Source: Opitutia bacterium
GTDB lineage: Bacteria > Verrucomicrobiota > Verrucomicrobiia > Opitutales > T3Sed10-336
Reading direction: 5' to 3'
Length of the DNA stretch: 64,000 bases
NCBI GenBank assembly: GCA_050506795.1
Contig: JBJHCF010000004.1
Location: 1 to 64,000, forward strand
Shown here: positions 1 through 64,000 of the stretch, piece after piece
How the letters are laid out: the number at the start of each line of letters is the position of its first letter
Numbering within the stretch: position 1 is the stretch's first letter
Program-made: the position numbers and the translations under genes
The notes under the pieces: generated by a model
Database searches by the model: none
The model's input: the letters and a program-made list of their open reading frames with translations, nothing else
What the model was told of the DNA's origin: nothing

Positions 1-1
1 G

Positions 2-334
2 GATTGGCGTGAGTGCCAGAAGGCGTACCGGGTGCACCTGTTTGGGCGTGCGAACGCGGCGTTGATGGGCGAAGGGCAGGGGTTGCCCAAGAGTGTGGTG
101 GCGCGGGTAAAGGGGCGGGAAGGTGAGTTGAGCCTGCCGGAGGTGTTGCGTTGCCGGGTGCGTTATTTCACGGCCGGAGCGGCGATTGGGACGCGAGAGT
201 TCGTGGAGGAGGTGTTGCGCCAGAACGTGGGTATGTTCGGGAAGAACCGCAAGAGCGGAGCGGTGCGAATGCGGGGGAAGGGGTTGGGGGAGTTTTACAG
301 TCTACGCAATCTGCGGAAGGACGTGTTCGGGTAG
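2..334 (+). CDS. C-terminal part of a REP-associated/IS200-like (Y1 HUH) transposase, truncated by window start
   Basis: Frame is open from position 2. LRCRVRYFTAGAAIGTREFVEEV...RKSGA..M...LYSLRNLR resembles the C-terminal extension of PVC-group RAYT-like transposases. The catalytic HUH/Y region would lie upstream, outside the window. Confidence 0.6.
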   Translation, partial: DWRECQKAYRVHLFGRANAALMGEGQGLPKSVVARVKGREGELSLPEVLRCRVRYFTAGAAIGTREFVEEVLRQNVGMFGKNRKSGAVRMRGKGLGEFYSLRNLRKDVFG

Positions 335-352
335 TAATACCCGAATACGTCC
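319..352 (+). other. 15-bp hairpin overlapping the transposase stop codon
   Basis: GGACGTGTTCGGGTA-GTAA-TACCCGAATACGTCC with one G.T pair and no U-tract. Confidence 0.7.
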
Positions 353-382
353 ATTAAGATATGCAGTGAAGGTGCAAGCCAG

Positions 383-721
383 TCAGGATCCGTAAAGGGC
401 GTAAACCAGGCCGATGAGGATCAAGCTCAAAGCAGCAAAAACCGCCAGGTAAATGAGGCACCCACGCCGGACCTCTTGCCGGATGGCACGATGATCGATT
501 TCGAGCGAATCCTGGGCTATTGTTTCGGTCGGCTGGGGTTCCGCGAGTGACGTTTCAGGGATCGGATTTACGGTCTTGCATTTGAAATCGGATGGAGGTG
601 GGTCGGAAGACACCAACTCCATCCGGTGGTTGCTTTCTCGCGCGATTTCGGAATCCAGCCAGTCGAGGTGGTCCTGCAACAGCTTTTTCTGGGCATAAAG
701 TTCTTCCAGACGGTCCCTCAT
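383..721 (-). CDS. Hypothetical membrane-anchored protein
   Basis: 112 aa with N-terminal coiled coil and C-terminal hydrophobic helix; downstream of rpmA on the same strand. Confidence 0.6.
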   Translation of the reverse strand: MRDRLEELYAQKKLLQDHLDWLDSEIARESNHRMELVSSDPPPSDFKCKTVNPIPETSLAEPQPTETIAQDSLEIDHRAIRQEVRRGCLIYLAVFAALSLILIGLVYALYGS

Positions 722-837
722 GCAATGAATCGAGTTTTGTTGTCTGGTGGATTAAGCCAAGAACTAAAAAAGAGAACGCTGACGACGTTCTCTTTTTTTA
801 GCCGGACGGACGAACCGACCGCATTACGGGATGATTC

Positions 838-1086
838 TCAGGCAACCGGTTCCACGTGGACCTTGCGGTGAGCCTTGTCGAACTTGACTTGACCGTCAGT
901 CAACGCGAACAGCGTGAAGTCACGTCCGATGCCGACGTTGCGACCGGGGTGTGTCTTGGTGCCACGCTGGCGAATAATAATGTTGCCGGCAATCACTTTC
1001 TCGCCGCCGAATTTCTTGACACCCAGGCGCTTGCTGATGCTGTCCCGGCCGTTTCTGGATGTGCCTTGTCCTTTTTTGTGAGCCAT
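838..1086 (-). CDS. rpmA: 50S ribosomal protein L27
   Basis: [26 protein letters not shown]. Confidence 0.98.
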
Positions 1087-1098
1087 GGCTTATGCTCC

Positions 1099-1413
1099 TT
1101 ATGCTTGAATACTGTCGATTTTGATGACGGAAAGCTCCTGGCGATGCCCGCGGGTGCGCTCATAGCCTTTCCGTTTTTTCTTTTTGAATATCATCACCTT
1201 CTTACCCCGCTTGTTCTCCAGCACGGTGGCTTTGACCGAGGCGCCTTCGACGAAGGGCTGACCGATTTTCGCTTCGGCGCCCTCACCTGCAGTGAGGACT
1301 TCCTTGATCTCCACTTGGGAGCCGGCCTCGGTGTTGGGATAACGGTTTACCGAAAGGATATCCCCCTCCGAAACAGTGAATTGTCTGCCCTGAGTTTTAA
1401 TCGTCGCTTTCAT
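1099..1413 (-). CDS. rplU: 50S ribosomal protein L21
   Basis: [18 protein letters not shown]...[15 protein letters not shown]; start reassigned to ATG at 1413; adjacent to rpmA. Confidence 0.97.
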
Positions 1414-1538
1414 GGAAAAGGACCAAATAAAAACGCCGGCTCGAGGAAAGCAAGGAGAAATTCCTCGACGCGGCCGCTTTTCTTTGGGAATGCAATGCTC
1501 GTTGACGTGCGGCAGCGCGCTGAACAAGGACCGACCGC

Positions 1539-2291
1539 ATGGAACCGGAAAGAGTCAGGCAAACCTTCAGGCAACCCGAGGCGGTGGCGCATTACACCCG
1601 GGCGGCGCGAGATCTCGGGCTTTGGCGATCGGAAGTCCGCCTATTGACCGGCTTATTCCGGGATCACGATTCTCTGCTTGACCTTGGGTGTGGCGCCGGG
1701 CGGATCGCGTTCGGTCTTTGGGAACTCGGGTACCACCGTCTGCAGGGCATCGACTATTCCGTCGAGATGATCCGTGAAGCGCGTCGGATTGCCCGGCTCC
1801 GCCGCTATGGAATCGACTTTCGTACCGCCGACGCGATCGCGTTGCGGCTGGATGATGATTCACTCGACGGCGTCATCTTCGGATTTAACGGACTCATGCA
1901 GATTCCGGGGCGCGAACGCCGGCGGCGGGCCATGGGGGAGGTGCGCCGGGTGGTGCGACCAGGTGGACGGTTTGTGTTCACTACTCATGATCGGGAGCAC
2001 CGGGTGTTTCGGGATTTCCTTCGGGTCCAAACGACGATCTGGGCTTGCGGGGAACAGCCGGTTGAGTTGGAGGAATTCGGAGATAATTTTTTCCGGGCAC
2101 CGGAAGGAGAGATATTCATGCACTTGCCCAATCGGACGGAGATCCTGGAAGACCTCGAAATCACCGGCTGGCGACATCAGAGCGACCTGATGCGTCACGA
2201 GATTGCCAACGAGTCGGCCGAGGTGCGACGTTTCTCCGACGAATGCCGTTTCTGGGTGGCGGAAAAAATGGATGACGATATTCCGATATGA
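1539..2291 (+). CDS. Class I SAM-dependent methyltransferase
   Basis: [10 protein letters not shown] motif [15 protein letters not shown]. Confidence 0.9.
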
Positions 2292-2465
2292 AACCTCACT
2301 CGGGGATACCCGGGATTGAAATGACCGCCCATCGGGGACCGCGGGCATCTGGGGATTTGCTCGTTCGCTTGGTTTGAAGCTGTAGCGGTTTGACTGGAAA
2401 GGCGGCGGAGGGATGAGTTGCGTTATCAAGCGATTTGGCTTCTTTTAGTGAGGAGTAGAGAGGCT

Positions 2466-4097
2466 ATGGGAATTCGTCTTATCGGCATAGGTGGTTTGGT
2501 TGCCCTCATCGCGGTGGGATGGGTGCTGTTTTTTGATCGTGGAGTCGAAGATCCGGTGGTGCCGGAAGAGAGGTCTGCTGTGGTTCCGGAACGAGCGGCT
2601 CCGGGATCGGCTTTTTTCGGTTATCAGGCTCCGGATCGTCCAGGGTTGCAGGAGGCGCGGGATGACGGATGGGAGAGGGCGGCGCCTCCGGGCGCTTATG
2701 AGAATGAGATGATTCTGAGCTTTCCTGGCGGAGACGACAGGCGAAGGTTCCTCTCGGAAATAGCAGGCCTTGATATCCGTGAGATAGAAACGATCCCGGG
2801 AACGAATATTGTCCGGGTGCGATACGGCGATGCCGCGACCGGGGCGCGTTTGCGGAACCTGCTCCCTCCCGGTGCCGGAGCGGAGTACAATCAGTTGGTG
2901 CTTTCCCCCACCTTGCCACCGCCGGTGGAGGAGGTCGAAAGCGGGCCGTTCTACGGTTTCGGCGATAATCTTTTACGCTGGCTCGGGATTCCGGACGATA
3001 ACAGCGACTGGGGTCGGGGGGTTACCGTGGCGGTGCTCGATACTGGAATCGTCCGTCATCCGGCTTTCGGTGGCGCGTTTATTCCCACGATTGATATGCT
3101 GGGAGACCGGGCTGCGGGATTCAGTTATCACGGACACGGTACGGCGGTGGCTTCGCTGATGGGTGGACAGCACGGGGTGGCGCCGGCGGCGAACCTCTTG
3201 GCGCTCAGGGTCCTGGATGGAGACGGGGCGGGCAGCAGCTTTCATCTGGCGCAGGGGATTTACGAAGCGGTGAACCGGGGAGCTCGGGTTATTCCGATGG
3301 CGCTGGGAACCTATGGAGAGAGTTCGGTTCTGCGGGAGGCGGTGGAGTACGCGCTCGACCGCGATGTCATTCTTTTGGCCGCCGCGGGTAACGAGGGGGT
3401 GCAGGGTCTCCCGTACCCGGCTGCTTATGCAGGTGTTATCGCTGTAACGGCCATTGACGCAGAACGACGTCGACCTCCATTTGCCAACGTGGCTCCCCAG
3501 GTTGATATCGCTGCTCCCGGGGTGTGGATTGTAGCGGCCTGGGAGGACGAGGGCTATATTGAGTTTAGTGGGACCTCCGCCGCGGTGGCGGTTGCCGGTG
3601 GAGCGGTGGCGGCCTTGTTGGGTACCGAGCCGACCCTTTCCTCAACTGAGGTTGCGGCAATCCTGCGCGGTAATGCTGACGATACCGGACCTCCGGGGCC
3701 CGATCCGGAGACCGGGGCCGGAGTGATAAATCTCAACCGGATTTTCAGTCGCAACGAATCGGGAATTCACGACCTGGCATTGGCCGATTTTCACCTGAGT
3801 CCGGAAGCTCGGGAAGGCAACGGGCCGCTGCAGGTTGTCGTGCAAAACCGCGGAACCGAACCGGTTCGGGATGTCCGGGTGGAGGTGGTCTTTGATGGCG
3901 ATTCCCATTTAATCGATATCGGGGCCCTGGAGGTGAATGAAGTCGGGGTGGCGGAAATCGATTTTGCCGCGGAACGGTTGATGGTTCCGGGAGGAGTGGA
4001 AATTGTCGCCCGTACCTTTGCGCCGCGGGTTGATGACAATCGGCCCGAGAACAATGTTCGAGGGGCACGCATCGGTTTGGCCCCGCCAGAGGAGTAA
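2466..4097 (+). CDS. S8 subtilisin-like serine peptidase with N-terminal anchor and C-terminal CARDB/Ig-like domain
   Basis: Catalytic triad motifs VAVLDTG, HGTAVAS, SGTSAA; AAAGN oxyanion site; C-terminal DLAL..VVVQNRG..ENN. Confidence 0.9.
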   Translation: MGIRLIGIGGLVALIAVGWVLFFDRGVEDPVVPEERSAVVPERAAPGSAFFGYQAPDRPGLQEARDDGWERAAPPGAYENEMILSFPGGDDRRRFLSEIAGLDIREIETIPGTNIVRVRYGDAATGARLRNLLPPGAGAEYNQLVLSPTLPPPVEEVESGPFYGFGDNLLRWLGIPDDNSDWGRGVTVAVLDTGIVRHPAFGGAFIPTIDMLGDRAAGFSYHGHGTAVASLMGGQHGVAPAANLLALRVLDGDGAGSSFHLAQGIYEAVNRGARVIPMALGTYGESSVLREAVEYALDRDVILLAAAGNEGVQGLPYPAAYAGVIAVTAIDAERRRPPFANVAPQVDIAAPGVWIVAAWEDEGYIEFSGTSAAVAVAGGAVAALLGTEPTLSSTEVAAILRGNADDTGPPGPDPETGAGVINLNRIFSRNESGIHDLALADFHLSPEAREGNGPLQVVVQNRGTEPVRDVRVEVVFDGDSHLIDIGALEVNEVGVAEIDFAAERLMVPGGVEIVARTFAPRVDDNRPENNVRGARIGLAPPEE

Positions 4098-4162
4098 AGC
4101 GTAACGCGCCGGGGCTCCGGTCGGATCCGCGGAACAAACCGCTGAAATGCGATTGTTTCGGA

Positions 4163-4783
4163 TCAGTGGTGGTTGTCGATCTCGTCGCGGCAATCCGGAC
4201 AGATGCTGTGTGAGAGCTGAGGGAGGGGCGATTCGTCAAACAGCCCGAGAATGGCGATGGCGAATTCCACCTCGGTCCATCCCCCGGGCACCGCGACCCG
4301 TTTGCACCAACTGCAAATCCGGACAAAGTCCTTGGTCTTGTCGCCAGTGACGTCAAGCAGACCTATCCGGGACCGCTTTTCCGTTCGAATCGTTTCGCTG
4401 ATAAACTCGACTCCCTCATCGGGAATGGGTGAGAGGGTGAGACGTAGGTAGCGACGGGTGTCGGGGGAGTCGCAGCGCAGCGGGAACGAGAGGGCACTTT
4501 GCCGAGCGCGAACTTTGTCCAGTAATGACGAGAAAATCTCCCGGGTTTCAGCATCCCGGAGGAAATCCCATAAAGAACGGCCGAGGATTGAATCTCGGGC
4601 CAGGTCCCAGGCTCGATTCGCTTCCGCGAATCGGCGCCAGCCATCATCCACCTCGATCAGGCGGTCACGCGAGTCAATGCGGTATACGATTCGGGAGGTT
4701 ACCTCTTGTGATGCTTGCACAATTGCAACTAGATGGAATTTAGCGTGGTGGCAAGTGACTGCTCTCAATCGTTCCGGCGGCAA
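4163..4783 (-). CDS. PAS-domain protein with C-terminal Cys/His metal-binding module (start uncertain)
   Basis: PAS-like segment (YRID..D..W..FA..LGRSLWDF) followed by ICSWCKRV...SHSICPDC. Confidence 0.75.
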   Translation of the reverse strand: MPPERLRAVTCHHAKFHLVAIVQASQEVTSRIVYRIDSRDRLIEVDDGWRRFAEANRAWDLARDSILGRSLWDFLRDAETREIFSSLLDKVRARQSALSFPLRCDSPDTRRYLRLTLSPIPDEGVEFISETIRTEKRSRIGLLDVTGDKTKDFVRICSWCKRVAVPGGWTEVEFAIAILGLFDESPLPQLSHSICPDCRDEIDNHH

Positions 4784-5086
4784 TCGCCGTTTTTTCCCGT
4801 GGCGTGGTCGCGGTTATCATGAATTTGTTAAATTTTATGGTCTGTGGCAAATAATTTGACGTTTGAATCTATTTTCTGAGTAATGAGCTTGATCGTTGTT
4901 GAATTGGGCTGGTGAAAGTGATTCGGCCGGGTCGAGATTTCCAATCCCTGAAGAGACAACAATCTGGTTTCATCGTTGTGTATGCTTGACTGGATCCGCG
5001 CCGGCAGGAGTTGAGTAAACCAGGCATCGTATTTTGGGATTTTTTGTCCGGGCGGGAGCCTTTTGCCCCATGAAATAGTATTGTTT

Positions 5087-7348
5087 ATGCTAAACGCTAC
5101 TTCGATCAGATGGAAGCAAACTCTGATTGTAACCCTCATTAGCGGCATTGCGGTTTTGCTGTTCGGTGGTGCAATTGTTGCGCGGGACGGGGTGAACCTG
5201 CGACGGAGCTTGTTGTGGGAGGTTACGGTGTTGGCCCAGGTGACGGCACAAAACAGCGGAATCGCCCTAAGCAATGAGGACCCGGTTTTGGCATCGGACT
5301 GCCTGGCTGCGCTGGCGGAGCACGGTAATATCGTCACCGCGGCACTGTTCGACCGCAACGGCGAGTTGGTTGCGAGGTACGACCGCGAAGGATCGGTTGT
5401 GTCCGGGCCTTCCGGGAGTTTGAGGAACGCCGGGCATGTGTTTACAAATGACCGGTTGCAGTTGGTTCAATCTGTCGAGTGGGAGGGGGGGCGGCTTGGA
5501 ACGATCTATCTAGAGGCCGACCTGGGAGTGCTGCGGGAACGAGCCGGAAACCAGGTTGCGTTTGTAGGGGGGGTGCTGGCTGCGTGTCTTGTGCTGACAT
5601 TTTTTCTGGCGAACATTTTACAACGCTGGTTATGGGCACCGGTGGTCAGTCTGATTGAAACCGCCGGCGAAGATATGGATCGTCAGGTGGAGAGACGAAC
5701 CGAAGAGCTCAATCGGGCGCGTGAACGTGCCGACCGCGAACAGGCCCGGTTGCGTTTGATTTTCGACTCCGTTCCCATGGGGATCGCGCTGCGCACGGTG
5801 CGGCCGGACGGGACGGAGGAGGTAATGATGAACGATGTTCAGTGGGAGATTTGCGGTTTGCGCCGGGATCAGCACGAAACCTCCGTGTTTTTCGAAATCA
5901 CTCACCCTGAGGATCGGGAGAAGCAGAACGCGTTGCACATGCAGGTAGACGCCAGAGAATTCGACCGGTATTCGATGGAAAAGCGTTATTTGTGTCCCAA
6001 TGGGAAACAGGTTTGGGTCTATTTCTCGGTGCAGCGGCAATGGGCTGCGGATGGCGGGTATGAGGACCTGGCGACCGCGGTCGACATAACCGCTCTGAAG
6101 GAAGCCCAGCGGGAAGCGGATTACGAGCGTGATCTGTTGCGTGGGTTGTTGGACCACTCGGAGGATTATATTTATTTCAAGGATCTCCAATCCCGGTTCA
6201 TCAAGGTCAGCACTTTTCAAGCCAGGCAGTTTGGTTTGGATTCTCCAAAGGAAATCGAAGGCAAAACCGATTTCGATTTCTTTTCGGAAACACACGCGAG
6301 GGAAGCCTTCGATGACGAGCAGCGTATTATCAAAACCGGCGTGCCGATACTGGGCAAGGTGGAGCGTGAGTCTTGGGAAAACAAGGAGGGCGGCTTCTGG
6401 GTGTTGACCAGCAAAATGCCCTGGCGAAACAAGGATGGCGAAATCATCGGCACGTTCGGCATGAGCCGCGACATAACCGAAATGAAGGAAGCCGAGACGA
6501 AACTGGAGCAGGTGCATCAGCAGTTGCTGGTGACCTCACGCCAAGCCGGAATGGCCGAGATTGCCACCAGCGTGCTGCACAATGTCGGCAACGTTCTCAA
6601 TACCGTGAATGTGTCGGCCGGGTTGGTCGGCGACCGATTGCGGAATTCAAGAATTGCCAGCCTGGGAAAAGTGGTGGCGCTTCTGCGGGAGCATCAAGAC
6701 GATATGAGTTCGTTTCTTACCCGGGATCCCCGGGGCCAAACCGTGCCCGGTTTCCTGGCCCAGTTGTGGGACCATGTTGAGGCTGAGCGGACGACTGTCA
6801 TTGGCGAGCTTGAGTCGGTCCAAAAGAACATCGAGCACATTAAGGAAATCGTTGCCATGCAGCAGAACTACGCCCGGGTTTCCGGAGTCGCGGAAACGGT
6901 GGACCTGCGTGATTTGATCGAGGACAGTGTGCGGATGGATGGAGGATCCATGAATAGACACGGAGTCGAGTTGATTCGGGAATTCGAGGATCTGGCGCCA
7001 ATCACGGTCGATCGTCACAAGGTACTTCAAGTCCTGGTAAACCTGGTACGCAACGCCAAGCACGCCTGCCAGGATTCGGACCGTCCGGATAAACGAATCG
7101 TCCTCCGATTGTCCAACGGCGACGGCCGGGTGCGGGTATCGGTGATTGACAACGGAGTGGGAATTCCGGAGGCCAGTATGACCCGCATCTTCAGCCACGG
7201 CTTTTCCACCCGTAAAGACGGGCACGGATTCGGCTTGCACAGCAGTGCTTTGCTAGCCACGGAATTGGGAGGAATTCTCGAGGTTCACAGCGAAGGAGAA
7301 GGACGCGGCGCCTCATTCACACTCACCTTGCCATTGCATCCGTCGTGA
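5087..7348 (+). CDS. Membrane sensor histidine kinase (periplasmic sensor, 2 PAS, HisKA, HATPase)
   Basis: Two TM helices, PAS motifs, H-box GMAEIATSVLHNVGNVLN, N-box NLVRNA, DNGVG, GHGFGL. Confidence 0.92.
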   Translation: MLNATSIRWKQTLIVTLISGIAVLLFGGAIVARDGVNLRRSLLWEVTVLAQVTAQNSGIALSNEDPVLASDCLAALAEHGNIVTAALFDRNGELVARYDREGSVVSGPSGSLRNAGHVFTNDRLQLVQSVEWEGGRLGTIYLEADLGVLRERAGNQVAFVGGVLAACLVLTFFLANILQRWLWAPVVSLIETAGEDMDRQVERRTEELNRARERADREQARLRLIFDSVPMGIALRTVRPDGTEEVMMNDVQWEICGLRRDQHETSVFFEITHPEDREKQNALHMQVDAREFDRYSMEKRYLCPNGKQVWVYFSVQRQWAADGGYEDLATAVDITALKEAQREADYERDLLRGLLDHSEDYIYFKDLQSRFIKVSTFQARQFGLDSPKEIEGKTDFDFFSETHAREAFDDEQRIIKTGVPILGKVERESWENKEGGFWVLTSKMPWRNKDGEIIGTFGMSRDITEMKEAETKLEQVHQQLLVTSRQAGMAEIATSVLHNVGNVLNTVNVSAGLVGDRLRNSRIASLGKVVALLREHQDDMSSFLTRDPRGQTVPGFLAQLWDHVEAERTTVIGELESVQKNIEHIKEIVAMQQNYARVSGVAETVDLRDLIEDSVRMDGGSMNRHGVELIREFEDLAPITVDRHKVLQVLVNLVRNAKHACQDSDRPDKRIVLRLSNGDGRVRVSVIDNGVGIPEASMTRIFSHGFSTRKDGHGFGLHSSALLATELGGILEVHSEGEGRGASFTLTLPLHPS

Positions 7349-7422
7349 TTCGAACTGCCGCCCGCTTGAACCTGCACCAGACAGACTTCCTTTCACACGG
7401 GCTCCGACCGGTTCGGGAAATC

Positions 7423-8703
7423 ATGTCCGCCGTCGTGGGAATCCTGCTGGTTTTTTTCATAGTGGCGGTGAGTTCCGGAGTGGCGACTCCGGCAAACGGG
7501 ACGGAGGAGTTCGGCGATTTCTCCCGTGAGGAGCCGCTTACCAGTTTGAGCGCATTCTGGGAATTGGAACCGGTGGCGGGTGACCGGGTATTCCCGATGA
7601 GGATGAGGCTTGAGATCAGTTTTTATCATCCGGTTTGGCGGGTTCTATGGGTACGGGATACGAACGGCGGCACTTTTCTTGATCCCGGTGCGGACCCTCT
7701 TCCCGTCCGTTCCGGCCAGGTCGTTGACCTGGATGGGTTTGCGCGGCCCGGGCGACAGCAAATCCTTTGGGATCAGACGGCAATAAACGTGGTGGAGGGT
7801 GTGGAACCACGGGCTCCGGCCCCCTGGCCCGAGACGGAAAGGGATCGGGAGGCGAACAATCTTCGGGTAGTGGAAGCCGAAGGTCTGGTGGTGTCGCAGA
7901 TCAGGGTCGACTCCCATTTCGAAAGACTGGTACTCGCGGTGGGCGAGCAGGTGGTATCCGTGTACCTTTCGTTCGATTCGAGTCGCCGGGTCCCCGTCTT
8001 CGAGGGAGCGTTTGTTTCGATGGATGGAGTTTTCGTGATGCACAGGGACGGCGAGGGCCGGCCTGCCGGGCTGGAGCTTTGGGTTATTGGGCCTGAGCGT
8101 ATCGAACTCCTTTCTTGGTTGTCCGACGACGAGCGTTTTTCGATTGATCCGGTTGCGATCGGGGACCTCCCGCCAATCTCCGCCGATACCCGGGTAAGGA
8201 TACAAGGCACAGTCCATGCGCTCACCGGGGAGGACGAGGTGGTGGTGCGTGATGGAACGGGGCAGGTCAGGTTTCAGGTGTTGCTGCGCTCGGAGCGTGA
8301 TCTGGCTGTTTTTTTGTCCGACGATCCCCAGGGTCGACGCGTTCTGCCGTTTCTGGATCAACTGGCGATGCACCTCGAATCGGAAAGGGACGGCGTGAGA
8401 CGTGAGCTTGATTCCTTGCGTGAGAGCGTGGAGCACATCAAGGAGATTGTTTCTATGCAGCAGACCTACGCGGGCGGCGCCGATTTGAAGGAAAACCTGC
8501 CGCTTGCGGATCTGGTGGAGGACAGTTTGCGCATTGAGGGTGAACTTTCCACCCGCAAGGGCGGTCACGGATTTGGCTTGCATAGCAGTGCGCTATTTGC
8601 CCAGGAAATGGGCGCGACATTGCGTGTCGAAAGCGATGGAGCCGGCTTTGGCGCTCGTTTCATCCTGGAGCTTCCTCGCTACCCAAACCAAAACCAGACA
8701 TGA
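7423..8703 (+). pseudogene. Internally deleted histidine-kinase paralog (exported N-terminal domain plus kinase remnants, still in frame)
   Basis: C-terminus aligns by eye with the upstream kinase (HIKEIV.MQQ.YA; STRK.GHGFGLHSSAL) but lacks H-box, N-box and G1 box. Confidence 0.6.
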
Positions 8704-11354
8704 CCGATCAAGGGCAAGAGAACAATCGCCGGATTTTGATCATCGACGATAACCGTGCGATCCACGACGATTTTCGCAAGATTCTTTCCCCGGATGACGC
8801 GGAAAGTTCCGCGGCGCTCGACGTCAGCGAAGCCAAGCTTTTTGGTGAACCGGAGCCTCAGGTCCGAAAAGTCGCGTTTCAGCTCGATTCCGCCTATCAG
8901 GGTCAGGAGGGGGTGGCGATGGTGGAGAAGGCGTTGAGCGAGGGTCGGCCTTACTCCATGGCGTTTGTGGATGTTCGGATGCCTCCCGGCTGGGACGGCG
9001 TGGAAACAACCAGCCGAATGCTGCAAATTGATCCGCGGATACAGATTGTGATCTGCACTGCCTACGCCGATTATTCATGGGATGACATGTTCGCCCGTAT
9101 CGGGAATCGGGACGGCCTGGTGATTTTGAAGAAGCCGTTCGACACGGTCGAGGCCCTCCAATTGGCGTTCGCGTTTACCGAAAAATGGCGCCTTCACGCA
9201 GAGGCGCAGGCCAGGATGCAGGATTTGGAAGCTCGGGTGGACGAGCGCACTCGGGAGATTCAACGGGCGAATCTCGCCTTACGTGAGAGCGAGGAACGCT
9301 TCTCGCGCGCTTTCGAGTACGCGGCGGCCGGAATGGCGCTGGTGGCGCCGGATGGAAGCTGGCTGAAGGTGAATCGTGCGCTGTGCGACCTCTTCGGCTA
9401 TTCAGCGGAGGAGTTCAACCAGGATTTGTGGGAGAGGATCGTGGATTCCAGCTGCCGCGACAACGATGTTGATCACCGTCGCAAGCTTCTGGCCGGCGAG
9501 GTTCCGGTCTACCATGTTCAGAAGCGATGTAGCGACCGTCACGGGAGAACTGTTTGGGTCGTCCTCAGTGTTTCCCTGGTTCGGGAGCGGGATGAGCCTC
9601 GGTACTTTATTTGGCAGTTGCAGGATATCACCAAACGAAAAAGGGCGGAACAGCAACTCAGTCTCGAATACGCGATTAGTCGGGTTTTGGCTGAGTCGGT
9701 GGGAGAGGATCTTGTTGGCCCAAAGTTGCTCGAGGTCCTCTGCCTGGAGTGCGAATGGGATGCGGGCGTGCTGTGGCGGGTGACGCAGCGGTCCGATGCC
9801 CTGCGGCGGACGGCGGTCTGGCCCGAGAGTCCGGAGGGTAACGCGCTGGAAGCAGACGAGTTTGAGCTCATCGCCGCCGGAAGTGACGGAATCCCGGGCC
9901 AGGTATGGTCTTCGGTTGAACCGACCTGGGTTCCGGATCTTTCCGTCGCGGGAGAGTCGAAGGATCTGGTAGCCGCGCACCGGGCGGGCTATACTGCGGC
10001 ATTCGCCTTTCCAATCCTGATCGGGAGCCGGGTGGCCGGCGTGGTCTCGCTTTACGGCCGTAATGCGCGTGAACTGGACGAGGACCTGAAAAGAATCCTG
10101 GTGGTTCTGGGCGGCCAACTGGGGCAGTTCTTCCAGCGAATCGCTCTGGAAGATAAACTGTTTCAGGCGGAAAAACTCAAGACAGTAGGAAAACTGGCCG
10201 GGGGAGTGGCTCATGAGTTCAACAGTATTTTGACCGCTATAATCGGCCGGAGCGAGATGATGCTGGCGGAGGTTTCCGAAGGTTCCAGGGCGCAGGTCCA
10301 GGGGATCGAGATTCGCAACGCGGCGGAACGGGCAGCGGTATTGACCCGGCAGTTGCTGGCTTACGGGCGCAAGCAGTTTCTCCGCGTCGAGCGTCTTGAT
10401 ATGAATCAGGTGATCCTGGGTATGGAGGGGATGTTGGGACACCTGCTGGGCGCACAGATCGACATCCGCCTCCAGCCTGGGGGAGATCTGGCCAAGGTCG
10501 AAGCGGACGCCGGTCAGATCGAGGAGGTGATCGTGAACCTCGCCCTGAATTCCGCCGACGCCATGCCCAACGGAGGCAAACTTACCCTGCAAACCTCTAA
10601 CGAGACTATCCAGGAAGATGCGATCGGCCGCGAGGAGGATCTAAAAGCCGGTGCGTACGTGATGCTGGCCGTTTCCGATACCGGTATCGGTATGACTTCG
10701 GAAGTGCACCAGAGAGTGTTTGAGCCCTTCTTTACCACCAAGGCGGTGGGAAAGGGCTCCGGCTTGGGCCTGGCCACCTGTTACGGGATCGTCAAGCAGA
10801 GCGGCGGTCATATCACGATCTACAGCGAGCCCGACCGCGGCACCACCGTAAAAATCTACCTTCCCCAGGCTCCCGAGGCTTCGAGGGCCGAGGTGAAAAG
10901 GAAAACGGACGGTGAAGATTCGATGGTCGAGTTGCCGCGGGGCAAGGAGACAATCCTTCTCGTCGAGGATGATCGCGGGCTGCGCGAAATGGCGGAAGCG
11001 CTGCTCCGTCGATTGGGATATACGGTAGTGTGTGCGTCGAATGGCGCCAAGGCCCTGGCATTGGTTAAAACCGGCGGCAACGGAGGAATCGACTTGCTGT
11101 TCACGGATATTGTAATGCCGGAAATGGACGGATTGAAACTGGCGGAGAATTTCAGAAACGTTTGTCCATCGATTCGGGTGCTCTTCACCTCCGCTTATAC
11201 CGGGAAGGCCATAAATCATCAGGGTTTGGTTCAGGCGGGAGCGGAACTTCTGGAAAAGCCTTTTACCCCAAGCGCACTGGCACGGAAGGTGCGTCAGGTG
11301 CTGGACCGCCCGTCACCGCCCGTCGGCCGACACACCGAAGGAAACAGCAACTGA
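8700..11354 (+). CDS. Hybrid sensor kinase REC-PAS-GAF-HisKA-HATPase-REC
   Basis: ILIIDD..DVRMPPG receiver, [10 protein letters not shown]-box, [14 protein letters not shown]-terminal LLVEDD..DIVMP receiver. Confidence 0.93.
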
Positions 11355-11391
11355 CCGAGCGCTGTTTCGTTTAATTCCCGTACGTATGGAT

Positions 11392-11420
11392 TTGCATCAC
11401 TTACGTGCACGCGCTATCAT
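11392..11420 (+). promoter_or_regulatory. Putative sigma70 promoter
   Basis: TTGCAT-17 bp-TATCAT upstream of the small ORF at 11490, which has an AAAGGAG RBS. Confidence 0.55.
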
Positions 11421-11489
11421 GGCATCGAAACGGGGTGCATCCATTGGATGGCCGTCTTTGTTCCGGATAACACACCAAAGGAGATTATT

Positions 11490-11714
11490 ATGATCAGGGT
11501 AAAGCACTTCACGGTCGGAACGTCGGAATCAGCACTCGAGTTCCTCGATCGCGACATAAATAAATGGCTGGATACCAACCATGTTCAGGATGTGAAGCAT
11601 GTGTTGCAGACGTACGGACAGGCTCCTCGTGGTATGAGCGGGCACAGCGAGGATTCTCTCTTTATTCAGGTATGGTATGTGGTTCCCGACCATTTGGTCA
11701 AAGATTACGATTGA
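11490..11714 (+). CDS. Small hypothetical protein (weakly Cse60-like)
   Basis: 74 aa MIRVKHF...LDRDINKWL...IQVWY, with good RBS and promoter. Confidence 0.7.
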   Translation: MIRVKHFTVGTSESALEFLDRDINKWLDTNHVQDVKHVLQTYGQAPRGMSGHSEDSLFIQVWYVVPDHLVKDYD

Positions 11715-11955
11715 GCCGCCGGGCCAGGGATCGGGCAGTCCGCTCCCGAATGGGTGAAAATCGGCGATTAACGTGTTATATATCTTTGTTTGAAAGACTT
11801 ATGTGTTCTGCTCGGTTTGAGCTCCTATTTTTATGGAAATTCCTTCGGATAGTGATTTGACCCTGGACGGGTTTCGTTCTGATGTCAGGTGGGTCGCTGA
11901 GACCAGGCGCGCCGACAATGTGGCGGGAACGTAGGCCCGGCGGAATGAGTCTTAG

Positions 11956-14529
11956 GTGAACGACTGTTTAAAGTTTATGAATTTTGGTTTGATGGATCGA
12001 GTTTCAGGCGGATTTTTCCGGTACGGCGTGATGTCGGCCACCCGATGGCACGCCATTGTGGCGGGTTTTGTCTTGTTGACGAATCCGCTTGTTTCCGAGT
12101 TGCGTCTGACTCCCGTTTCGATCGAGGCGTTTCTGGCCTCTCCTGAAGCGGAATCCGTACTGGAATTCGAGTTGGAGGGAAGTTCGCCTCCTCAATCCTT
12201 GCAGTATCGGATTCGGGAGTACGATGGTTCCGAACGGTACCGTTCATCGGTGGCCGTTGAGGATGGCAGGATAAGCGTCACTTTGGATCCGAGGCCGGGG
12301 TATCGTGAGGTTTATTTTCCGCTGACCGATCAGATTTTTGGAGTTGGGGAAGCTGCCGGTGTATCTGGGGCCCGAGATCCGTTTTTCGGTATTGACGCCG
12401 GGCTTTCCTGGCTGGCCGAGGAAGACATCCGCGAGGCGTTGATCGCCAATCTCGCCCGGGGTGGGATCGGCATGGCTCGGGAGCGCGTTGACTGGCGGGC
12501 GCTAAACCCGCGTCGTGGCAATTGGAACTGGCATGCCCGAGAAACGTGGTTTCATCCTTACCCCGGAGGTTATGAGCGCGCCCGTATCACTTATGGGCAG
12601 CACGATATCAAGGTGGTGGATCCGATATTTCACGTTCCGGAATGGATGCGCCGAAGTCAAAACGCTTTTGCTTTTCCCACCGATCTCGGAGCGATGGCTG
12701 AGGGCATGAGGACCATAGGCTCGCAGTGGTCGTCCTACCACGGCGGCATCGAGGCATGGAATCGGCCGGACCTGGACTTTGGGCGTTACCTGCCTGCCGA
12801 TCAGTATGTGCCTTTGGTGAAAGCCGCTCGGGTCGGCTTCGAACAGGGCGGCATCAACACTCCTCTCGGAGGAGGCGGATTCGCCGCTCTCAATCGTCCC
12901 TACCTGGACCTGGCTGCCCGCAACGGTTTGCTGGATCACGTCGATTACGTCAGTTTTCGTTTTTCAGGCGACCCCGTTTGGATGGAAGATCTGGTGGCCT
13001 CCGTTCGCTCCTGGCTGGAGGATTTCGGATACGATGCGATGCCGGTGTGGATCACAGAAAGCGGCGCTTCGATGGCCGGACTGGAGGGGCGCCCTGAGGG
13101 GCAGATAGAGCGCGTTCGGGCGATGCGGTACGTGATGAACGCCGTCGAAGCCAAGGCCACCGGCGTCAAGCGGCATTTCCCCTCGCTCTATTCACAGCCC
13201 GGAGTTTCGACGCCACACACATCGATGACCGACGAGTTCGGAGTGCCTCTGCGTTCGCTCATTGCCTATTTTCATGCCGTGCAGGCGCTTTCGCACCGGA
13301 CCTACGCCGGCGATCTGGACCTGTCCCCGGGAACGCTAAAACGGGTGCGGGCGTTCGCTCGGGAAGGTCAGGATACGGTGATCGTCCTCTACAACGGACA
13401 CCCTGCCTGGACGCAGTCGATCCGGATGCCTTTTCAGGTGACGCGAGCACGGGGAATTGACGGAAGGGAACTCCGTGTGACTGAGGGGCGCTCGGTGACC
13501 ATTTCCGATGGCCTGATCTACGTGTGGGCCTCGGCTGCCGACGTCGAGAGTTTTCTGAATAATGACACGCGTGCGGCGGGCCTCTTTAGCCAGGCTTCCG
13601 GTCGGATGCCCGAACGCCCTCCGGTTTCTCAAATCGTGTTGCAGCCCACCCCCGGTTTCGGCGAGAATGCCTTCGCCAGTCAGGTTGGTTATTTTGTCGC
13701 CGCCGGTGCTAACCGGTTTCTGCTGCCGGTGCGTATTCATAATCTGGGGGAGAATCCGGTTGAGCTCGAACTGGAGGCACGGGAAGCTTCGCGACCGGGC
13801 GATGTTGTTTCGTTGGGACGGAACCGGGTGATGGTGCCGGCCAATAGTCACCGTGATCTGTCGTTTGATTTTTCCGTCTCCCGTTTGCGTCCCAGAGAAG
13901 GAACCGCCGTGGTCGAAGTTGTCGAATTGGCGGATCGGCCAACGGTCAGTCCGTTGGCGGTCAATATCCTGACCCAAGGTGCGCTGGAGGAGGTCGCTGG
14001 AAGGTATGAGGAATCCCAACGACTGGTTTTGCGCGATATGGAACGCCGGGCGGTCCTCTCCACCACGGAAGGTGTGGATGGCGCAACTCTCCTGGTCACC
14101 CGTGACGGCTATTTGCGGATATCGGCTGGTTTCAGCGAGGCGGGTACTTCGGCTCTCAGTCTCGATCTACCGATGCCGCGGAACGTGACTTGGAACGGCG
14201 TTGAAGCTGTCGCCCTTCGGATCCGTTTCGAACGTCCGGGATTGGCGCGGCTGGGCATTCGCACCGAGTACGGCACCGTCCATTCGGCGGTCAACCGAAT
14301 GATCAAGCGCGACGGTGAGTGGGGGGTGTTTGTTTTTCCCCTCGATACCGACCACTTTCAGGATCTGCACGGCATGACCGGTCGACAGGCCGATTTGATG
14401 CGTAACGGTTTGCAGCCACTGGAACGTATTTCCCTTGAGTTCATCCATCTGGATGAAGACCGTTCGGGCAATGTGGTTGAGATCGGCGACATGTTGTTGC
14501 TCGGCGGCAGGCGGTCTTCCGTGAATTGA
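11956..14529 (+). CDS. Large secreted clan GH-A-like (GH39/GH5-like) glycoside hydrolase homolog with altered catalytic site; start uncertain
   Basis: DPFFGI, R.RVDW..L.P..G.W.W, EAWNRPD (usually WNEP), PVWITESG. Confidence 0.7.
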   Translation: MNDCLKFMNFGLMDRVSGGFFRYGVMSATRWHAIVAGFVLLTNPLVSELRLTPVSIEAFLASPEAESVLEFELEGSSPPQSLQYRIREYDGSERYRSSVAVEDGRISVTLDPRPGYREVYFPLTDQIFGVGEAAGVSGARDPFFGIDAGLSWLAEEDIREALIANLARGGIGMARERVDWRALNPRRGNWNWHARETWFHPYPGGYERARITYGQHDIKVVDPIFHVPEWMRRSQNAFAFPTDLGAMAEGMRTIGSQWSSYHGGIEAWNRPDLDFGRYLPADQYVPLVKAARVGFEQGGINTPLGGGGFAALNRPYLDLAARNGLLDHVDYVSFRFSGDPVWMEDLVASVRSWLEDFGYDAMPVWITESGASMAGLEGRPEGQIERVRAMRYVMNAVEAKATGVKRHFPSLYSQPGVSTPHTSMTDEFGVPLRSLIAYFHAVQALSHRTYAGDLDLSPGTLKRVRAFAREGQDTVIVLYNGHPAWTQSIRMPFQVTRARGIDGRELRVTEGRSVTISDGLIYVWASAADVESFLNNDTRAAGLFSQASGRMPERPPVSQIVLQPTPGFGENAFASQVGYFVAAGANRFLLPVRIHNLGENPVELELEAREASRPGDVVSLGRNRVMVPANSHRDLSFDFSVSRLRPREGTAVVEVVELADRPTVSPLAVNILTQGALEEVAGRYEESQRLVLRDMERRAVLSTTEGVDGATLLVTRDGYLRISAGFSEAGTSALSLDLPMPRNVTWNGVEAVALRIRFERPGLARLGIRTEYGTVHSAVNRMIKRDGEWGVFVFPLDTDHFQDLHGMTGRQADLMRNGLQPLERISLEFIHLDEDRSGNVVEIGDMLLLGGRRSSVN

Positions 14530-14551
14530 CCCAATCGATTCGGGAGCGGGC

Positions 14552-17500
14552 TCAGATCCGCCTGTTTTCCATGACGAGGTCCACGATTTCGTACGGTTCG
14601 AAGGCGATTTCCTGCACGGGGTCGTTGCCCTTTTGGCCGTTGGTCGGATCATAAGCATGGGCCGTCCAATCGCTGTTGAGCCGCAGTTGGGCGCTTCCGC
14701 GACGCCCCAGGGTTTCGTGGAGTCTCAGCACCCATCGACCCTGCCCCAGCGGTTCAGCCCAGCAGGGTTGGAGGGATTCTCCGCCGTGCAGGACCGGTGC
14801 CCCGCAGCTTCGTGCCGGTCCTCGGTACCGGATGAAAGGAGCGAAAAGAATTTCCGCCTGGGCCGAAGGATGGCTCTCACGTCGACCATGAGAGTCGTAA
14901 AACCCCGCCGCCAACCGTATGAGATGGCGGCCCTGGTCCGAGAATCGCTCGGCTGGGGGATTGCGCCGCAGCGAGGGGGGGATCACCCGTGCGTAGTGAC
15001 GGTCCTCGCCGGTAACGGCGGCCGCGCGCAGCAGACTGACACCAAGCGTCCCTTCCCGACAAGAGAACCCGTATTTGGCTTCGGTCGCGATCCAAAAGCC
15101 CGCGCCTTCACCTTCATCAGCGACGGCCGCCCACCGGCTGCCGGGAACCTCCCATTGGGCTTCGTCCGCGGGGGATCCCGGCAACTGGGGACGGGTGATG
15201 CTGCCGTACGGCTGTCCGTATCGAGCCAGGGGCGCGGCGTAAGAAGTCGGGAAAACCGCTTTCAGCAGCGTGCGCTCCTCATGCCAGTCGATGTCGTACT
15301 CGATGCGCAACGCCTCGCTTCCGGCTTCGAGCCGGTAACGCACGGTGACCCGGCTGGCCTTCCCGAGTGGGCCGCTCCAGGCGAGGGTTGATCGGAGGGC
15401 GTGTTGCTGAACTGGCTCGGGCTTGAGAGCACCGTTTGCGGCCTGTCCGAGGCTGAGCGTCCAGCGGTCGATGTCCCAGGCTTCGTGGCCTCGAGGATGG
15501 TCGGAGAAGAGATGCAATTCGGCGGAGGGCCGGGCGAACGCTACCTTGGCGCCCTTTACGGTCAGTCCGGTCAACCGGCCGTGGGGATCGAAATCCGCCC
15601 TTAGAATCCCGTTATCCAAAAACCTTTTTCCCGCCCGAACCGGATGGTCGAACGGAGGGGCGGCACATTCATCCAACGGCGCACCGGTCAGAGCCGGCAG
15701 AAAATAGATGGCGGGGTCCTCTTTCTGCGGGACGTTCGTGACCAGCCGCCTCGGGTACGGAAGTGGATTGAAAAGAGCCGGTTTTCCCCTCGAAGCCGAC
15801 AACTCGCGTGCCGCCTGGTCGTTGGCGTGCTCGGCCAGAGCCTCCAACTCGCGACCGGCGGCCTGGCAAACCTCGTGGATGGAACTTCCCGGCAGGCAGT
15901 CATGGAATTGGGTGAAAACCAGTCGTCTCCAAATCGATGAATCGATTTTTTGACCCGATCCCGCGCAGCGGACCGATTCCCAGGTTTGAAGTGCTTTCTC
16001 CGCACTGCGGTAGGCGGCTTTGAGACGACTGTGGGTTGTGTGGACTCCCATGTGGTACTCCAGGAAGAGCTCTCCCTGATAGCACGGAAGCGCCGAACGC
16101 TTTTCAGCCAGCCGATCGAAATAGGCCTCCGAGGTGCTCCATTCCACGGCGGGAAGAAAGCCCAGGCCGGAGACCCGACGAACCCGTTCACACATTTCCT
16201 CCGTCGGACCGCCGCCGCCGTCACCATAGCCGGTCGGCAGCAGGAACTCGTCGTGCACGTCCGATTGCCGGTAGGCGAGCTGACCTTCCTGGATTTCCTT
16301 CACCGAGGCGGCGCCGTTGTACCCGCTGGGGGTTTGCATCACATGGGCCAGGACTTCGGACCCGTCATTTCCTCTCCAGATGAAGCTGCTGTGGGGGAAT
16401 CTGCTGATTGAACTCCAGGTGAGTTTGGTGGTGAAAAAATAGTCCACTCCGGTCCGGAGCATGAGTTGCGGCAGGCAGGCGGAATAGCCGAAAACATCCG
16501 GCAGCCAGAGCAGGCGGGACGGGGTTCCCCTCAGGTCGAGGAATCCCTCCTGACCGAGGCGGAGCGACCGGTACAGTGCTTCCCCGCAAGGTAGAAGCGT
16601 GTCCGATTCCACCTCCATGGCGCCGGTGGCTTCCCATCGACCGTCGCGGATATGGCGGCGAACCTGCGCCATTAGTTGCCCGCTTCGCCGCTCCACGGCA
16701 CGGTAACTGGCCGGCTGGCTGTAACCGAATCGAAATTCCGGATACTGATCCAGCAGACGGTTGACCGTGGCGAATGTGTGAACCGCCTTGGCTGTTCCGA
16801 CCCGTTCCGGCCAAAGCCAAACAAGGTCGATGTGGGCGTGGCCGGTCATGGCGGCGCGCATGGCGGGAGCCGAGGAAAGCTCGCGGTAGATCCCTTTGAG
16901 GCGCCGGTGTAGGGCCTGGAGTCCGCCGGTGTCAAAGGCGTCGGCCGCCTGGTCCAGACTTCGAAGCAGTCGGCGCAGCAGCACGGTGGCCTCCTCGATG
17001 GGCGGTTGGTAGCCCACGCCGGACCGTTCCGGCTCCGGGATGTGGGGGTTACGTTTGCGCTCGAAGGTCAGCAGGTCCAGGAGAACCCTGAAATCGTGAT
17101 AGGTTTCCCAGGCGGTCGCATCGCGGGAAACGAGCCAGGCTCCGCCGAACTCACTGCCCCGCGGGTCCAGCCCGGTGGCGTCGGGATGCCAGATCGCGGA
17201 CTGCAGGCAGATTGCTTCGATCCAGATCTCCCGGACACCGGGCGGAAGGGGACAACGACGATGGGCCACGTCGAAACCGAACCAGGGAAGGCCATTGACG
17301 TATGCCGTGGCTTCGGCCTGATCGCGCCATTCGAGGAAGGGATAGTGTTCACTTTCGGCCGGGATCGAAACCCGAAACCAGGACTGGTCGAAGAGTTTTC
17401 CCCAGTAATGAGGATACCGGCCGATTCCGCGCATTGGACGGCTGTGGACCGCGTCAAGTGAGACGAAGTTGGGTGACGGGCGGGTCTGTTCGCACGTTAA

Positions 17501-17596
17501 GCGGGGCCCTCGAGTCCAGATCAGACTGCGCAGACGTTCGTCCAGCGCATCGAGCCTTCCGGGGACCAGTTGCAGAAATGGATTTTCGGGATGCAT
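14552..17596 (-). CDS. Alpha-mannosidase, GH38
   Basis: GHAHIDLVWLW, WLPDVFGYS nucleophile motif, GYGDGGGGPT, QFHDCLPGSSI. Confidence 0.93.
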   Translation of the reverse strand: MHPENPFLQLVPGRLDALDERLRSLIWTRGPRLTCEQTRPSPNFVSLDAVHSRPMRGIGRYPHYWGKLFDQSWFRVSIPAESEHYPFLEWRDQAEATAYVNGLPWFGFDVAHRRCPLPPGVREIWIEAICLQSAIWHPDATGLDPRGSEFGGAWLVSRDATAWETYHDFRVLLDLLTFERKRNPHIPEPERSGVGYQPPIEEATVLLRRLLRSLDQAADAFDTGGLQALHRRLKGIYRELSSAPAMRAAMTGHAHIDLVWLWPERVGTAKAVHTFATVNRLLDQYPEFRFGYSQPASYRAVERRSGQLMAQVRRHIRDGRWEATGAMEVESDTLLPCGEALYRSLRLGQEGFLDLRGTPSRLLWLPDVFGYSACLPQLMLRTGVDYFFTTKLTWSSISRFPHSSFIWRGNDGSEVLAHVMQTPSGYNGAASVKEIQEGQLAYRQSDVHDEFLLPTGYGDGGGGPTEEMCERVRRVSGLGFLPAVEWSTSEAYFDRLAEKRSALPCYQGELFLEYHMGVHTTHSRLKAAYRSAEKALQTWESVRCAGSGQKIDSSIWRRLVFTQFHDCLPGSSIHEVCQAAGRELEALAEHANDQAARELSASRGKPALFNPLPYPRRLVTNVPQKEDPAIYFLPALTGAPLDECAAPPFDHPVRAGKRFLDNGILRADFDPHGRLTGLTVKGAKVAFARPSAELHLFSDHPRGHEAWDIDRWTLSLGQAANGALKPEPVQQHALRSTLAWSGPLGKASRVTVRYRLEAGSEALRIEYDIDWHEERTLLKAVFPTSYAAPLARYGQPYGSITRPQLPGSPADEAQWEVPGSRWAAVADEGEGAGFWIATEAKYGFSCREGTLGVSLLRAAAVTGEDRHYARVIPPSLRRNPPAERFSDQGRHLIRLAAGFYDSHGRRESHPSAQAEILFAPFIRYRGPARSCGAPVLHGGESLQPCWAEPLGQGRWVLRLHETLGRRGSAQLRLNSDWTAHAYDPTNGQKGNDPVQEIAFEPYEIVDLVMENRRI

Positions 17597-17647
17597 GGGA
17601 GCGGAAAGGTTTTTTCGATCTCAGAATGCCAAACACCCCCCCGGGGA

Positions 17648-19288
17648 TCAGTTGACGTATTTCTGGACGATGGGAATGCGGCGCCCGACGCCGAAGGCCA
17701 GGGGAGTGATCTTCAGTCCGGGAGGGGCCTGTTTGCGTTTGTATTCGTTGAGGTCGACCCGGCGGATGATGTCGCGCACCAGTGCTTCATCGTACCCCAG
17801 GCGAATGAGGTCGCGGCTGGAAAAACCTTCTTCGACGTATTTTTCCAAAATATCGTCCAGGACCGGGTAGGGCGGGAGGGTGTCTTCGTCCTTTTGATCC
17901 GGACGCAGTTCGGCTGATGGCGCTTTGTCGATCACCGACCGCGGGATCATTTCCCCGTGACGATTCATGTATTCGGCCAGGGCATACACCTTCGTTTTCG
18001 GGAGGTCGGAAATGACCGCCAGGCCGCCGGACATGTCTCCGTACAAGGTGCAGTAACCCACGGCCAATTCACTTTTGTTGCCGCAGGTCAGCACCAGGTG
18101 TCCGAACTTGTTGGAGATCGCCATCCAGAGCAGGCCGCGGGTGCGCGCCTGGATATTTTCCTCCGCCACACCGGGAACGGTGCCCTGGAAAAGGGGCGCC
18201 AGCACCTCTTCGGCGGCATCCACCACCGGTGAAATGGGCAACACTTCCAAGCGGATGCCCAGGTTTTCAGCCAGACTGGCGGCGTCGTCGCGGGAATGCT
18301 GCGAGGAAATGGCGGACGGGTTGCTGATCCCCAGCACGTTGTCTTTGCCCAGGGCGTTGACCGCCAGACAGGCGGTGACGGAGGAATCAATGCCTCCGCT
18401 CAGCCCAATGAGCACCTTGGTGAATCCGCTCTTGGTGACGTAGTCGCGCAGGCCGAGCACCAGGGCGTCGTGGATGTCCTCGATCTCCGAACGTTGATAG
18501 GTCGAGTCATGGGGGGCGGATGATGCCTCCGTATCCAGAAGGGTCACCGACTCGCGAAACGCGGGGCAGGTCTGGATTATTCGGCCATCCTCTCCGGCGA
18601 TCAGGCTGCGGCCGTCGAAAATCAACTCGTCGTTCCCCCCCACGGCATTACAATAAATTGCCGAACAGGAACAGCGCCGGGCGGCTTCCGCGATATAAGA
18701 CTCGCGAAAGGCGGTTTTACCCCGGTGCCACGGGCTGGCGGAAAGGTTTACGAGGAGGTCGATGCCGCGGGTCGCAAGCGCGGCCACCGGATCGTAGGCA
18801 TCGGGGTGCCGGCGGGAAGGAACAGGATTGGCCCAGATGTCTTCACAGATTGTCAATCCGACGTTCAGCCCTCGCCATTGCCACGAACCGGGGGACTGGG
18901 CCGGCTGGAAATAACGGTCTTCGTCGAAGACATCGTAGGTGGGCAGCAGGGATTTTCGCGCGCAGTGCCGGATCTCTCCGTGGTCGCACCAGGCCGCGCT
19001 GTTGAAGAAAGGACGCTCGTTCCTGGCCGGGTTGGTCTCGACGAAACCGACCAGCGCGGGCACCGGACCGGTGGCGGCCGCGATTTCCATCAGGCTTTCC
19101 TCGATATCGGAAACAAAGCGCCGTTTGAACAGCAGGTCTCGCGGCGGGTAACCGCAAACCGCGAGTTCAGGAAAAACGATCAGCTCGGCGCCGGCGTCGA
19201 CCAGTTGACGATAGGCGTCGAGAATCTTGACGCGATTTCCCTCGAGGTCGCCCACGATGGTGTTGATTTGTCCAAAGCCAATGCGCAT
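17648..19288 (-). CDS. nadE: Glutamine-dependent NAD+ synthetase
   Basis: Nitrilase domain (FPEL, K, ICEDIW) plus [25 protein letters not shown]. Confidence 0.96.
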
Positions 19289-19305
19289 GAAGTGTCGGGT
19301 TGCGG

Positions 19306-19974
19306 TCAGGGGTTCCTTCCAAGGAACGTGTCGACGACCGTTTTTTTATCGGCGGCTTTGAAGAAGGCGGTGCCGGCGACCAGGGTGTCCGCGCCGCTTT
19401 CCCGGCAGCGCGCCGCGGTTTCCAGGTTCACCCCGCCGTCCACTTCAATGCGGAAAGCCAGTCCGCGTTCTTTCCGCTCGGCCGCCAGCCATTTCAGTTT
19501 TGGGAGCACATCTTCACGGAACTCCTGACCGCCGAATCCCGGCTGGACGGTCATAGCGAGCACCAGGTCGACGTTGTCGAGGTGCGGCAGCACATCGTCC
19601 ACCGGGGTATCGGGGTTGAGCACCAGGCCGTTGTGGCAACCCAGGCGACGAATTTCGCGCAGGGTGGCGGAAACGTCGTAATCGGGTTCGATATGGACGC
19701 TGATCAGGTTGGCTCCCGCGCGGGCGAAGGCTTCCACAAATTTATCCGGATTGTCCAGCATCAGGTGCACGTCGAAAAACAGCTTGGACCGGTTTCGCAG
19801 GGCCGCAACGATGCCCGGGCCAAAGGTCAGGTTGGGCACAAAATGACCGTCCATGATGTCGATGTGCGCCCACTCCAGGCCGTATTCCTCGATTTGCCGA
19901 ATTCCTTCGGCGAGGTTTGCGTGATCCGACGCCAGGAGGGAAGGCGCCAATAGCGTTTCAGGCACTGCGGTCAT
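19306..19974 (-). CDS. rpe: Ribulose-phosphate 3-epimerase
   Basis: [37 protein letters not shown]. Confidence 0.97.
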
Positions 19975-20112
19975 GATTGATTTTGCCGACGATCACAACG
20001 CGGATGCCGTCGCGCGGCAAACCCATAGTAGGGGCGTTTTTCAGTCAAATTGGTGGAATTCGTCGATTTTGGTTGAAATATTACTAAATGATTACATAGA
20101 TAACTTAATCAA

Positions 20113-21543
20113 ATGAAATACGACTACGATATCATCACAATCGGATTGGGTCCCGCCGGGATGGCGGTGTCGGCCATGGGCGCGTCCATGGGCCTCAAGG
20201 TCTGCGGGATTGAAAAGCACCGGATCGGCGGGGAGTGCATGAATGTGGGGTGCATCCCCAGCAAATCGCTGCTGCGTATGGCGAAGAAGCGGAATATTTT
20301 CCGTCACCTGGCCGGGGATGGGGACGGGGATACCGGTGCGACGCAGGTTGCCGCCGAACCGCCGTTCGCCAAGGTCCGGGAATACGTCGACTTCATCGGC
20401 GAAAAGAAGACCCTGGGTATGTTGGACAAGGTGGAACTGGTTGTGGGACAGGGGGCGGCGCGTTTCACGGGCCCGCGAACCGTGCAGGTGGGGGACCGGA
20501 CTATAAGTGCACGGCGAATCTTCCTCTGCGCGGGAACCCGTCCCGCGATTCCGGAGGTGCCCGGCCTGGAGGAGGCGGATCCTTTGACCAATGAAACCAT
20601 GTTCGAACTGAACGAGGTTCCCGAATCGTTGGTGGTGATCGGCGGGGGGGCCATTGCGGTGGAAATGGCGCAGGCGTTTGCCCGCCTGGGAAGTCGTGTG
20701 ACCATGGTCTTTCGCGGTGAGCGCATTATGCGACGCGTGATTGCCACCGAGGCCACCGATGTGCTGGAGAGTCGTCTCGAAAAGGAGGGAATTCAACTGA
20801 TGCGCGGCACTTGGATTCGTCAGGTGCGCAAAACCCCTCAAGGCGCCGAGCTGGATCTGGATAACGGTGAAACGTTGTCGGCTTCCCGTATCCTGGCGGC
20901 CCTCGGTCGCAAGTTCGCCCTCGATGATCTCGGCCTCGAGACTGCGGAAATTGCCTGGAACGAGCGCGGGGTGACGGTTGACAAGTACCTGAGGACCACC
21001 AATAAGGCGGTTTACGCCGTGGGTGATGTCAACGGTTACGCCCAGTTCTCGCACGCCGCCATGCATCAGGGGATGATCGCGCTGATGAACGCCATGATGC
21101 CGGGTCCAATGCGTCGCGATTATCGGCGGTTTGTCGTGCCCTGGACGGTGTTCACCGAGCCGCAGGTTTCGCATGTGGGGCCGACCGAGCAGGAACTGAT
21201 CGACCGGGGAGTGCGGTTTGAAAAGATCACCGTGCGTTATGAAGATTACGGCGCCGCCATCGCCGAGGAAGTGGCGGAGGGGTATGCCACGGTTTACACC
21301 AATGCGCGCGGACGTGTATTTGCCGTGACCATTGTCGGAGAGGGGTCCGGCAACATGATCAACGAGTGGGCGCTTGTCGTGCAGAACCGGATACGGTTGC
21401 ATTCCGTGTTGCTGCTGCAACACAGCTTTCCCACCATGGGGTTTCTCAGCAAGCGCCTGGCGGAAACCTGGATGATGACCCGCATGAAGAATCCGACGCT
21501 GCGTTCAATGGCGACGCGGATGTACCGGCTTTTCGCCCGCTGA
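20113..21543 (+). CDS. Class I pyridine nucleotide-disulfide oxidoreductase (dihydrolipoamide dehydrogenase/MerA-like)
   Basis: IGLGPAG, GGECMNVGCIPSK redox disulfide, GGGAIAVE, YAVGD; no C-terminal Cys pair. Confidence 0.88.
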   Translation: MKYDYDIITIGLGPAGMAVSAMGASMGLKVCGIEKHRIGGECMNVGCIPSKSLLRMAKKRNIFRHLAGDGDGDTGATQVAAEPPFAKVREYVDFIGEKKTLGMLDKVELVVGQGAARFTGPRTVQVGDRTISARRIFLCAGTRPAIPEVPGLEEADPLTNETMFELNEVPESLVVIGGGAIAVEMAQAFARLGSRVTMVFRGERIMRRVIATEATDVLESRLEKEGIQLMRGTWIRQVRKTPQGAELDLDNGETLSASRILAALGRKFALDDLGLETAEIAWNERGVTVDKYLRTTNKAVYAVGDVNGYAQFSHAAMHQGMIALMNAMMPGPMRRDYRRFVVPWTVFTEPQVSHVGPTEQELIDRGVRFEKITVRYEDYGAAIAEEVAEGYATVYTNARGRVFAVTIVGEGSGNMINEWALVVQNRIRLHSVLLLQHSFPTMGFLSKRLAETWMMTRMKNPTLRSMATRMYRLFAR

Positions 21544-21576
21544 GTCATTGAGAAATCGGTGCCGGGGGATATTGCT

Positions 21577-22944
21577 TCAATAGATGAACGGTTCCACCCG
21601 GTAGGGCACGGCCTGCAATCCGAGTTCGCGCGCGCCATCGCGCAGGCGGTTGCGTTGTTCGGCCATCTGGTCCGTTGTCAGCGCTCGTGCCCCGATTGAG
21701 GCCAAGGCTTCCGGGTAGGGCGTTTCCTGGTAGGATATCAGGTCCGAGAGGTAGATTCGGTCGCCTCGCTCGAGGGGAGCCCGGGCCAGAAATTCCAGGG
21801 ATTGCTCCACATGTTCGTCCGCCCATTTGTCCCCTCCGGCTCCCACCAGGAGAATTACATCATTGTGGATTCCCGCTTCATGCAGGAGTTTGAGTGTTGC
21901 CAGCATGTCGTCGGTGGTGGCCGGTTTTTTCAGCCATGCCAGCAGGGCGTCGGAACCGGTTTCCACCCCGAGGTAGGTCCGCCGCAGTCCCAGGCGCCGC
22001 AGTCGATCGTAGTCTTCGGCCGATTTCTTCAAACCGGTGAATCCGTCGAGGAAGGAGCCGATACCAATAAATCTCAGGGGGTGCTCGCTGGCCCAGGATG
22101 CTCGGGGGGAGCTGTCGGGATCGGGAAGTTCTACATAGCGGTTCAACGTACGAAGCAGCGTTTCCAGTCTCGATTGCGGTGTGACCAGCGCGTTGGCTTG
22201 TCCGAGGAAAATATTGTCCATCCGGCACAGTCCGGCTCCATGAAAGGCGAGTACGGCCCGCACGTGCCGGTCGAAGGCCTCTGCGTCGCGCACGCGGAAG
22301 GGCTGGTTGCGGTAGAGGTTGCAGAAGGTGCAGGTGTTGAAACTGCAACCTTCGGTGGCCTGGACCACCAGAGAGGCGTAATGATCGGGAGGCAGAATCG
22401 GGATCGGCTGGTAGATACGTGAGAAGCGCTTGACCTCTTCTTCCAGGCGTTCCGGGGTCCAGTCCACGACTTTTTGTATCATCTCACGGACGGTGTCCAC
22501 GGAGTCATCGCAGTCGGGATGGCGCCGTTTGATGGCCGCCTGCACCTGTACCGCGGTGGAGAACGCGCACGCCGTGGTCCACGCCCGGCGGCAGAACTGT
22601 TCCAGTTCCTCGGGGTTGAGGCGGGAGCGAATGAGGCCTCGCGATCCTTTGCGGCTGATCGACCCCTGGTGCGAACAGCCGCGAAAGCGGTATTCGGATC
22701 GGGTTTCTTCCCGCAACACCCGGCCTTCCAGATCGAAGAGATACTTTACGTCGTCCTCTGTGTGCAACTCGATGGCGTCGCGGCGCAGGGCCGCGGCCAA
22801 CCGTTTTCCGTTCTCGTCCAGCACCTGCACCACGGCCAGGTATCCGGGACATTCGTACAAAGTTCGCGCTTCCTGGTATTTTAGAGGCCGCTCGTCCGTG
22901 GCCGTATGACTGGCGGGTTCCGCCTTGGAATCAGTATTCGTCAC
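21577..22944 (-). CDS. Radical SAM protein
   Basis: QATEGCSFNTCTFCNLY cluster motif, YLGVETGSD. Confidence 0.85.
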   Translation of the reverse strand: MTNTDSKAEPASHTATDERPLKYQEARTLYECPGYLAVVQVLDENGKRLAAALRRDAIELHTEDDVKYLFDLEGRVLREETRSEYRFRGCSHQGSISRKGSRGLIRSRLNPEELEQFCRRAWTTACAFSTAVQVQAAIKRRHPDCDDSVDTVREMIQKVVDWTPERLEEEVKRFSRIYQPIPILPPDHYASLVVQATEGCSFNTCTFCNLYRNQPFRVRDAEAFDRHVRAVLAFHGAGLCRMDNIFLGQANALVTPQSRLETLLRTLNRYVELPDPDSSPRASWASEHPLRFIGIGSFLDGFTGLKKSAEDYDRLRRLGLRRTYLGVETGSDALLAWLKKPATTDDMLATLKLLHEAGIHNDVILLVGAGGDKWADEHVEQSLEFLARAPLERGDRIYLSDLISYQETPYPEALASIGARALTTDQMAEQRNRLRDGARELGLQAVPYRVEPFIY

Positions 22945-23145
22945 CGGGAAACCCTATCCGGAATCCAGCGGAAGCATCCCTCCACTTTTTGGCAAGAATT
23001 GCGCGGGGATTGTCTTCCGCGTTCGGCGGCGGCAGGGTTGACCCGCGCGGGAGTCTCATGCAGCATGCGGTGACATCGCCGATTGCCGCCAAGGAGGATC
23101 CAGGGCCTCGGAATTGCGACTTTATATCAGTATATGAGCTTCAAT

Positions 23146-24051
23146 ATGAAAACGATACGCACCTTTAGTCTTTTCGCCTGCGTCTTCCTGCTGGCCCTTA
23201 CCGCTCATGGCGAACGGCTGCAGGTGTTGGTGATCGCGGGAGGGGATCCTTACGGTTTCCATCCCTGGGAGGAAAACGTTGCCCTGATCGATGCGCGCCT
23301 GGAGGCGTTTGACTTCGCCGACATCGACTACCACATCGCGCGAGGGCTCGAGGATTGGCGCCGGCCCGGTCGTCCAAGGGACTGGCGCACCTGGGACAAG
23401 GATTTTAACGACTACGACGCGGTGGTTGTTATGTACTACTGGTCGCAGGCGCCGAATGAAAGTTTGGAGGAGTTGGATCGCTATCTTCGCTCAGGGGGTG
23501 GACTGGTGGTCTTCCATTCCGCCCTGGCGGGTTTCTGGCAGCAGGAACTGTTCGACAACTGGACCGGGCTCGCTTACCGGGAGGGTGATGCGGATTACGG
23601 ACACAGCTTGATTTTTAATGCCTCCGGCGAAGCGCAAATCAGAGCGCCGGGCGAGGGTCCGGGTTCCGGGCATGCCCCTATCCGGCCCTTTCCAATTCAT
23701 ACCCGGGCCGCCGGGCATCCCATTATGAAGGATTTGCCGCCCGCCTGGATGCAACCGGCGGACGAACTCTATCACGACTTGCGCGGGCCGGATCCCGAGA
23801 TCGAGGTGCTCGCGGTGGCCGAATGGCCAGAAGGCGTTTTTCACCCGCAGGCCTGGGTCCGCGAGGTGGGAGAAGGCAGGGTTTTCTGTCTGACCCCGGG
23901 TCATCACCAGCCGGGCGCCTCGTCCGTCGGCCTTGCTACGCTGCTGGCCCGGGGCATTGAGTGGGCCGCCCGGGGCGAGGTGACCCTGGAGGTTCCCGGT
24001 AACTTCCCCACCGCAGATCAGCCGAACACCGGTCTGCCGCAATTCCCCTGA
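23146..24051 (+). CDS. Secreted ThuA-like (class I glutamine amidotransferase-like) domain protein
   Basis: Signal peptide, GGGLVVFHSA, HPIM, DELY, GEGRVFCLTPGH. Confidence 0.8.
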   Translation: MKTIRTFSLFACVFLLALTAHGERLQVLVIAGGDPYGFHPWEENVALIDARLEAFDFADIDYHIARGLEDWRRPGRPRDWRTWDKDFNDYDAVVVMYYWSQAPNESLEELDRYLRSGGGLVVFHSALAGFWQQELFDNWTGLAYREGDADYGHSLIFNASGEAQIRAPGEGPGSGHAPIRPFPIHTRAAGHPIMKDLPPAWMQPADELYHDLRGPDPEIEVLAVAEWPEGVFHPQAWVREVGEGRVFCLTPGHHQPGASSVGLATLLARGIEWAARGEVTLEVPGNFPTADQPNTGLPQFP

Positions 24052-24203
24052 TTCACTGAAGCGCTTGAACCGGGAAGCTAAGCCAGAAGGGTTTTGACGA
24101 AACGGCGCCGGACTTCCGGGATTGGCGAGGGGAGTGAAATCCACGCCAAAGGGTTCTATGGAAGGGGAGGGCGGTGTGCCCGAAAAATGGAGGACGTGCT
24201 GCC

Positions 24204-24695
24204 ATGAAGTCATCGGAAAATTTTTTGAACGGGAGTTTCGGCTCCACCTCGCGAACGCCCGGGTGCGGTGGTCGGCTTCGGATTCTGGGATGCCTTTTCC
24301 TGCTGGCCGCGTTCCTGGGCGGGTGCGCCTCTGGACCTTCGGCTCGAATCAAGCAGAATCCGGAGGCCTTTGCCGCTTTTCCCGAGGACGTGCAGGAAAA
24401 TGTCCGCGCGGGAGAGATTGAACTCGGGTACACCGAAGAGATGGTGGAGATGGCGCTGGGAAAACCCAACCGGGTAACCACCCGGGAGCGCGCCGAGGGA
24501 ACCGAACGGGTCTGGATCTACACCCGCACCCGTTCTTCGCTGGGGCTATCGGTGGGAACGGGATTCGCGACCGGTTCGCGCGGTTCGGCCACCGGAGTTG
24601 GCGCCGGGGTCGGTACCCGATCCGGCGGGGCCGAAGAGACGATGCGGGTGGTCTTTTCCGGCGGCCGGGTGGCGGCTATTGAGAGGGTGGATTGA
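24204..24695 (+). CDS. Putative lipoprotein, SmpA/BamE-like fold
   Basis: Lipobox FLGGC, G.T.E.V..ALG.P, W.Y, glycine-rich insert. Confidence 0.65.
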   Translation: MKSSENFLNGSFGSTSRTPGCGGRLRILGCLFLLAAFLGGCASGPSARIKQNPEAFAAFPEDVQENVRAGEIELGYTEEMVEMALGKPNRVTTRERAEGTERVWIYTRTRSSLGLSVGTGFATGSRGSATGVGAGVGTRSGGAEETMRVVFSGGRVAAIERVD

Positions 24696-24764
24696 CCCGG
24701 TGGGTAACGGTGCGGATGAGCTTCGTTCCCGTGGTGGATCCATCCGGCAGGGTTCGGATTGAGT

Positions 24765-26198
24765 TTAGCGCTCTTTTCTTCGGTCGAGAAGCAGGGTTCC
24801 GGTGACGATGGCGATCGCGGACAGTAGGAATCCCGGGATGAGTTCGTAGAGGTCGAAGAGCCCGCCTTCCAGCCGGGCCCAAATGATTACGGTCAGTCCG
24901 CCGGTGAGGATTCCCGCCAGGGCGCCGGCGAAGTTCATCCGCGGCCAGAAGAGGGAGAGCAGGATCGCCGGTCCAAAGGCGGCCCCGAAACCGGCCCAGG
25001 CGTAACCGACCATGTCGAGGATCCGGCTTTCCGGATCGCGGGAAAAGAAAAAGGCCGCCAGGGCCACCAGCACCACAGCTCCCCGTCCGGTCCAGAGGAG
25101 CTGGCGCTCACTGTGTTCGCCGGAAAAACGGCGGTAAAAATCTTCCGAGACCGTACTGGAGGCGACCAGAAGTTGGGAGTCCACCGTGCTCATGATGGCT
25201 GCGAGAATCGCCGCCAGGCACACCCCGGCGACGGCGGGATGGAAAAGCGCGTCCACCATCAGGATAAACACCCGTTCGGGATCCACCGCGCCTTCCAGCG
25301 GCGTTTCCAGGATTCCGGTGGCCAGCAGTCCGACCGAGGCAGCGGCGATCAGGCAGACCGTCACCCAGACCATGGCCACCCGTCGGGCGAAGGGAATGTC
25401 CGCGGGTTTCTCCATGGCCATGAAGCGGGCCAGAATGTGGGGTTGCCCGAAATAACCGAGACCCCAACCCAGCAGGGAGAGAATGGCGATTATTCCGAGA
25501 ACCTGACCGTCTCCATCGGTGAAGGGATTCAACAACTCGGGGTTGACGTCGCGGACGGTATCCGTTCCCGCGGCAAGGCCGCCCAGCACGGCGATCCCGA
25601 TCAGGGCGGTGGCGAGCAGGGCCAGGAACATCAGGATGGCTTGAAAAAAGTCGGTCCAGCTCACAGCCAGGAATCCTCCCATGAAGGTGTACAGGAGAAT
25701 GGCGGCCAACCCCAGGAGCACCGCACCTTCGTAGGGAAAGCCAAAAACCGTTTCGAACAGGCGGCCACCCGCGACCAGACCGGAACTGACGTAAACGGTG
25801 AAGAATATAAGGATGAAGAACGCCGTCACCACCCGGAGGAGGTTGGTGGTGTCGGAGAAGCGCGCTTCGAAGTATTCCGGCAGGGTAATGGCGTTGCCGC
25901 AGTTCTCCGTTTGTTCCCTGAGGCGACGGGCGACGAATTTCCAATTCAAATACGTTCCCAGTGCCAGGCCCGCCACCAACCAGCCGCTTTCCAGACCGGC
26001 GACGTAGGCCAGTCCCGGCAGGCCCAGCAGTAACCAACCGCTCATATCCGATGCCTGCGCGCTGAGGGCGCCGACCCAGCGTCCCAACCGTCGGCCGCCC
26101 AGCACGTAATCCACCAGGTTGCCTGTGCGGCGGTAAGCGGCGATCCCGATCACCAGGATCACCACGAGGTAAAGGACGAAGGTAATTGCTATAATCAC
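24765..26198 (-). CDS. putP: Sodium/proline symporter
   Basis: ALSAQASDMSGWLLLGLPG, GYFGQPHILARFMA, AWAGFGAAFGP. Confidence 0.9.
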   Translation of the reverse strand: MIIAITFVLYLVVILVIGIAAYRRTGNLVDYVLGGRRLGRWVGALSAQASDMSGWLLLGLPGLAYVAGLESGWLVAGLALGTYLNWKFVARRLREQTENCGNAITLPEYFEARFSDTTNLLRVVTAFFILIFFTVYVSSGLVAGGRLFETVFGFPYEGAVLLGLAAILLYTFMGGFLAVSWTDFFQAILMFLALLATALIGIAVLGGLAAGTDTVRDVNPELLNPFTDGDGQVLGIIAILSLLGWGLGYFGQPHILARFMAMEKPADIPFARRVAMVWVTVCLIAAASVGLLATGILETPLEGAVDPERVFILMVDALFHPAVAGVCLAAILAAIMSTVDSQLLVASSTVSEDFYRRFSGEHSERQLLWTGRGAVVLVALAAFFFSRDPESRILDMVGYAWAGFGAAFGPAILLSLFWPRMNFAGALAGILTGGLTVIIWARLEGGLFDLYELIPGFLLSAIAIVTGTLLLDRRKER

Positions 26199-28090
26199 CG
26201 TTTGTTTACGGCGCGGGGGAAATAGACCCGTTCGATTACCCGTACCGCGTCCGGACCGCCGCTTTCCCGGGGAACGAACTCGAAGCGGCTGTACACCGTT
26301 CGGCGCGGGCGGAGGTTGTCCCGACTGGCGTGCGAGTGGTAGACCAGCAGGCGTTCCCCGGATTTGCTCCGGAGGACCCCGGCGGCACCCGTGCCTTCAA
26401 GTCCTCCGGCCCGCCTGAGGATCGGATTTCCTTCGAATTTCGTCCACGGGCCGAACGGCGAGGAAGCCGTGGCGTAGCCAACGCTGTAGTCCGGATTCCG
26501 AAAATCGTTGGCCGTGTAGAAGAGATAGTAAATGCTGTTGCGCTTCATGACCGAAGGCGATTCGGAGACCGGCCAACCGGCTTCGGCCGAGTTCTCCCAG
26601 CCGGGCTCGGCGCTGATGATTTCGCGCATGGTATCCGTTCGGAGCGTCTGCAGATCGCTGCTCAATTCGGCGACGAAGATTCGGTTCCCCTGCAGAAGAC
26701 GCACAAAGAAAAGGTACGGTTGCCCGTCATCGTCGATGAAGACGTGCGGATCGATCGCGGGCATTTCCGCATCGAAGGACTGAGGTTCGTCCTGCACGAA
26801 CGGCCCGGTCGGAGAGTCGCTCCGTGCGACGGAAATTCTTTCGTTGGCCGTGTAAAACATATGGAAGCGCCCGCCGTGTTTCACGACACTGGGAGCCCAG
26901 AAGCCGCGGTCCCCGAAAACGTCGTCCGCCACCAGCGCGTAACCCTCGTTGCTTTCCTCCGGAATACTCCAGTGGATGAGGTCGTCCGAAACACGAACGG
27001 GGATCCCGCGGTTCGGTCCGCTGTCCAACGTTCCGTAAAGGTAGTACCGGCCGGCGTGTTCCAGCACGAAGGGATCGGCCACCGCGACCGGATCCGGATC
27101 GGGGCCTTCGTCCCCGGGAAGGGGGACGGGCGCCGGACGCGGTTCGCCGCGGGTCGGGGTGACCTGCATGTTGTTCCGGTCGTCGAAGATCACCGGATCG
27201 ATGCAGACAAAGCGATTCCAGCCAAGGTCGGTCGAGTTCTGCTGGTGGTACATCATCCAAAGCTCGCCGGCTCCGTCGCGGACGAGCGAATGGTGGCCGG
27301 GGCCAAAGATCCCACGGTCGTCGTCGCGCTGCACAATCGGATTGCCCTCGTAACGGACAAACGGACCGGTCGGGCTTTCGGAGGTCGCGTAGTTGATGCA
27401 GTAATACGGCGTGTTCGCCCCCGCCGCCGAGTACATGAGATAATAAACACCATCGCGTTTGTGGATCCAGGGGGCTTCCGCGACGTTGTGACGCTCCCAG
27501 GGAAAGCGGTCTGGTTCGGGACGGAGGAGCTCGATTTTTGGAGTGTCTTTGGGAGTGACCGGGTCCTCCATCGGCTGGACGTAGATCACGAATGGTGCTC
27601 CGAGAGTCGTGAAATACAGGTAGAGTTCGTCGTCGTCGTCGCGGAACAGGTGAGCGTCGATCGACCCTTCGAAAAGGTCGTGCACCTTCTCGAAAGGCTG
27701 GTCGGGAGCGCTCGATTTGGCGACCCCGACCGTGTGGCGTACGCTGTAGTAGAGGTAAAAGGTGTCGTCCTCCGGGTGATAGTAGAAAAACGGCGCCCAG
27801 ACCTGGGGTTCCTCGATGCCCGGATCGTAGATGACCGGTCCCGCATCCCAGTTGATAAGATCGGGAGAAGTGTAGATCCGGTAGTCGCGGGCGGAGTCGG
27901 TGAACGACATGTAATATTTACCCTCGTGCTCGAAAACGTGCGGATCGGCCGGACCGAAACGGTCGATGATTGGGTTCGTGTAGGTTCGATCTGGCACTTC
28001 TTCGGCGTCCGACGATTCCGCACCAATTGCCGATCCCGTGGTTGCCGCCAGCAGCCCCAGTCCAAAACAAATCATGGGAGTGTACTTCAT
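26195..28090 (-). CDS. Secreted glycoside hydrolase with two tandem GH43 domains
   Basis: Two sets of ADP / WAP / IDxH / E.P motifs separated by a Pro-rich linker; signal peptide. Confidence 0.9.
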   Translation of the reverse strand: MKYTPMICFGLGLLAATTGSAIGAESSDAEEVPDRTYTNPIIDRFGPADPHVFEHEGKYYMSFTDSARDYRIYTSPDLINWDAGPVIYDPGIEEPQVWAPFFYYHPEDDTFYLYYSVRHTVGVAKSSAPDQPFEKVHDLFEGSIDAHLFRDDDDELYLYFTTLGAPFVIYVQPMEDPVTPKDTPKIELLRPEPDRFPWERHNVAEAPWIHKRDGVYYLMYSAAGANTPYYCINYATSESPTGPFVRYEGNPIVQRDDDRGIFGPGHHSLVRDGAGELWMMYHQQNSTDLGWNRFVCIDPVIFDDRNNMQVTPTRGEPRPAPVPLPGDEGPDPDPVAVADPFVLEHAGRYYLYGTLDSGPNRGIPVRVSDDLIHWSIPEESNEGYALVADDVFGDRGFWAPSVVKHGGRFHMFYTANERISVARSDSPTGPFVQDEPQSFDAEMPAIDPHVFIDDDGQPYLFFVRLLQGNRIFVAELSSDLQTLRTDTMREIISAEPGWENSAEAGWPVSESPSVMKRNSIYYLFYTANDFRNPDYSVGYATASSPFGPWTKFEGNPILRRAGGLEGTGAAGVLRSKSGERLLVYHSHASRDNLRPRRTVYSRFEFVPRESGGPDAVRVIERVYFPRAVNKR

Positions 28091-28510
28091 TCTAACTGGA
28101 ATGGTTTAGCGGTTGTGTCCAAAAGGACAATAGAAATTGCGAACCCGTTCGCCAATCCAGATTTTAGGGGAATGTTTCCGTCGCCTCCGATCGGCGTGTC
28201 GCCGCTCATAGTTATTGGGGTTTCTCTACTTGTCATCGGCAGCCTATGCACCGGCCTCTTCACCGGGGATCTTATCATTCAAAGTCATCGTTCCGGACTT
28301 GAGACCACCCGCTGGATATCGAGTGATCTCTTTGGGTACGGATTAATTTCATGCGGTGTTGGAACGCTCGGCGAGGAGCGCTGCGTCTATCCCGGTGCTT
28401 CGAAGATGGGTTTAACGATCTGTGAGGCGCTTCAAACCGGTGTCTGATGGCTGAGTTGCGCCGGCCGAAGAGAGAGTCCTCCGCAAACGGGAACGCGGGG
28501 ATCGGCGGGG

Positions 28511-29050
28511 TCAAAACACCAAACGGAACGCGGCTCCTAGAAAGATCGTGTCAGTGTCGATTCGCCGATCGTCATCTTGTAGGTCATGCCGACTTTCGAA
28601 TCGGTATTGGCCGTAGAGGTCGAGATGCAGGTGAGGAGCAAGGTTCAAGTCCAGTCCGGCACGAAGGCTGTAGAATGGGTTGTCCGCAAACGAACTGTTT
28701 GTGTACACCCATCCCGCTCCGACACCCGCGTATACCAAGCTTCCGAAAAGCACGTAGGCTTGAGGCGCATAGGCGTCGGATCCAAACCGGTCCGGCAGGA
28801 ACTCGAAGTCGGCGCCAAATCCGAAGAGCGATGGCTTGTACTGGTAACTGAGGAGATAGCTGAAACCGTCGCTGTCAACATCACGAACGTCGATGTTCCT
28901 TAATGCAGTCCAATAATTCACTCCCCCTCCGAAGCGATGCGTCGCCTGCGCATCCGGCGGTCCCATTCCGAATATGACAAAGCAGAGCGCCAAAGTGGAG
29001 GCGAGGGTAGTGCGCGATGGGGCGGAACGATTATGTATTGATGTTTTCAT
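28511..29050 (-). CDS. Small outer-membrane beta-barrel protein
   Basis: Signal peptide, alternating aromatic strands, C-terminal Phe (AFRLVF). Confidence 0.7.
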   Translation of the reverse strand: MKTSIHNRSAPSRTTLASTLALCFVIFGMGPPDAQATHRFGGGVNYWTALRNIDVRDVDSDGFSYLLSYQYKPSLFGFGADFEFLPDRFGSDAYAPQAYVLFGSLVYAGVGAGWVYTNSSFADNPFYSLRAGLDLNLAPHLHLDLYGQYRFESRHDLQDDDRRIDTDTIFLGAAFRLVF

Positions 29051-29321
29051 TCGGACCGTTTCTGTTTTGCGGTGTGTTGGCTTCATTTTATTGGCCAGGC
29101 ATGTCCGGAGCGGCTGTCGAGATGGATTCGGTTGCGACTTTCCATTAGTGTCTGTGGCTTGTGGTCTGGGGGTTTCTCTCCTGATTAAAGCATTACCCGT
29201 GCCAGCAACGTCCGGGATCGGCGGCTTATGGTCCTTCCCCGTTTGGAATCGGATTCGAAGCGGTACCCTCAGTGAACCTGCGTTCCACGAGAGGTCCGGC
29301 TTATGTACAGAGCTGCGGGGG

Positions 29322-29550
29322 GGACTCCGGCTAAAGCACGGAGCTACGGGAGTCGGAACTGGTAGCGCCCTGCTTCAACGGGCGTTTGTGCGGCGTGAGG
29401 ACGGCGGTTCCCGTGGGGAGGACTCCGGCTGAAGCACGGAGCTACGGGAGTCGGAACTGGTAGCGCCCTGCTTCAGCGGGCGTTTGTGCGGCGTGAGGAC
29501 GGCGGTTCCCGTGAAGAGGACTCCGGCTGAAGCACGGAGCTACGGGAGTC
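29322..29550. repeat. REP/BIME-like array: 2.3 copies of a 98-bp unit with two inverted GTAG-type REPs
   Basis: Units start at 29322, 29420 and 29518. Minus-strand GTAG-CTCCG-TGCTTCAGC-CGGAG alternates with plus-strand GTAG-CGCCC-TGCTTCAGC-GGGCG. Confidence 0.85.
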
Positions 29551-29827
29551 TGGAGCGTGGCGATAACGTGTTCTATGGTTGTTTTTTTGATACACATGTG
29601 TCGTCAGGATACATAGATGGCATGGTTCTGAGCAGGAATCGCTCCTGTTGCGACGACCCTGTGACCGAACTCGAATTCCGCTTTCGGCGAGGGAAGGCAT
29701 AGAGTCTGATTATCTCTGTTGATAATGGACGGTGCCTTTCCTGCAATTCGTCCGCGGTTTTTTCGCCGGTCTTGACGCGGGCAACTAATGACCGAAGGAT
29801 TGTGTGCTGGATAACCAAAGAAGGTGA

Positions 29828-32044
<2,217 letters not shown>

Positions 32045-32082
32045 TTTCCCTTATCACGTGCCGGGTTCGTCACTGAGACCCA

Positions 32083-32125
32083 CACAAAAAAGGGGCGTCC
32101 TGTCAGCAGGTCGCCCTTTTTTGTG
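32083..32125. terminator. Bidirectional intrinsic terminator
   Basis: CACAAAAAAGGGGCG..CCTG-TCAG-CAGG..CGCCCTTTTTTGTG between convergent genes. Confidence 0.8.
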
Positions 32126-32240
32126 GTTTCGGTTCTTCGAGGCCAAAGCGTTTCCGTGGGTTACGCGGTGAGTGACGAAGGAAAAACCGGGATTGGCAGA
32201 ACGCGAGCCTTGATTGCTGGAAATACGGATCCTTCGGAAG

Positions 32241-33290
32241 CTACTCAACGAAACACTTTCGGAGGAAGGGGTCGTTGCGGAGATGGTCTTCAGCCTCCGG
32301 AAGACAGTCGCGAGAGGAGAGGACAGTGTAATAATCCTCTTTTATGCCTGGTGCGCGCCGAAGGGCTTCGATCCAGTCGGAACGACGGAAGGGGTTGGAC
32401 TCCACGGCGCGCCAGAAACCGGTTTCTTGGAACAGCTGGGCGATGGTGTCCGAGGATTGTTTCTGCAGCAGGCTGACCAAATAGGTCGCGACACCGACCT
32501 GCAGACCATGGAAGCGGGGTGGACCGCCCAGCGCGTCGAGGGCGTGCGAAATCAAGTGCTCGCTGCCACTGGCCGGGCGGGAGGATCCGCAAACCCCCAT
32601 GGCGACCCCGTTGAGCATCAGCGAGGTGCCGAGGAGTTTCATGCCCTGAAGATTTTGATTCGGACGGGCGATAAACTGAAAGACGGTCGCGTCGGAGAGG
32701 AGCGCAGCGAAGTCATCAATCGGTGTGCCCGTGGCGTGAAAAGCGAGTTTCCAGTCGAAGATGGCAGTGAGCTTGGCAACGAGATCGCCGATACCCGAAA
32801 GCCAAAGGACCTCGGGTGCGGCGAGGCAAACTTTGGTGTCGATTACGATACCGAAGGGCATGGCGGAGGGCAGGGACTTGCGACGTCCTAAGAGAGTCAG
32901 GCTGGATTGCGGACTGCAAATCCCGTCGTTCGATAGGGATGTTGGAACCGAGATGTAGGGGAGGCCAGTGAGAAAAGCGCAATATTTGGCAACATCCAGA
33001 GCTCGTCCGCCACCGAATCCCACGATGGCACTGGTTTTGGCAGGAATCCCCGGAAAGAGATCACGGGCTTGCTCAAAAGAAGCTTCCTGTACGGGCCAAC
33101 TGTGCAGGATGGATACGTTCTCGTTCTTGAACCCCTCGTACAGGCGGTTCAGAAGATCCGCCGGGAGACCGTCACTGTGAACAACAACGACGTGGGAAAA
33201 GCTATTTCGGCGGGCGTAGATCCCCACACGGTCGAGCGCCCCCGCTTTGATGCGGACCAGGGTAGGGATCTGGATTTGCGTGCGCGTCAT
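32241..33290 (-). CDS. sn-glycerol-1-phosphate dehydrogenase-like protein (EgsA/AraM family)
   Basis: GFGGGRALDVAKY, PTSLSNDGICS, GIGDLVAK, SSRPASGSEHLISHALD, HGLQVG. Confidence 0.8.
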   Translation of the reverse strand: MTRTQIQIPTLVRIKAGALDRVGIYARRNSFSHVVVVHSDGLPADLLNRLYEGFKNENVSILHSWPVQEASFEQARDLFPGIPAKTSAIVGFGGGRALDVAKYCAFLTGLPYISVPTSLSNDGICSPQSSLTLLGRRKSLPSAMPFGIVIDTKVCLAAPEVLWLSGIGDLVAKLTAIFDWKLAFHATGTPIDDFAALLSDATVFQFIARPNQNLQGMKLLGTSLMLNGVAMGVCGSSRPASGSEHLISHALDALGGPPRFHGLQVGVATYLVSLLQKQSSDTIAQLFQETGFWRAVESNPFRRSDWIEALRRAPGIKEDYYTVLSSRDCLPEAEDHLRNDPFLRKCFVE

Positions 33291-33434
33291 TTCCCGGTTC
33301 GACAGCTCGCGGCGCCGATTGTCGCAGGAAAAGCGGCCCCGCACTAACTGTGTTTCACCCCGTTCTCGCTCTCGTGAGTGGACCGATGAGACGAGCGTTC
33401 GACCGGGGGTGATCTCCGTGCCATTCGGGCTACA

Positions 33435-33728
33435 CTAATTTACCCCGACGACACCACCGGACGGTGAAACCAGGATCTCGACGGGCCAATTCCAATCAGT
33501 CAAGTCATTCGCGTACTGGGGCATTGGGGCCACTTCGGCGTGCCATATTTGATCCTGCTCCCGCCATTGCAGTTGGATATCCAATTGCGCTTCCGAAGGA
33601 TAATTCCGTGATTCCAGAAACAGCACAACTTCGTTTTGGATTTGCTCTTCGGTCAATCGAGTTTCTCCACATCCCAGAAAGAACCCAAAGATTCCCGCCA
33701 ACACCAATGTGCGAAAAATAATTTTCAT
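33435..33728 (-). CDS. Small putative lipoprotein
   Basis: Signal peptide ending in lipobox FFLGC; 97 aa. Confidence 0.6.
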   Translation of the reverse strand: MKIIFRTLVLAGIFGFFLGCGETRLTEEQIQNEVVLFLESRNYPSEAQLDIQLQWREQDQIWHAEVAPMPQYANDLTDWNWPVEILVSPSGGVVGVN

Positions 33729-33875
33729 GATACTGCATTGCAGTCGAGAACGACACCGGTGTCAATTGCTTAAACCGGTTCCGGGTGCGAGGTGCGCGGG
33801 AGATAAGACTATCGGTGACCTTCGGCGGTTGGAAGACCGGAAAATGGTGTGAAGAAAATACCTCGGCGATCCCGG

Positions 33876-34763
33876 TTATTTCCGGAACAGGGCACCCTGT
33901 TGCCGGCGGAAGGCCTTGACGGTGTTTTTCATCAGCATTGCCACGGTCATGGGACCGACGCCCCCGGGAACGGGGGTGATTTTTGAGGCCTTTTCGGCGG
34001 CGGCGGGAAAGTCGACATCGCCGGCGAGGCGGTACCCCGATTTACGGGAGGAATCGGGGACGCGGTTGATTCCGACATCGATGACCACCGCGCCGGGCTT
34101 GATCATGTCGCCGGTCACGAATCCGGCGCGTCCGATGGCGGCAATGACGACGTCGGCCTGGCGGGTGATGGCGGGAAGATCGGCGGTACGGGAGTGACAG
34201 ACCGTAACCGTGGCATTGGCCCAGTCCTTCTTCTGCAGGGCAAGCAGGGCGACGGGTTTGCCCACTATAAGACTGCGGCCGATGACGACGACATGTTTTC
34301 CGGAGAGAGAAACGTTCGAACGTCGCAGCAGTTCGATGATGCCGGCGGGGGTGCAGGCCACGAAACCCTCGTCGTCCTCCTGGCAGAGCAACCCCAGGTT
34401 GATGGTGTGGAATCCGTCCACGTCCTTTTCCGGCCGTACCCGTCGGAACGCGGCCAGTTCGTCGATATGGGAAGGCAGGGGAGATTGAATGAGAATGCCG
34501 GATACGGCGGGGTCTTCGTTGAGGCTGTCGATCAGATCGAAAAGCTCATCCTGGGAGATGGTTTCCGGGAGCACGTTGAGTCGGCTCTCGATACCGAGCT
34601 CGCGGGCGACGCGGTCCTTCTTCCTCACATAAGAAACCGATGCGGGATCCTCTCCCACGCGGATGAAGGCCACACACGGCTTTCCCGAGTCGATACGGGC
34701 GACTTCCTCTTTCAGTTCCTCCAGAATTTCCGTGGAGATTCGGTTTCCATCGATCAGGTCCAT
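33876..34763 (-). CDS. folD: Methylenetetrahydrofolate dehydrogenase/cyclohydrolase
   Basis: [38 protein letters not shown]. Confidence 0.97.
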
Positions 34764-34960
34764 TGTGAATTGCGTGCTGATTGCCGGGTTTGAATCGGTT
34801 GCGGTCGAGGACCCGGTGCTGGAGGAAAAGTAAGGTTATCGTTCCGGGGGTGTCGAGTTTCGAGTGGTTTTTCCGCCTTTGGGATCCGGTTTACCCGGCG
34901 GGCGCGGTCATGGGAGTCGCGCTATTTTCCCTCGCCGGGAAGCGGGCGGAGGGGAAATGC

Positions 34961-35734
34961 TCAGGTCTTGAGCAATGCCTTGATATCCTCCGGACCGAGG
35001 ACCCGGGAACTCCCCGGACCCAGGCCCTTCAGCACGTAGGCGCCGATCTGGACCCGTTTCAGGCGTTTGACGTGGAAACCGACCGCCTCGAAGATGCGGC
35101 GAACCTCACGTTTGCGGCCCTGATGGAGATGCACCTCGAGTTGGTCGGAGGCGGCGGGGCTCTGGTCCCGGCCGAGCAGGATCACCTTGTCGGGACGAAG
35201 CAACTCTCCCTCATGGCGCACCCCCTGGAGGACACGGGCCAGTGTTTCGCGCGGAAAGGGTCGGTTGAGTTGGACACGATAGCGTTTGGTGATTTTACGC
35301 GAAGGGTGGAGAATGCGATGGGCGAGGTCTCCGTCGGAGGTCAGAATGAGCAGGCCTTCGCTGTTCTTGTCCAGACGTCCGGCGCAGAACAGGCGCAATC
35401 GGCCCATTTCGGCCGGAAGCAGGTCAAAAACGGTTTTTTCATGGTGGGGATCGCTGTTGCTGCACAGGTATCCCCGGGGTTTGTTCATTGCCAAGGTGAC
35501 CTGTGGCTGGCGCCGCGCCCGAAGGGGCCGGCCGGCAATGAGGATCCGGTCCCGGTCCGGGTCGGCTTTGCTGCCGATTTCAGCGGTTTCGCCGTTTACC
35601 GTTACCTCCCCGTGGCGAATGAGTTCCTCGGCCGCCCGGCGCGAGCAATAGCCGGCGTCGGCGATCAGTTTTTGGAGACGAACGGTGTTTTCGGCGGACA
35701 TTTGACGGGAAGCGGTTGAATTCCAATCTGTCAC
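34961..35734 (-). CDS. rRNA pseudouridine synthase, RsuA/RluB family
   Basis: S4 domain RLQKLIADAGYCSRR, NKPRG, GRLDKNSEGLL. Confidence 0.92.
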   Translation of the reverse strand: MTDWNSTASRQMSAENTVRLQKLIADAGYCSRRAAEELIRHGEVTVNGETAEIGSKADPDRDRILIAGRPLRARRQPQVTLAMNKPRGYLCSNSDPHHEKTVFDLLPAEMGRLRLFCAGRLDKNSEGLLILTSDGDLAHRILHPSRKITKRYRVQLNRPFPRETLARVLQGVRHEGELLRPDKVILLGRDQSPAASDQLEVHLHQGRKREVRRIFEAVGFHVKRLKRVQIGAYVLKGLGPGSSRVLGPEDIKALLKT

Positions 35735-35914
35735 TCAAATCGGGGGCGCGCGGTTTCGCAAGGCATTAGCCGGGATAATTCAGATGAAGGTTTCCCGCTT
35801 TTTCGCTTTTTTCGCGGCCATCCTTTGATAGTTTGATGGTTTGGTGTTCCGTTGCTTAATAGATCCGCGGGTTGCGGAGGGGACGGAAGCCCATCGAGAT
35901 CAGGCACAACGGAT

Positions 35915-37081
35915 ATGGCGAACGAAACAAAAGAAGCTCCCACTTATACCAAGGACAATCCCTTTATTTCAGCGGTGATCGAGAACCGGATGTTGAATAA
36001 GCCGGGCTCCTGGAAAGACACCCGGCATGTGGTGGTCGATATCGCCGGAAGCGGACTCGAGTACTCGGTGGGCGATTCCCTCGGGATCTTCCCCTCCAAC
36101 GCGGAAAGCGCCGTGAACGAGGTCCTGTCGGTGGTCGGCGCGGATGGTGAAGAAATGGTGACGATTCCCAAACACGAGGAGCCGATGGCTTTGCGGGACG
36201 CTTTGTTCCACCACCTCAATATCGCGGTCCAGAGTAAAAAATTGCTGGAGGTTTTGGCGGCAAAAACCGGGGATGCCGGGGAAAAGGAAAAGCTCGAGGC
36301 CCTGCTGCAGCCGGGGGCGCGACAGGAAATGATGGATTTTCTCTCGCATCGGGAACTGGCGGACTTGCTGGAGGAGTTTCCCGGGGTGCGGTTTTCGGCC
36401 CAGGAACTGGTGGACCATCTAAAACGTTTGGTGCCCCGCCTTTATTCCATCGCCTCTTCGCCATTGTTGTTTCCGGACGAGGTGCACCTGACGGTGGCAG
36501 TAGTGCGCTACCGCACCAATAACCGTGATCGGGTCGGGGTATGTTCGACCTACCTGGCCGAGCGGGCGGCCTTGCGCGCCAGGGAGGTGCCGGTGTTTCT
36601 GGCAAAGTCGCATTTCCGGCCGCCGGAAGACGCGACCACGGATATCATCATGGTGGGACCGGGAACGGGAATCGCTCCCTTCCGGGCCTTCCTGCAAGAA
36701 AGGATCGCAACCGGGGCTCCGGGGCGCAACTGGCTCTTCTTCGGTGACCAGCGGAAGGACTATGATTTTCTTTACGGCGAAGAATTCGAACAGCAGGTTG
36801 CCGACGGAAAGCTGCACCGTCTCAGTCTGGCGTTCTCGCGGGATCAGGAGCAGAAGGTTTACGTTCAGGACCGTATGATGGAGGAGGGGAGAGCCCTGTG
36901 GGAATGGATCGAGCGCGGGGCTTATTTTTATGTCTGCGGAGACGCCCAAAGGATGGCCAAGGACGTGGACCTGGCTCTGCATAGGATTGCCCGGGAGTGC
37001 GGGGGATTGAGCGAAGAGGACGCGGATAGCTACATTAAGCTGATGCGCAAGGAAAAGCGCTACCAGCGGGATGTGTATTGA
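35915..37081 (+). CDS. Sulfite reductase flavoprotein-like (CysJ FAD/NADPH domains, no flavodoxin domain)
   Basis: PRLYSIASS, GVCST, MVGPGTGIAPFR, YVCGDA, RYQRDVY. Confidence 0.88.
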   Translation: MANETKEAPTYTKDNPFISAVIENRMLNKPGSWKDTRHVVVDIAGSGLEYSVGDSLGIFPSNAESAVNEVLSVVGADGEEMVTIPKHEEPMALRDALFHHLNIAVQSKKLLEVLAAKTGDAGEKEKLEALLQPGARQEMMDFLSHRELADLLEEFPGVRFSAQELVDHLKRLVPRLYSIASSPLLFPDEVHLTVAVVRYRTNNRDRVGVCSTYLAERAALRAREVPVFLAKSHFRPPEDATTDIIMVGPGTGIAPFRAFLQERIATGAPGRNWLFFGDQRKDYDFLYGEEFEQQVADGKLHRLSLAFSRDQEQKVYVQDRMMEEGRALWEWIERGAYFYVCGDAQRMAKDVDLALHRIARECGGLSEEDADSYIKLMRKEKRYQRDVY

Positions 37082-37099
37082 TCCTCTTCCCGGCCTTTC

Positions 37100-39007
37100 T
37101 TAGACCGCGATCGCGTTGGAACTGTTGTTTTGCTCCCGCTTCCGTTCCGCGATAAGTCGTTCGTCCAGGCGGCGGCGAATCAAGCGAGCCAATGCATTCG
37201 GTTCGAAAGGTTTCTGCAGGAAATTGAATCCTTGTTCCAGCGCGAGGTTCTTTCCGACAATATCCGAGCTGTAGCCGCTCATGTAGATTACCGTCAGGCC
37301 GGGCTCATCGGCGTGCAGTTGGATCGCCAGTTCGCGGCCGCTGACGCCGTCGGGCATCACCAAATCCGTCAGTAGAAGGTCGATCTTGTTCTTGTGCTGT
37401 TGCCAGGTGCGCAGGGCCTCGACCCCGGATTCGTTGTCCAGGACCGTGTACCCGAGATCCTCGAGAATGTTTTTGATCAGTTCCCGGAGAACGGTTTCAT
37501 CCTCGGCCAGCAGGATCGTTTCGGTGCCGTTCAGCCTGGTTTCCGAAAGCGGTTCCGCTTCCTTTCGGACTACTTTCCTTTCCACCGCCGGAAGGTAGAT
37601 TTCAAATTGGGTGCCGGACATGGGTTCGCTGTGAACCTCAATCCAGCCTTTGTGCTGTTTGACGATGCCGTAAACCGTGGCCAATCCCAATCCGGATCCC
37701 TTGCCGACCCCTTTGGTGGTAAAGAACGGTTCGAAGATTTTGGGCAGGACATTCGTGGGTATCCCGCATCCGTCGTCCTTGACCGTCAGCCGCACGAAAC
37801 GTCCGGAGCATGCTTCCGAGTGACGTTTCTCCTTGCGCGCATCGATCGCCTCGAAACCGGTTTCTATGATCAAATTCCCGCCCTCCGGCATTGCGTCGCG
37901 GGCGTTTACCGCGAGGTTGAAAATTATCTGCTCCATCATGCCCCGGTCCGCCTCGACGAGTGGGGTCTGCGAAGTGCATTTGAGCTCCACGCTGATGGGC
38001 TCGCCCAGAATACGGGATAACATGCGGGTGAGGTTTTGGAGCGTATCGTTCAGGTCGATCGGTTCCATGTGCATGACCTGACGGTTGCTGAACACCAGGA
38101 GCTGTCTCGAAAGATTGCTGGCGTGGTCGGCAGCGATGGATATCTGTTCCGCCGACTTGCGAATGGTTTCCGGAGGCCGGGTCCCGCAGGCCAACAGGCT
38201 GGCGTGGCCCTGGATCACCGTGAGGATGTTATTGTAATCATGGGCGATTCCGGCGGCGAGTTGCCCGATGGAATCAAGTTTTTGGGACTGGCGGACCTGG
38301 GCTTCGAGGCTTTTGGTTTCCGTGATGTCGCGGCCGACCGCCTGGTGTTCGAACAGGCGTCCGTAACTGTCGAAAATGGCCCTGTTGGTCCAGTGGTGCC
38401 AACGTTTCCGGCCATCGGCCAGGTTCAGGCAATATTCAAACGTGGCAATGGGCGCGCTGGGTGAGAGCTTCTTAATGCGGTTTACCACTTCGGGGTCGTG
38501 TCCGGGATCGTAAACGAAAAAAGACTCGCCCAACAACTCCTCCCGGCTGTGCCCCGTAGCCTGGCAGTAGGCGGCGTTGACAAAGGTGAGTTTGCCATCC
38601 GGCAGGAAGCGGCACACCAGGTCGGTCTGATCTTCCACGATCGCCCGGTATCGGGCATCGACCTTCTGCAGGGATTGCGCCATCTGTTCGATGCGCCGGG
38701 CAATACCGAAAATTTCGTTTTGTTCGTCCGTCGAATTGTCATCAGGACCAAAAATCGGTTCTTCGGTGTCGTGGGCGGTGGTGCCTGGAATCTGGTTTTT
38801 CAACCTCCCCAGATCGGCGCGGGTTTCCCGGTCCCAGACATAACCACTGAGAAGAAGCAGGACACAGGCGATAAGGGAAAGGCCGATAATATAGATTTGG
38901 GTGCCGAGATTCTCCACCAGATTCCGATCGAGAAGCAACATGCCCAAGCTGCCCAGAATCGCGAAAATCAGGGCGAAGATTAAAAGTGACTTAATCTGAA
39001 GGTTCAT
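37100..39007 (-). CDS. Membrane PAS hybrid histidine kinase with receiver domain
   Basis: Two TM helices, [47 protein letters not shown]. Confidence 0.92.
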
Positions 39008-39283
39008 GTCTGCGCGTTTGCCTGGAAAAACCACTCACCGGATTCGTCGGTGTTTCGGTGTGGTATTAGCGTTCATTCTTACTTCCCCAACGCCGAGTGC
39101 GTGAGCTGAGAATCTATTCTTTACCAAACACGGAGTAAAGAGCTCGCTGATGTCGAGACCGTTGTCAGAGCCAGTTTTACGTGATCTTTACGCGATCAGG
39201 GGAATCCTTATTCCTCCAGGTCACGAACAGTGTTCGCGATCAGCGGAGTGTTCATGCGGATTCCGGCGTCCGCGGGGGCGGTT

Positions 39284-39853
39284 TCAGCGGCGGCCGGACG
39301 CTGTCACGGCGCCGGAGTAACATATCGATTGGCTGACTTCCTCCGCCGTATTTTCGGTGGTCAACTCTTTCAGCAGGTGCAGGGCGAAGTCAACAGCGGT
39401 TCCCGCGCCGCGGGAAGTAACGATGTTTCCGTCCTGCACCACTTTTCGATTTTCGATCAAATCCGGCAGTTCGCCGGCCATGGAAAAATGGGCGGTGTAT
39501 TCCCGCCCATTAAGAAGCCCGGCGTCTTTCAGCAGAGCCGGGGCGGCGCAAATGGCTCCCAGCAGACGGCCCGAGGCGGCATGCTTTTTGACGTAGTCGA
39601 TTACGGTCCGGTCCTTGCGAAGGTGGCGAATACCCGGGCCGCCGGGGATTACCAGAAGGTCGTAGGATTCTTTGCCGGCATGACGGAAAAGCTCGTCGGC
39701 TACGACCTGCACACAAGTCTTGCCGGTGACGAACTTGTTGTCGTGGTGGGCGGCCAGCGTGCAGGTAATACCTCCCCTGCGAAGAATATCGACGACCACC
39801 AGCGCTTCGATTTCCTCAAAACCCTCGGGGAGTATGACCAATGCGGTTTTCAT
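39284..39853 (-). CDS. DJ-1/ThiJ/PfpI family protein (YajL-like)
   Basis: GFEEIE, IPGG, AICAAP, VTSRGAGTA. Confidence 0.9.
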   Translation of the reverse strand: MKTALVILPEGFEEIEALVVVDILRRGGITCTLAAHHDNKFVTGKTCVQVVADELFRHAGKESYDLLVIPGGPGIRHLRKDRTVIDYVKKHAASGRLLGAICAAPALLKDAGLLNGREYTAHFSMAGELPDLIENRKVVQDGNIVTSRGAGTAVDFALHLLKELTTENTAEEVSQSICYSGAVTASGRR

Positions 39854-39929
39854 CTCTTGCCTTTTATGGTAACGCGGCAATGGAATTATTCCAAGTGTAA
39901 ATTTTATGTTAAGCATTTGTCAAAACAAG

Positions 39930-40826
39930 GTGCCGGACAGGATGGTGGTCTTCGGATGCGGATACGTCGGGTCGAGCCTGGTGAGGCAGGCGGTGCGGCG
40001 AGGTTATCGGGTGACTGTTTTGTCCCGCGGTGCGGCGCGGTTGCAGGAACTGCCGTCCAGCGCAGCGGTTGAAAAGGTTGTCGGCGATCTGGCCACCGAT
40101 GAATGGCATTCGCGAATCGATCCTAGTCCCGAAGTGGTGATCAACTGTGTCGGATCCGGCGGTGGCGGAATTGAGGGGTATCGGCGCTCCTATGTCGAAG
40201 GCATGGAGTCGATTGGCCGTTGGCTGTCGGCCGGCGGGGCCGGAGTGGCGATATACACCGGAAGTGTTGGAGTATACTCACGGAACGACGGCAGCGTGGT
40301 CGACGAGGCGGCCGAAGTGGGAGGCCACTCGGTCTATGCCGACCTGTTGCTGGACGCTGAGAGGTTTTTTCTGGCTCCCGCCTTTTCGGCCGGCCGACGG
40401 TTTGTGCTGCGATTGGCGGGAATTTACGGACCGGGGCGGCACGCGTTCCTGGATCGGGTTCGGCGGTCCGGCGGCGTAATGCCGGGGCGGGGGGAGGGTT
40501 ACATGAACGCCATCCACCTTGAGGATGTTTGCGGTGCGGTGTGGGCGGCGATTGATCGCGCCGGGACCGAAACCGGCGGTGTGTATAACGTGGTGGATGA
40601 CCTTCCGGCCTTGCGCCGGGAAGTGGCCGCCTGGCTGGCCTCCCGTCTTGGCGTTCCCTGTCCGCGGTTCGATGACACAAAAACGGCTCCCGGAAGGTCG
40701 GGACGTGTTCGCAACCGGCGGATCTCCAACGACAAGATGAAATCCCGTCTTGGCTGGCAGCCGTTTTATCCCGATTTCCGGCGAGGCTACGAGGAAATCC
40801 TCAAAGCCTTGTCAGGCGATAAATGA
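39930..40826 (+). CDS. NAD-dependent epimerase/dehydratase (atypical SDR)
   Basis: VFGCGYVG, LRLAGIYGPGR, IHLED, YNVVDD. Confidence 0.85.
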   Translation: MPDRMVVFGCGYVGSSLVRQAVRRGYRVTVLSRGAARLQELPSSAAVEKVVGDLATDEWHSRIDPSPEVVINCVGSGGGGIEGYRRSYVEGMESIGRWLSAGGAGVAIYTGSVGVYSRNDGSVVDEAAEVGGHSVYADLLLDAERFFLAPAFSAGRRFVLRLAGIYGPGRHAFLDRVRRSGGVMPGRGEGYMNAIHLEDVCGAVWAAIDRAGTETGGVYNVVDDLPALRREVAAWLASRLGVPCPRFDDTKTAPGRSGRVRNRRISNDKMKSRLGWQPFYPDFRRGYEEILKALSGDK

Positions 40827-40856
40827 ATGGCACTCCCGGTTCAGACGGAGCCCTGA

Positions 40857-42287
40857 TCAGGTCAGTTCGCGTTCGATGCCGGTGGCCTGGACCATCAGGT
40901 CGAAAAGATCCGTGTTACGGGTAAAGGGTTTGATGCCTTCGCTTCCCGGACCCAGGGCCAGCAGTTCCACATAGTCGGAGGTGTGGGAGTCGCCCACCCA
41001 GCCGATGTCGGTGTGATTGGCGATCACCTGACCGATGACCCCGCTCGTCCCGTTCATTCGGGAGTAGGGCACCCGATATTCGTTGTTCAGGCGCCGGCGC
41101 AGCAGGTCGGCATCGCCGGAGGAGATATCCAGTCCGGTGACCTCCTTGAAGCGTTCGATGATCACGCTCGAGCTCTGTTCGGCGTTCAGCCGCAGGGCTC
41201 CGTGGGTGCCCTTGAATTGGCTTAAGCGGCCGAAATTCCGTTCGCCTTTGTTGTTGCCCGAATTCAGTCCCGGATTGGCGTTTCCATGGTCGGTCGTGAT
41301 GATGATCAAGGTTTCGGGGTTGGCTTCCTGGAATTCCAGCGCCACTCCGATCGCTTCGTCAAAGGCGATCTGGTCGAAAATCAACCCGCCGATGTCGTTG
41401 GCATGTGCGGCATGGTCCACCCGGCCGCCTTCCACCTGCATGATGAAGCCGTTCTCATTACGGGAGAGAGCTCGAAGCGCGCGACTGGTCAGTTCGGCCA
41501 GGCTGGGCACATCCCGACTCAGCGAATCACTGTTTAGCCGATCGAGTTCGTACGGGAGGTGGCCGTTGGCGAAGAGACCGAGGATCTTGCGTTGGCGAAG
41601 CGGGGTGGCTTCGAGCTCCTCGCGGGTCCTTGCCACCGCGTACTCCTTTTCCGCGAATTTCCCCACCAGATCCTGGCCGTCGTTGCGGCGGTTGGGATAG
41701 AAGTGATTGCGGCCGCCCCCCAAAATGATATCGAACTCCCGTTCCAGGTACTGTTCGGCGATTTCCGCTTCCTGGCCGCGATTCGGAACATTGGCGGAAA
41801 AGCCGGCCGGGGTGGCGTGGGTGACCGTGGTGGTGGTGACCAGTCCCGTCGCTTTACCCGAGGCGCGGGCCAGGGGAAGGATGGGGGGGTGGTGGGTGCC
41901 GTCAGGGCCAATGTTCACCGAGTTGTTGTTGACGCGATGACCGCAGCCCCAGGCCACGGCGGAAGCGGCCGAATCCGTTACGATGGAGTCGAGAGAGGCC
42001 ACATCCATTAAACCGCGCCGTCCGCGTTGATCCACGTAGAGCTGCATCCAGTTCGATCGTTTCCCCTCCCTCCATAGGAGGTACTGGTCGGCCATGCTCA
42101 AAGTGCCGATACTCATCCCGTCGCTGACCATGAAAATCACGTTTTTCGCGGAGCCCTCCGCCACCCTTTCATCGGCACGGGCCGAGTGCGAGTATGCGCC
42201 CGATCCCAGCAGCAATGAAGTCAATGCGCCGGTTTTTAGGAAATTACGTCGGGTTACCGGTGGAAGGGACGAGAGGTTCTTCTTCAT
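40857..42287 (-). CDS. Tat-exported alkaline phosphatase (PhoA family)
   Basis: TRRNFLK Tat motif, VIFMVSDGM, VTDSAAS, THATPA, EGGRVDHAAH, TTDHG. Confidence 0.92.
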   Translation of the reverse strand: MKKNLSSLPPVTRRNFLKTGALTSLLLGSGAYSHSARADERVAEGSAKNVIFMVSDGMSIGTLSMADQYLLWREGKRSNWMQLYVDQRGRRGLMDVASLDSIVTDSAASAVAWGCGHRVNNNSVNIGPDGTHHPPILPLARASGKATGLVTTTTVTHATPAGFSANVPNRGQEAEIAEQYLEREFDIILGGGRNHFYPNRRNDGQDLVGKFAEKEYAVARTREELEATPLRQRKILGLFANGHLPYELDRLNSDSLSRDVPSLAELTSRALRALSRNENGFIMQVEGGRVDHAAHANDIGGLIFDQIAFDEAIGVALEFQEANPETLIIITTDHGNANPGLNSGNNKGERNFGRLSQFKGTHGALRLNAEQSSSVIIERFKEVTGLDISSGDADLLRRRLNNEYRVPYSRMNGTSGVIGQVIANHTDIGWVGDSHTSDYVELLALGPGSEGIKPFTRNTDLFDLMVQATGIERELT

Positions 42288-42486
42288 GTATATATATTGA
42301 TTGCCGGAACTGGACCGGGTCAAGGGGGAAAGGCCTTTGGCCATTCGGCCAGGTCGCTGCCGGGATGATTTCGCCGCGCTTTCACTTGACCTCGGGCGCC
42401 GGTTGGAAACTGTGGATGGTGTCGGGTGGGCGCCCGGCGGTTGCCGTTTCCGGCGATCCTCCAAACTATCGAATGAGGATTTCATT

Positions 42487-42795
42487 ATGGCAGGTGTGGG
42501 AAAATTGATGAAGCAGGCGCAGAAAATGCAGCGCCAGATTGAAACATTACAAAACGAATTGGCGGACAAGGAATTCGACGTTTCCAGTGGTGGAGGGGCG
42601 GTCACCATTCGTATCAACGGCGCCGGCAAGTTTCTGGCGATCAAACTCGACGAGGAGTTCCTCAAGGAAGACAAGGAAATGGTTGAACAGGCTCTGCTGC
42701 TGGCAGTTCAGGAGGCGGCCGACAAAGCCAAGGAGTACAACGAATCGGAAATGCAGAAGGTCACCGCCGGCTTTAATATTCCCGGCCTGATGTGA
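42487..42795 (+). CDS. ybaB: YbaB/EbfC nucleoid-associated protein
   Basis: LMKQAQKMQ, SSGGGAV; directly upstream of recR. Confidence 0.93.
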   Translation: MAGVGKLMKQAQKMQRQIETLQNELADKEFDVSSGGGAVTIRINGAGKFLAIKLDEEFLKEDKEMVEQALLLAVQEAADKAKEYNESEMQKVTAGFNIPGLM

Positions 42796-42862
42796 TCGGT
42801 CGGTCGCGGTTCCGGTTTGCGCTTGTCGTGACCGCTGGTTCGCGGCTGCTTGAGGGATTTCC

Positions 42863-43459
42863 ATGGGTTCCGCTTTTGAAGATCTCCAGCGCGCGCTGAA
42901 ACAGTTGCCCGGATTGGGTTACCGTTCGGCGGAACGGCTGGCCCTGCACCTTTTGGTGGAGCGTCCCGAACGGTTGCCATTGTTGGTGGACGCTTTGCGC
43001 GGGGCTGCCGACGCCGTGCGCCGTTGTCAGGTGTGTGGCGGGCTGGCAGAGGAAGAATCCACCTGTGCCGTTTGCTCCGATCCTCGGCGTGACGCCACGG
43101 TCCTGTGCGTGGTGGAGCAGGTGCTCGATCAGATTGCGTTGGAGCGTTCCTCTGCCTACAACGGTTTATATCACGTGCTGCACGGAAAACTGTCGCCGAT
43201 ATCCGGAGTGGGGCCGGAGAATCTCAATATGGCGCCGCTGTTCTCCCGTCTCGCCCGGGGCGAGGTTCGGGAACTGGTGCTGGCCCTGCCCAATGATGTG
43301 GAGGGAGAGGCGACCTGCCACTACATTACGGAGCAACTTGAGGGTGACTCGATCGCCGTTTCCCGCATCGGCTTCGGTCTCCCCAGCGGCGGGGGCGTTT
43401 TTTACGCGGATCCCGTCACCTTGAAAAGCGCGCTGGAGAGTCGGAGGAGTTATTTCTGA
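42863..43459 (+). CDS. recR: Recombination protein RecR
   Basis: LPGLG.RSAERLA, C4 zinc finger, YHVLHG.LSP, TOPRIM DVEGEAT. Confidence 0.96.
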   Translation: MGSAFEDLQRALKQLPGLGYRSAERLALHLLVERPERLPLLVDALRGAADAVRRCQVCGGLAEEESTCAVCSDPRRDATVLCVVEQVLDQIALERSSAYNGLYHVLHGKLSPISGVGPENLNMAPLFSRLARGEVRELVLALPNDVEGEATCHYITEQLEGDSIAVSRIGFGLPSGGGVFYADPVTLKSALESRRSYF

Positions 43460-43615
43460 TTTACTTTTTTTTGAACGGTTTAAGGCCTTTTATCATTGCC
43501 TGACGGCCGGAGTGTTTCAGGCTGGAAGGGGTGTTGACCGGTCGTGAATCTGTTCCGCGCGTGGCGCGAGCAGGCACGCGTTGCAGGTCTGTCTGAACCG
43601 AAACTGAATGAGACC

Positions 43616-44338
43616 ATGAATAAAAAACCGTTAGCTTTGCTTCTTGCTTCCATGCTGGGGGCCAGTGTCCTTCACGCCAATGATTTCAGCCTTTCCTCCG
43701 ATGTCTCGTTTGCTTCGGAAAAGGTTTTTCGGGGCGTCAAGGAAGCGGGTCCCACCATACTTCCGTCGGTCGAGGTTGTCTCCCTGGGTAATCCGGGAGG
43801 GGAATTCTACCTCGGCGCGCGCGCGGCCGCTCCCGCCCGCAGTGATTTCGAGAACGAGGTCAATGCTTACGCGGGTTTTGACGCCGAGCTCCAGCATAAT
43901 TTCTTTGTTGATGTCGGTGCGGTTTATTACCATTTCCCGCAGAAAAACGGGGGTCTGACCGATACCATCGAGCCCTACATCGGTTTGCGGCTCCAGGAAA
44001 TCGCGGATACCTGGCTTTCCGCCGGCGGGTATTTCTATTACGACATCGATAAGAGCTTCACGGTGGAAGGGTCTCTGCAGTACAGCCTTCCGTTCCAGGG
44101 AGGGATCCCCGCCACGCTCGACCTGGGCGCCTTTATCGGCTATACCGACGAAGACCGCCGGTTCGAGGAGGATCATGCCTATTACGGTCTCTACGCCGTG
44201 GTGCCGTACGAGTTCAACAGCGCGGCGACGTTCACCGTCGGAGCCCATTACGCGGCTCGCAACGGCCTCGATAATGCGCCCATCGAAAGCGACCGCGACT
44301 TCCTTTACTGGACCGCGGGACTCAAGGTTCGGTATTAA
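43616..44338 (+). CDS. Outer-membrane beta-barrel protein (TorF-like putative porin)
   Basis: Signal peptide, S..VFRG, E.N.YAG, DVG.VYY.FP, C-terminal aromatic residue. Confidence 0.7.
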   Translation: MNKKPLALLLASMLGASVLHANDFSLSSDVSFASEKVFRGVKEAGPTILPSVEVVSLGNPGGEFYLGARAAAPARSDFENEVNAYAGFDAELQHNFFVDVGAVYYHFPQKNGGLTDTIEPYIGLRLQEIADTWLSAGGYFYYDIDKSFTVEGSLQYSLPFQGGIPATLDLGAFIGYTDEDRRFEEDHAYYGLYAVVPYEFNSAATFTVGAHYAARNGLDNAPIESDRDFLYWTAGLKVRY

Positions 44339-44398
44339 GAGCCGTCGGGCAACCTGTTGAGGCAGGTTTCCCGACCCGATATCAACGGGTTTTTCTTT

Positions 44399-44436
44399 GC
44401 CCGGGTTTGAACCTTTGGTTCAGCCCGGGCTTTTTT
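44399..44436 (+). terminator. Intrinsic terminator (a second hairpin lies at 44344-44375)
   Basis: GCCCGGG.TGAACC-TTT-GGTTCAGCCCGGGC-TTTTTT. Confidence 0.75.
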
Positions 44437-44451
44437 GCCGCGGAGTTCCTG

Positions 44452-46527
44452 TCACGCCAGGAATTCCTTGCGGTCCACCTGCAGATCGTGACAGGCGTGG
44501 ATGAACTCCGCCGCCGACCAGGCCTGGAAGGCTTTGCCCATGGGAATGCCGGTTTTTCCGTGCGCCCATTCGTTGAATTCCCATTCGTGGGCGATTCCCT
44601 GCTTGTTGAGCTCGGCCAGGCGGAGCAGTTCCTGATAAGCGAGATCGCGCAGGCCCAGTCGATTGATGAACCGCACCCATTGGGCTCCAATAAAAGGCCA
44701 GATCCCGCCATTGTGGTAGTGGTCGGGAAGATTGAGCAGGTTCACCGTGTAGTAGTTCTTCCAATCCGGGTCGCCTCCCGTGACCACCGGGTAGAGGTTG
44801 GCCACCGGCCACGGGTTGTTGACGCCGACTCCCCACATGAATCGAAAGGCGATCTTGGCGCGGTCGACGTCGAGAACGTTGTAGAGAAAAGCCAGGATGT
44901 TGCCGTAGACGTCGCAGCGCCAGTTGAAACCGAAGGGGGTTACTTCGGCCAGGAGATAACTGGTGTCTCCCAGGGAGAACTGCCGGTCGGCAAAGGTTTT
45001 GCTGGCCACTTCGGCTCCGTTGGTCGAAGGCCAGAACTTCCGCAAAATGGCTGACTTAATAGTCTGAGCCCAACGCAGGTAATCACCGGCACGGTCCAAC
45101 TCGCCCTGCCATTCGAGCAGGAGCCCGAAGGAGATATTGGCCTGGTACCAGAGGACCTCGTCGTATAGCACGTTGTAGCTGCGGCCGAACAGGTCGGTCC
45201 AGTCTCCGGCTTCCGGAATCTCCAGGAGGGCGTCGTTGTTCCCGTCGTGAGCGCTCAACCAGTTCATGGCCCGCTGAAGAGATTCGATGTGTGTGTCGAG
45301 AAACTCGTGGTCTTTGGTTACCCGGACGTACTCGTAGGCGGCGATGATCACCCAGATGCCGCTGTCGACCGAGCAGATTCCGCCGATTCCGGAGTAGTCG
45401 GGGACTTCGTCGCTCACCCGTACATTGGCGGGAATTTGTCCGCTCAGGGAAATGTGCCGGAGCAAGGTGTCCAGGGTGTTCCGCTGGCATGTGCGAACGT
45501 CGGGGTCCTTGAGCGAGAGCGTCCCGATGACCGTGATGGCGCCGTCCCGTCCCCAGACGCTGTGGTAATTCACGTCGGTGCCGCGGGCATCGTTGTCCGT
45601 GATCGAGCAGGCGGAAAAGCCCAGGGGGGTGATGTTCTTGCGGATGGCTGCAACCGCCTTTTCATAGGCCAGCCCGACAAAATCACGTTGTTCGGTGTTG
45701 AGTTCGCGAATCTGGCAGGGATCGAAAAGCTGGATGATTTCCGGTTCGAAATTCCCCTCGGTAATCACCTGACAGTCAACAATTTCAGGCTTTTCGATAA
45801 TGCCGAAATGCTTCATGCCGTCGAGAACGCCGTCGGCGTTAAACCCCTGGGCAAAATAAACGGAAGTTTCCACCGTGGCTTCATAGAGCTCCGGCTGGGC
45901 GTTCTCGACGATGATGCCGTTGATGCCCTTGATACGAAACATAGAGCTGTCGTTTCCGCTGTCACCTGCTACCAGGGCGTCGGACGGCTTGATTTTCAGG
46001 TGCCGGAGAAGCCAGCCGAGCGCCTTTCCTTTGCTGGCGGAGCGCGGAAGGATGGTGATATCGCGGGCGTTGGAATAGATGACCGTGACGTTCAGACCCG
46101 CTTCCTTGAGCTCTTTGCGAAACCGATCTATCTGTTCGCGTGAAGCATCATACAGTTGCCAAGTCGATTTGAACGGGTTCTGCACCGATTCGGGAGCTTG
46201 ATCCAGGTGATAGGTTTCCCGTGCGATCGTATTGATTTTCTTGCGATCCCATTCGGGGAGGAGGGTGTGTTCGAAACCCTCGATGAACGCCTTGGCGCGG
46301 TAGTCATAAATGGAGGTGCCCAAACCGCAGATCAGGTAATCGGGTTTGGGCAGGTTGGATTTTGGAATCAGTGCCAGCGCGTCCTTGGGTACCCGGCCCG
46401 TGTTGTAACAGAGTAGGGGCCGTGAATCCGCGGGAATTTTTTCCCAGGTGCATTTGAAGACGATGGTGGCGTCCGGCTTGCCGAGAAGCGTTCCATCGAG
46501 ATCGGATGAGAAGAGACGGATGGCCAT
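44452..46527 (-). CDS. Fusion of HAD-IIB sugar-phosphate phosphatase (MfppA/SPP-like) and GH100/invertase-like (alpha/alpha)6 hydrolase
   Basis: SSDLDGT, GDSGND HAD motifs; C-terminal NY.SVWGRDG, SVDSG.W, YHNGGIWP, EFNEW, QAWSAA. Confidence 0.85.
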   Translation of the reverse strand: MAIRLFSSDLDGTLLGKPDATIVFKCTWEKIPADSRPLLCYNTGRVPKDALALIPKSNLPKPDYLICGLGTSIYDYRAKAFIEGFEHTLLPEWDRKKINTIARETYHLDQAPESVQNPFKSTWQLYDASREQIDRFRKELKEAGLNVTVIYSNARDITILPRSASKGKALGWLLRHLKIKPSDALVAGDSGNDSSMFRIKGINGIIVENAQPELYEATVETSVYFAQGFNADGVLDGMKHFGIIEKPEIVDCQVITEGNFEPEIIQLFDPCQIRELNTEQRDFVGLAYEKAVAAIRKNITPLGFSACSITDNDARGTDVNYHSVWGRDGAITVIGTLSLKDPDVRTCQRNTLDTLLRHISLSGQIPANVRVSDEVPDYSGIGGICSVDSGIWVIIAAYEYVRVTKDHEFLDTHIESLQRAMNWLSAHDGNNDALLEIPEAGDWTDLFGRSYNVLYDEVLWYQANISFGLLLEWQGELDRAGDYLRWAQTIKSAILRKFWPSTNGAEVASKTFADRQFSLGDTSYLLAEVTPFGFNWRCDVYGNILAFLYNVLDVDRAKIAFRFMWGVGVNNPWPVANLYPVVTGGDPDWKNYYTVNLLNLPDHYHNGGIWPFIGAQWVRFINRLGLRDLAYQELLRLAELNKQGIAHEWEFNEWAHGKTGIPMGKAFQAWSAAEFIHACHDLQVDRKEFLA

Positions 46528-46581
46528 CTTGGAAATCGTTATTCGTTGACTGAAAGGTATTGCATTTCGACCGATCTGGGT

Positions 46582-47928
46582 TCAGCTCTCCTCCTGCCAA
46601 AGGTCCCGGTAGGAGCGCCGGGTGATGTTGAAGCTGGCCGATTCCCGACCTTCAACCGCTTTCAGCAGTTGTTGCGCGATTCCGGTCCAGGTGAAGAGGC
46701 TGCGAACCCGGTGAGAGCCGTTCCGGCTCAGACGGGAACGCAATGCCGGGTAGCGAATCGGCTTGAGAAGGGTGATTCCGAAGTCCTCTTTGTCGAAGGA
46801 ATCGGCGTACAGGGCATGCTCTCCGTAGGCCACCGCGCGGAAAAGTCCGCCGTGGACGGTGATCACCGTCGGCGTACCCGAGGCCATGGCTTCAATGGCG
46901 GTCATGCCGAAAGGCTCGTACCGGCTCGGCAGGGCGAAGACATCCGCGGCGCGGTAGAAGTCGGGCAAATCCTCGTCCGAAACCGAACCGGTGATGGAAA
47001 CCCGATTGGTCAGTCCGTAATCCTTGATCTTTTGTTTCAGTTCCTTGAGGAGGGCCGGAGGTTGATCGGGGTTTTCAACCCCGACGGCCAGGCGCAGGTG
47101 CGCTTCGTCGTTGCGTGAAGCCACCACGGAGAAGGCGTCGATCAGAAGGTCGAACCCCTTGTTCTCCGCCAGCCGTCCGACGCAGGCGATTGTTTTCGGC
47201 TTGAACCCCAGGCGTTCCTGGGCCGCTTTGCGGGTCGGTTCGCTCACCGGGAAGAAGCGATTGTCGTCATACCCGGGGGGGATCATGCGGATGTCCTCGG
47301 CCGGGACATGGTAGTCCGATATCAGCAGATCGTATTGCGGCGGAGTGGTGGCTATCAGGAGATCCGCCTCTTTGTAGAGTGTACTTTCGTGATGAATACG
47401 TCGGGCGAAGTTATACTTCTCCTCAAAAGTCTCCTTTTCATCGGGATGATCCGTTTCCATCTGGCGTTGCTTCCAGGTGCCGATGGAGTGAGGGGTGTGG
47501 ACATGAGGAATGTCGAGATCCTCGGCCAGGTGCTGACCGGCCAGACCGGCATCCCAGTAATGGCTGTTGATGAACTGGTAATCCAGCTTGTGGCGCTTGA
47601 TATAACGCAGGGCGTTCTCGGTCCACTCCGGCAGTTTGCGGTAGAGGTATTCCTTGGGGATGAAATCCGCCCCACCGCAGGCGGCACGAACCACTCGAAC
47701 GTCTTCATTGATTTCGTCGATTTCGGGCTGGTCCTCAAATCGGCGGGTCCAGATATCAACCTTGTATCCGAGCTGGGCGAGTTTTTTGGAGAGCTCGATG
47801 ACATACACCACCTGACCGCCCGTATCCGGCGCCCCAAGCGGTGGATGGGCGGCCACGTAACCATGGGTAGACACCATGGCGATGCGTTGTTTAACCGATT
47901 CTGTTCTGCGACGTTTTTTTTCTGGCAT
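46582..47928 (-). CDS. mfpsA: Mannosylfructose-phosphate synthase-like GT4 glycosyltransferase
   Basis: STHGYVAAHPPLGAPDTGGQVVYV, SHYWDAG, YEPFGMTAIEAMASG, SLFTWTGIAQQLL resemble Agrobacterium MfpsA as recalled. Confidence 0.8.
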   Translation of the reverse strand: MPEKKRRRTESVKQRIAMVSTHGYVAAHPPLGAPDTGGQVVYVIELSKKLAQLGYKVDIWTRRFEDQPEIDEINEDVRVVRAACGGADFIPKEYLYRKLPEWTENALRYIKRHKLDYQFINSHYWDAGLAGQHLAEDLDIPHVHTPHSIGTWKQRQMETDHPDEKETFEEKYNFARRIHHESTLYKEADLLIATTPPQYDLLISDYHVPAEDIRMIPPGYDDNRFFPVSEPTRKAAQERLGFKPKTIACVGRLAENKGFDLLIDAFSVVASRNDEAHLRLAVGVENPDQPPALLKELKQKIKDYGLTNRVSITGSVSDEDLPDFYRAADVFALPSRYEPFGMTAIEAMASGTPTVITVHGGLFRAVAYGEHALYADSFDKEDFGITLLKPIRYPALRSRLSRNGSHRVRSLFTWTGIAQQLLKAVEGRESASFNITRRSYRDLWQEES

Positions 47929-47961
47929 GGCGATTTTCAGTTTTGATCAGTTGAATCTTTC

Positions 47962-48618
47962 TCAGGAGTGATCCGATGCGGACGACTCCGCGCCCAAGCT
48001 ATCGGGATCGATACGCTGTTCCGGCGCTTCTTTGCGCAGGCTTTCATGCAGCGCCTCGGCGCCTTCCCCTCGAGTGCGCCGGAGGACCCGCTGAAAGATG
48101 ATATTGTTGGGAATCTGGAGGACGGCGTTATCGCTTTCCTGCAGGGTGGTGAACATCATTCCCAGGTGCAGCACCTTGCCTTTGGTCGGTTCGCCCACAA
48201 ATTCGATTCGATCCCCGATTTCGAATGGCCGGAATATCAGGATGAGCAGGGTGGCCGACAGGTTGCTGAGCATGCTCCAGACCGCGACAAAGCCGATCGC
48301 GATCATGGCCAGCACGGTCGAAATCAACGCCCAGATGCCGCCGATTTGAACCCCGAAGTTGTGCAGGACCAGAAGCAGAGCCAGCACGAAGACACCCCAT
48401 TTCACGAGGGCGCGCAAAGGGAGAATCAGGAATCCGGGAACCTTTCCTTTGCTTTGCAGGCGGTCCACTCCGCGCGAGAGGACGGCGGAGAGCGCCATTA
48501 CCACGGCGACGATTACCCCGGCGTAAACGAGTTGGAGCCAGAACCCGCCTCCTCCTTCAGCCGCGCCGGCGGCGGTTGCGATTCCCGGTACGATCAACGT
48601 TGGAAGTAGCCCGTTCAT
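47962..48618 (-). CDS. Small-conductance mechanosensitive channel, MscS family
   Basis: TM helices, LSNL.A...L.FRPFEIGDRI, IPNN. Confidence 0.88.
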   Translation of the reverse strand: MNGLLPTLIVPGIATAAGAAEGGGGFWLQLVYAGVIVAVVMALSAVLSRGVDRLQSKGKVPGFLILPLRALVKWGVFVLALLLVLHNFGVQIGGIWALISTVLAMIAIGFVAVWSMLSNLSATLLILIFRPFEIGDRIEFVGEPTKGKVLHLGMMFTTLQESDNAVLQIPNNIIFQRVLRRTRGEGAEALHESLRKEAPEQRIDPDSLGAESSASDHS

Positions 48619-48789
48619 ACGTCACATTGTATCCCTTTGGGGTCGGGGATTGGCAAACGCTAAATCCATTTCCCTGACCGTCCCCCGGGTTCCGGGGTGC
48701 TGGAACGCCCTCGACAGGCCTTTTCCATAAAAAAGCCAATTCGGTCTTGAATTTCAAGCCGAGTACACCTTAACTGAGGGTTCGGTATT

Positions 48790-48882
48790 GGAGAGATGGC
48801 TGAGTGGCCGAAAGCAGTGGTTTGCTAAACCGCCGTACCGCCAAAAGCGGTACCGAGGGTTCGAATCCCTCTCTCTCCGCCA
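48790..48882 (+). tRNA. tRNA-Ser(GCT)
   Basis: GGAGAGA acceptor stem, anticodon arm GTGGT-TTGCTAA-ACCGC, long variable arm, GGTTCGAATCC, 3' GCCA. Confidence 0.96.
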
Positions 48883-48920
48883 TTTGTGATGGGCTTTTGC
48901 CTTAGATTTGCCAAAATGGA

Positions 48921-50282
48921 ATGGCAAATCTGAGAAAAACCATGGCAAAACCTAAGTTCAAGATCACCCCGTTCACCAACCCCAGCGGCCAGCGCGTTTA
49001 CCGTCTGTCTGGCACGCTCAACGGCAAGAGGATCCGTGAGAATTATCCGACTCGCCCCGAAGCCGTTGCAAAGCGTCAGGAATATGAGGTCGAGTGGCTC
49101 AACGACCATCCCGAGGGCCGCACGATCTGGACCACCTTGACTCCTGAGGAGAATCGCGACGCGGTCACCGCAATGAATTCCCTCAAGATGAATGGCGCTC
49201 CCTACTCGCTCAGCTTCGCCGTCAGTTACTGCCTGGAGAACTACCGGCCGCCGGAACAGGAGAAATCGATCAGCGAGGCAGCGGACGAGTATGTCAAGAA
49301 GCGGGACCGCGACTGCGTTCGCGAATTCATCTCCCAGGCGCAATTTCGCTCGATCAAATCCGAGATGCTTTGGCTCAAGAGCAAGTTCGGGAGCACGCCG
49401 GTTTCGGCCATCACCGTGGAAAAATTCCGCGACTACCTCGAAACTCCGCGCAACCGGCCGCGCAGCCGTCTCGTGAAAAAGGAGGTCACCGCTCCCAAGA
49501 CCTGGAACAACCGTCGGGGCCTTCTCTCGACCTTCTGTCTGTTCTGCGTCGAGCGCGGTTACCTCGCGCAAAATACGATCGCGAAGGTTCCCCAATTCAA
49601 GATCAACGGTCGCAAGTCCATGGCGAAAACGCTAACCGTCGATCAGGTCAACGAGCTGATGGAATACCTCGAAGCCTATGACGGGTCACCTATCCGCCGC
49701 CTCAAGGAGCCCCAGCCCGCCGGCTTCCTGGTTCCCTTCTTTGCTCTCGCTCTCTTCGCCGGCATTCGTCCGGATGCGCTCTACGGCGAAATGGGTAAGC
49801 TCCAGCCGGAAGACATCGACCTGAACATGGGCGTTGTCCGGGTTCGGCCCGAAGTCTCGAAGACCAACGAAATGCGCGTGGTGGCCATTCAGCCAAATCT
49901 TCGGCTGTGGTTGGAGAAATATCCGGTGGAAAAGTTTCCGCTTCTCCCGGGAAAGAACATCGTTCGCATCCTCTCCGAGGTCCGCCAGGAACACAAGATC
50001 GGCCATGACGTTCTCCGGCACACTTACATTTCGATGCTGGTCGGCGCTTTTCGTTCGGTCGGCGACGCCGCGCTCCAAGCAGGCAATTCCGAGGCGGTGA
50101 TTCGCAAGCACTACCTCGATTTGAAGTCGGTGGAGGAGGCCGATCAGTTTTGGCAGATCATTCCTGCCGGGACTGAGCTTCCCAAGAACTTCAAGAAAAA
50201 GGACGGTCGATACGCCTTTTTCAACAAACCGGAGAAGGACTCCGAAGGCGCAGAAGAAGCTGAAGAGCTGGCGTCGGTCTAG
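48921..50282 (+). CDS. Tyrosine recombinase/integrase (alternative start 48942)
   Basis: FAGIRP (R), SKT (K), HDVLRHT (HxxR), GNS, KHY (Y). Confidence 0.92.
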   Translation: MANLRKTMAKPKFKITPFTNPSGQRVYRLSGTLNGKRIRENYPTRPEAVAKRQEYEVEWLNDHPEGRTIWTTLTPEENRDAVTAMNSLKMNGAPYSLSFAVSYCLENYRPPEQEKSISEAADEYVKKRDRDCVREFISQAQFRSIKSEMLWLKSKFGSTPVSAITVEKFRDYLETPRNRPRSRLVKKEVTAPKTWNNRRGLLSTFCLFCVERGYLAQNTIAKVPQFKINGRKSMAKTLTVDQVNELMEYLEAYDGSPIRRLKEPQPAGFLVPFFALALFAGIRPDALYGEMGKLQPEDIDLNMGVVRVRPEVSKTNEMRVVAIQPNLRLWLEKYPVEKFPLLPGKNIVRILSEVRQEHKIGHDVLRHTYISMLVGAFRSVGDAALQAGNSEAVIRKHYLDLKSVEEADQFWQIIPAGTELPKNFKKKDGRYAFFNKPEKDSEGAEEAEELASV

Positions 50283-50290
50283 GGATACAA

Positions 50291-50317
50291 GAGGGGCCGG
50301 TCATGCGCCGGCCTCTC
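50291..50317. terminator. Hairpin between convergent integrase and late operon
   Basis: GAGGGGCCGG-TCATGCG-CCGGCCTCTC. Confidence 0.5.
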
Positions 50318-50321
50318 GCTC

Positions 50322-50492
50322 CTACTTATCCAGCTCCTTCCTGATTCGAATGATGAGGTAAACGATCGTGGTGAGGCCTACGGCGATGCCGACGACCAGG
50401 TGAATGCGGTCGAGCATGACCGTTCCGACGGTGCCGAAGGCGCCGATCCAGACGGGGCGGTCGTGGAGGAGAAAGGCGAGTGCTTCTTTCAT
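50322..50492 (-). CDS. Small membrane protein, holin-like
   Basis: 56 aa MKEALAF...; hydrophobic helices with basic C-terminus; ATGA-coupled to the upstream gene. Confidence 0.55.
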   Translation of the reverse strand: MKEALAFLLHDRPVWIGAFGTVGTVMLDRIHLVVGIAVGLTTIVYLIIRIRKELDK

Positions 50493-50983
50493 GCGGTCGA
50501 CGTCGAGGGCGTTGGCTGAAAGAGTCCGATCCGGTAACCCCAGTAGAGGAAACCGGCTCCGGCGATGAGGATGAGGGCAACCGCCGGGAACCAGGTCTGG
50601 CCGAAGATCTGCGCGAGGATCGCCATGAGGATGCCGCCGAGGGCGAGCGTAAGGCCGGTTCGAAAGTGCCAGCCGGTGAGAAGGAGACCGCCGATCAGGG
50701 AGAGGCCGCCGAGGATTGTCCAAAGCGACAAGCCAGCAACCGAGGGAACCGCAACGGCGCGACTCTGGCCGGTGGATGTCGTGATTTCGATTTGGTCCCC
50801 TTTCCGTCGAAGCGTGACATGGGCGGGCGTCTCGGGATTGGCGGGCTGGAGCGTGGCCACGGTGGCCGCTGGAAGGCCGTTTGCATCGTGCAGAGTGACG
50901 GTGGCATGGCCTGGCGGCGTGGGCGCGGTCATGCAGCCGCTGAGGGTGGCGGCGAGGAGGAGGAAAAGGAACGCCGGTTTCAT
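50489..50983 (-). CDS. Lipoprotein with C-terminal transmembrane helices
   Basis: Lipobox LSGC, ~70-aa soluble part, then about 3 TM segments. Confidence 0.65.
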   Translation of the reverse strand: MKPAFLFLLLAATLSGCMTAPTPPGHATVTLHDANGLPAATVATLQPANPETPAHVTLRRKGDQIEITTSTGQSRAVAVPSVAGLSLWTILGGLSLIGGLLLTGWHFRTGLTLALGGILMAILAQIFGQTWFPAVALILIAGAGFLYWGYRIGLFQPTPSTSTA

Positions 50984-51071
50984 GCAACCAGCGTGGAGGT
51001 CGCCAGTTCCCCGGGCGAGCCGGAGAATTAGCTAAAATTGTGCATTTTTAACTACTGCGGCCCAAATGGAT

Positions 51072-51947
51072 TCAGAGTTCGTCAAGGGATTGCCTAAGGT
51101 GGCCCAATGTCTCAACTAGGCTTTCAATGCGGTTAAGATCTCGTTCCGAGAACCGCGCATCGTAGAGGGAATTACCGTCTGCCCCATCAATCCGAGTAAC
51201 CTCAACGGTTAAAACCAAATCGTCGCGATCCCGCGGAGCACTTGCCCACGGTCCGAACATGTTGGGTGAGAGCCTCCAATTGGCTGACTCGCCCGGTTCA
51301 AGTCCTCCCCGAATTGAGTAGTTAAAGGACTCGTCGACCCAAGGCACCGCTCTGCCTGGGGTGGCCAAGACCCCTTGGAAATATGCGCGAGAGATTGCAT
51401 GGCTTGTCTCATTCCGGACCGATAGCTCGATTACAGGATCACGAGTGAAGCCTGTCTCGCTGAATGAAAACCGAGCACTCTCGACAACAAAAGCACGTAA
51501 GCTCTGGCGATCGGACTCGGCTTTTTGCTTCTTCTCCTCCAATTGCTCAAGTTCATTGCGAATATCCTCAATCCTGCGCATGAGGCCCTCACGCTCACGC
51601 TGACGCCTTTCCTCAGCCCGCTGACGTTCGCGTTCGCGCTCTTCTTCGAGGATTCGTTCTCCGGCGGCTAAAATTTCGTCTACTGTTTTCCCGTCGAGGC
51701 GCTCACGCATCCGCTGCTCGGCTGACTCGGGGTTCGCGGCCAAGGAGAAGAGGTTCTCACCTTCAAAAGCAATTGCCAAGAGAGCTGCATCAAACTTCTC
51801 CTGCTCTTCCTCCGAAAGCGAGGCCTTAGCGCGTTCGAGGGAACGTTCCATTGCTGCCTCCGAAGAACCGTCGATGCGGCGAGAGTCACCGCACGCGGTT
51901 AACAGGCATAGTGAAATGAGGGGGCCAAGAAACAAAAGGATTCTCAT
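51072..51947 (-). CDS. Accessory lipoprotein (DUF6694-like N-terminus, coiled coil, beta-sandwich)
   Basis: Lipobox LTAC, IDGSSE..M..SL...LS.EEQEKF, long E/R-rich coil. Confidence 0.7.
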   Translation of the reverse strand: MRILLFLGPLISLCLLTACGDSRRIDGSSEAAMERSLERAKASLSEEEQEKFDAALLAIAFEGENLFSLAANPESAEQRMRERLDGKTVDEILAAGERILEEERERERQRAEERRQREREGLMRRIEDIRNELEQLEEKKQKAESDRQSLRAFVVESARFSFSETGFTRDPVIELSVRNETSHAISRAYFQGVLATPGRAVPWVDESFNYSIRGGLEPGESANWRLSPNMFGPWASAPRDRDDLVLTVEVTRIDGADGNSLYDARFSERDLNRIESLVETLGHLRQSLDEL

Positions 51948-52179
51948 CAGATGTTTGGATTCTGGTTAAGGGACCTACCATGCTCTCCGGATGACCGTCA
52001 AAGGAAAAGGGATCCATCAAGCTGGGGCGGCATCGCCGGGGCGGAGCCCTGGGAGATAGGAGGCGGAGCCGTGTCTCTGCGACCGGGGCCGATCGTCCTC
52101 GCCCGAATGCCGATGAGACCTTTGGCAGAAATCGCGCTGCCATGTTTCACCCCTTAGAAGCAAATTGCGGCTGTAAGGA

Positions 52180-53490
52180 TCAGGCGCGGCCGAGGGTGAC
52201 GTTGTCGTAGTAGAGCGGCGTGTTGGTCTGGATCAGCGAGCCGAGATGGATCGTGTCGAAGGGGCCGGGAGCGTAGGCGAGATTTGTTCCGTTTGGGTCG
52301 AGCTTTCCATCGACGTAAACGTCCAGGCTGCTGTGACGGATAATCACCTCGAACTGATGCCAGCCACGGGAGCGCGGGGCGTCGAGCTGGATCCACCCTG
52401 ATCCGCCAACGTTGCGGAATTGGTATTTCGGGAGGCTGTAAGTCCCGGCAGTGACGGTGTTGTGAAGGCCGGCGGCGAAGATCACGAAAGAGTTGTCGCG
52501 GCGAAGCTCGGCGTATTCGCGGCCGGACTTTGGGTCGCTGGAGTCGTAGGGATCGTAGAAGCGGAAGGACCATTTTAGCGGCGCAGCATCGGTTGCGGAG
52601 ATCGGGTCGAACTGGGTCTTGCGGAGGCCGCCGGAGGAGAAGAGAACCAGGTTACCGGTCGCGAGGTTTTGCGCCGTAGCGACAGGAGCGCCGTCGGCGG
52701 CGCCGTAAGGCGTGTAGCTACCGTCTGGTCGCCACCTTGGGAGAGTCCATCCAGAGGGGCCTTTGTCTCCTTTCTCGTAGGAGATGATGTAGCTGTTATC
52801 GGCGGGCTCGAACCACATGAAGATGTCGTCCCGGCGGAAGCTGGCTCGGTTGTTGAAGAGCCCGTTGTAGTCCCAGGTTCCGTTGCCCTCCTCGGGAGTG
52901 ATGAAGCCGGTGACTTCAAGTGTGCTTCCCGGATAGGCGTTCGGGTCACGATCGAGGATCGAGACCGGGTTTTGGTTGTGCCACGGTTGCGAAGGCTCGG
53001 TCTCGGGCCAGGCCGCGTTAAAGGTGACGGGATTGTCGAGGTCGTAGATCTGAAATGTTTCGAGGAAATGCGGCCAGCGGAGGTCGATCATATCAACCTC
53101 GGCGGACCAGAGCATCGTGTCGTCGGGTTCCCCAGTGACGTGGAGGGATAACGCGCCGGGTGCGTCAGGCGCGGGAATAAGCGAAACTTCGCCACCGCTC
53201 CCGACCGGGCCAAGCTTTTGCTGGGCGCTCAACGAGATCACACCGGCGTCGTTGCGGGCAAGAACGAGAATTGATGCTCCGTAGGTGGTCGTGAAGGCCT
53301 CCGTGCGACCGGTGACGCGGATGCTCAGCAAACGCACCGCCCCGGCCGGGATGGTGAGGCGGTGGCGACCGGAGATAAGGAGTTCGGTCGCCTCGGTGCC
53401 ATAGCTCACGCCATGGAACTGGATTGGTTTTGTGGGCGTGCTGGCGGGAACAACCTCGGGCGGGCGCGGTGGAATGAGCGGCGGGAACAT
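52180..53490 (-). CDS. Putative virion spike/receptor-binding protein
   Basis: 436 aa beta-rich modular protein downstream of capsid genes; C-terminal ConA/LamG-like GWHQFEV....LDVYVDGK; no signal peptide. Confidence 0.5.
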   Translation of the reverse strand: MFPPLIPPRPPEVVPASTPTKPIQFHGVSYGTEATELLISGRHRLTIPAGAVRLLSIRVTGRTEAFTTTYGASILVLARNDAGVISLSAQQKLGPVGSGGEVSLIPAPDAPGALSLHVTGEPDDTMLWSAEVDMIDLRWPHFLETFQIYDLDNPVTFNAAWPETEPSQPWHNQNPVSILDRDPNAYPGSTLEVTGFITPEEGNGTWDYNGLFNNRASFRRDDIFMWFEPADNSYIISYEKGDKGPSGWTLPRWRPDGSYTPYGAADGAPVATAQNLATGNLVLFSSGGLRKTQFDPISATDAAPLKWSFRFYDPYDSSDPKSGREYAELRRDNSFVIFAAGLHNTVTAGTYSLPKYQFRNVGGSGWIQLDAPRSRGWHQFEVIIRHSSLDVYVDGKLDPNGTNLAYAPGPFDTIHLGSLIQTNTPLYYDNVTLGRA

Positions 53491-53539
53491 TGGCGAGAAT
53501 TGGAGATTGGAAATTTGAGATTGAAGATCGTGTTCCGGG

Positions 53540-53833
53540 TCAGAGGAGTTGGGTGATTCGGAGAATCGCGTCGGCGGCTGTGGCGCGGATGAATCTGGCC
53601 TTGGTGTAGAGTTCCCGGGGCCAGAGCACTGCGCCTCCTCCGACCGGGAAGTAGTGGCCGTGATTGATGGTCGGCGTCGAGCCGTCGAAGGTCACGCGGA
53701 CGGGTCCGTTGTCGACGGAGACGAGAATTTGCCAGGTGTCCGAATGGAGGGCTGGCAACGCCACGGAGGCGCCCGACACCGCAACCGCGATGTCGGGGCC
53801 TTGTGGGTTTGGTTTAACCAGGTGGGCGCTCAT
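53540..53833 (-). CDS. Small beta-rich putative virion protein
   Basis: 97 aa MSAHLVKP...VRVTFDGSTPT..HG immediately after the capsid gene; start reassigned within the longer ORF call. Confidence 0.6.
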   Translation of the reverse strand: MSAHLVKPNPQGPDIAVAVSGASVALPALHSDTWQILVSVDNGPVRVTFDGSTPTINHGHYFPVGGGAVLWPRELYTKARFIRATAADAILRITQLL

Positions 53834-53844
53834 GGCAGGCAGGC

Positions 53845-54762
53845 TCAGGTGACGCTGACCCGGCGGGCGCAAACCTTGGAGGTTACCTTGATGTCTTCGG
53901 TCCAATCCACCGCGAGGATGTCCGAGCGGTTGCTTTCGGCGCGGTAGATCCGGACGATGTCCACTCCCCCGCCGCGGGTGCGGAAGGTTTTCATGAACGA
54001 GGGATCGTAGACGCTCGGCGCTGCCTGGGCGATGAACAGGTAAAGCTCCGAGCCGATGATGTTGACGGCGTTCTTCGCCTTGCCGGGCTTTGCCGTGTCG
54101 GCGGACATGACGCCGACGCGGATGTCCAGGTTCGGGTTGAGCAGAAGGCTCGCGAACTGGGTCAGGGTGACGCCGACGCTGGCCGCTCCCGGGAAGCGTT
54201 TCACCACGGCCGGGTTGTGCCGGATGCGGCGCCACGCCGGAAGACCGATCGCCATGCGATTGGGCATCTGGCCGGTCTGGGTGGCCAGCTCTTCGATGAG
54301 TTGGTCGAGCTCGGCGACCGGGTCGTTGGTGTTGCTCGCGCCGTCCCATTGCCCCATGCCGCTGACGGCGGGAACGCTGGAAGCGGCGATCGAAAAGACC
54401 TTCGCTTCGTGGGCGACCTTGGCCCCGGAAACGAGGGTCCGGGTCTTGGCCTTTTCGAGGCCGAGCGGGTCGCCTTCTCCCGCTTGCCGGCGCTCGTGGT
54501 CGTCAATGGCGATTTCGAGCGCGTTCGGGTTGCAGTTGAAGAACGGATCCTCGGCTTCGAACTCCAGCCGGCGGGCGGGACCGCCGATGGCGCGGCGCGT
54601 ATCCGGGTTCTGGAACGCGTTTTTGTCGGAGAAGTCCTTGTATTGCCCGTTGGCGGACTGGACAACGACTTCCGGCGCGAGGAAGCTGGCGAGGGACGGC
54701 GAGCCGTCCTGCGAGAGCCCTCGGGCGTAGTTGGTGAGGGTGATGTTGAATTTAGAGGACAT
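53845..54762 (-). CDS. Major capsid protein (HK97 fold)
   Basis: 305 aa; LTNYARG..LAPEV.V, WD....DP, PNRMAIG..AW..IRHNP; position after protease and decoration genes. Confidence 0.8.
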   Translation of the reverse strand: MSSKFNITLTNYARGLSQDGSPSLASFLAPEVVVQSANGQYKDFSDKNAFQNPDTRRAIGGPARRLEFEAEDPFFNCNPNALEIAIDDHERRQAGEGDPLGLEKAKTRTLVSGAKVAHEAKVFSIAASSVPAVSGMGQWDGASNTNDPVAELDQLIEELATQTGQMPNRMAIGLPAWRRIRHNPAVVKRFPGAASVGVTLTQFASLLLNPNLDIRVGVMSADTAKPGKAKNAVNIIGSELYLFIAQAAPSVYDPSFMKTFRTRGGGVDIVRIYRAESNRSDILAVDWTEDIKVTSKVCARRVSVT

Positions 54763-54814
54763 AGCTGTGGAATTTCAGATTTGAGATCGGAGATTGGAAA
54801 CGAGTGGTTGCGGG

Positions 54815-55213
54815 TTACGGTGCGATGAGGACGGCCTCGATCTTCTCTTCGGCGACACCGCCCTCCAGCGCCATGGCAACGCGTGGCGTGGTCGGTGCGT
54901 CGCTGCTGGCGACGAAGGCAACTTCGTCGTTGTCTTCGAAAAGACCGAGAAGCGTGCCGGTCTGGGTGACCGGGCCGAAGAGCTTCACGCGGACGGTTCC
55001 GGAGAAGCCTCCCCGCGCCGGGGCGACGGTGACTTGCTCACCGGCTTTCCCGCCTTTGAGAAGGACGCCAAACGGCGTCTGCTCGGCGTTGGTCAGAAGA
55101 GTGATCTCGTTCTGACCGGTGACGATGACTGGATAGCCCTCCTTGCCGGTAAGATCGATGGCTGCCTTGAATGGCAGGATAGCGTTTTCGCGAACAATGC
55201 CTACTTGGCTCAT
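54815..55213 (-). CDS. Capsid decoration/cement protein
   Basis: 132 aa; A..DL..K.GY.V, FGVL...G.AGE.V.V, A.ALE......IEA.L. Confidence 0.7.
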   Translation of the reverse strand: MSQVGIVRENAILPFKAAIDLTGKEGYPVIVTGQNEITLLTNAEQTPFGVLLKGGKAGEQVTVAPARGGFSGTVRVKLFGPVTQTGTLLGLFEDNDEVAFVASSDAPTTPRVAMALEGGVAEEKIEAVLIAP

Positions 55214-55231
55214 AGCTGTGGATTCCTTTCT

Positions 55232-56350
55232 TTAGTTGAACAGTTCCGGGGCCTCGGCCTGGGCCTTGGCGAAGATGGTGTCGAAGGTGGCGGCCGGGTG
55301 AGCGGCGCGGAGATCGTTCAGCTTTTTGAGCTGAAGGGCCTCCTGGTTCTGGACGGGGCCGGTGCCCGCATCGCGTGCGGTGACGATGGTCGCGAAGGCG
55401 GGATTGACCGGAAGGGCCTCCAGGGCCTGCACGGCTTTCCCTTCATCGCGGATGAGAGCGTCGACCCAAAAGGTCTTGGCGTTTTCGTCCTTTGGCGCGA
55501 CGCGGCCGGCCTGAATGGCGGCATCGACGCGGGCCTCGGCTTTGGCTCGGATGGCGTTGTCACGCTCGGTTTCGAGAGCGGTCAGGCGTTCCTTCGCCGC
55601 CGCGAGATCGGCGCTGCTGGATTGCAGCGCGGTAACTTTGGCTTTCACCTGGGCGATGATGTCGGCTTCCTCCGTGGCGGAGGCCTCGACCAGCCCGAGT
55701 GTCACCAGATTCTTCAGTAGTTCTTTCATGGTTACGTGGTCTTCAGTTGCGGGTTGTGGATCTTGTCCCTTGGCGAACAAGGGCTGGATTCGTTTGAAGG
55801 CGGCGCGGTTTACAAGTCCGCCCATGTTGGTTTCGCTCCCGATGACGCGGCCTGCGGCATCGAGGAGAAAAGTCGGAGAAAAGCGCCGAAAGGCGCGGTC
55901 CTGGATGGCTTTCTTGCCGACGCCGGACCATTCGATCTTGGCGCGAACGCCGCCGGTCTTCGGGTCGTCGCCTCCCCAGAAGATTTTGACCGGCCATGCC
56001 GCGGCCTCGCGGTCGTCGTGATTGAAGTCGAAGAAGGGCTTGTCCTCGGCCCCGGCTGCGGCCAGCGCAAGCTGGCGGGTTAGCCAATCGGAGAGCGCGG
56101 TTGCCGTGGCCTGGCTGACCTCCACGTCGAGTTCGACCGGTTTGCCGGCGCGGGAGGCGCGAATGCGGTGACGGCCGGGCGGCATGTATTGGATCTCTTC
56201 GGGAAGTTGGTCCTCGGCCGGCTCTGGAAGAGCGACGGAGAATGCAGCTTTTACGGGCTCGCCCTTGGGCGGCGCGTAGGCCATGACGCCGTCGGGGCCT
56301 TCGGTCCATCCGGGATTGGAGGTTGGGGAGTTGTGATCGTGTGCGGTCAT
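55232..56350 (-). CDS. Mu gpI-like prohead protease with C-terminal scaffold
   Basis: MPPG, DFNHD...AAAW, IEWS..G...I..RAFRRFSPTF, GGLVNRAAF; helical C-terminus VDAAIQAGRVAP. Confidence 0.85.
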   Translation of the reverse strand: MTAHDHNSPTSNPGWTEGPDGVMAYAPPKGEPVKAAFSVALPEPAEDQLPEEIQYMPPGRHRIRASRAGKPVELDVEVSQATATALSDWLTRQLALAAAGAEDKPFFDFNHDDREAAAWPVKIFWGGDDPKTGGVRAKIEWSGVGKKAIQDRAFRRFSPTFLLDAAGRVIGSETNMGGLVNRAAFKRIQPLFAKGQDPQPATEDHVTMKELLKNLVTLGLVEASATEEADIIAQVKAKVTALQSSSADLAAAKERLTALETERDNAIRAKAEARVDAAIQAGRVAPKDENAKTFWVDALIRDEGKAVQALEALPVNPAFATIVTARDAGTGPVQNQEALQLKKLNDLRAAHPAATFDTIFAKAQAEAPELFN

Positions 56351-56640
56351 TTCGGTTTCCAGATCAGAGCGATAGAACAGCGGCAGTTGGGATGAACGGG
56401 GGGAAAGCGTGTCCAATCCTTGCCGTAAAGAGTGCCGTGGAGAGCGCCGCATACAGAGCAAGTGCCTTCATCGAAGTCAGTGATCCAGACGTAGGTCTGG
56501 TTTGGATCGAGCGGAGGCGGCGGCTCGCCGTCGGGATAGGTGTAGAACCATCCGTCAGGGCCTTTAACCCAACCGGGATGGCGTTCCGATTCCCGAAGCG
56601 GTTCTTCCGCGTGTAGTGCTTGTTTGGCGACGTCATTCAT
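56347..56640 (-). CDS. Miniature Mu gpF/SPP1 gp7-like head morphogenesis protein
   Basis: W...D..TCSVCGALHG..Y...FPPVHPNCRCS; only 97 aa; coupled to neighbours. Confidence 0.75.
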   Translation of the reverse strand: MNDVAKQALHAEEPLRESERHPGWVKGPDGWFYTYPDGEPPPPLDPNQTYVWITDFDEGTCSVCGALHGTLYGKDWTRFPPVHPNCRCSIALIWKPK

Positions 56641-58019
56641 TCAGTCCCGGGTCGAGGGTGAAGGGATTTTGGATTTTCGATTGCGGATTGCGGATTTGGA
56701 TTCGCGGGTGGGTTGTAGAGCACGTCCTCTTTGCCTGGAGCGGGAACCTTGTGGCGTTCGTAGAGCCACTGGCGGGAGACCGGCAGGGCCATATCGACGA
56801 AGAGTAGCTTGTCGCGCTCGACGAGCTCCTTGTCACGGGTAAGGCGCGGGATCTCGACTTCGATGTAGGGAAGCTCTTCGAGGTCGCCGTAGTTGAGCTG
56901 GATGATGGCGGGAATGAGCTGGTGATTGAGAACCTCGGCGACGTGGTTGGCGTAGCCTTCAAAGAGGTCGAGTTCGACTTCGCGGTGAACGCGGCCAAGA
57001 GCTTGCGTGCCTCCGCTTGCGGGAGTGTCGGACGTGAGAGTCTGGCCGAGGAAAAGAAGGTCGCATGCCTTGTCGGCGATGATCATCAGGCGCTCGTTCG
57101 GATCAGTGGGACCGGCTACGCCCGGAACGATGCCGTTGGACATGATGTTGATGTCGGTCCCTTTCGGGAACGCTCCCCAGGCGGATGCTCCCATCTGCTG
57201 GAGCATGTTGGCGATCAGTTGAACCTGACTGTCGGGGATGTGCTCGTCGTAGGTGGCGTAGCGGAGCGGGATCCCGAAAAGCTCCGTTTTCGAAAGCATC
57301 CACTCATAGCCAAGGAGGCGACCGAGCCAGAGCGGAGCGAGGGCGCGAAGCTGGGCGCAGGCGCCGGGGTTCGGAATGGTCGGCGGAAAGACCGAGAGAA
57401 GGAACTTGTTCGGGTAGCGGTCAAACGAGTGTGCTTCGTGGCGGTTTCGCTCCGGGTATAGCATCAGCCGGCCGGCGTGGGGATTGTGCATCGAGATGTC
57501 GAAGCCGAGGCAGGAGTAAGGAACGCGGCGCGTGCCGGTCGGGAGGATGAGTCGGTCACGAATTGCCCAATCAACCTCCAGCACGGTGACGCCCACGGCG
57601 ATGGAATCGACGAGGTTGCTGATCGTTTGGGCGAGGTTGATCTTGTTTTCGGCGAGATTCGTCGCGCCGCCGTGGAGAGCGGTTTCGATGAGGGAGGCGC
57701 GTTCGATGGCGCTGGCGGTTGGCTCCTTCCCCTTCGGACTCCATGGCTGAATGTTCCATGGGAGCTTGGTGACACTGACCTTGATCTTGTTGAGGTTCGA
57801 CCGGAGGCGCGGCCAGGTGTCGAACATGATCGAGAAAAGCTCCTGCTGACGCTCAAGGTCTCCCTGCAGTCCGGCGTCGAGCATGGCGCCCATGGTGTCG
57901 GGGTCGATGGAGCGACCCGAGAATATGTGACGGAAATCGAGGCCGGAAGGCTGGATCACCGGCTTGAGGAGCTTCCGTGGAGCGGCGTCTTTGGCTTTCG
58001 TGAGAAACGGGATTCTCAT
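56637..58019 (-). CDS. Portal protein, Mu gp29/DUF935-like
   Basis: GDL..Q.ELF, G..VLEVDW, E.FG.P.R...Y, LGQTLTS...GG.QALG.VH.EV, LN.QLI. Confidence 0.88.
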   Translation of the reverse strand: MRIPFLTKAKDAAPRKLLKPVIQPSGLDFRHIFSGRSIDPDTMGAMLDAGLQGDLERQQELFSIMFDTWPRLRSNLNKIKVSVTKLPWNIQPWSPKGKEPTASAIERASLIETALHGGATNLAENKINLAQTISNLVDSIAVGVTVLEVDWAIRDRLILPTGTRRVPYSCLGFDISMHNPHAGRLMLYPERNRHEAHSFDRYPNKFLLSVFPPTIPNPGACAQLRALAPLWLGRLLGYEWMLSKTELFGIPLRYATYDEHIPDSQVQLIANMLQQMGASAWGAFPKGTDINIMSNGIVPGVAGPTDPNERLMIIADKACDLLFLGQTLTSDTPASGGTQALGRVHREVELDLFEGYANHVAEVLNHQLIPAIIQLNYGDLEELPYIEVEIPRLTRDKELVERDKLLFVDMALPVSRQWLYERHKVPAPGKEDVLYNPPANPNPQSAIENPKSLHPRPGTE

Positions 58020-59392
58020 CAGTTACGCCCTCCAAAGGTTGCGCCCGCCGTGTAGATCGAGCGGAAGCGGGTTGGCGTCGGGACGAACCGCGAGGGATTG
58101 CCGCCGATCTGGAAGGCGTTCGGTTTTGGCGCGGATCCGGTTCCGCCGTGGCGGGCTGCGGCATGCAGGGCCAACGCGAGGGCGGTGGAGCGGTCGGCGT
58201 GGCCGTCGGCCGTTCGTGCGGCGGTGTATCGAATGTTTCCGGACGGGGAAACGATCCGTTGCAGGCTGGCCAGATCGTCGCGCAAGCGTGCGTCGAGAGG
58301 GATTTTGATCGTGCCTTCCTGGAAGTGTTTCTTGGCGCGAATGAACAGCTCGCGTTTGCTCTCCGCAGAAAAGGTAACGGGGTCGAGCTTGTAGTCGCCG
58401 AGGGTATCGGCCAGGTGCTCGGAAATCGGTCCGCCGATACCCGTCGCGTCGATGGCGGAATAGGTGGCGCGTTGCAGGCGCGGCGTGAGAGCCGCTTCCT
58501 GCTCCGGGAAAGGGACGCCGTCGAGGATTAGGATTTCGCGGGTCCAGAACGTGCCGTTGACCGCTTCGACCGTCCAGCAAACGGTGAGGTCGCGCTTGCG
58601 GCCGATGTCGACGCCGACGAAAACTGGGTTTCCGGTGAGAGCGTTCCAATCGTGGGAAGCAGCGGAATCCTCGGCAGCAGTGATGAGATCGCGGGGGAAG
58701 ACCTGGGCGCTCTCTGCCATGAACTGGCACTCGAACTCCTGCGACCATCCATCAGGATCGTTCAAGTTGGCGCGAAGCTCGTCGATGTTGACGGCGAGTC
58801 CGGCCTCTGCCGCATCGTAGATGGTGGTTTTGTGACGGGAGAAGTCGGCTCCGTTTTCCCACAGGTCGAAGTATTTGTTGTTCATCCCGGCCGGCGTGGA
58901 GATCACGCGCAGCTTGAGCCGACCGCGAAGGGGATTGGTGATGATCGGATAAACCGCCCTCCAGATGTCCTCGGGCTTTTCGTGGAAGGCGAACTCGTCC
59001 AGGACGAGATTGCCGGAGTAGCCACGGGCGGTGGAGGGATTGGCCGGGAGCGCGATTAGACGAGCACCATTGGGAAAGCGGCACTGGCTGGCTTTCGTTT
59101 CGGGGCGGTATTCCTGGCCGGTTTCGAAGGAGATCGCATCGCAGAAGACGGCGGCGGCCTGGTGGACCTTGGCCATAAATTCGAGAGCCTGCCGTTCACC
59201 GGCGGAGAGGATCACCCAGTCGCCACCCGTTTCGAGTGCATCGGCGACGACCTCGAACGCGGTCGCGAGCGATCCGCCGATTTGCCGGGATTTGAGCCAG
59301 ATCTTGAAGCGGGTCCGGTCGTTGACCCAGCTGCGCTGATACGGGAGCAGGAGGTCGAAGGGAGATACCTTCAATTTCGGACGTTTGCTCAC
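58019..59392 (-). CDS. Terminase large subunit, Mu gp28-like
   Basis: LLPYQ..W, KSRQIGGS Walker A, LVLDEFAF Walker B, ISTP.G, GVDIGR..D, DATGIG, HADR. Confidence 0.92.
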   Translation of the reverse strand: MSKRPKLKVSPFDLLLPYQRSWVNDRTRFKIWLKSRQIGGSLATAFEVVADALETGGDWVILSAGERQALEFMAKVHQAAAVFCDAISFETGQEYRPETKASQCRFPNGARLIALPANPSTARGYSGNLVLDEFAFHEKPEDIWRAVYPIITNPLRGRLKLRVISTPAGMNNKYFDLWENGADFSRHKTTIYDAAEAGLAVNIDELRANLNDPDGWSQEFECQFMAESAQVFPRDLITAAEDSAASHDWNALTGNPVFVGVDIGRKRDLTVCWTVEAVNGTFWTREILILDGVPFPEQEAALTPRLQRATYSAIDATGIGGPISEHLADTLGDYKLDPVTFSAESKRELFIRAKKHFQEGTIKIPLDARLRDDLASLQRIVSPSGNIRYTAARTADGHADRSTALALALHAAARHGGTGSAPKPNAFQIGGNPSRFVPTPTRFRSIYTAGATFGGRN

Positions 59393-59889
59393 TCCTTAGC
59401 TCCTACTGCTCCAAGTCGGTCGCGCCAGCTTTGGAGAATTTCACGCTGGTCGGCCTGGTTGATGTTAACCTCGGTCTTGACGAGGGCCGTCGGGCGGTCG
59501 GCGTAGACGTCCGGCTTGTGGCTCTTGAGGAGGAAGATCAAGCAGGCGTCGGAAAACTTGCGCTTGTATCCACAAAGGTTGCCTTTGATGTCAAAGACCG
59601 GCTCTTCCCAGCCGTCGACCGCACGGCGATGGAGCTCCTGTTCGGCGGATTCGATCCGCTGGACGTTCTTAACGCGGTCGCGTTCAAGTTGGGCGGCCTG
59701 GAGGCGCGGCGTCAGTTCGGGGCGACGGGTGAGGTTCCTGTAGAAGTTGCGCGGATTTAAGCCCTCGCGCTCAATAGCTTCGTAGGTGGGTTGGCCGTCG
59801 AGGATGTTTGCGAGGACGCGATCAAAAAGCGCTTCCGAGAATTTCGAAAGCCTGCCGGCTCGTTTTGCTACTGCCGTTTGCCTTGCCAC
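59389..59889 (-). CDS. Terminase small subunit
   Basis: N-terminal HTH, E.EL.RRAVDGWEEPVF...YKRKFSD..LIFLLK..KP..Y; overlaps terL start. Confidence 0.75.
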   Translation of the reverse strand: MARQTAVAKRAGRLSKFSEALFDRVLANILDGQPTYEAIEREGLNPRNFYRNLTRRPELTPRLQAAQLERDRVKNVQRIESAEQELHRRAVDGWEEPVFDIKGNLCGYKRKFSDACLIFLLKSHKPDVYADRPTALVKTEVNINQADQREILQSWRDRLGAVGAKE

Positions 59890-60029
59890 GAATTAATGGC
59901 ATGACATACGGGGGGCTAGGACAACTTGGGAAGTTGTGTAAAAGTTGCTGGATTTAACTGTATTTGTGCACGGTCGCGAAAACCGGAAAGTTCGTGGCCA
60001 TGTTCAGGAGAAAAGGTAGGTTGTGTGTG

Positions 60030-60506
60030 ATGTCTGAAAAATCGAGCAGGTGTTGTGATGAGGCGTCCAAAGGTCCCTTCGATGAAGTTCTGGGCTGTCC
60101 TCGTTGTGGCCGCAAGGGTCGCCCGGTCTCCGAATTGACGGTAAAGCAGCAGGTAGCACCGGAACATTTGGAGGCGGCAAGCGGCGAAGGGAATCAGTTC
60201 TGCGGGACTCCGGATTGCGCGGTGGTGTATTTTGTCGCTGGGGGGCAGGTCTTCGAGCAGAAGGATCTACGGCAGAAAGTTGGGTTGAAGGACCGTTCAG
60301 ATCCGTCCCCGGTTTGCTACTGCTTTGGGTTTACAAGGAGGATGGTGGAAGATGAGGTTCGGTCGACTGGCAGGAGCACGATTCCGGACCGCATTGCCCG
60401 CGAAGTGAAGGCAGGAAACTGTGCGTGTGAGGCGCGGAATCCACAGGGGAGTTGTTGCCTTGGGAATGTGACGGCGGCGGTGAAAGAGGCGGAACGTGGG
60501 GGTTGA
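60030..60506 (+). CDS. CopZ-N-like Zn-binding/BFD-like [2Fe-2S] metallochaperone
   Basis: CPRCG, FCGTPDC.VVYF, PVCYCFG, CACEARNPQGSCCLGNV. Confidence 0.85.
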   Translation: MSEKSSRCCDEASKGPFDEVLGCPRCGRKGRPVSELTVKQQVAPEHLEAASGEGNQFCGTPDCAVVYFVAGGQVFEQKDLRQKVGLKDRSDPSPVCYCFGFTRRMVEDEVRSTGRSTIPDRIAREVKAGNCACEARNPQGSCCLGNVTAAVKEAERGG

Positions 60507-60509
60507 TCG

Positions 60510-62490
60510 TTGTTGGACCCTCGCGGGGCCATAAACGCCGCGACGTAAAAACGCGTGTAGAGGCGCGGAGCGCCGCTGGCAACGACGAGCGGGCGTTAGC
60601 CCGCGAGGAGGCGCAGCGAGGCCGTTGTCGGCCGAGCGGAGGCCGCGGGGCGAGGCCGCGGAACTGGGGGCGCGGAGCGCCTAGGCGTTCTATTGGCGCG
60701 GCGAAGCCGCTGGTGATTGCAGGCGCGATAGCGCCGTGCGAAGCTGCGAAGCAGCGTAGCGAAGGGCGCTGCCAGGGGCCGCCCCAGGCGCTGGCTGAGC
60801 CAGCGCGTCAGCGCGAGGCGAAACAGCGCGGGGCCACCGCGCCGGGAGGCGGGGGGAAGGCGCCCCTTCCATTCACATTAAGGGGCGCCGCCTGGCGTCG
60901 AGGAGATCAACGGTAGCGATAGCGAGTGAAACGGGGGAGGTTCGCGACGGCGAGGGTCGTGTGGCCGTTCCGCCGACCAGGGCGGGGGCTGGGGGATATA
61001 CTGATTTCAGGCCCCGAGCGAAGCGAGAGCGAATGCGTGGGCCGTGCAACGACGAGTCTTCGAGGAGGCGCAGGGAGCCTTAGCGACCGAAGTTCGCCCG
61101 GGTTAGGCGGGCGAAACTGGGGGCCGGTCCGGATAGCGGCTGGTGAGGGCTCTGCCACAGACGGGTCCCGGGTGGATGGGGTGAGCCCTCGCTGCCTGCG
61201 CCGGGGCGGCCTAGGCCCTACTCTACTGGAGCGAAGCGACAACTGACTCGAGCCCCCGGAGCGGAGCCGGAGCAGACGCCCAGTCCCGCAAGCGCACATG
61301 ATCATCATATGTCAAAAATCCGCCGGAAGAAGGAATACCTGGACTGATGGAGGAAAAGTGAACACGTCAGGATCTTCGGCATATGATCCTCATGTGCGGT
61401 CCCGCTTTTTGGGACGAACTGGAGGGAAGCAGGAAGCATGACACCGGCTTGCCGGTGGCGCGATGCCTGCGAGGGCGTCTGTTCCGGCGGAGCGGAGGGG
61501 GCTTTCCGGGGTTGGGTGTGAGTGAGCTTGCGAACGAACTGGTAGAAGTTTCGAGCGGGAGCGAGCGTCAGCCTTCCCGGCGATTGAGGGTCCAAAGCGG
61601 TCGGCAGCGCGTCGCCGGGGCGAGGCGGATGGGTTGGCGGAGGGCGTTTCCCGGCGTGGCGCTGCTGGTGACTTTCAGCGCCGGAAGGAGCGGTCTGAGG
61701 CGGAGTCTTCGGAGCCTCTGTCCGCGACTCGGCGCCAGAGGGGCGTTCGATTGCAACCGGGGCGAGCAGTCGCTGGCGGATGGTGACCAGAGCGTAACGG
61801 AGCGTCCGGCGTAGCGCAGGGTGGAGCGTAGGGGTGCAGTAGTCCGGTTGCCCGAAGGGTCGCGTAACACGAGGGGACGCGGTGAGCGAAGCCTGTCGCC
61901 GTTAGGCGTCTGGCGAAGCAGCGGCCAATCGTGTTACGCGCCGGACTTCTGCATCCCGAAGCGGAACCCGGAGCGGAGTCGGAAAGCGGCGTGGAGCGAC
62001 GGGAGCGATCGGCCAGCGTCTGCGGTTGGATTGTCCCGAACCGAGCGACCGGAACAGTCGCTCCGGATGCGAGGTATCGAGCAGAAGGAGTGTCTGTGGA
62101 GGGAGCGGCCGGATTACCCGTCAGGGTTGGCGAGGGCGTTCGATTGGAACGGGATCGAGCAGTCTCGGGCCCGCTGCGAGGGAGACCGGGCGAGCGATTA
62201 GCCGCCCAGGTTCGACTAAGCGAAGGGGCCGAGTCTGCGGTTGGATTGTCCGAGGACGAGCGACCGGAACAGTCGCTCTGGAGTGAGGAACGAATGGAGG
62301 AGCGTCTGTGGAGGGAGCGGGATTGCGCCCGTCAGGGGTGGGACGTTGACTTGCAACCGAATCGAGTGGTCGCTGAAGGAAGGGGCGGCGGCGCTAAGGG
62401 CCGTTGCTGCCTTTGGCAGCTGATGGCCCGTGCGGCGACGAACCGACCGGAAGCGTCCACGGTTGGATTACCCGGGGCCGTTCGCTCCGT
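60510..62490 (+). other. ~2 kb non-coding, highly structured region (ssDNA element or large ncRNA)
   Basis: No credible ORF; nested long-range inverted repeats, GNA-loop hairpins and a ~215-bp internal duplication. Confidence 0.7.
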
Positions 62491-62955
62491 TTATTGCACG
62501 CCGTGGCGGTTAGCCGCTTGCTCCTCGCGGGCATGTTCCGCGAAGCTATCGGCCAAAGCCAAGACCTCTTCCGGGGTTGGGCTTCTATCGGTTTCAGAGA
62601 AGGCCACCGGACATACCAGCCAGTGAACCGCACGCAAAAGATGGTCGGAGATGAGGGAGGCTGAGCGGCCACGAACCGCAAATTCCCCAGTGTTGAAAAG
62701 CTCCATGTGACGAGACAAATACGTGCAGACCGTGGCAATTGCCGAACCCCGCTCCAATCTGTCGATGTCGTTCGAGTAGGTCTCGTGCATGTAATCTCTG
62801 ATCTCGAGGACATCCGTTACATAATCACGCTTTGTTCCTTCCGGACAAGGACGCCTGACCGCTTCAAGATCTCTCACAAATTCGGAGAACGGATACTGGT
62901 AGCGCGAATTGGCCACTGCGGAGCTCTTCTGACTGTCGCTTTCTGCTCGATTCAT
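62491..62955 (-). CDS. Hypothetical protein
   Basis: 154 aa from MNRAESDS; protein-like composition; same strand as neighbours. Confidence 0.55.
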   Translation of the reverse strand: MNRAESDSQKSSAVANSRYQYPFSEFVRDLEAVRRPCPEGTKRDYVTDVLEIRDYMHETYSNDIDRLERGSAIATVCTYLSRHMELFNTGEFAVRGRSASLISDHLLRAVHWLVCPVAFSETDRSPTPEEVLALADSFAEHAREEQAANRHGVQ

Positions 62956-63016
62956 GCGGATTGAAGATGTGTCCCCTCGCGGGCAAGGCAAACCTTTGTT
63001 GAGGGCGCTGCAGCAA

Positions 63017-63289
63017 CTACAGGCGCTTGCGCCAATCGGGATTCCTGGCAATCCAGTCGAGGGCGGCGGCGAGCGTTGTGCGGTTGGCGGGCATTGGGAA
63101 GCCGGCTCTGCGCATTCGATAAACGTAGGTGGGATGATGTTTCAATTGCCAGGCCAGTTCCTTGGCAGTGAGCAAGGGTCCGGTCGTGAGGAGATCGACG
63201 GAATTGAGATTCTCCGCGTCCCGCTTCGTCGATGCGTGGCGTCGCTCGATAGAATTCTGGGCTTCGGATTTGAGATTGGAAGTGGTCAT
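63017..63289 (-). CDS. Small HTH DNA-binding protein (AlpA/excisionase-like)
   Basis: LLTAKELAWQLKHHPTYVYRMRRAGFPMP...ALDWI. Confidence 0.7.
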   Translation of the reverse strand: MTTSNLKSEAQNSIERRHASTKRDAENLNSVDLLTTGPLLTAKELAWQLKHHPTYVYRMRRAGFPMPANRTTLAAALDWIARNPDWRKRL

Positions 63290-63377
63290 TGCGAACTGGA
63301 GATTTGAGATTCGAGATTTTGGATTTGAGAAATGCCCTCTCTCGGAGGGTGGAATTGGAAAGTTCCCTGGCCAGTCT

Positions 63378-63469
63378 CGCGACAGTGACACTCCCCTAAA
63401 GGGGAGGTGTCATGTGTCGCGGTGACGGGTTTTGCGATGTGTCGCAATAGGTGTCGCGCAAAGTGTCGC
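63378..63469. promoter_or_regulatory. Putative replication origin: palindrome plus GTGTCGC iterons
   Basis: GTGTCGC at 63414, 63439, 63451 and 63463; imperfect inverted repeat 63378-63421. Confidence 0.65.
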
Positions 63470-63501
63470 GGAGAGTCTGGACGGAATTGATCGACCATGG
63501 C

Positions 63502-63999
63502 TTATGCGACGATTTCTTCGCCTTTTTTGGTGAGTTTGTAGCCGTCTTTGCCGGTTCGAAAATAGCCCTCTGTCTTTCCTTTGAGCAAAACGCGCTGCAG
63601 GGAGCGCTTTGAACCGGCGTCGGGACCGCCGAGAGCATCATGGATTTCGCCTATTTTTTTTGCTCCCTCGTGGATCGCGCCCGCGACTTCCGCGAGGCTA
63701 AAGTTGGCGTTTGATCGCTTGCCTTCGACGTCGTCTTTCCATGCCTGGAGGTCGAATGTCGGGTCGATGCCGTAGAGCATCGTCTCTTCGGAGAGCTTCA
63801 AACCGACGGGATCGAAAGGCTTCGCGTCGTTCGATTTTCCGCAGGAAACAACGATGCGGCTCGGGTCGTCCGGATCGGCGGGGGCGATGTTGATCTGCGA
63901 GCGGCAACCCGAATAAAGCGCCTTCGAGCCGAGACCGAAGTTGGATTTATCCCACCCCACCGCCTGGGCGATGTTCTGCCGGCCGGTGCGCCCGTGATG
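63502..63999 (-). CDS. C-terminus of AAA/RepA-type (SF4-like) helicase or primase-helicase, truncated by window end
   Basis: Frame open to the edge: HHGRTG...GLGSKALYSGCRSQINI...CGKSN, followed by a winged-helix-like C-terminus. Confidence 0.7.
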   Translation of the reverse strand, partial: HHGRTGRQNIAQAVGWDKSNFGLGSKALYSGCRSQINIAPADPDDPSRIVVSCGKSNDAKPFDPVGLKLSEETMLYGIDPTFDLQAWKDDVEGKRSNANFSLAEVAGAIHEGAKKIGEIHDALGGPDAGSKRSLQRVLLKGKTEGYFRTGKDGYKLTKKGEEIVA

Positions 64000-64000
64000 A

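Follow-up and report, generated by a model that had tools for sequence, protein, structure and literature searches.

The window, a 64,000-nucleotide stretch of a contig from an Opitutia bacterium, contains the left half (48857..64000) of an integrated element whose remainder continues along the same contig to attR (Table 1). As the original prediction had it, a host tRNA-Ser gene, the sole match of the Rfam scan, lies beside a tyrosine integrase; the R, K, HxxR and Y positions of the integrase motif are all in place. That prediction also proposed reading past position 64000 for attR and the total size; an exact second att core lies at 80885-80912, and the element measures 32,028 bp between the 28-bp cores. 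No DDE transposase or MuB was seen in the element, and integration is site-specific, via the tyrosine integrase and the tRNA att repeats. Only one sequencing run, possibly its source, contained the element, with an assembly depth of ~10-26 against ~15 for the flank; neither excess depth nor attP evidence appeared in this run, and contigs by nature cannot reveal induction.

Table 1. Features of the element and its integration target within the window
Feature	Position	Strand	Evidence and remarks
tRNA-Ser(GCT), host gene, integration target	48790..48882	+	ARAGORN; Rfam
att core, 28 bp, tRNA 3' end	48857..48884	+	exact repeat at G000:C4:80885-80912 (attR; G000, source genome)
Tyrosine integrase, 453 aa	48921..50282	+	phrog_1, E 8e-24
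m56, small membrane protein	50322..50492	-	in 27/39 clade loci
lp164, 164-aa lipoprotein, C-terminal membrane segments	50489..50983	-	putative spanin-like topology
291-aa lipoprotein	51072..51947	-	DUF6694/phrog_7468; moron; absent from relatives
p436, 436-aa protein	52180..53490	-	without family; not conserved in clade
p97, all-beta jelly-roll/cupin-like sandwich	53540..53833	-	AF2 pLDDT 94
Major capsid protein (MCP), 305 aa	53845..54762	-	phrog_1005, E 7e-39; profile match to PDB 3bjq
Capsid cement/decoration protein, 132 aa	54815..55213	-	weak family matches only; position conserved
Mu gpI-type protease/scaffold	55232..56350	-	PF10123, E 1e-15
Mini-gpF, Cys/His domain	56347..56640	-	PF04233, TIGR01641; separate gene, ATGA overlap
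Mu-type portal, 460 aa	56637..58019	-	PF06074, E 2e-58; Mu and related portals in PDB
Terminase large subunit (terL)	58019..59392	-	PF03237/PF17289; ATPase and nuclease motifs present
Terminase small subunit (terS)	59389..59889	-	phrog_4044, E 1e-16
zf-CopZ/BFD-like metal-binding cargo gene	60024..60506	+	inserted upstream of terS
Conserved non-coding motif, ~110 bp	60810..60924	-	330-620 bp upstream of terS in architecture-A relatives
Degenerate direct repeats, ~215 bp apart	62004..62480	.	29-64 nt units, 73-83% alike
Protein with weak integrase-SAM-like match	62491..62955	-	E 0.018
AlpA/excisionase-like HTH	63017..63391	-	phrog_66; conserved in architecture A
AAA_25 replicative helicase, 3' end	63502..64000	-	PF13481

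The predicted minus-strand run of terS, terL, portal, mini-gpF, protease, cement and MCP genes is present (Pfam, PHROGs). Median dN/dS values of 0.16-0.25 across terL, terS, portal, protease and MCP indicate purifying selection. Mini-gpF, split from the portal in this window, is fused to it in 40 of the 42 portals of the clade to which the element belongs, against 0/23 portals of tailed phages (0/6 in another set), and in the fused proteins its Cys/His domain replaces the usual C-terminal helices of the portal. The conserved ~110-bp motif upstream of terS may serve as a pac site or as an element of late control. No HNH endonuclease was matched among 30 element proteins (Pfam).

The five genes ahead of the integrase are as originally described. 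Two have counterparts in tailed relatives: p97 is homologous to the gene directly 3' of MCP in tailed marine phages (HHalign, 92.6%), and m56 to a gene of 50 aa that lies ahead of the adaptor (HHalign, 89.8%). Fold searches with p97 gave cupins (Z 7.8) and the PM2 spike P1 (Z 7.1) as best matches, with nothing at Z of at least 8 and no adaptor or stopper among the matches listed, which leaves one possible; p97 itself, all-beta, bears no resemblance to the adaptor profile. m56 is holin-like by position and size, with no family match in Pfam or PHROGs. The relatives carry a lipoprotein or membrane gene at the position of lp164, for which HHalign detected no homology to it. By its position, p436 is possibly a head fibre or lectin. 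Its single-sequence fold reached a pLDDT of 31, the Atlas gave only viral leads below 0.9, the search returned no longer homologues, and HHalign was negative against the LamG protein of tailed relatives.

The predicted absence of connector and tail genes holds for the whole element, none being found among 30 proteins (Pfam) or 25 (PHROGs). Profiles made from the neck and tail genes of tailed relatives matched nothing in the element, nor did they reveal an adaptor or tube in the source genome; terminator-profile matches in that genome were discarded as spurious, since they covered a short C-terminal stretch of very large host proteins. The same neck profiles readily match relatives with merely 30-35% MCP identity. 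Counting only loci followed by 3 kb of DNA or more, neck or tail genes occur in 0/39 clade loci, against 39/45 outside the clade. The lost genes are those that join the tail (adaptor, terminator, gpG-like protein and tube); those of the head are retained. In most architecture-A members the order is MCP, lipoprotein, m56, integrase, and in several members one or two genes for small membrane proteins follow MCP within 0.1-1 kb, after which comes the integrase or cargo that can be identified. The clade as a whole conserves neither a receptor-binding nor an ejection protein, and the want of a conserved receptor-binding candidate argues against autonomous infection. The element also lacks a lysin family match, as had been noticed, but this absence does not set it apart: a selection of 102 proteins from four tailed relatives gave no lysin family match either, and we discarded the missing endolysin as evidence.

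The early region, part of which lies beyond the window, departs from the minimal PICI/P4-like layout first proposed and is phage-like, with an AAA helicase, primase, PolA, HTH protein, RusA-like resolvase, PD-(D/E)XK exonuclease and SSB-like protein. The direct repeats, initially called iterons, have units, spacing and divergence unlike those of classical short iterons. Past the SSB-like gene come two family-less genes (p441, 441 aa; p399, 399 aa) and then cargo, including, ahead of attR, an 8.7-kb metal-efflux set (TolC-MFP-CusA plus a P1B ATPase). Across the clade, cargo includes matches to SspABCD-FGH, CBASS, type I RM and PD-Lambda-5.

The genome search suggested by the original prediction recovered the same tail-less synteny as a conserved family in Verrucomicrobia. 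Related capsid genes form one clade, with SH-aLRT values of 98 for MCP (a quick tree) and 99 for the portal, nested among tailed Verrucomicrobia phages. The tailless state is common to this clade, within which MCP identities reach down to 61% (60.5% minimum among close relatives), and which comprises two architectures plus one circular form. Tail genes beyond the window, or tails in close relatives, had been named as signs of a one-off deletion; no tail gene occurs up to attR, and the tailed relatives all fall outside the clade. Its sister lineage in the portal tree contains the integrating phage G666, a prophage co-resident in genome G723 (L304) and marine tailed phages.

Clade-level MCP genes are patchy, occurring in 6/401 Opitutales genomes, sometimes with two elements in one genome. 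Adaptor-bearing relatives are found in 153/401, one of them in the host's own family. Of nine carrier genomes, two hold an adaptor gene and seven, two of which are complete, do not, so that a helper would have to come from outside as an infecting phage; one co-resident adaptor-bearing prophage belongs to a distant lineage of the portal tree. MuB matches were found only in the tailed relatives G732 and G032. Opitutales also hold a separate, apparently domesticated head-neck cluster. We rejected the idea of hosts lacking a cell wall, as all five carriers tested encode penicillin-binding proteins. Our literature search, mostly of open-access main texts, returned no description of the family; survey supplements could list members.

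Eight bounded elements, inserted at tRNA genes (Ser, Glu, Leu and Pro), span 32.0-37.4 kb, sizes that match the tailed relatives G666 (35.8 kb) and G734 (38.9 kb). Core and cargo lengths are anticorrelated (r -0.86, permutation p 0.001) in these eight non-independent elements, whose cargo boundaries were set by eye, as if cargo offset core length to fill a full-size head. One further clade member maps as a 15,845-bp circle without integrase.

The balance of evidence leans towards a satellite that forms its own capsid and obtains adaptor, terminator and tail from a helper phage, and it is likewise somewhat probable that the Opitutales family lost its whole neck and tail once and now depends on a helper for both. 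The evidence supports a conserved element that has a head module of its own but no tail, and not simple decay. The original prediction had weighed a satellite against a tail-independent particle; its satellite reading is favoured here, though sequence alone cannot decide between the two, and its cf-PICI-like framing fails on the 32-37 kb size, the phage-scale replication module and the missing adaptor. In the cycle we propose, the element integrates at the 3' end of a tRNA gene by its tyrosine integrase, as the att repeats show, and would be excised and replicated by its own module, known here from its genes. From its intact Mu-type head genes it would form a full-size head, which element size suggests is probably T=7, for its terminase to fill. 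In Mu the adaptor may double as stopper, in which case the filled head would need one; adaptor, terminator and tail would be supplied by a tailed relative among Verrucomicrobia phages, present alongside it in the cell, for which the sister portal lineage offers candidates. Space freed by the tail operon would have gone to defence or fitness cargo, up to head capacity.

Several observations touch on this cycle. Defence-type cargo is typical of satellites and speaks for it. Against it, cf-PICIs and the Mulch/Flayer satellites keep their own adaptor, so that adaptor loss is unexpected in a tail pirate; the large replication module and the holin-like and lipoprotein genes imply more autonomy than is usual for satellites; and one member is the small circle, while most carriers have no adaptor gene.

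An unlikely alternative is that the particles are tail-independent, the portal being closed by the fused gpF domain, a conformational plug or a membrane protein. DNA would then be delivered by a tail-free route, on which we place equally modest weight, such as vesicles, uptake by the host, or release through the membrane with m56 and the lipoprotein. The adaptor is gone from every member, the clade portals have gained the gpF domain, most carriers have no resident helper, the circular member lacks an integrase, and this window retains a jelly-roll protein and a possible fibre, all of which would fit. However, the clade conserves no receptor-binding or ejection protein, and some bounded members (G724) have lost m56 along with the second membrane gene. 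The C-terminus of the Mu portal may be cleaved off, so the fusion may merely deliver gpF into the head. Hosts also appear walled: beside the penicillin-binding proteins of the five tested carriers, the consulted part of one report describes peptidoglycan in subdivision-4 Verrucomicrobia (PMC5303756). If tail-independence nonetheless applied, which we doubt, the family would be a bacterial portal-and-terminase dsDNA lineage dispensing with neck and tail, which closes a full-size HK97-fold head by the gpF domain fused to its portal or by some other plug of its own, with integrated (32-37 kb) and circular, non-integrating (15.8 kb) members.

Rather improbable is the proposal that heads are kept for the host, as decoys soaking up helper adaptors and tails or as containers of GTA type, with the element itself travelling by some other route. 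Cargo rich in defence systems, the lack of visible induction (assembly depth in one run, where contigs cannot reveal it) and the domesticated head-neck cluster, a precedent within the phage family, point that way; the patchy distribution, the several tRNA sites and the occasional two copies per genome do not, and convergence on head-sized lengths fits packaging of the element's own DNA. A decaying prophage or one-off tail deletion is largely refuted at family level and very improbable: in-frame stops in 2/37 terL genes, frameshifts in L042/L043 and L039, isolated protease-cement-MCP remnants of the same phage family (L087, L094, L103) and the split portal-gpF fusion of this window are outweighed by one shared loss across a diverged clade under purifying selection, with two architectures and a circular form, differing integration sites and conserved size. 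Just as remote is a complete short-tailed virus with neck and tail proteins diverged past recognition, for which the family-less proteins (p436, the lipoproteins, p399, p441) could be invoked, but which is left no room after MCP and whose neck genes the profiles would readily have found.

If the satellite reading holds, helper dependence extends to both neck and tail, a kind of dependence absent from the satellite literature searched. The published capsid-forming satellites considered, as far as the consulted parts of the sources go, all keep their own adaptor, and loss of the whole neck is a further step. Either a helper closes a foreign head, or the portal holds DNA without an adaptor; both bear on head sealing. 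Some 9-21 kb of former tail space was apparently turned into cargo (anti-phage systems, metal efflux), and full-size head and cargo together would make an apparent large-payload gene shuttle for Verrucomicrobia. For one carrier, which has two copies (loci L080 and L081), the complete genome is on record (CP011265.1).

The element differs from a Caudoviricetes prophage in having no neck or tail genes, and from a gene transfer agent in its patchy distribution, several att sites, and own integrase and replication genes. Tycheposons are a further loose analogue. VEIMEs, phage-parasitising integrative elements found partly in Verrucomicrobia, are described in the consulted text as at most 16.8 kb and without MCP (PMC9618062), and mini genomes, likewise from part of their source, as HK97-fold, tail-less and without portal (PMC13669383), whereas the Opitutales family has a complete portal-terminase packaging machine. 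MulchRoom and MiniFlayer, Streptomyces satellites of which one integrates and one does not, have their own head and terminase and depend on a helper; the consulted portion of their description gives them a head-to-tail adaptor, small heads and no primases (PMC10690885). Their two kinds resemble the integrated and circular members here, but the Opitutales family has no adaptor, seems to be full-size and brings replication genes of its own.

The cf-PICIs, in the consulted parts of their descriptions, combine integrase, AlpA/MerR-type regulator and replication genes with their own head and terminase, defence cargo and no tail operon; they span ~10-18 kb, one described head has 240 subunits and is T=4-sized, and they encode HNH and a head-tail adaptor and connector setting tail specificity, and exclude holins (10.1101/2022.09.08.507074, 10.1101/2025.02.11.637232, PMC10085698). 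Compared by module only, the element has analogous integrase, AlpA-like regulator and replication genes and encodes MCP, protease, portal, terS and terL itself; like cf-PICIs it is without a tail operon, and its family carries defence cargo. In contrast, the Opitutales family has a Mu-type portal/gpI/gpF head and Verrucomicrobiota hosts, lacks adaptor, connector and detected HNH, and often keeps a holin-like gene. The cf-PICI size range fits only the circle, as against 32,028 bp for the element and 33.3-37.4 kb for its relatives. With no adaptor or connector and twice the size, the element is not a cf-PICI. Its head module is of the lineage of Mu and Mu-like Verrucomicrobia phages (G732, G032, the integrating G666 and the marine G734), and its length is similar to theirs; portal and adaptor profiles match the Mu portal and gene product J. 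Unlike Mu, the family is without gpG-like protein, adaptor, terminator, tube, tape measure and baseplate, only a single domain of its gpF remains, as a fusion with the portal, and its integration is site-specific. With tailed ancestors at hand, the transition from phage to satellite can be traced gene by gene.

An exact copy of the 28-base att core lies beyond the window, so the attR foreseen by the original prediction exists and the element measures 32,028 bp; no further match of att-core length was found elsewhere in its genome. The expected order from terS to MCP, with five genes before the integrase, was seen, and no neck, tail or lysin family was matched by the element's proteins (30 against Pfam, 25 against PHROGs), in line with the earlier claim that such genes are missing. 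The single run holding the element is labelled mine tailings metagenome; its contigs include integrase and head-gene variants that are 90-95% alike, and related elements or strains therefore coexist in that sample.

Features of the element, its flank and the separate candidate GTA-like cluster (window coordinates unless prefixed; window, C4:1-64000; C4, contig JBJHCF010000004.1 of source genome G000)
Feature	Position	Remarks
att core	48857-48884	tRNA-Ser 3' end
att copy (attR)	C4:80885-80912	exact
P1B ATPase and CusA-MFP-TolC efflux cargo		8.7 kb; attR end, first block towards tRNA
Two unknown genes		next towards tRNA
SSB-like, PD-(D/E)XK exonuclease, RusA-like resolvase, HTH, PolA, primase, AAA helicase, AlpA-like		next block
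Mostly non-coding stretch with CopZ-like insert		between AlpA-like gene and terS
terS, terL, portal, mini-gpF, gpI protease, cement, MCP		head module, towards tRNA
p97, p436, two lipoproteins, m56, convergent integrase		MCP-to-tRNA end; p97 and p436, 97 and 436 aa; m56, 56-aa membrane protein
Heavy-metal cargo (CusA-type RND pump, P1B ATPase, zf-CopZ)	G000:C4:72146-80684; 60024-60506	
GC-rich non-coding motif, ~110 bp	60810-60924 (minus)	upstream of terS; conserved, only in members with integrase convergent at capsid end; no Rfam match
Regions with same-run variants	48857-49005; 55230-55376; 57921-58085	
mini-gpF	56347-56640	
Protease	55232-56350	
Sucrose-phosphate synthase/phosphatase-like pair, MscS channel	44452-47928	host osmotic adaptation genes beside tRNA
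GTA-like cluster	L272:4900-15900 (G402); L278 (G406); L282 (G454); L283 (G472)	
GTA-like cluster, partial forms	L273; L277; L274; L281	

Judging from homologues and record titles, the family belongs to Opitutales, Verrucomicrobiota. Searching with the MCP found 217 loci, of which 188 differ in their MCP DNA, and clustering of proteins downstream of MCP revealed a Mu gp36-like adaptor (phrog_195; PDB match, Mu gene product J) in 41, all with an MCP less than 60% identical to the window's. Matches to profiles built from the relatives' neck and tail genes were counted where the sequence extends 3 kb or more past MCP, as it does in 84 of the 188 loci: the profiles matched 0/39 loci at MCP identities of at least 60.5%, whereas below this value 37/45 had an adaptor and 39/45 some neck or tail gene. 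With at least 9.5 kb downstream, the adaptor was present in none of 23 high-identity and 26 of 30 low-identity loci. Close homologues with a full tail operon, named beforehand as the sign of a one-off deletion, did not appear among the 39 high-identity loci. High-identity loci form one clade in the MCP tree (39/101 rows, SH-aLRT 98, quick search only) and the portal tree (19/74 rows, SH-aLRT 99), nested in both among neck-bearing phages. Its portal sister group comprises G666 (tailed, 35,771 bp, at tRNA-Leu), a prophage co-resident in carrier genome G723, and marine tailed phages. The latter carry MCP, a p97 homologue, a LamG protein, an m56 homologue, adaptor, terminator and tube; the window's order is similar and breaks off right in front of the adaptor. 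Outside the clade there are eight neck-less rows: L180 and L186, too short to reach their group's adaptor; L158, where by eye a long ORF begins like an adaptor; L241; L244; and L087, L094 and L103. These last three are isolated protease-cement-MCP modules among host genes, lacking terminase and portal, and are candidate remnants or encapsulin-like domestications. The family is real, conserved and apparently undescribed: literature searches, supplements aside, found no description of a neck-less head-only family, and in 50,697 isolated-phage records no MCP exceeded 27% identity among the best hits listed, all 57 matches being below 60%.

Both att sites were located in 8/13 elements examined; the other five either reach the end of their contig or record before a second site or show no repeat. 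Bounded elements measure 32.0, 33.3, 33.8 (22-bp att with 2 mismatches), 36.5, 36.6, 37.1, 37.2 (one att mismatch) and 37.4 kb, at tRNA-Ser (three anticodons), -Pro, -Leu and -Glu. Core (15.7-23.3 kb) and cargo (8.7-20.9 kb) lengths are anticorrelated (r -0.86), and a total-length spread as small arose in 0.1% of permutations, both for n=8 related elements with boundaries set by eye. Replication modules vary, and the integrase is either convergent at the capsid end (window) or leads the element, whose cargo then follows the capsid genes. Cargo of three bounded relatives includes matches to SspABCD-FGH, CBASS, type I RM and PD-Lambda-5, and none of 47 scanned proteins of these relatives fell into a tail family. 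Read by eye, the elements of G724 and G729 both close, near attR, with a serine-recombinase-like gene and two ParB-like genes, a further mobile module inside the cargo. L228 and L136 represent a single clade element, circularly permuted between the two: a 15,845-bp circle that carries head module, DnaB, ERF-like, SSB-like and exonuclease-like genes and two cement genes, where no integrase, neck or tail was seen; doubled, it would be ~31.7 kb long, close to the size range of the family. Their relative L135 has three cement genes.

PMC11915804 describes the Mu head as T=7, with adaptor gp36 inserted into the portal clip and possibly doubling as stopper, and a portal C-terminus that protease I may cleave; an adaptor-less Mu-type head therefore needs closure from somewhere. 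The elements and their tailed relatives have the same size ceiling, and from it we infer that the elements are still packaged in full-size heads. p97, which has a jelly-roll fold, and p436 are confined to few members. Because closure must be supplied, the ceiling is kept and no receptor-binding candidate is conserved across the clade, we lean towards a satellite, for which a co-infecting tailed relative would supply adaptor, terminator and tail. Adaptor genes occur in 153/401 Opitutales genomes, including G474 of the host's family, many belonging to the separate candidate GTA-like cluster, and in 2/9 carriers (G723, G724); none was found in carriers G000, G294, G264, G171, G721, G722 and G725. 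Against the satellite reading, contig depth gives no sign of induction, and known tail pirates keep their own adaptor.

Tail-independent particles are rather unlikely: the missing clade-wide receptor-binding candidate counts against them. Heads serving the host as decoys or GTA-like particles seem a little less probable still. Separate from the clade, many Opitutales, some with genomes of 0.7-1.0 Mb, have a mostly single-copy cluster amid their housekeeping genes, in the order terL-portal-protease-cement-MCP-adaptor-terminator, small gene, ~550-aa gene, hub-like gene, ~200-aa gene. Adaptor counts by group are 32/34 (f10), 19/23 (f78), 12/17 (f74) and 11/14 (f86); tail tube had no match in four small or clustered genomes tested, and tube matches of G501 lie elsewhere. 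The cluster may encode a domesticated GTA-like particle whose tube is very short or absent; a literature search found no description of it.

Decay is very improbable for the clade elements, given low dN/dS medians in head genes and a derived portal-gpF fusion. Median pairwise dN/dS is 0.19 for MCP (85 loci), 0.16 for terL (37), 0.18 for terS (33), 0.22 for portal (44), 0.25 for protease (65), 0.49 for cement (72) and 0.39 for m56 (36), rough values, given non-independent pairs, a dS close to 1 and the exclusion of frameshifts from the count; in-frame stops occur in 2/37 terL and in no other aligned parts of clade genes. The gpF Cys/His domain replaces the portal C-terminal helices in 40/42 clade portals, against 0/23 marine tailed and 0/6 other tailed portals aligned, and the fusion is a derived trait common to the clade. 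In the window it is split with an ATGA overlap, the letters being identical in an independently assembled contig, maybe from the same data; at its N-terminus mini-gpF is similar to the protease next to it, which suggests that the split evolved. The two N-termini have in common a brief Pro-Gly-Trp...Gly-Pro-Asp-Gly motif that the relatives inspected lack and that may be a duplication or packaging signal. Tail genes present in unrecognised form are just as improbable as decay.

Among known systems for comparison, cf-PICIs are ~10-18 kb long, and adaptor and connector genes are part of their definition (10.1101/2025.02.11.637232, PMC10085698, 10.1101/2022.09.08.507074), whereas our element is larger and has neither. 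It is therefore not a cf-PICI, but may work similarly; the original prediction had named a cf-PICI-like satellite as one of two options. MulchRoom and MiniFlayer keep the adaptor and lack primases (PMC10690885), the reverse of our element; VEIMEs lack the MCP (PMC9618062) and small HK97-fold genomes the portal (PMC13669383), both of which it has. On the best reading the family adds an adaptor-less kind of capsid-forming satellite; if tail-independent, it would be categorically new.

What the first reader, a model, noticed from the sequence alone, without database searches (positions are those of the whole stretch)
60510..62490. ~2 kb ornate non-coding structure between the replication and packaging modules
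Seen: no credible ORF and a G-rich plus strand with nested long stems. Examples: 61251-61281 pairs with 61473-61503; ~61293-61312 with 61378-61398; 61805-61847 with 61941-61983; CGCGTAACACGA 61861-61872 with TCGTGTTACGCG 61929-61940; GGCGCCCCTT/AAGGGGCGCC near 60859-60889. Several stem mismatches are G.T on the plus strand, so folding is favoured on that single strand. Two kb without genes is unusual in so compact an element. Inference: a functional single-stranded nucleic acid, such as a single-strand origin/priming site, ssDNA promoter, packaging scaffold or large phage ncRNA (analogous to GOLLD/ROOL, though I do not recognise it as either).
Basis: partly seen in the sequence, partly recalled or inferred. 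Interest (0 to 1): 0.87.

Follow-up and report, generated by a model that had tools for sequence, protein, structure and literature searches.

The report
Large folded non-coding phage element
A two-kilobase gene-free stretch of an integrated phage folds into many hairpins on one strand, and those hairpins are preserved by matching mutations across a family of related phages, so it is probably a new large structural RNA or replication signal and not junk.

Summary
Window 60510-62490 has no credible gene, is G- and purine-rich on the + strand, and folds far better than shuffles (RNA z -5.8/-8.0 on +, -4.9/-3.4 on -). It lies in a tRNA-integrated phage-like element between terS/terL and an HTH-helicase-PolA module, antisense to all lytic genes. 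Rfam has nothing. Relatives do: a profile of its most conserved block hits 24 of 28 TerL-related viral contigs, always antisense and just upstream of terS, and MAGs labelled Opitutae. The unit is 1.2-1.9 kb in eight relatives. It has a fixed 5' boundary, G-tract motifs M1 and M2, an AT-rich long hairpin, one to three ~170-nt hairpin modules and a 3' motif M3. Covariation is strong: 9 of 13 module pairs are compensated, and a seven-sequence consensus fold gives 297 pairs, 60 compensated, against about 20 in column shuffles. Substitutions show no codon periodicity. So it is a conserved, strand-specific folded nucleic acid of a new family. Function is inferred. I favour (about 0.35) an RNA-primed, ColE1-like origin whose displaced strand carries priming hairpins. 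A trans-acting ornate RNA like GOLLD or ROOL is nearly as likely. M1 may instead be a cos site. Transcription is unproven.

The parts
59900..59976 (.). Conserved block between the terS start (59889) and the unit (GCTGGATTTAACTGTATTTGTGCACGG in the window). It possibly holds divergent promoters or regulator sites.
   Evidence: Read by eye against 14 relatives, which carry TGGGTTTAACGATWTAGGCGCGG at the same place. No convincing sigma-70 match was found.
60031..60506 (+). Lineage-specific insertion: a CopZ-type zinc-binding/BFD-like ORF. It is not part of the conserved unit.
   Evidence: Pfam zf_CopZ 1.6e-17. 0 tblastn hits in related loci. In the X5 relative, 59976-60518 is replaced by 30 nt.
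60545..60563 (+). 5' boundary motif GTAAAAACGCGTGTAGAGG (consensus AAAAACGCGYG).
   Evidence: AAAACGCG is invariant in 16 of 16 sequences of A4. That motif was used to pick and anchor these sequences, so the invariance is partly by construction. Homology with the X5 relative resumes at 60518.
60643..60667 (+). Hairpin H2, first copy: CCGCGG-GGCGAGG-CCGCGG followed by AACTGG.
   Evidence: Relatives have CGCGGG-GGCTAGG-CCCGCG-GAAAYTGG with changed but still complementary stems.
60826..60897 (+). Motif M1: GCGCGG/CCGCGC hairpin, G-tract GGGAGGCGGGGGGAAG (60844-60859), hairpin GGCGCCCCTT/AAGGGGCGCC, tail GCCTGG.
   Evidence: blastn block in 14 of 28 TerL loci and profile hit in 24 of 28. Hairpin pair GC:9/CG:7 and U.G wobbles.
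60977..61009 (+). Motif M2: CCAGGGCGGGGGCTGGGGG..ACTGATTTCA. It is predicted to pair with the M1 tail.
   Evidence: Conserved in 16 of 16 sequences of A4 without being imposed by my pattern. Long-range pair CG:13/GC:3 with the M1 tail.
61069..61120 (+). Module-type apical loop motif (GCAGGGAGCCTTAGCGACCGAAG, 61069-61092) and the second H2 copy (TCGCCCG-GGTTAGG-CGGGCGA-AACTGG, 61094-61120).
   Evidence: CM R1 partial match at 61069-61092. blastn to L073/L074/L049. Direct repeats D4, D7 and D11.
61251..61503 (+). Long hairpin domain. The outer stem is 61251-61281/61473-61503. The inner AT-rich hairpin is 61293-61321/61370-61398, with AGGAATAC at 61331-61338.
   Evidence: The MFE keeps the domain under both RNA and DNA parameters. 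Relatives have an AT-rich hairpin with GCTAGGAATACGACGC and compensated stems. Equating the window's copy with theirs is by eye.
61518..61575 (+). M3-like motif (GTGAGTGAGCTTGCGAACGAAC ... CGAGCGGGAGCGAGCG). In relatives M3 ends the unit; here about 900 nt more follow.
   Evidence: M3 (CCCCAAGCGAGCGGAGCGAGCGCAGGGG) sits at the GC-rich to low-GC transition in 8 relatives, with a covarying 4-bp stem.
61647..61782 (+). Degenerate copy of the ~170-nt module.
   Evidence: CM R1 20.7 bits, E 6.6e-4. Repeat D1.
61805..61983 (+). Long hairpin with purine-purine internal loops. The inner perfect stem is 61861-61872/61929-61940.
62001..62175 (+). Module A: a long hairpin with AGCGACCGGA.. / ..GGAGGGAGCGG arms and tandem G.A loops.
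   Evidence: CM R1 120.4 bits. Covariation.
62216..62382 (+). Module B.
   Evidence: CM R1 111.8 bits.
62438..62499 (+). Partial third module (62438-62479) and a weak terminator-like hairpin plus TTTATT (62473-62499) at the 3' edge.
   Evidence: (10.5 bits, E 0.04). The terminator scan found 2 sites against 3.2 expected, so this is weak.

Best explanation
Shown: the region is one copy of a conserved, strand-specific, multi-domain folded element. It is 1.2-1.9 kb in eight relatives and about 1.95 kb here. It belongs to a family of small temperate phages and related integrated elements found in genomes labelled Opitutae.

Inferred mechanism: it is the replication-initiation region and acts through single-stranded forms of its G-rich strand, in the manner of ColE1. 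Host RNA polymerase would transcribe it rightward from the terS-proximal end. The folded, G-tract-rich transcript (M1, M2) would stay annealed to the C-rich template as an R-loop and be extended by the element's own family-A DNA polymerase. The displaced same-sense DNA strand, studded with GCGNAGC mini-hairpins and the repeated hairpin modules, would then serve as loading or priming sites for the adjacent helicase or primase.

I put about 0.8 on 'a functional folded single strand of a new family', about 0.65 on 'an RNA is made from the + strand', and about 0.35 on this origin mechanism.
For: Structure and conservation (shown):
- The M1-M2 profile hits 24 of 28 TerL-related loci, always antisense to terL.
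- On the module hairpin, 9 of 13 pairs have compensatory changes. 96.3% of cells are paired against 76.2% in shuffles (0 of 500 reach it), and slid controls give 32-54%.
- The whole-unit consensus fold of 7 relatives (1442 columns) gives -277 kcal/mol, 297 pairs and 60 compensated. The reverse complement gives -185, 238 and 50. Column shuffles give -81 to -93 with 19-20 compensated.
- A relative in run X5 differs by 4-5% over 60518-61779 but by 11.7% in terS.
- There is no codon periodicity: 0.57/0.61/0.55 against 0.32/0.19/0.85 in terS.

Link to replication (shown as context):
- Wherever enough sequence follows, the unit is followed by convergent HTH, AAA_25 helicase and PolA or DnaG-like primase genes.
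- This includes loci L098, L090 and L092, whose genomes G401 and G402 gave no TerL match with my query.
- In the window's clade I found a PolA and a helicase but no primase or initiator domain.

Features expected of an R-loop/ssi origin:
- Conserved G6 tracts and GC skew of +0.2 to +0.4.
- GCGNAGC occurs 79 times against 10 for its reverse complement in nine units, and GCGAAGC 7 against 0 here, with a genome rate of 0.28 per 2 kb.
- Such DNA mini-hairpins are described at the G4 origin and RSF1010 ssiA, and their RNA versions are less stable (PMC13037366, passages read).
- Whole-phage GC skew has one sign throughout, with the G-rich strand equal to the unit's sense strand. That fits unidirectional forks moving in the unit's 5'-3' direction.

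Precedents: ColE1 RNA primer, Pol I and exposed ssiA (PMC3167613, introduction passages), and RNA-based prophage origins of about 600 bp (PMC7157519, abstract and passages).
Against: No transcript, R-loop or origin activity is shown. The RNA-labelled runs that hold relatives also hold contigs of 50-155 kb, so they contain DNA.

No convincing promoter was found (by eye), and there is no clear terminator.

A unit of 1.2-2 kb with long-range pairings and conserved loops is far more than ColE1 RNA II (about 550 nt, recalled) or the roughly 600-bp mycobacteriophage origins need.

Rightward forks would meet every lytic gene head-on.

M1 is found beside different replication proteins (AAA_25+PolA, AAA_25+DnaG-like, DnaB, a 987-aa primase) and beside type I restriction genes. 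That suits a protein-independent origin but suits a portable accessory RNA equally well.

The skew argument is a one-in-two coincidence.

Most G.U counts come from a folding algorithm that allows such pairs. Column shuffles also give 121-210.
Confidence: 0.35

Rival explanations
1. A trans-acting large 'ornate' structured RNA of a new class, carried as an accessory by Opitutae phages and other mobile elements, as GOLLD and ROOL are carried by other phages. It would fold into a multi-domain particle. The variable number of ~170-nt modules would supply multivalency for self-assembly or for binding a protein or defence factor.
For: The unit is 1.2-1.9 kb and has at least five conserved domains, long-range pairing (M1 tail with M2, CG:13/GC:3), conserved unpaired motifs and tandem G.A internal loops. 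Base composition is G>C>A>U, with A>T only inside the unit. That resembles the composition of structured RNAs, which I state from recall. The strand asymmetry of folding is larger under RNA than DNA parameters (-7.98 against -3.36, versus -4.86 against -3.82). M1 units sit in varied contexts, as portable RNA genes do. Ornate phage-borne RNAs are a known kind (PMC12286853, abstract seen).
Against: No expression data exist. No promoter or terminator was found. The constant position against the replication module and terS is unexplained by a free-standing RNA gene. GCGNAGC triloop hairpins are reported to be much more stable as DNA than as RNA (PMC13037366).
Confidence: 0.3
2. Packaging signal. 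M1 would be a cos-type cleavage site with flanking terminase-binding sequence, in the order M2 - M1 - hairpins - terS, like cosQ-cosN-cosB-terS of lambda (that order is recalled). The rest would be the non-coding end of the virion DNA. TerL-less elements carrying M1 would be satellites that borrow a helper's terminase.
For: M1-M2 lies 250-350 nt upstream of terS in relatives without insertions and in 24 of 28 TerL loci. By eye, the M1 G-tract core matches the 19-nt left cohesive end of phage P2 at 15 of 19 positions with one 2-nt gap (window; P2 record AF063097 positions 1-19, annotated cosL). M1 occurs in elements in genomes with no TerL match, as P4-like satellites carry their helper's cos (recalled).
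Against: The hairpins around and inside M1 covary, which a double-stranded recognition site does not need. Packaging explains at most about 450 bp of 2 kb. Contigs that stop near M1 stop at different bases: +1, +5, +8 and +52 to +77 nt. That looks like assembly breaks at a G6/C6 hairpin and not a fixed end. The TerL has T4-type Terminase_6 domains, which I recall as mostly headful packaging enzymes. The resemblance to P2 is between two short G-rich strings.
Confidence: 0.12
3. A purely DNA-level single-strand element with no functional RNA: an array of hairpins on the displaced or lagging-template strand that act as primase or helicase entry sites (ssi signals).
For: GCGNAGC enrichment is 79 against 10. 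Such mini-hairpins occur at G4, St-1 and alpha3 origins and at RSF1010 ssiA (PMC13037366). The neighbouring helicase has an AAA_25 domain. Under DNA parameters the + strand has z -7.46 and -4.86.
Against: Known ssi signals are 40-140 nt (G4 figure recalled; ssiA is 40 nt per PMC13037366), not 1.2-2 kb. Long-range pairs across 100-250 nt would need kilobase-long naked single strands. Under DNA parameters the two strands fold almost equally well, yet evolution has kept wobble-type pairs on the + strand only.
Confidence: 0.08
4. A regulatory spacer between the early and late operons. Its C-rich antisense read-through transcript, or convergent transcription, would terminate or time expression of terS and the head genes.
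For: All lytic genes are on the - strand, and the unit lies between the replication operon and terS. The - strand transcript would be C 40.7%, G 26.4% (complement).
Against: Covariation and wobble pairs favour the + strand. The unit is also kept in elements in genomes where my TerL query found nothing. A terminator does not need 1.2-2 kb of conserved domains.
Confidence: 0.06
5. No function: GC-rich filler, decayed genes or selfish palindromic repeats.
For: Primary sequence diverges fast outside a few islands. Length varies from about 1 to 2 kb.
Against: Compensatory changes are found in 60 of 297 consensus pairs against about 20 in shuffles. The unit is better conserved than terS in a close relative. 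The M1-M2 block, always antisense and just upstream of terS, is found in 24 of 28 TerL-related loci. The only match in the unit's own genome is itself.
Confidence: 0.03

Closest known systems
GOLLD, ROOL and OLE 'ornate' large bacterial/phage RNAs
   Same: A large non-coding element with many conserved helices, carried by prophages, with no protein-coding signal and a function not evident from sequence.
   Different: There is no Rfam match even at E<=10. It is longer (1.2-2 kb). It is built with a variable number of repeated ~170-nt modules. It sits at a fixed place between terS and the replication genes, and it occurs in genomes labelled Opitutae. Expression is not shown.
ColE1 RNA II preprimer origin (with ssiA on the displaced strand)
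   Same: A G-rich folded transcript is postulated to form a persistent hybrid and be extended by a family-A polymerase. Hairpins on the same-sense displaced strand would serve as priming sites (PMC3167613).
   Different: There is no sequence or Rfam relation. The unit is two to three times longer. The polymerase is phage-encoded. No antisense RNA I counterpart was sought or seen. Nothing has been tested experimentally.
RNA-based origins of extrachromosomal mycobacteriophage prophages (Wetzel et al. 2020, PMC7157519)
   Same: A non-coding transcribed region of a temperate phage that suffices for replication without an initiator protein.
   Different: Those are about 600 bp, lie next to parABS and are in Actinobacteria phages. 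Whether that paper analyses covariation I did not check; my search of it for 'secondary structure' found nothing. Here the element is integrated, lies beside PolA and a helicase, and is 1.2-2 kb.
Single-strand initiation signals with GCGNAGC mini-hairpins (phage G4 origin, RSF1010 ssiA)
   Same: Strand-specific GNA-triloop mini-hairpins next to helicase and primase genes (PMC13037366).
   Different: Those signals are single hairpin sets. RSF1010 ssiA is 40 nt (PMC13037366) and the G4 origin figure of about 140 nt is recalled. This is a kilobase-scale multi-domain array with long-range pairings.
cos site of phage P2
   Same: A G-tract core next to packaging genes, matching cosL at 15 of 19 positions by eye.
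   Different: No fixed DNA ends were seen. The core is embedded in covarying hairpins. The terminase family differs.
UG27 reverse-transcriptase ncRNA arrays in prophages (bioRxiv 10.64898/2026.09.22.753630)
   Same: Variable arrays of structurally conserved, sequence-diverse non-coding modules in prophages (abstract and passages).
   Different: No reverse-transcriptase domain was found by Pfam or PHROGs among the ORFs I scanned between 48.9 and 80.7 kb of the contig.

Membership tests
Any Rfam 15 family (including GOLLD, ROOL, OLE, HEARO, group I/II introns, ribozymes) | Covariance-model match at the gathering score, or at least E<=10 | tested here: not met
   Whole window at gathering score: only a tRNA at 48790-48879. 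59800-63200 at E<=10: 0 matches. 14 related loci at gathering score: 0 matches.
Protein-coding gene | Open frame with homologues, codon-phase substitution pattern, indels in multiples of three | tested here: not met
   0 tblastn hits for 4 internal ORFs. No Pfam or PHROG match. Variable sites by phase are 0.57/0.61/0.55 against 0.32/0.19/0.85 in terS, and 33 of 153 pairwise indels are multiples of 3.
Conserved structured single-stranded nucleic acid (generic) | Base pairs kept through compensatory changes in homologues, above controls | tested here: met
   On the module hairpin 9 of 13 pairs are compensated, with covariation score 0.432 against 0.153 shuffled and 0.055-0.135 slid.
Conserved structured single-stranded nucleic acid (generic) | Strand specificity (G.U/G.T tolerated, A.C not) | tested here: met
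   Module hairpin: 10 G.U cells. M1 hairpin: UG 4 and 5 of 16, and an invariant U.G in the M1-tail/M2 helix. Forward fold -277 against reverse -185 kcal/mol.
ColE1-type RNA-primed origin | Transcript through the origin from a defined promoter | tested here: inconclusive
   There is only one weak sigma-70-like site, inside the region. RNA-labelled runs hold DNA-sized contigs.
ColE1-type RNA-primed origin | G-rich RNA segment able to form a persistent hybrid, and a family-A polymerase to extend it | tested here: met
   G6 tracts in M1 and M2 are conserved. A PolA gene lies at contig 65513-67348. Presence only; function was not tested.
ColE1-type RNA-primed origin | Origin activity, RNase H processing, antisense copy-number RNA | not testable with these tools
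   Needs replication assays.
ssi / primosome-assembly hairpins | Strand-specific stable mini-hairpins (GCGNAGC) near replication genes | tested here: met
   GCGAAGC 7 against 0. GCGNAGC 79 against 10 in nine units.
ssi / primosome-assembly hairpins | Primer synthesis or helicase loading on the single strand | not testable with these tools
   Needs biochemistry.
cos site | Position next to the terminase genes | tested here: met
cos site | Fixed physical DNA ends at the site | tested here: inconclusive
   Contig ends near M1 fall at +1, +5, +8 and +52 to +77 nt. Assemblies cannot show virion ends.
Tandem repeat / CRISPR-like array | Regular short repeats with spacers | tested here: not met
   TRF finds only three trivial arrays of 23-32 nt. 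The modules recur at 207-393 nt spacing with 73-83% identity.

The most novel reading that the evidence does not exclude
A new class of giant (1.2-2 kb) modular folded nucleic acid, specific to mobile elements in Opitutae-labelled genomes, that is both an RNA and a DNA device. Its transcript would act as a protein-independent replication primer for a phage-encoded family-A polymerase. The same-sense displaced DNA strand would fold into the same hairpin modules to recruit the helicase or primase. One sequence would thus be selected for two single-stranded lives. Alternatively it could be an RNA that assembles into a particle through its repeated modules.
Probability: 0.3. Interest if true: 0.88.

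Novelty: new variant of a known kind. Interest (0 to 1): 0.8.

Why it matters
Few very large structured non-coding elements are known in bacteria and phages, and each has opened new biology. This one is supported by covariation over more than a kilobase and has no Rfam counterpart. It takes up roughly a tenth of the genome in the small relatives, taking the 18.2-kb contig as a whole genome. It comes from a phylum whose phages are barely studied.

If it is an RNA-primed origin, it would extend ColE1-type initiation to tailed phages that carry their own PolA. It would also give a natural case of one sequence selected as both RNA and single-stranded DNA. If it is a trans-acting RNA, it is a new ornate RNA class with built-in modular repeats, a good target for cryo-EM.

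A cultured carrier exists (loci L090 and L092 in a Pelagicoccus isolate), so the question is directly testable.

Tried and rejected
Searches that found nothing useful:
- Rfam at the gathering score and at E<=10.
- Other copies in the own genome: only the region itself.
- DNA search in 40 relatives and in 400 genomes of the order: only short chance-level hits of 24-123 nt.
- blastn against 50,697 phage records: no match.
- phmmer of the helicase against PDB sequences: 0 hits.
- Three look-ups of earlier findings of this scan.

Module pattern scan of IMG/VR: 35 loci were returned, but the covariance model confirmed only one, which was already known. The pattern was too loose.

Expression: eight RNA-labelled runs hold 14-19% of the sampled words. 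The two I laid (X3, X5) hold relatives, but as contigs alongside records of 50 and 155 kb. DNA is therefore present, and neither strand nor level can be read. This is no evidence either way.

Contig ends near M1 as physical genome ends: rejected as evidence because the positions differ.

Promoter and terminator scan: 1 weak promoter-like site inside the region, and 2 terminator-like sites against 3.2 expected. My by-eye search for -35/-10 boxes in the conserved terS-proximal block was inconclusive.

Skew as an origin marker: there is no sign switch anywhere in six relatives or in the window element, so it cannot place an origin.

tRNA-like T-loops (GTTCGATT) in the modules: the window-wide Rfam scan found only the one tRNA at 48790, and the flanks do not pair. 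I dropped this idea.

CsrA-type GGA sponge: the triloop base varies (GAA, GGA, GTA, GCA) at homologous hairpins, so I dropped it.

Literature: three searches and term look-ups in PMC10690425 and bioRxiv 10.64898/2026.09.22.753630 found no description of this element. The supplement table of PMC10690425 lists candidate RNAs from Opitutae viruses (19 occurrences of 'Opitut'; the two Opitutae rows shown are 75 and 88 nt). Its files 1, 2 and 4 could not be searched, so a short piece of this unit may already be listed there.
Full report
**Observation.** The stretch 60510-62490 is as described. The + strand is G 40.7, C 26.4, A 17.9, T 14.9 %. Both halves fold better than all 20 dinucleotide shuffles. 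With RNA parameters z is -5.84 and -7.98 for the + strand and -4.88 and -3.36 for the - strand. With DNA parameters it is -7.46/-4.86 and -6.94/-3.82. Stops occur in all six frames and there is no positional GC pattern at 60600-61800.

**Setting.** The window is the first 64 kb of a 157.8-kb contig. A tRNA (48790-48879) is followed by an integrase at 48921-50282. The other genes lie on the - strand:
- a major head protein, a Mu-type protease, a Mu-type portal, TerL (58019-59392) and TerS (59389-59889);
- beyond the region, a 186-aa ORF, a small HTH protein, an AAA_25 helicase, a family-A DNA polymerase and an excisionase.

A 28-bp repeat of the tRNA end recurs at 80885. The integrated element is therefore about 32 kb and also carries RND efflux and P-type ATPase genes. 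The region is antisense to all lytic genes. The positive GC skew of the + strand is not special to it, because it runs through the whole element and the whole window. What is special is that A exceeds T only inside the region.

**Not coding.** The four ORFs inside the region, the 186-aa ORF and the CopZ-like ORF have no tblastn match in about 76 related loci. The internal ORFs also have no Pfam or PHROG match. In an alignment of seven homologous units, variable sites are spread evenly over the three phases (0.57/0.61/0.55). A terS control gives 0.32/0.19/0.85. Only 33 of 153 pairwise indels are multiples of three.

**Relatives.**
- A TerL search of IMG/VR returned 28 loci of 64-71% identity.
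- blastn found one conserved ~85-nt block (window 60813-60897) in 14 of them.
- A profile of that block and the next conserved motif finds it in 24 of 28, always on the strand opposite terL and about 0.85-1.0 kb upstream of it. Three of the four misses have less than 850 nt of upstream sequence.
- A pattern taken from the block retrieved 15 viral, 33 metagenome and 19 genome loci. By eye, six are chance matches.
- Thirteen of the 19 genome records are labelled Opitutae, Opitutaceae, Opitutus, Puniceicoccaceae, Pelagicoccus or Rariglobus. Some genomes carry two or three copies.
- Nothing comparable was found in the own genome, in 40 relatives, in 400 genomes of the order or in 50,697 phage records.
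- Rfam has no match in the window or in 14 relatives.

**Anatomy.** Alignments define a unit with fixed ends. It starts at AAAAACGCGYG (window 60545) and contains, in order:
- small hairpins capped by GNA triloops or related loops;
- hairpin H2 with loop GGCUAGG followed by GAAAYUGG (two copies here, 60643 and 61094);
- motif M1 (60826-60897) with an invariant G-tract;
- motif M2 (60977-61009);
- an AT-rich long hairpin bearing AGGAAUAC (61293-61398 here);
- one to three copies of a ~170-nt hairpin module (62001-62175 and 62216-62382, a degenerate copy at 61647-61782 and a partial one at 62438-62479).

In relatives a terminal motif M3 follows, after which GC content drops abruptly and variable cargo genes begin. 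The unit measures 1217 to 1860 nt in eight relatives. The window has an M3-like motif at 61518-61575 but continues for about 900 nt of modules, so its order of parts differs. The CopZ-like ORF (60031-60506) and the 186-aa ORF are lineage-specific insertions at the two edges. Both are missing from a close relative.

**Covariation and strand.** RNAalifold on 14 modules predicts a 13-pair hairpin, and 8 of its pairs carry double changes. On 24 distinct sequences aligned by a covariance model, 9 of 13 pairs do. There, 96.3% of cells are paired against 76.2% after shuffling (0 of 500 shuffles reach it) and 32-54% when partners are slid. The covariation score is 0.432 against 0.153 and 0.055-0.135; that alignment was fitted to the model, which favours the structure. 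The arms are interrupted by conserved tandem G.A mismatches (read).

In the 5' domain, the M1 hairpin shows GC:9/CG:7 at one pair and U.G wobbles at two. A four-pair helix joins the M1 tail to M2, with CG:13/GC:3. A consensus fold of seven whole units (1442 core columns) gives:

| alignment | kcal/mol | pairs | pairs with compensatory changes |
|---|---|---|---|
| forward | -277 | 297 | 60 |
| reverse complement | -185 | 238 | 50 |
| three column shuffles | -81 to -93 | 174-192 | 19-20 |

. The AT-rich hairpin has five compensated pairs among six relatives. A relative seen in run X5 differs from the window by 52 substitutions and 11 gaps in 1262 nt of the unit, but by 67 in 575 nt of terS. The element is therefore under selection for pairing within the + strand.

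**RNA or DNA.** This is not settled.
- For RNA: the composition; the larger strand asymmetry under RNA parameters; long-range helices; and conserved wobble pairs.
- For single-stranded DNA: GCGNAGC occurs 79 times in nine units against 10 for its complement. In the window, GCGAAGC occurs 7 times against 0, with a genome-wide rate of 0.28 per 2 kb. A review that I read in passages says that GCGNAGC forms an extraordinarily stable DNA mini-hairpin, that it occurs at the G4 origin, RSF1010 ssiA and N4 early promoters, and that the RNA versions are much less stable (PMC13037366).
- Public RNA-labelled runs hold relatives but also hold contigs of 50-155 kb, so they cannot show transcription.

**Context and mechanism.** Wherever enough sequence is available, the 3' side of the unit faces a convergent replication module. 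This is a conserved C-terminal HTH segment in 19 loci and an AAA_25 helicase with PolA or with a DnaG-like primase. Other M1-bearing loci have a DnaB helicase, a 987-aa primase or type I restriction genes on the 5' side instead of terS. In two Pelagicoccus genomes the unit sits in an integrase-HTH-helicase-PolA element, and my TerL query finds nothing in those genomes. The unit thus travels with replication genes more faithfully than with packaging genes.

Several further points lead me to favour a ColE1-like reading:
- conserved G6 tracts and strong GC skew;
- an element-encoded PolA;
- no primase or initiator domain detected in the window's clade;
- one-signed skew, with the G-rich strand equal to the unit's sense strand.

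In this reading a folded transcript forms an R-loop and primes PolA, and the displaced same-sense strand offers hairpins for helicase or primase entry. Precedents are ColE1 itself (PMC3167613) and RNA-based prophage origins (PMC7157519). Every step of this mechanism is inferred. I give it about 0.35.

**Rivals.**
- A trans-acting ornate RNA is almost as likely (0.30). It explains the size and the domain architecture better, but the fixed position less well.
- M1 may be a cos site (0.12). The order M2-M1-hairpins-terS recalls cosQ-cosN-cosB-terS of lambda (recalled). By eye the M1 core matches the 19-nt cosL of P2 at 15 of 19 positions. However, the surrounding hairpins covary, and contig ends near M1 are not fixed.
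- A DNA-only priming array, a transcriptional spacer and junk are less likely, for the reasons given under each rival.

**Novelty.** I found no description of this element in three literature searches or in term look-ups of two relevant papers. A 2023 catalogue of viral candidate RNAs lists short candidates from Opitutae viruses; the two Opitutae rows shown are 75 and 88 nt. Three of its supplementary files could not be searched, so fragments of the unit may be listed there. As a kilobase-scale, modular, covariation-supported unit it appears to be a new family within the known kinds of 'large phage-borne structured RNA' or 'RNA-based origin'.

Noticed in passing
window 48857-48884 and contig C4 80885-80912; L007 10678-18684: 28-bp direct repeats of the tRNA 3' end bracket about 32 kb. 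Besides the phage genes, the element carries an outer-membrane efflux protein, an AcrB-type RND pump and a heavy-metal P-type ATPase, plus the CopZ-like ORF at 60031-60506. This looks like metal-resistance cargo on a phage-like element.
   Followed up: partly
window 50322-59889 and related loci L014, L016, L023: All lytic genes of this phage family are encoded on the C-rich strand. GC skew has one sign over whole 15-21-kb phage loci (+0.1 to +0.25 on the non-coding strand), opposite to what I recall as the usual coding-strand G excess.
   Followed up: partly
window 63017-63391 (-): Only the C-terminal ~52 residues of this 124-aa ORF are conserved in relatives (19 loci). By eye they look like an AlpA/excisionase-type HTH, though Pfam gave no hit. 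The real gene is probably about 60 codons (63017 to about 63200).
   Followed up: partly
window 62491-63051 (-): This 186-aa ORF (probable start at the Met 32 codons in) has no homologue in related loci and is replaced by other sequence in the X5 and X3 relatives. Both edges of the folded unit appear to be insertion slots for variable cargo genes.
   Followed up: partly
loci L015, L017, L030, L031, L060, L079, L099 (ends): Many public contigs break within 1-80 nt after the M1 G-tract. This is probably an assembly failure at the G6/C6 hairpin or at a motif shared by co-occurring phages. It means this element is often split in metagenome assemblies.
   Followed up: partly
runs X3 and X5: Libraries recorded as RNA-Seq contain contigs of 50 and 155 kb and an 18.2-kb contig spanning a whole related phage. 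They hold substantial DNA and should not be read as expression evidence.
   Followed up: no
loci L054 and L094: M1 units lie divergently next to type I restriction-modification genes (hsdR, hsdM) in two Opitutae-type contigs. The nature of these elements was not worked out.
   Followed up: no
window 60844-60859 versus L137 1-19: The M1 G-tract core resembles the left cohesive end of coliphage P2 (15 of 19 positions by eye), although the hosts are from unrelated phyla.
   Followed up: partly

Follow-up and report, generated by a model that had tools for sequence, protein, structure and literature searches.

Guanine zippers are known from the (GGA)2 motif of human satellite III, where GNA triplets oppose GNA triplets with 2-bp spacers, sheared G·A pairs surround two stacked bases, and the purine strand folds alone, as described in PMC11014236. 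The GCGNAGC and GCGNNAGC DNA mini-hairpins, which have weaker RNA counterparts and bind SSB poorly according to PMC13037366, occur at the G4 origin, RSF1010 ssiA and the N4 promoter, where GNA- or GNNA-capped hairpins of single-stranded DNA (ssDNA) serve priming or transcription. Repeated folded domains on the template strand beside genes have been described for Frpo promoters and CUP repeats (PMC9849209), and the natural single-stranded overhangs of Streptomyces telomeres carry many hairpins with GNA loops and sheared G·A pairs (PMC5449611). CTXphi attP(+) contains a pair of dif-like sites in inverted orientation, 90 nt apart; their centres are unequal or mismatched, and the two combine into a single site by pairing (PMC4246890). 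The cf-PICI satellites encode an integrase, primase/helicase, and their own capsid, portal and terminase, and have no tail genes (PMC10085698). Each ingredient of the locus presented here has such a precedent. What is new is a structured, putatively single-stranded DNA signal region with zipper arrays, a real feature whose function is putative.

The window analyzed is the whole 64,000-nucleotide stretch, positions 1-64000 of contig C4 in a 4.94 Mb genome. A 32 kb element, delimited by an attL/attR repeat pair, is integrated there in a tRNA-Ser gene, with the following layout.

48857..48884, plus strand: attL, the tRNA-Ser 3' end; 28-bp repeat with its second copy (attR) at contig position 80885
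48921..50282, plus strand: tyrosine integrase (weak PF00589 match; phrog_1, E 8e-24)
53845..58019, minus strand: head genes (major capsid, Mu-like protease, Mu F-like, Mu-like portal)
58019..59889, minus strand: terminase large and small subunits (PF03237, PF17289, phrog_4044)
59964..60506, plus strand: CopZ-like cargo gene between terS and the structured region (PF18423)
60510..62500, plus strand: G-rich strand of the structured non-coding region; the head and replication genes run antisense to it
63017..63180, minus strand: conserved small ORF closing the structured region (tblastn in relatives)
63502..64000, minus strand: AAA_25 helicase (AAA_25, E 5e-19)

Past the window end, the element encodes AEP-fold primase, PolA, RusA-like and exonuclease genes together with metal-efflux cargo. 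Sequence searches of the primase against the PDB gave no match, and its structural model (pLDDT 92.6) has a clear AEP fold, best matched by the S-2L PrimPol (E 7e-4) and then weakly by the RepB' of RSF1010-type systems (E 0.04, prob 0.91). The small ORF at 63017..63180 has no Pfam or PHROG match and appears HTH-like. The CopZ-like gene is absent from a close relative, in which the joint corresponds to 59976-60518 (run X2). As in the cf-PICI satellites, no tail genes were recognized between capsid and integrase, either in the element or in two complete relatives; the capsid-integrase gap is just 2.4 kb in one complete relative, and another has unrelated cargo genes within about 1 kb after the capsid gene. 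Named relatives belong to the Opitutales and Puniceicoccaceae. A Mu-like head, PolA and Opitutales hosts set the element apart from cf-PICI, and the head-tail adaptor, connector and HNH features of those satellites found no family match among the ORFs scanned, which included part of the small ORFs. A lipoprotein-like small ORF (50489-50983, minus strand, without a family match; also L143:8811-9329) occupies the place downstream of the capsid gene at which tail genes would be expected. In one relative (L147:4281-12742), a DUF4007 / PAPS-reductase / ATPase cluster, possibly a defence system, directly follows the capsid gene.

The structured region occupies a gene-free gap of ∼2 kb that separates terS from the replication genes. 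It has a G skew of 0.22 and internal repeats, and contains the features listed below.

60546..60559, plus strand: module A, a conserved A-run and CGCG motif near the terS start
60611..60644, plus strand: hairpin with tandem GA/GA and GCA/GGA, read from the sequence; weak outer helix
60826..60895, plus strand: module B, the most conserved block, with three to four small hairpins (pattern search)
61250..61281, plus strand: stem 1, 5' arm, with zipper triplets GGA 61258 and GGA 61263
61288..61290, plus strand: GCA zipper half opposite GGA 61421-61423
61289..61317, plus strand: module E site 1, dif-like, with XerC-side arm, 7-nt centre and XerD-side arm
61374..61402, minus strand: module E site 2, inverted and dif-like, pairing with site 1 in the fold
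61473..61504, plus strand: stem 1, 3' arm, with zipper triplets GGA 61489 and GGA 61494
61766..62024, plus strand: rod 2, with five GNA/GNA zippers and two tandem GA/GA
62045..62107, plus strand: short hairpin with two zippers and tandem GA pairs (zipper scan)
62260..62320, plus strand: repeat of the 62045..62107 hairpin (zipper scan, repeat search)

The rod 2 zippers pair 61794 with 61993, 61811 with 61975, 61816 with 61970, 61823 with 61963 and 61828 with 61958. Both arms of stem 1 contain GC-GGA-GC, which makes mini-hairpins an alternative to the stem. A domain recurs three times within positions 61740-62500; in each copy, a TTG(C/G)AAC motif on the 5' side and a motif of the GCGTCTGCGG type on the 3' side close a rod, and similar domain repeats are found in relatives.

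The initial annotation had pointed to recurrent symmetric GNA-GC-GNA internal loops within long stems. Its loop coordinates all agree with the sequence, and the structures are larger than first noted, with further zippers at 61794/61993 (GTA/GGA), 61288/61421 (GCA/GGA) and in the hairpins at 62045-62107 and 62260-62320. The three pairings that it named are present in both the MFE and centroid structures under standard DNA folding with no zipper bonus. The window MFE holds 10 GNA/GNA loops, to which a separate scan added the two short zipper hairpins. At the 60620-60633 hairpin, the related motif is as described, but the outer helix is weak, consisting of one C-G pair followed by a mismatch. 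DNA folding z-scores are -6.6 for 61251-61503 and -5.5 for 61766-62024, and the opposite strand does worse in both cases (-4.4 and -2.5). Such pairings are rare in the genome. When at least 4 flanking pairs are required on either side, GNAGCGNA opposite GNAGCGNA is found 4 times on the two strands of the 4.94 Mb genome, and 3 of these cases lie in the structured region; allowing any 2-bp spacer yields 9 genome-wide cases with the same 3 in the region. Ungapped rods with at least 2 zippers and a score of at least 48 number 6 in the genome, 4 of which, including the three best, lie in the structured region.

To place these loops in a family context, 24 of 25 regions were folded (L097 was left out). 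GNA/GNA accounts for 83 of the 177 3x3 loops in their MFE structures, as compared to 4/76 in shuffles (one dinucleotide shuffle per region), 0/50 on the reverse strand and 5/86 in 42 random GC-rich host windows, and the reversed motif ANG/ANG occurs twice in the same loop count; the relatives are often close kin, and kinship inflates this and all other zipper, cap and conservation counts given here. An equal frequency in shuffled or ordinary GC-rich DNA, which would have spoken against the initial annotation, is thus not observed. At least one zipper is present in 22/24 regions, with five regions having one and two having zero in the MFE; zipper arrays are not universal in the family. The middle bases of the 83 loops are GG in 37, CG in 15, GT in 12, AT in 8, AG in 8, TT in 2 and CT in 1, making GGA/GGA the commonest type (37/83). 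A Y-GNA-R context, in which N may be any of the four bases, is evident from a pyrimidine 5' of the first triplet in 72/83 loops and a purine 3' in 78/83. In a 12-sequence clade alignment, G is invariant (144/144 cells), A is retained in 137 cells and N differs from the majority base in 21, bearing out the view that G and A are fixed and N varies. The loops accordingly consist of GNA opposite GNA between Watson-Crick pairs with G and A fixed, as in the DNA G-zipper (GNA)2 motif.

RNAalifold places six GNA/GNA loops in a row on the 12-member alignment, with two-sided change in 13/79 pairs. A homologous rod 2 with 3-7 zippers can be drawn in 14/25 regions, a descriptive result since the drawing rewards zippers, and in the same zipper-rewarding drawing the spacer helices differ on both sides between clades (gc/gc, gt/ac, at/at, gcc/ggc). 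Across regions, the zipper count ranges from 0 to 10 and spacers from 2 to about 9 bp. Contigs about 95% alike differ inside a zipper just once among the rod 2 changes listed, at an N (61971); two others among those listed are A>G changes that give G·T pairs and two create new pairs, with the X2 contig being replaced over the rod 2 5' arm, so that its other 3'-arm changes cannot be paired. Unlike satellite III, the element's zippers accept any base at N, have varied, co-varying spacers, and sit in a branched, non-tandem structure of a bacterial mobile genome.

Whether such a structure is DNA or RNA is difficult to tell in genome scans (PMC5737381). Hairpin caps, counted without an energy model in 25 regions and 60 shuffles, are of DNA type, those of stable DNA mini-hairpins: cGNAg caps number 55 vs 8.1 in shuffles (max 15), cGNYAg 23 vs 2.5 (max 7), gCTTGc 5 vs 0.2 and cTTCGg 0 vs 0.2, and GNRA without C-G closure is depleted (1 vs 5.3). 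The cGNRAg cap, which would suit RNA as well, is enriched too (16 vs 5.9, max 15). The pattern is unchanged in a 15-region spread. The same caps, mostly on one strand, occur in the leading-region repeats of ColIb-P9 and R46, which served as a positive control and in which zippers are single at most. Multi-zipper rods scoring 40 were found in none of pUB110, R46, ColE1, F 40-70 kb and ColIb-P9 1-50 kb, so that the element differs from Frpo and CUP repeats in its zipper arrays. One TGGAG/CGGAA zipper is present in each of three F/ColIb-P9 leading-region repeats; such zipper-bearing plasmid repeats lie upstream of an antirestriction gene in L153 and upstream of both ardA and an antirestriction gene in L154. 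Contigs from three RNA-labelled runs (X2, X6, X7; X2 being one 18 kb contig) span head genes and non-coding region alike; contigs from such runs cannot show expression and are neutral on RNA. Taken with the enrichment, strand bias, Y-GNA-R context and the dif-like hairpin considered below, the DNA-type caps back the proposal of a repeated, predicted sheared-G·A module folding in ssDNA.

Two inverted sites inside stem 1, here called module E, have arms like a host dif-like site that is single-copy in 10/12 family genomes and 5/5 other genomes tested. On contig C39 this host site sits where KOPS-like motifs and GC skew flip, and it can be read as dif. Among 28 distinct site pairs, the left and right arm variants agree (AA/AA 18, TA/TA 9, AT/AT 1; T/T 24, A/A 4), and the two sites have their first two central bases in common in 20/28 pairs, as compared to a permutation mean of 4.1 (max 11), a contrast inflated by kinship. 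This co-variation backs intra-strand pairing of the two sites. The centres of a pair are 6/7, 7/6, 7/5, 7/7 or 8/5 nt long, and the sites are 33-81 nt apart in the family, as compared to 90 in CTXphi, whose attP(+) has the same inverted, unequal arrangement. The element differs from CTXphi in that it is integrated in a tRNA gene by an integrase of its own, with module E intact inside, and encodes a terminase and portal rather than a filamentous virion. Unlike CTXphi attP, the module E central bases do not match host dif, with 13 different central starts in the 28 pairs, and the elements sit in tRNA genes with host dif intact elsewhere. Because the centres match each other and not host dif, a second copy of the element is the likely Xer partner, which is a guess. 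XerC/XerD at the dif-like hairpin appear to be the clearest protein target in the region, one that was overlooked by the initial annotation. In capsid-less elements with the same module, both arms of one site are nearly identical to those of dif, and recombinases encoded by these elements could act in place of host XerC/XerD. When reciprocal junctions were sought at module E site 1, just two chance matches emerged. In one locus (L162; G209:C81, about 15574-15690), element DNA ends in the site 1 centre with site 2 intact, as a crossover scar would look, a single case whose reciprocal end was not found. A second module E hairpin (L149; G000:C29:65552-65680) is intergenic in the host, with no element genes seen nearby.

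The family was surveyed in IMG/VR, where TerL identified 28 loci and TerS a further 13 matches, partly on the same contigs. Where upstream DNA is present, relatives mostly have a G-rich non-coding region antisense to terS; one locus (L038) has no structured region despite a 96% identical TerS, and another (L040) is degenerate. The module B pattern matched 25 IMG/VR viral contigs, all of the element's family, 47 metagenome stretches, at least 4 of them chance coding matches, and 6/401 genomes of the order, its own included. No BLAST-level copy of the region exists in 11 other family genomes or elsewhere in its own. In a second clade, the replication module is swapped (AAA_24, SF2 helicase and a 668-aa AAA_25 protein) and the structured region is retained, such that rods persist where the replication module is replaced. 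The position beside terS is constant in both clades. Capsid-less elements that share modules B and E, with CHC2 primase, XerD-like integrases and Rhs-like genes, nearly lack rods, with 0-2 single zippers in 4 regions. Several of them (G148, with 8 module B copies, G209, L135-L141, L075, L077 and L098) have a CHC2/Toprim primase and Xre regulator, with short tandem duplications at the ends and sometimes a duplicated module E. Three relatives of the element (L042, L043, L044) retain modules B and E and have tandem repeats of ∼30-70 nt in place of rods. Two narrower zipper patterns in IMG/VR (30 and 5 matches) yielded no second family among six matches examined, all of which were coding chance matches or simple GGA-pentamer repeats. 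Unrelated viral contigs contain an intergenic pure (GGAGC)n run (L203:1501-1563) and a long intergenic GGA-pentamer array (L207), and these could in principle form G-zippers like those of human satellite III.

On balance, the GNA/GNA loops are conserved modules specific to one strand, and the ∼2 kb region to which they belong probably folds as ssDNA, with zippers holding the stems, a judgement that takes strand displacement, plus-strand folding, the Xer site and priming hairpins together as one reading. Each loop is predicted, by analogy, to contain a pair of stacked bases enclosed by two sheared G·A pairs, and such zippers would hold long stems on one strand without a perfect palindrome in the duplex. 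The families of the replication genes suggest that after excision the AAA_25 helicase, AEP primase and PolA copy the element by strand displacement; the helicase and primase are, we assume, like the RSF1010 strand-displacement set (RepA family). The displaced plus strand would then fold, keep hairpins open to priming, and build a XerC/XerD site that is mismatched in the duplex and compatible with a second element copy, with a role such as releasing or joining unit copies. Since their number and spacing vary, the zippers probably serve to staple the structure together and not as a sequence code read by a single protein, and the comparison among regions argues against a fixed sequence site. The initial annotation had suggested a primase, terminase or RNA polymerase as the binding partner; a shape-reading protein is possible, and the distribution would then point to the capsid/terminase module or a host factor and not to the primase. 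Elements packaged by a terminase can normally do without a long ssDNA stage, and because this element encodes a dsDNA packaging motor, such a stage is unexpected. A region of about 2 kb with zipper arrays also differs from ssiA, a 40-nt signal (PMC13037366).

A still better fold of rod 2 is obtained with RNA parameters (z -8.5), which speaks against an ssDNA reading, and the plus strand could instead encode a large ncRNA like MISL, GOLLD or ROOL, its loops being RNA purine-rich 3x3 loops. RNA loops with consecutive sheared GA pairs exist. The genes flanking the region point the other way, as they do for MISL, a Verrucomicrobia RNA motif, and the region may have been described earlier as a predicted RNA, MISL or similar. 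A weak sigma70-like match at 61359-61387 (plus strand), which module E site 2 overlaps, and a terminator-like sequence at 62473 would frame about 1.1 kb, but shuffled sequences give similar numbers of promoter and terminator matches (1 vs 0.5; 1 vs 1.8). The -10-like hexamer found in the module E 3' arm in 11/25 regions overlaps the XerD-side arm, and paired dif-like arms make sense for a DNA recombinase only. Enriched triloop and GNYA caps, the absence of cTTCGg, and the lack of a match in the window or 12 related loci to Rfam, of which MISL is a member, further make such an ncRNA unlikely. That the loops arose as a by-product of GGA-rich, repeat-derived, GC-rich DNA without selection would fit the internal repeats, the G skew and the predominance of GGA/GGA, but dinucleotide shuffles and G-rich host windows are largely without loops (4/76, 5/86), G is invariant as N changes in the 12-sequence alignment, and spacers change on both sides between clades, by which this explanation is largely refuted and very improbable.

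Two other explanations accept a folded DNA strand and place it elsewhere in the life cycle. In one, DNA from tail-less particles enters the cytoplasm single-stranded, and the region is a leading-region-like promoter or priming site, with Xer joining two folded E copies that lie in the terminal redundancy and so circularizing the DNA. The failure to find tail genes, the self-compatibility of module E and the single zippers in F and ColIb-P9 leading-region repeats agree with this, as does the folded strand being the template of terS-terL and lying 3' of them, the geometry described for Frpo (PMC9849209). Canonical -35/-10 boxes like those of Frpo do not appear to be conserved (on the folded strand, a search for Frpo-type boxes gave a good -10-like hexamer with a poor -35 in 11/25 regions and a score of at least 9/12 in 3/25) and conjugation genes were not recognized, and capsid-less elements carry modules B and E as well; we regard single-stranded entry as quite unlikely. 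In the other, the region is a packaging start or genome end, at which a resected 3' overhang folds as in Streptomyces telomeres (PMC5449611) and the terminase reads the rods. The constant position beside terS and the tracking of zipper arrays with the capsid module, not the replication module, are expected of such a site, and telomere overhangs resemble the region in being natural ssDNA with GNA-capped hairpins, a state that we infer for the element. Streptomyces telomeres rely on a terminal-protein system at a fixed end, but no terminal protein gene was recognized here and contig ends in 64 loci (after 5 metagenome module B matches had been dropped) scatter over the region with no single terminus. 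Modules B and E in terminase-less elements would also be left unexplained, making a packaging or end function improbable.

Literature searches, which covered few subscription journals, found no paper on the zipper motif in phages, prophages or satellites, and none that describes a terminase-encoding element with a folded Xer site. G-zippers have so far come from oligonucleotide structures and human satellite DNA, and here a mobile element of bacteria has them in conserved arrays that appear to be under selection, where natural variants show which zipper positions matter and make a biological role testable. Y-GNA-R pairs together with cGNAg/cGNYAg caps provide a usable rule for separating structured ssDNA from RNA. 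If true, a folded Xer site in an element with a terminase would extend ssDNA recombination beyond filamentous phages and integrons. More tentatively, and doubtful as it stands, the element may represent a terminase-packaged, tail-less family with an obligatory ssDNA stage, in which a protein of the host or the element reads the zipper rods by shape and a fold-activated XerC/XerD site circularizes or resolves its own genome. Were this the case, the region, whose module E also occurs in an unrelated primase/XerD/Rhs element family, would represent an ornate ssDNA found in nature and would be to DNA what the large ornate ncRNAs are to RNA.

Follow-up and report, generated by a model that had tools for sequence, protein, structure and literature searches.

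Why would an element that encodes a terminase carry, beside its terminase genes, a dense cluster of mini-hairpins on one strand, and what does this DNA do? A sequence-only reading of the window (the whole 64-kb stretch of DNA analysed here) had counted about 13 plus-strand copies of GCGNAGC and none on the minus strand between 60562 and 61919, and had taken them to favour a role in single-stranded DNA (ssDNA). On recounting both strands we find 14 copies on the plus strand, including every position it had listed, and 0 on the minus strand, and the four 5-bp stems it described are exact at 60562, 60669, 60698 and 60743. The remaining 10 of the 14 copies have only the core stem of 2 Watson-Crick pairs, which in two cases (61018 and 61231) is lengthened by tandem G·A pairs, and an extra plus-strand copy lies outside the interval at 62540.

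The cluster exceeds what base composition predicts. Shuffled sequences yield a mean of 2.3 (dinucleotide) or 3.7 (trinucleotide) plus-strand copies and reached 14 in 0/2000 cases each, and 7/2000 shuffles that preserve 4-mers get to 14. The sequence-only reading had suggested weighing the per-strand count against the genome background, and there the enrichment holds: at a genome rate of 0.41 per kb per strand (4.94 Mb), 14 is the top count of any 1.4-kb window, the runner-up having 7. The minus-strand zero alone is not significant, with about 1 copy expected there, and there is no enrichment over the entire 64-kb window (61 vs 53.5). A pure composition artefact is excluded by the 2- and 3-mer shuffles together with random G-rich host DNA, in which no loop type is enriched (C(GNA)G 3 vs 2.9). 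The genome's second-densest GCGNAGC window, C12:46480-47400 (L080), is an array of tandem ~120-nt repeats of tRNA-like fragments, several with GAGCG(G/T)AGCGAG, that enters an assembly gap.

A conserved module upstream of terS

The plus-strand cluster is real within the interval first given for it, but the feature extends further, to about 60540-62550: it is a larger module directly upstream of terS (Table 1), of which the GNA hairpins form one part. Its DNA is predicted to fold better than shuffled sequence (z of -3.1, -4.5 and -4.1, 20 shuffles each). A protein-coding reading was rejected, the 8 ORFs in or beside the module having no tblastn match in related loci and no family above the cut-off.

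Table 1. Features of the module and of the element that carries it, in window positions unless a contig is named
Feature	Position	Strand	Remarks
attL (28-bp repeat, 3' end of tRNA-Ser) and tyrosine integrase	48857..50282	+	
Mu-like head module	53845..59889	-	terS, terL, portal, short gpF-like, protease I, 132-aa ORF, major head protein
CopZ-like zinc-binding gene between terS and module	59964..60506	+	Pfam PF18423
Conserved non-coding module, predicted ssDNA folding	~60540..62550 (limits approximate)	+	antisense to head and replication genes
TAAAAACGCG box, terS-proximal edge	60546..60556	+	12/15 representative regions, 0 on other strand
Seven GCGNAGC mini-hairpins, four with perfect 5-bp stems	60562..60760	+	
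GCGNAGC starts	60565, 60611, 60672, 60701, 60738, 60746, 60754, 61018, 61231, 61261, 61487, 61809, 61886, 61913	+	
Most conserved core: GCGCGGGGC-CCGC hairpin, G-run, CCCC/GGGG hairpin with variable loop	60826..60897	+	
G-rich box, then hairpin C-GA-GC(GAA)GC-GA-G with tandem G·A pairs	60979..61027	+	
Second tandem-G·A GNA hairpin	61228..61240	+	
Dif-like site 1, 5' arm of forked hairpin	61289..61317	+	XerC-like arm 61289-61299, 7-nt spacer, XerD-like arm 61307-61317
Dif-like site 2, inverted, 3' arm of forked hairpin	61374..61402	-	
Degenerate ~210-nt repeats	61740..62480	+	62004-62218, 62219-~62430; partial copies at 61740, 62452
Long branched hairpin holding CCCGAAGGG and two GCGAAGC	61835..61959	+	z -5.0, both strands
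Excisionase-like gene and AAA_25 helicase	63017..64000	-	
attR	C4:80885-80912		outside window

The one-strand polarity is shared by the relatives. Of these, 23 distinct ones have 1.5 kb or more of sequence upstream of terS (23 of 25, two mis-sliced loci being left out); their GCGNAGC count is 204 for the strand opposite terL against 12 for the terL strand, and the head genes have a milder bias in this direction (166 vs 50 in 128 kb). The parts also keep their order: the TAAAAACGCG box, which may be a terS promoter or a packaging signal, is followed by the GC-rich core, the G-box with its tandem-G·A hairpin, the long forked hairpin and the repeated units. Each core motif is present in 12-13 of 15 non-redundant regions (among which L040 lacks the module and the L021 region is incomplete), and 0/15 carry any of them on the other strand; the GGAATAC in the loop of the dif-like hairpin (61332-61338) is kept in 10/15 representative regions. 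The most conserved core has blastn matches in 13 viral loci, and 25 of the 26 matches to its pattern in IMG/VR lie beside a terS/terL module, the other being a chance match in a coding region. One relative chosen by terS alone (G323) has the core and a GCGNAGC count of 20 vs 2 by strand over 4.5 kb, where 3.7 are expected. Searching with the whole region gave no second copy in its own genome or in 11 family genomes, and only short matches (E 0.04 or worse) in plasmid and cultured-phage DNA.

The replication genes of the relatives vary, with at least four types (P4-alpha-like primase, SF2 helicase with fused primase-helicase, DnaG-like, and PolA type), and the module remains beside terS whichever of them is carried, which fits packaging as well as replication. 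Cargo genes interrupt the module in some relatives. Shorter forms are found in head-less elements: L103/L109 (with CHC2 primase, repressor and integrase), L167, L135 (near a tRNA) and G110 (at tmRNA). The last, L233:10000-19928, is a small element with cargo only and an integrase 48% identical to that of the window. In another relative (L029) the portal gene lies between terS and terL, ~4.5 kb apart, and the module stays with terS.

The module belongs to a 32-kb element that lies between 28-bp repeats, from the 3' end of tRNA-Ser (48857) to C4:80885. Its TerL is at most 41% identical to cultured matches, with the Mu-like phage B3 among the top ones. The CopZ-like gene is an insertion, as the relative in RNA run X5 skips 59976-60518. 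Past the window end follow an AEP primase, PolA, a resolvase, an exonuclease, a DUF669-like probable SSB and then, at the far end, metal-efflux cargo (C4:72146-80684) made up of an RND efflux set plus a P-type ATPase; among DNA runs, a mine-tailings metagenome matches best. The structural model of the primase (pLDDT 92.6) has an AEP fold with S-2L PrimPol as best match (E 7.5e-4), and RepB' comes third as a weak match (E 0.047, 14% identity); sequence searches with primase and helicase against solved structures gave no match. No recognised tail family is found among the element's ORFs, and one protein of L029 has weak tail-protein matches (E 1e-7). Two ORFs past the major head gene (97 aa and ~420 aa, at 52180-53833) belong to no family and may be candidate head-attached receptor-binding or adaptor parts of a tail-less particle.

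Searching with TerL retrieved 28 viral and 24 genome loci, with 23 of the 24 named records from Verrucomicrobia, mostly Opitutae; terS is present in 3/151 genomes of the order. Relatives are integrated at tRNA-Glu and beside other tRNAs. One complete genome carries two tail-less elements (L223/L042/L224 and L225/L045/L226), both with defence cargo: DUF4007 with PAPS reductase and cysteine desulfurase, and a SMODS nucleotidyltransferase with DUF499 and DUF1156. Since the cultured strain IMCC26134 holds two copies, the main predictions made below are testable.

A forked hairpin built from dif-like sites

At 61289-61402, the stem of a forked hairpin (predicted fold z -2.2) is made up of a pair of inverted sites that follow the pattern GCAC-WW, 6-7 nt, WTATGYC. 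We observe such a pair in 29 of 32 terS-upstream regions, 23 with the strict pattern and 6 more with the same stem and variant arms; two of the other three regions are incomplete and one is without the pair. No pair is detectable in G323. Across 22 distinct pairs, 233/242 arm positions are complementary vs 211±3 with shuffled partners, a difference inflated by the choice of the best register, and in alignment A5 the stem pairs at 241/250 positions vs 217±4. The spacers of these 22 pairs are mostly 6+7 nt and co-vary; they start with GA, CT, TG, TC, CA or AA, and the dif spacer TATATA is not matched. In the window copy, ATATG replaces TTATG in both XerD-like arms (the first base is changed) and the spacers are 7+7, and five relatives have XerC-like arms with GTGTAA or GTATAA.

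With respect to the host, a relaxed dif pattern occurs in only five places of its genome: two in the window pair, two in a further inverted pair (C29:65546-65671) and a lone one at C39:41767. Homologues of this last site (C39:41767-41794, L079) are found in 40/121 class genomes, single-copy in 39 and in two copies in one, with fixed arms and a variable 6-nt centre; judged by this sequence pattern it is probably the host's chromosomal dif. Compared with the arms of this candidate, both dif-like sites score 8.6/11 on the XerD side, and 5.8/11 and 7.0/11 on the XerC side. The host genome has a xerD that scores above the cut-off, and another gene that is XerC-like. Furthermore, the consensus of the second XerD-like arm, TTATGCCGA, is present in the stem of the pT181 single-strand origin (a 9-nt match that reads equally well as an RS_B-like sequence or as a XerD arm).

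A search of plasmids for the dif-like hairpin gave no match, and among 122 collection matches to a partial dif pattern, 30 are true hairpins (11 distinct) and 92 look like chance or lone dif. The model R1, with matches in 2/150 genomes, is sequence-only and insensitive because MAFFT misaligned the dif-like arms in alignment A3. The C29 copy (C29:65546-65700, L078:10546-10700) stands alone: its inverted dif-like sites form a hairpin whose loop contains mini-hairpins with tandem G·A pairs, and it is flanked by the end of a gene and a stretch of low GC. Copies resembling it adjoin a Y1-type transposase gene (L098/L099) or lie close to an integrase whose N-terminal domain is of the integron type (L112), and copies of this type could belong to a separate Xer-using or cassette-like element.

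In the window, the dif-like stem is not used for integration: the element uses the tRNA and its own integrase. We propose instead that the region as a whole is a cis-acting single-strand origin and processing module for strand-asymmetric replication, a proposal to which we give even odds. The dif-like stem would be the counterpart of plasmid RS_B, bound by host XerCD and/or RNA polymerase; that it is also cut by XerC is a more tentative suggestion that we hold at somewhat below even.

Xer recombination might on the other hand be the main job of the region, with host XerC making one strand exchange in which either both partners are folded copies within a displaced single-stranded concatemer or one is folded and the other duplex, so that unit circles are released or incoming DNA is circularised without a HUH protein and the mini-hairpins then prime the circle. 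The likeness of both sites to the arms of a dif candidate that is single-copy in 39/40 matching genomes is in line with this, as are the confinement of the relaxed pattern to five host places, the co-varying spacers, the two xer genes of the host, and a size and layout as in CTX attP(+) (PMC3442271, PMC5357621). Against it stand the ATATG arms and 7+7 spacers of the window copy, the variant XerC-like arms of the five relatives, spacers that differ from that of host dif, integration at a tRNA through the element's own integrase, and the absence of a detectable pair from G323, and we regard it as unlikely. Also on the unlikely side, and rather improbable as a complete scheme, is HUH-less rolling circle in terminase-packaged satellites, in which host XerC would cut and rejoin the folded dif mimic, freeing single-stranded unit circles, and DNA-only mini-hairpins would prime the second strand. 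If true, the module would be a large natural structured DNA (1-2 kb), analogous to the large structured RNAs, and elements with and without head genes would share it in cis.

Loop types and a proposed single-stranded stage

Tandem G·A pairs and C-TT-G loops are stable in DNA. C-G-closed GNA and GNNA loops are exceptionally so, and such mini-hairpins, which SSB binds poorly, are found at the G4 and ssiA priming sites, according to PMC13037366. We took a census of loops on stems of at least 4 bp in the 15 non-redundant regions (25.4 kb). All the DNA-type loops are in excess (observed vs expected: C(GNA)G 28 vs 3.5; C(GNYA)G 10 vs 1.2; CTTG 6 vs 0.5), as is C(GNRA)G (10 vs 2.9); GNA and GNRA loops closed by any other pair show no excess, and UUCG loops are absent from all 15 regions. 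On the opposite strand nothing is enriched (C(GNA)G 1 vs 2.4). The host 16S and 23S rRNA, with G-U allowed, gives the reverse picture, with GNRA at 11 vs 2.9, UUCG at 2 vs 0 and C(GNA)G at 1 vs 1.6.

The pairing in the stems follows the same pattern. In the tandem-G·A hairpin at 60979..61027, the C-G pair and both G·A pairs are invariant in 10/10 aligned relatives, and the inner stem and loop vary. The motif GAGCGNAGCGA has 17 copies in 9 of the 15 regions and 0 on the opposite strand, against an expectation of 0.2. The G·T, G·A and bulged pairs of the module are possible on one strand only; better folding of the G-rich strand is in itself no special trait, G-rich coding controls likewise folding better on that strand (-5.1 vs -9.6 kcal/mol per 250 nt). 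The loops and mismatches of the module obey DNA stability rules, unlike host rRNA, and the module offers an example on which a test of loop types can be used to tell DNA from RNA. Judging from these sequence patterns, the region probably acts as folded ssDNA. The ssDNA role first read from the motifs gains from both lines of evidence, the one-strand enrichment of DNA-stable loops in 15 homologous regions and the presence of a folded dif mimic like CTX attP, and the analogy drawn with N4 promoters gained no support, no virion RNA polymerase being found among the element's scanned ORFs.

A large structured non-coding RNA from the plus strand, of the GOLLD, ROOL or MISL kind, would share several of these properties: the region is long, conserved, co-varying and G-rich on one strand, tandem G·A pairs and CUUG loops are stable in RNA too, and MISL is a large Verrucomicrobial RNA motif. 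The plus strand also has the region's sole sigma70-like promoter match (61359-61387, overlapped by dif-like site 2) and a terminator-like stem (62473-62489), neither above chance (1 vs 0.4 and 1 vs 3.5 expected). We consider such an RNA quite improbable given the DNA-type loop signature without UUCG, the cargo genes inserted inside the module of relatives, and the Rfam 15 covariance models, which match nothing in the module and find only the tRNA. The RNA runs X5 and X8 add a weak hint in the same direction: their contigs, in which strand and level are invisible, extend over a related element from end to end and give the module no extra coverage (flat at 21 in X5, and 3.5-7.5 vs 7-13 on the head genes in X8). 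A signal of a tenth of the words in these two runs was rejected as module RNA, being due to the presence of a diverged whole element and not of the module.

With respect to a single-stranded stage, base composition gives a mixed picture. The head genes are C-rich at 4-fold sites in 29/29 relatives, which are kin and so not independent, with a mean skew of -0.50 vs +0.05 and -0.18 in host gene classes. The integrases have 4-fold skews of -0.4 to -0.6 when co-oriented (5) and of +0.07, -0.08 and -0.24 when opposite (3), and the two elements of one complete genome, which have opposite orientations on the same side of dif, each keep their own skew. The G/C skew fits long exposure of the motif strand; the T/A skew disagrees with it.

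On the reading as a single-strand origin and processing module, the excised element would replicate asymmetrically, by rolling circle or strand displacement, leaving the plus strand single. Once exposed, this strand would fold, and its GNA and tandem-G·A hairpins would withstand SSB and nucleases and serve as signals for complementary-strand priming, either as a PriA-type primosome site or as an ssi for the element's AEP primase; we rate the chance that the region has this priming function as evenly balanced. The terminase would finally receive a double-stranded concatemer. Among the scanned ORFs, four of which have no family, neither a HUH Rep nor a relaxase is found, which leaves the nicking step unexplained. 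The tandem-G·A GNA motif is absent from the single-strand origins of pT181 and pUB110 (both low in G+C) and from the F leading region, so that such arrays are not a general trait of single-strand origins (sso). Taken together, the module suggests that supposedly double-stranded satellites pass through a single-stranded stage.

Alternatively, the terminase could read the region, as duplex or as extruded hairpins, as a packaging or genome-end site (pac or cos with accessory sites, or the site of a terminal-repeat duplication), and head-less elements would keep it so as to be packaged. In agreement with this, almost every relative with head genes has the region immediately upstream of terS, whatever its replication module, and head-less integrative elements (L103/L109, L167 and G110) retain it. 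Against it, the G·T, G·A and bulged pairs can form on one strand only, and 1-2 kb would be a long pac or cos site; we hold it decidedly improbable. Fixed genome ends near the core were rejected, since contig ends are scattered from 5 to 961 nt away with no pile-up. Finally, an oriT with a leading region, nicked near the core by a helper conjugative element so that the plus strand is transferred first and its hairpins act as ssDNA promoters or priming sites in the recipient, would suit the one-strand polarity, the lack of tail genes and the presence of the module in small integrase-plus-cargo elements (G110), but is very improbable with no relaxase among the scanned ORFs, no similarity to plasmid records (best E 0.04), no early genes after the hairpins, and a full head module encoded by the elements.

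Comparison with known systems

The closest likeness of the forked hairpin is CTXphi attP(+), where inverted sites are laid out in the same folded way (PMC3442271, PMC5357621 and PMC6744903): two inverted XerC/XerD-like sites that resemble host dif form the stem, with an imperfect overlap region (in our case a predicted fold). The sizes are also similar, with sites 45-91 nt apart and a hairpin of ~110-125 nt in the modules and 90 nt and ~150 nt in CTX (PMC5357621 and PMC3442271). Unlike in the attP of CTX-type IMEX, the overlap region does not match host dif on the XerC side; moreover, the element lies at a tRNA-Ser with its own integrase, encodes a terminase and has the sites mid-element, has no filamentous-phage or HUH Rep genes, and surrounds the hairpin with 1-2 kb of extra structure. 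Folded Xer-type sites are thereby extended from filamentous phages to a terminase-encoding element in which they do not serve integration.

With ssoA and its RS_B, which is described as serving both recombination and RNA polymerase binding in the sso (PMC5703833 and PMC8860593), the module shares an orientation-specific imperfect stem-loop with TTATGCCGA at its base in pT181, and so bears on the question of whether plasmid RS_B is a Xer-type site. It differs in being ~10x longer and G+C-rich, in its many GNA and tandem-G·A hairpins, which pT181 and pUB110 lack, and in that no HUH initiator or dso is found in the element (scanned ORFs).

Priming sites offer further likenesses. The tandem-G·A GNA hairpin GAGCGNAGCGA, as an 11-mer pattern, occurs once in ColE1, at position 1332, which we take to be the primosome-assembly (pas) region, a likeness to n'-pas in sequence only. 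A likeness to the ssi of RSF1010 with RepB' is that an AEP primase and an AAA_25 helicase adjoin the module. RSF1010 has one ssi per strand; the module differs from n'-pas and ssi in its many copies, arrayed on one strand and kept by relatives with other primases. The CCCGAAGGG at 61851 contains the ssiA mini-hairpin named in PMC13037366.

The element as a whole resembles cf-PICIs in its tRNA integrase, its own replication genes, terminase, portal, protease and capsid, the lack of a tail, and its defence or resistance cargo. cf-PICIs are smaller and have an HK97-like head cluster, whereas the module elements are 32-37 kb long with a Mu-like portal, protease and TerL, and with PolA here. They mark a family of tail-less, Mu-headed Verrucomicrobia satellites with metal-resistance and defence cargo of which we found no description. 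In the open full-text literature we found neither the module nor the elements described, and an earlier listing as an RNA motif (MISL) may exist, although MISL was not found in that literature or in the main text of PMC5737381.

As a long conserved structure in mobile elements, the module is also similar to the large motifs of Weinberg et al. 2017 (DUF1874, ARRPOF, GEBRO and PAGEV), from which it differs in that no Rfam model matches it. That work notes that large structured motifs may be ssDNA, that complex ssDNA structures are rare, and that ssDNA and RNA are hard to tell apart computationally (PMC5737381). Each part of the module has a known counterpart, and the module as a whole fits none of the classes compared here.
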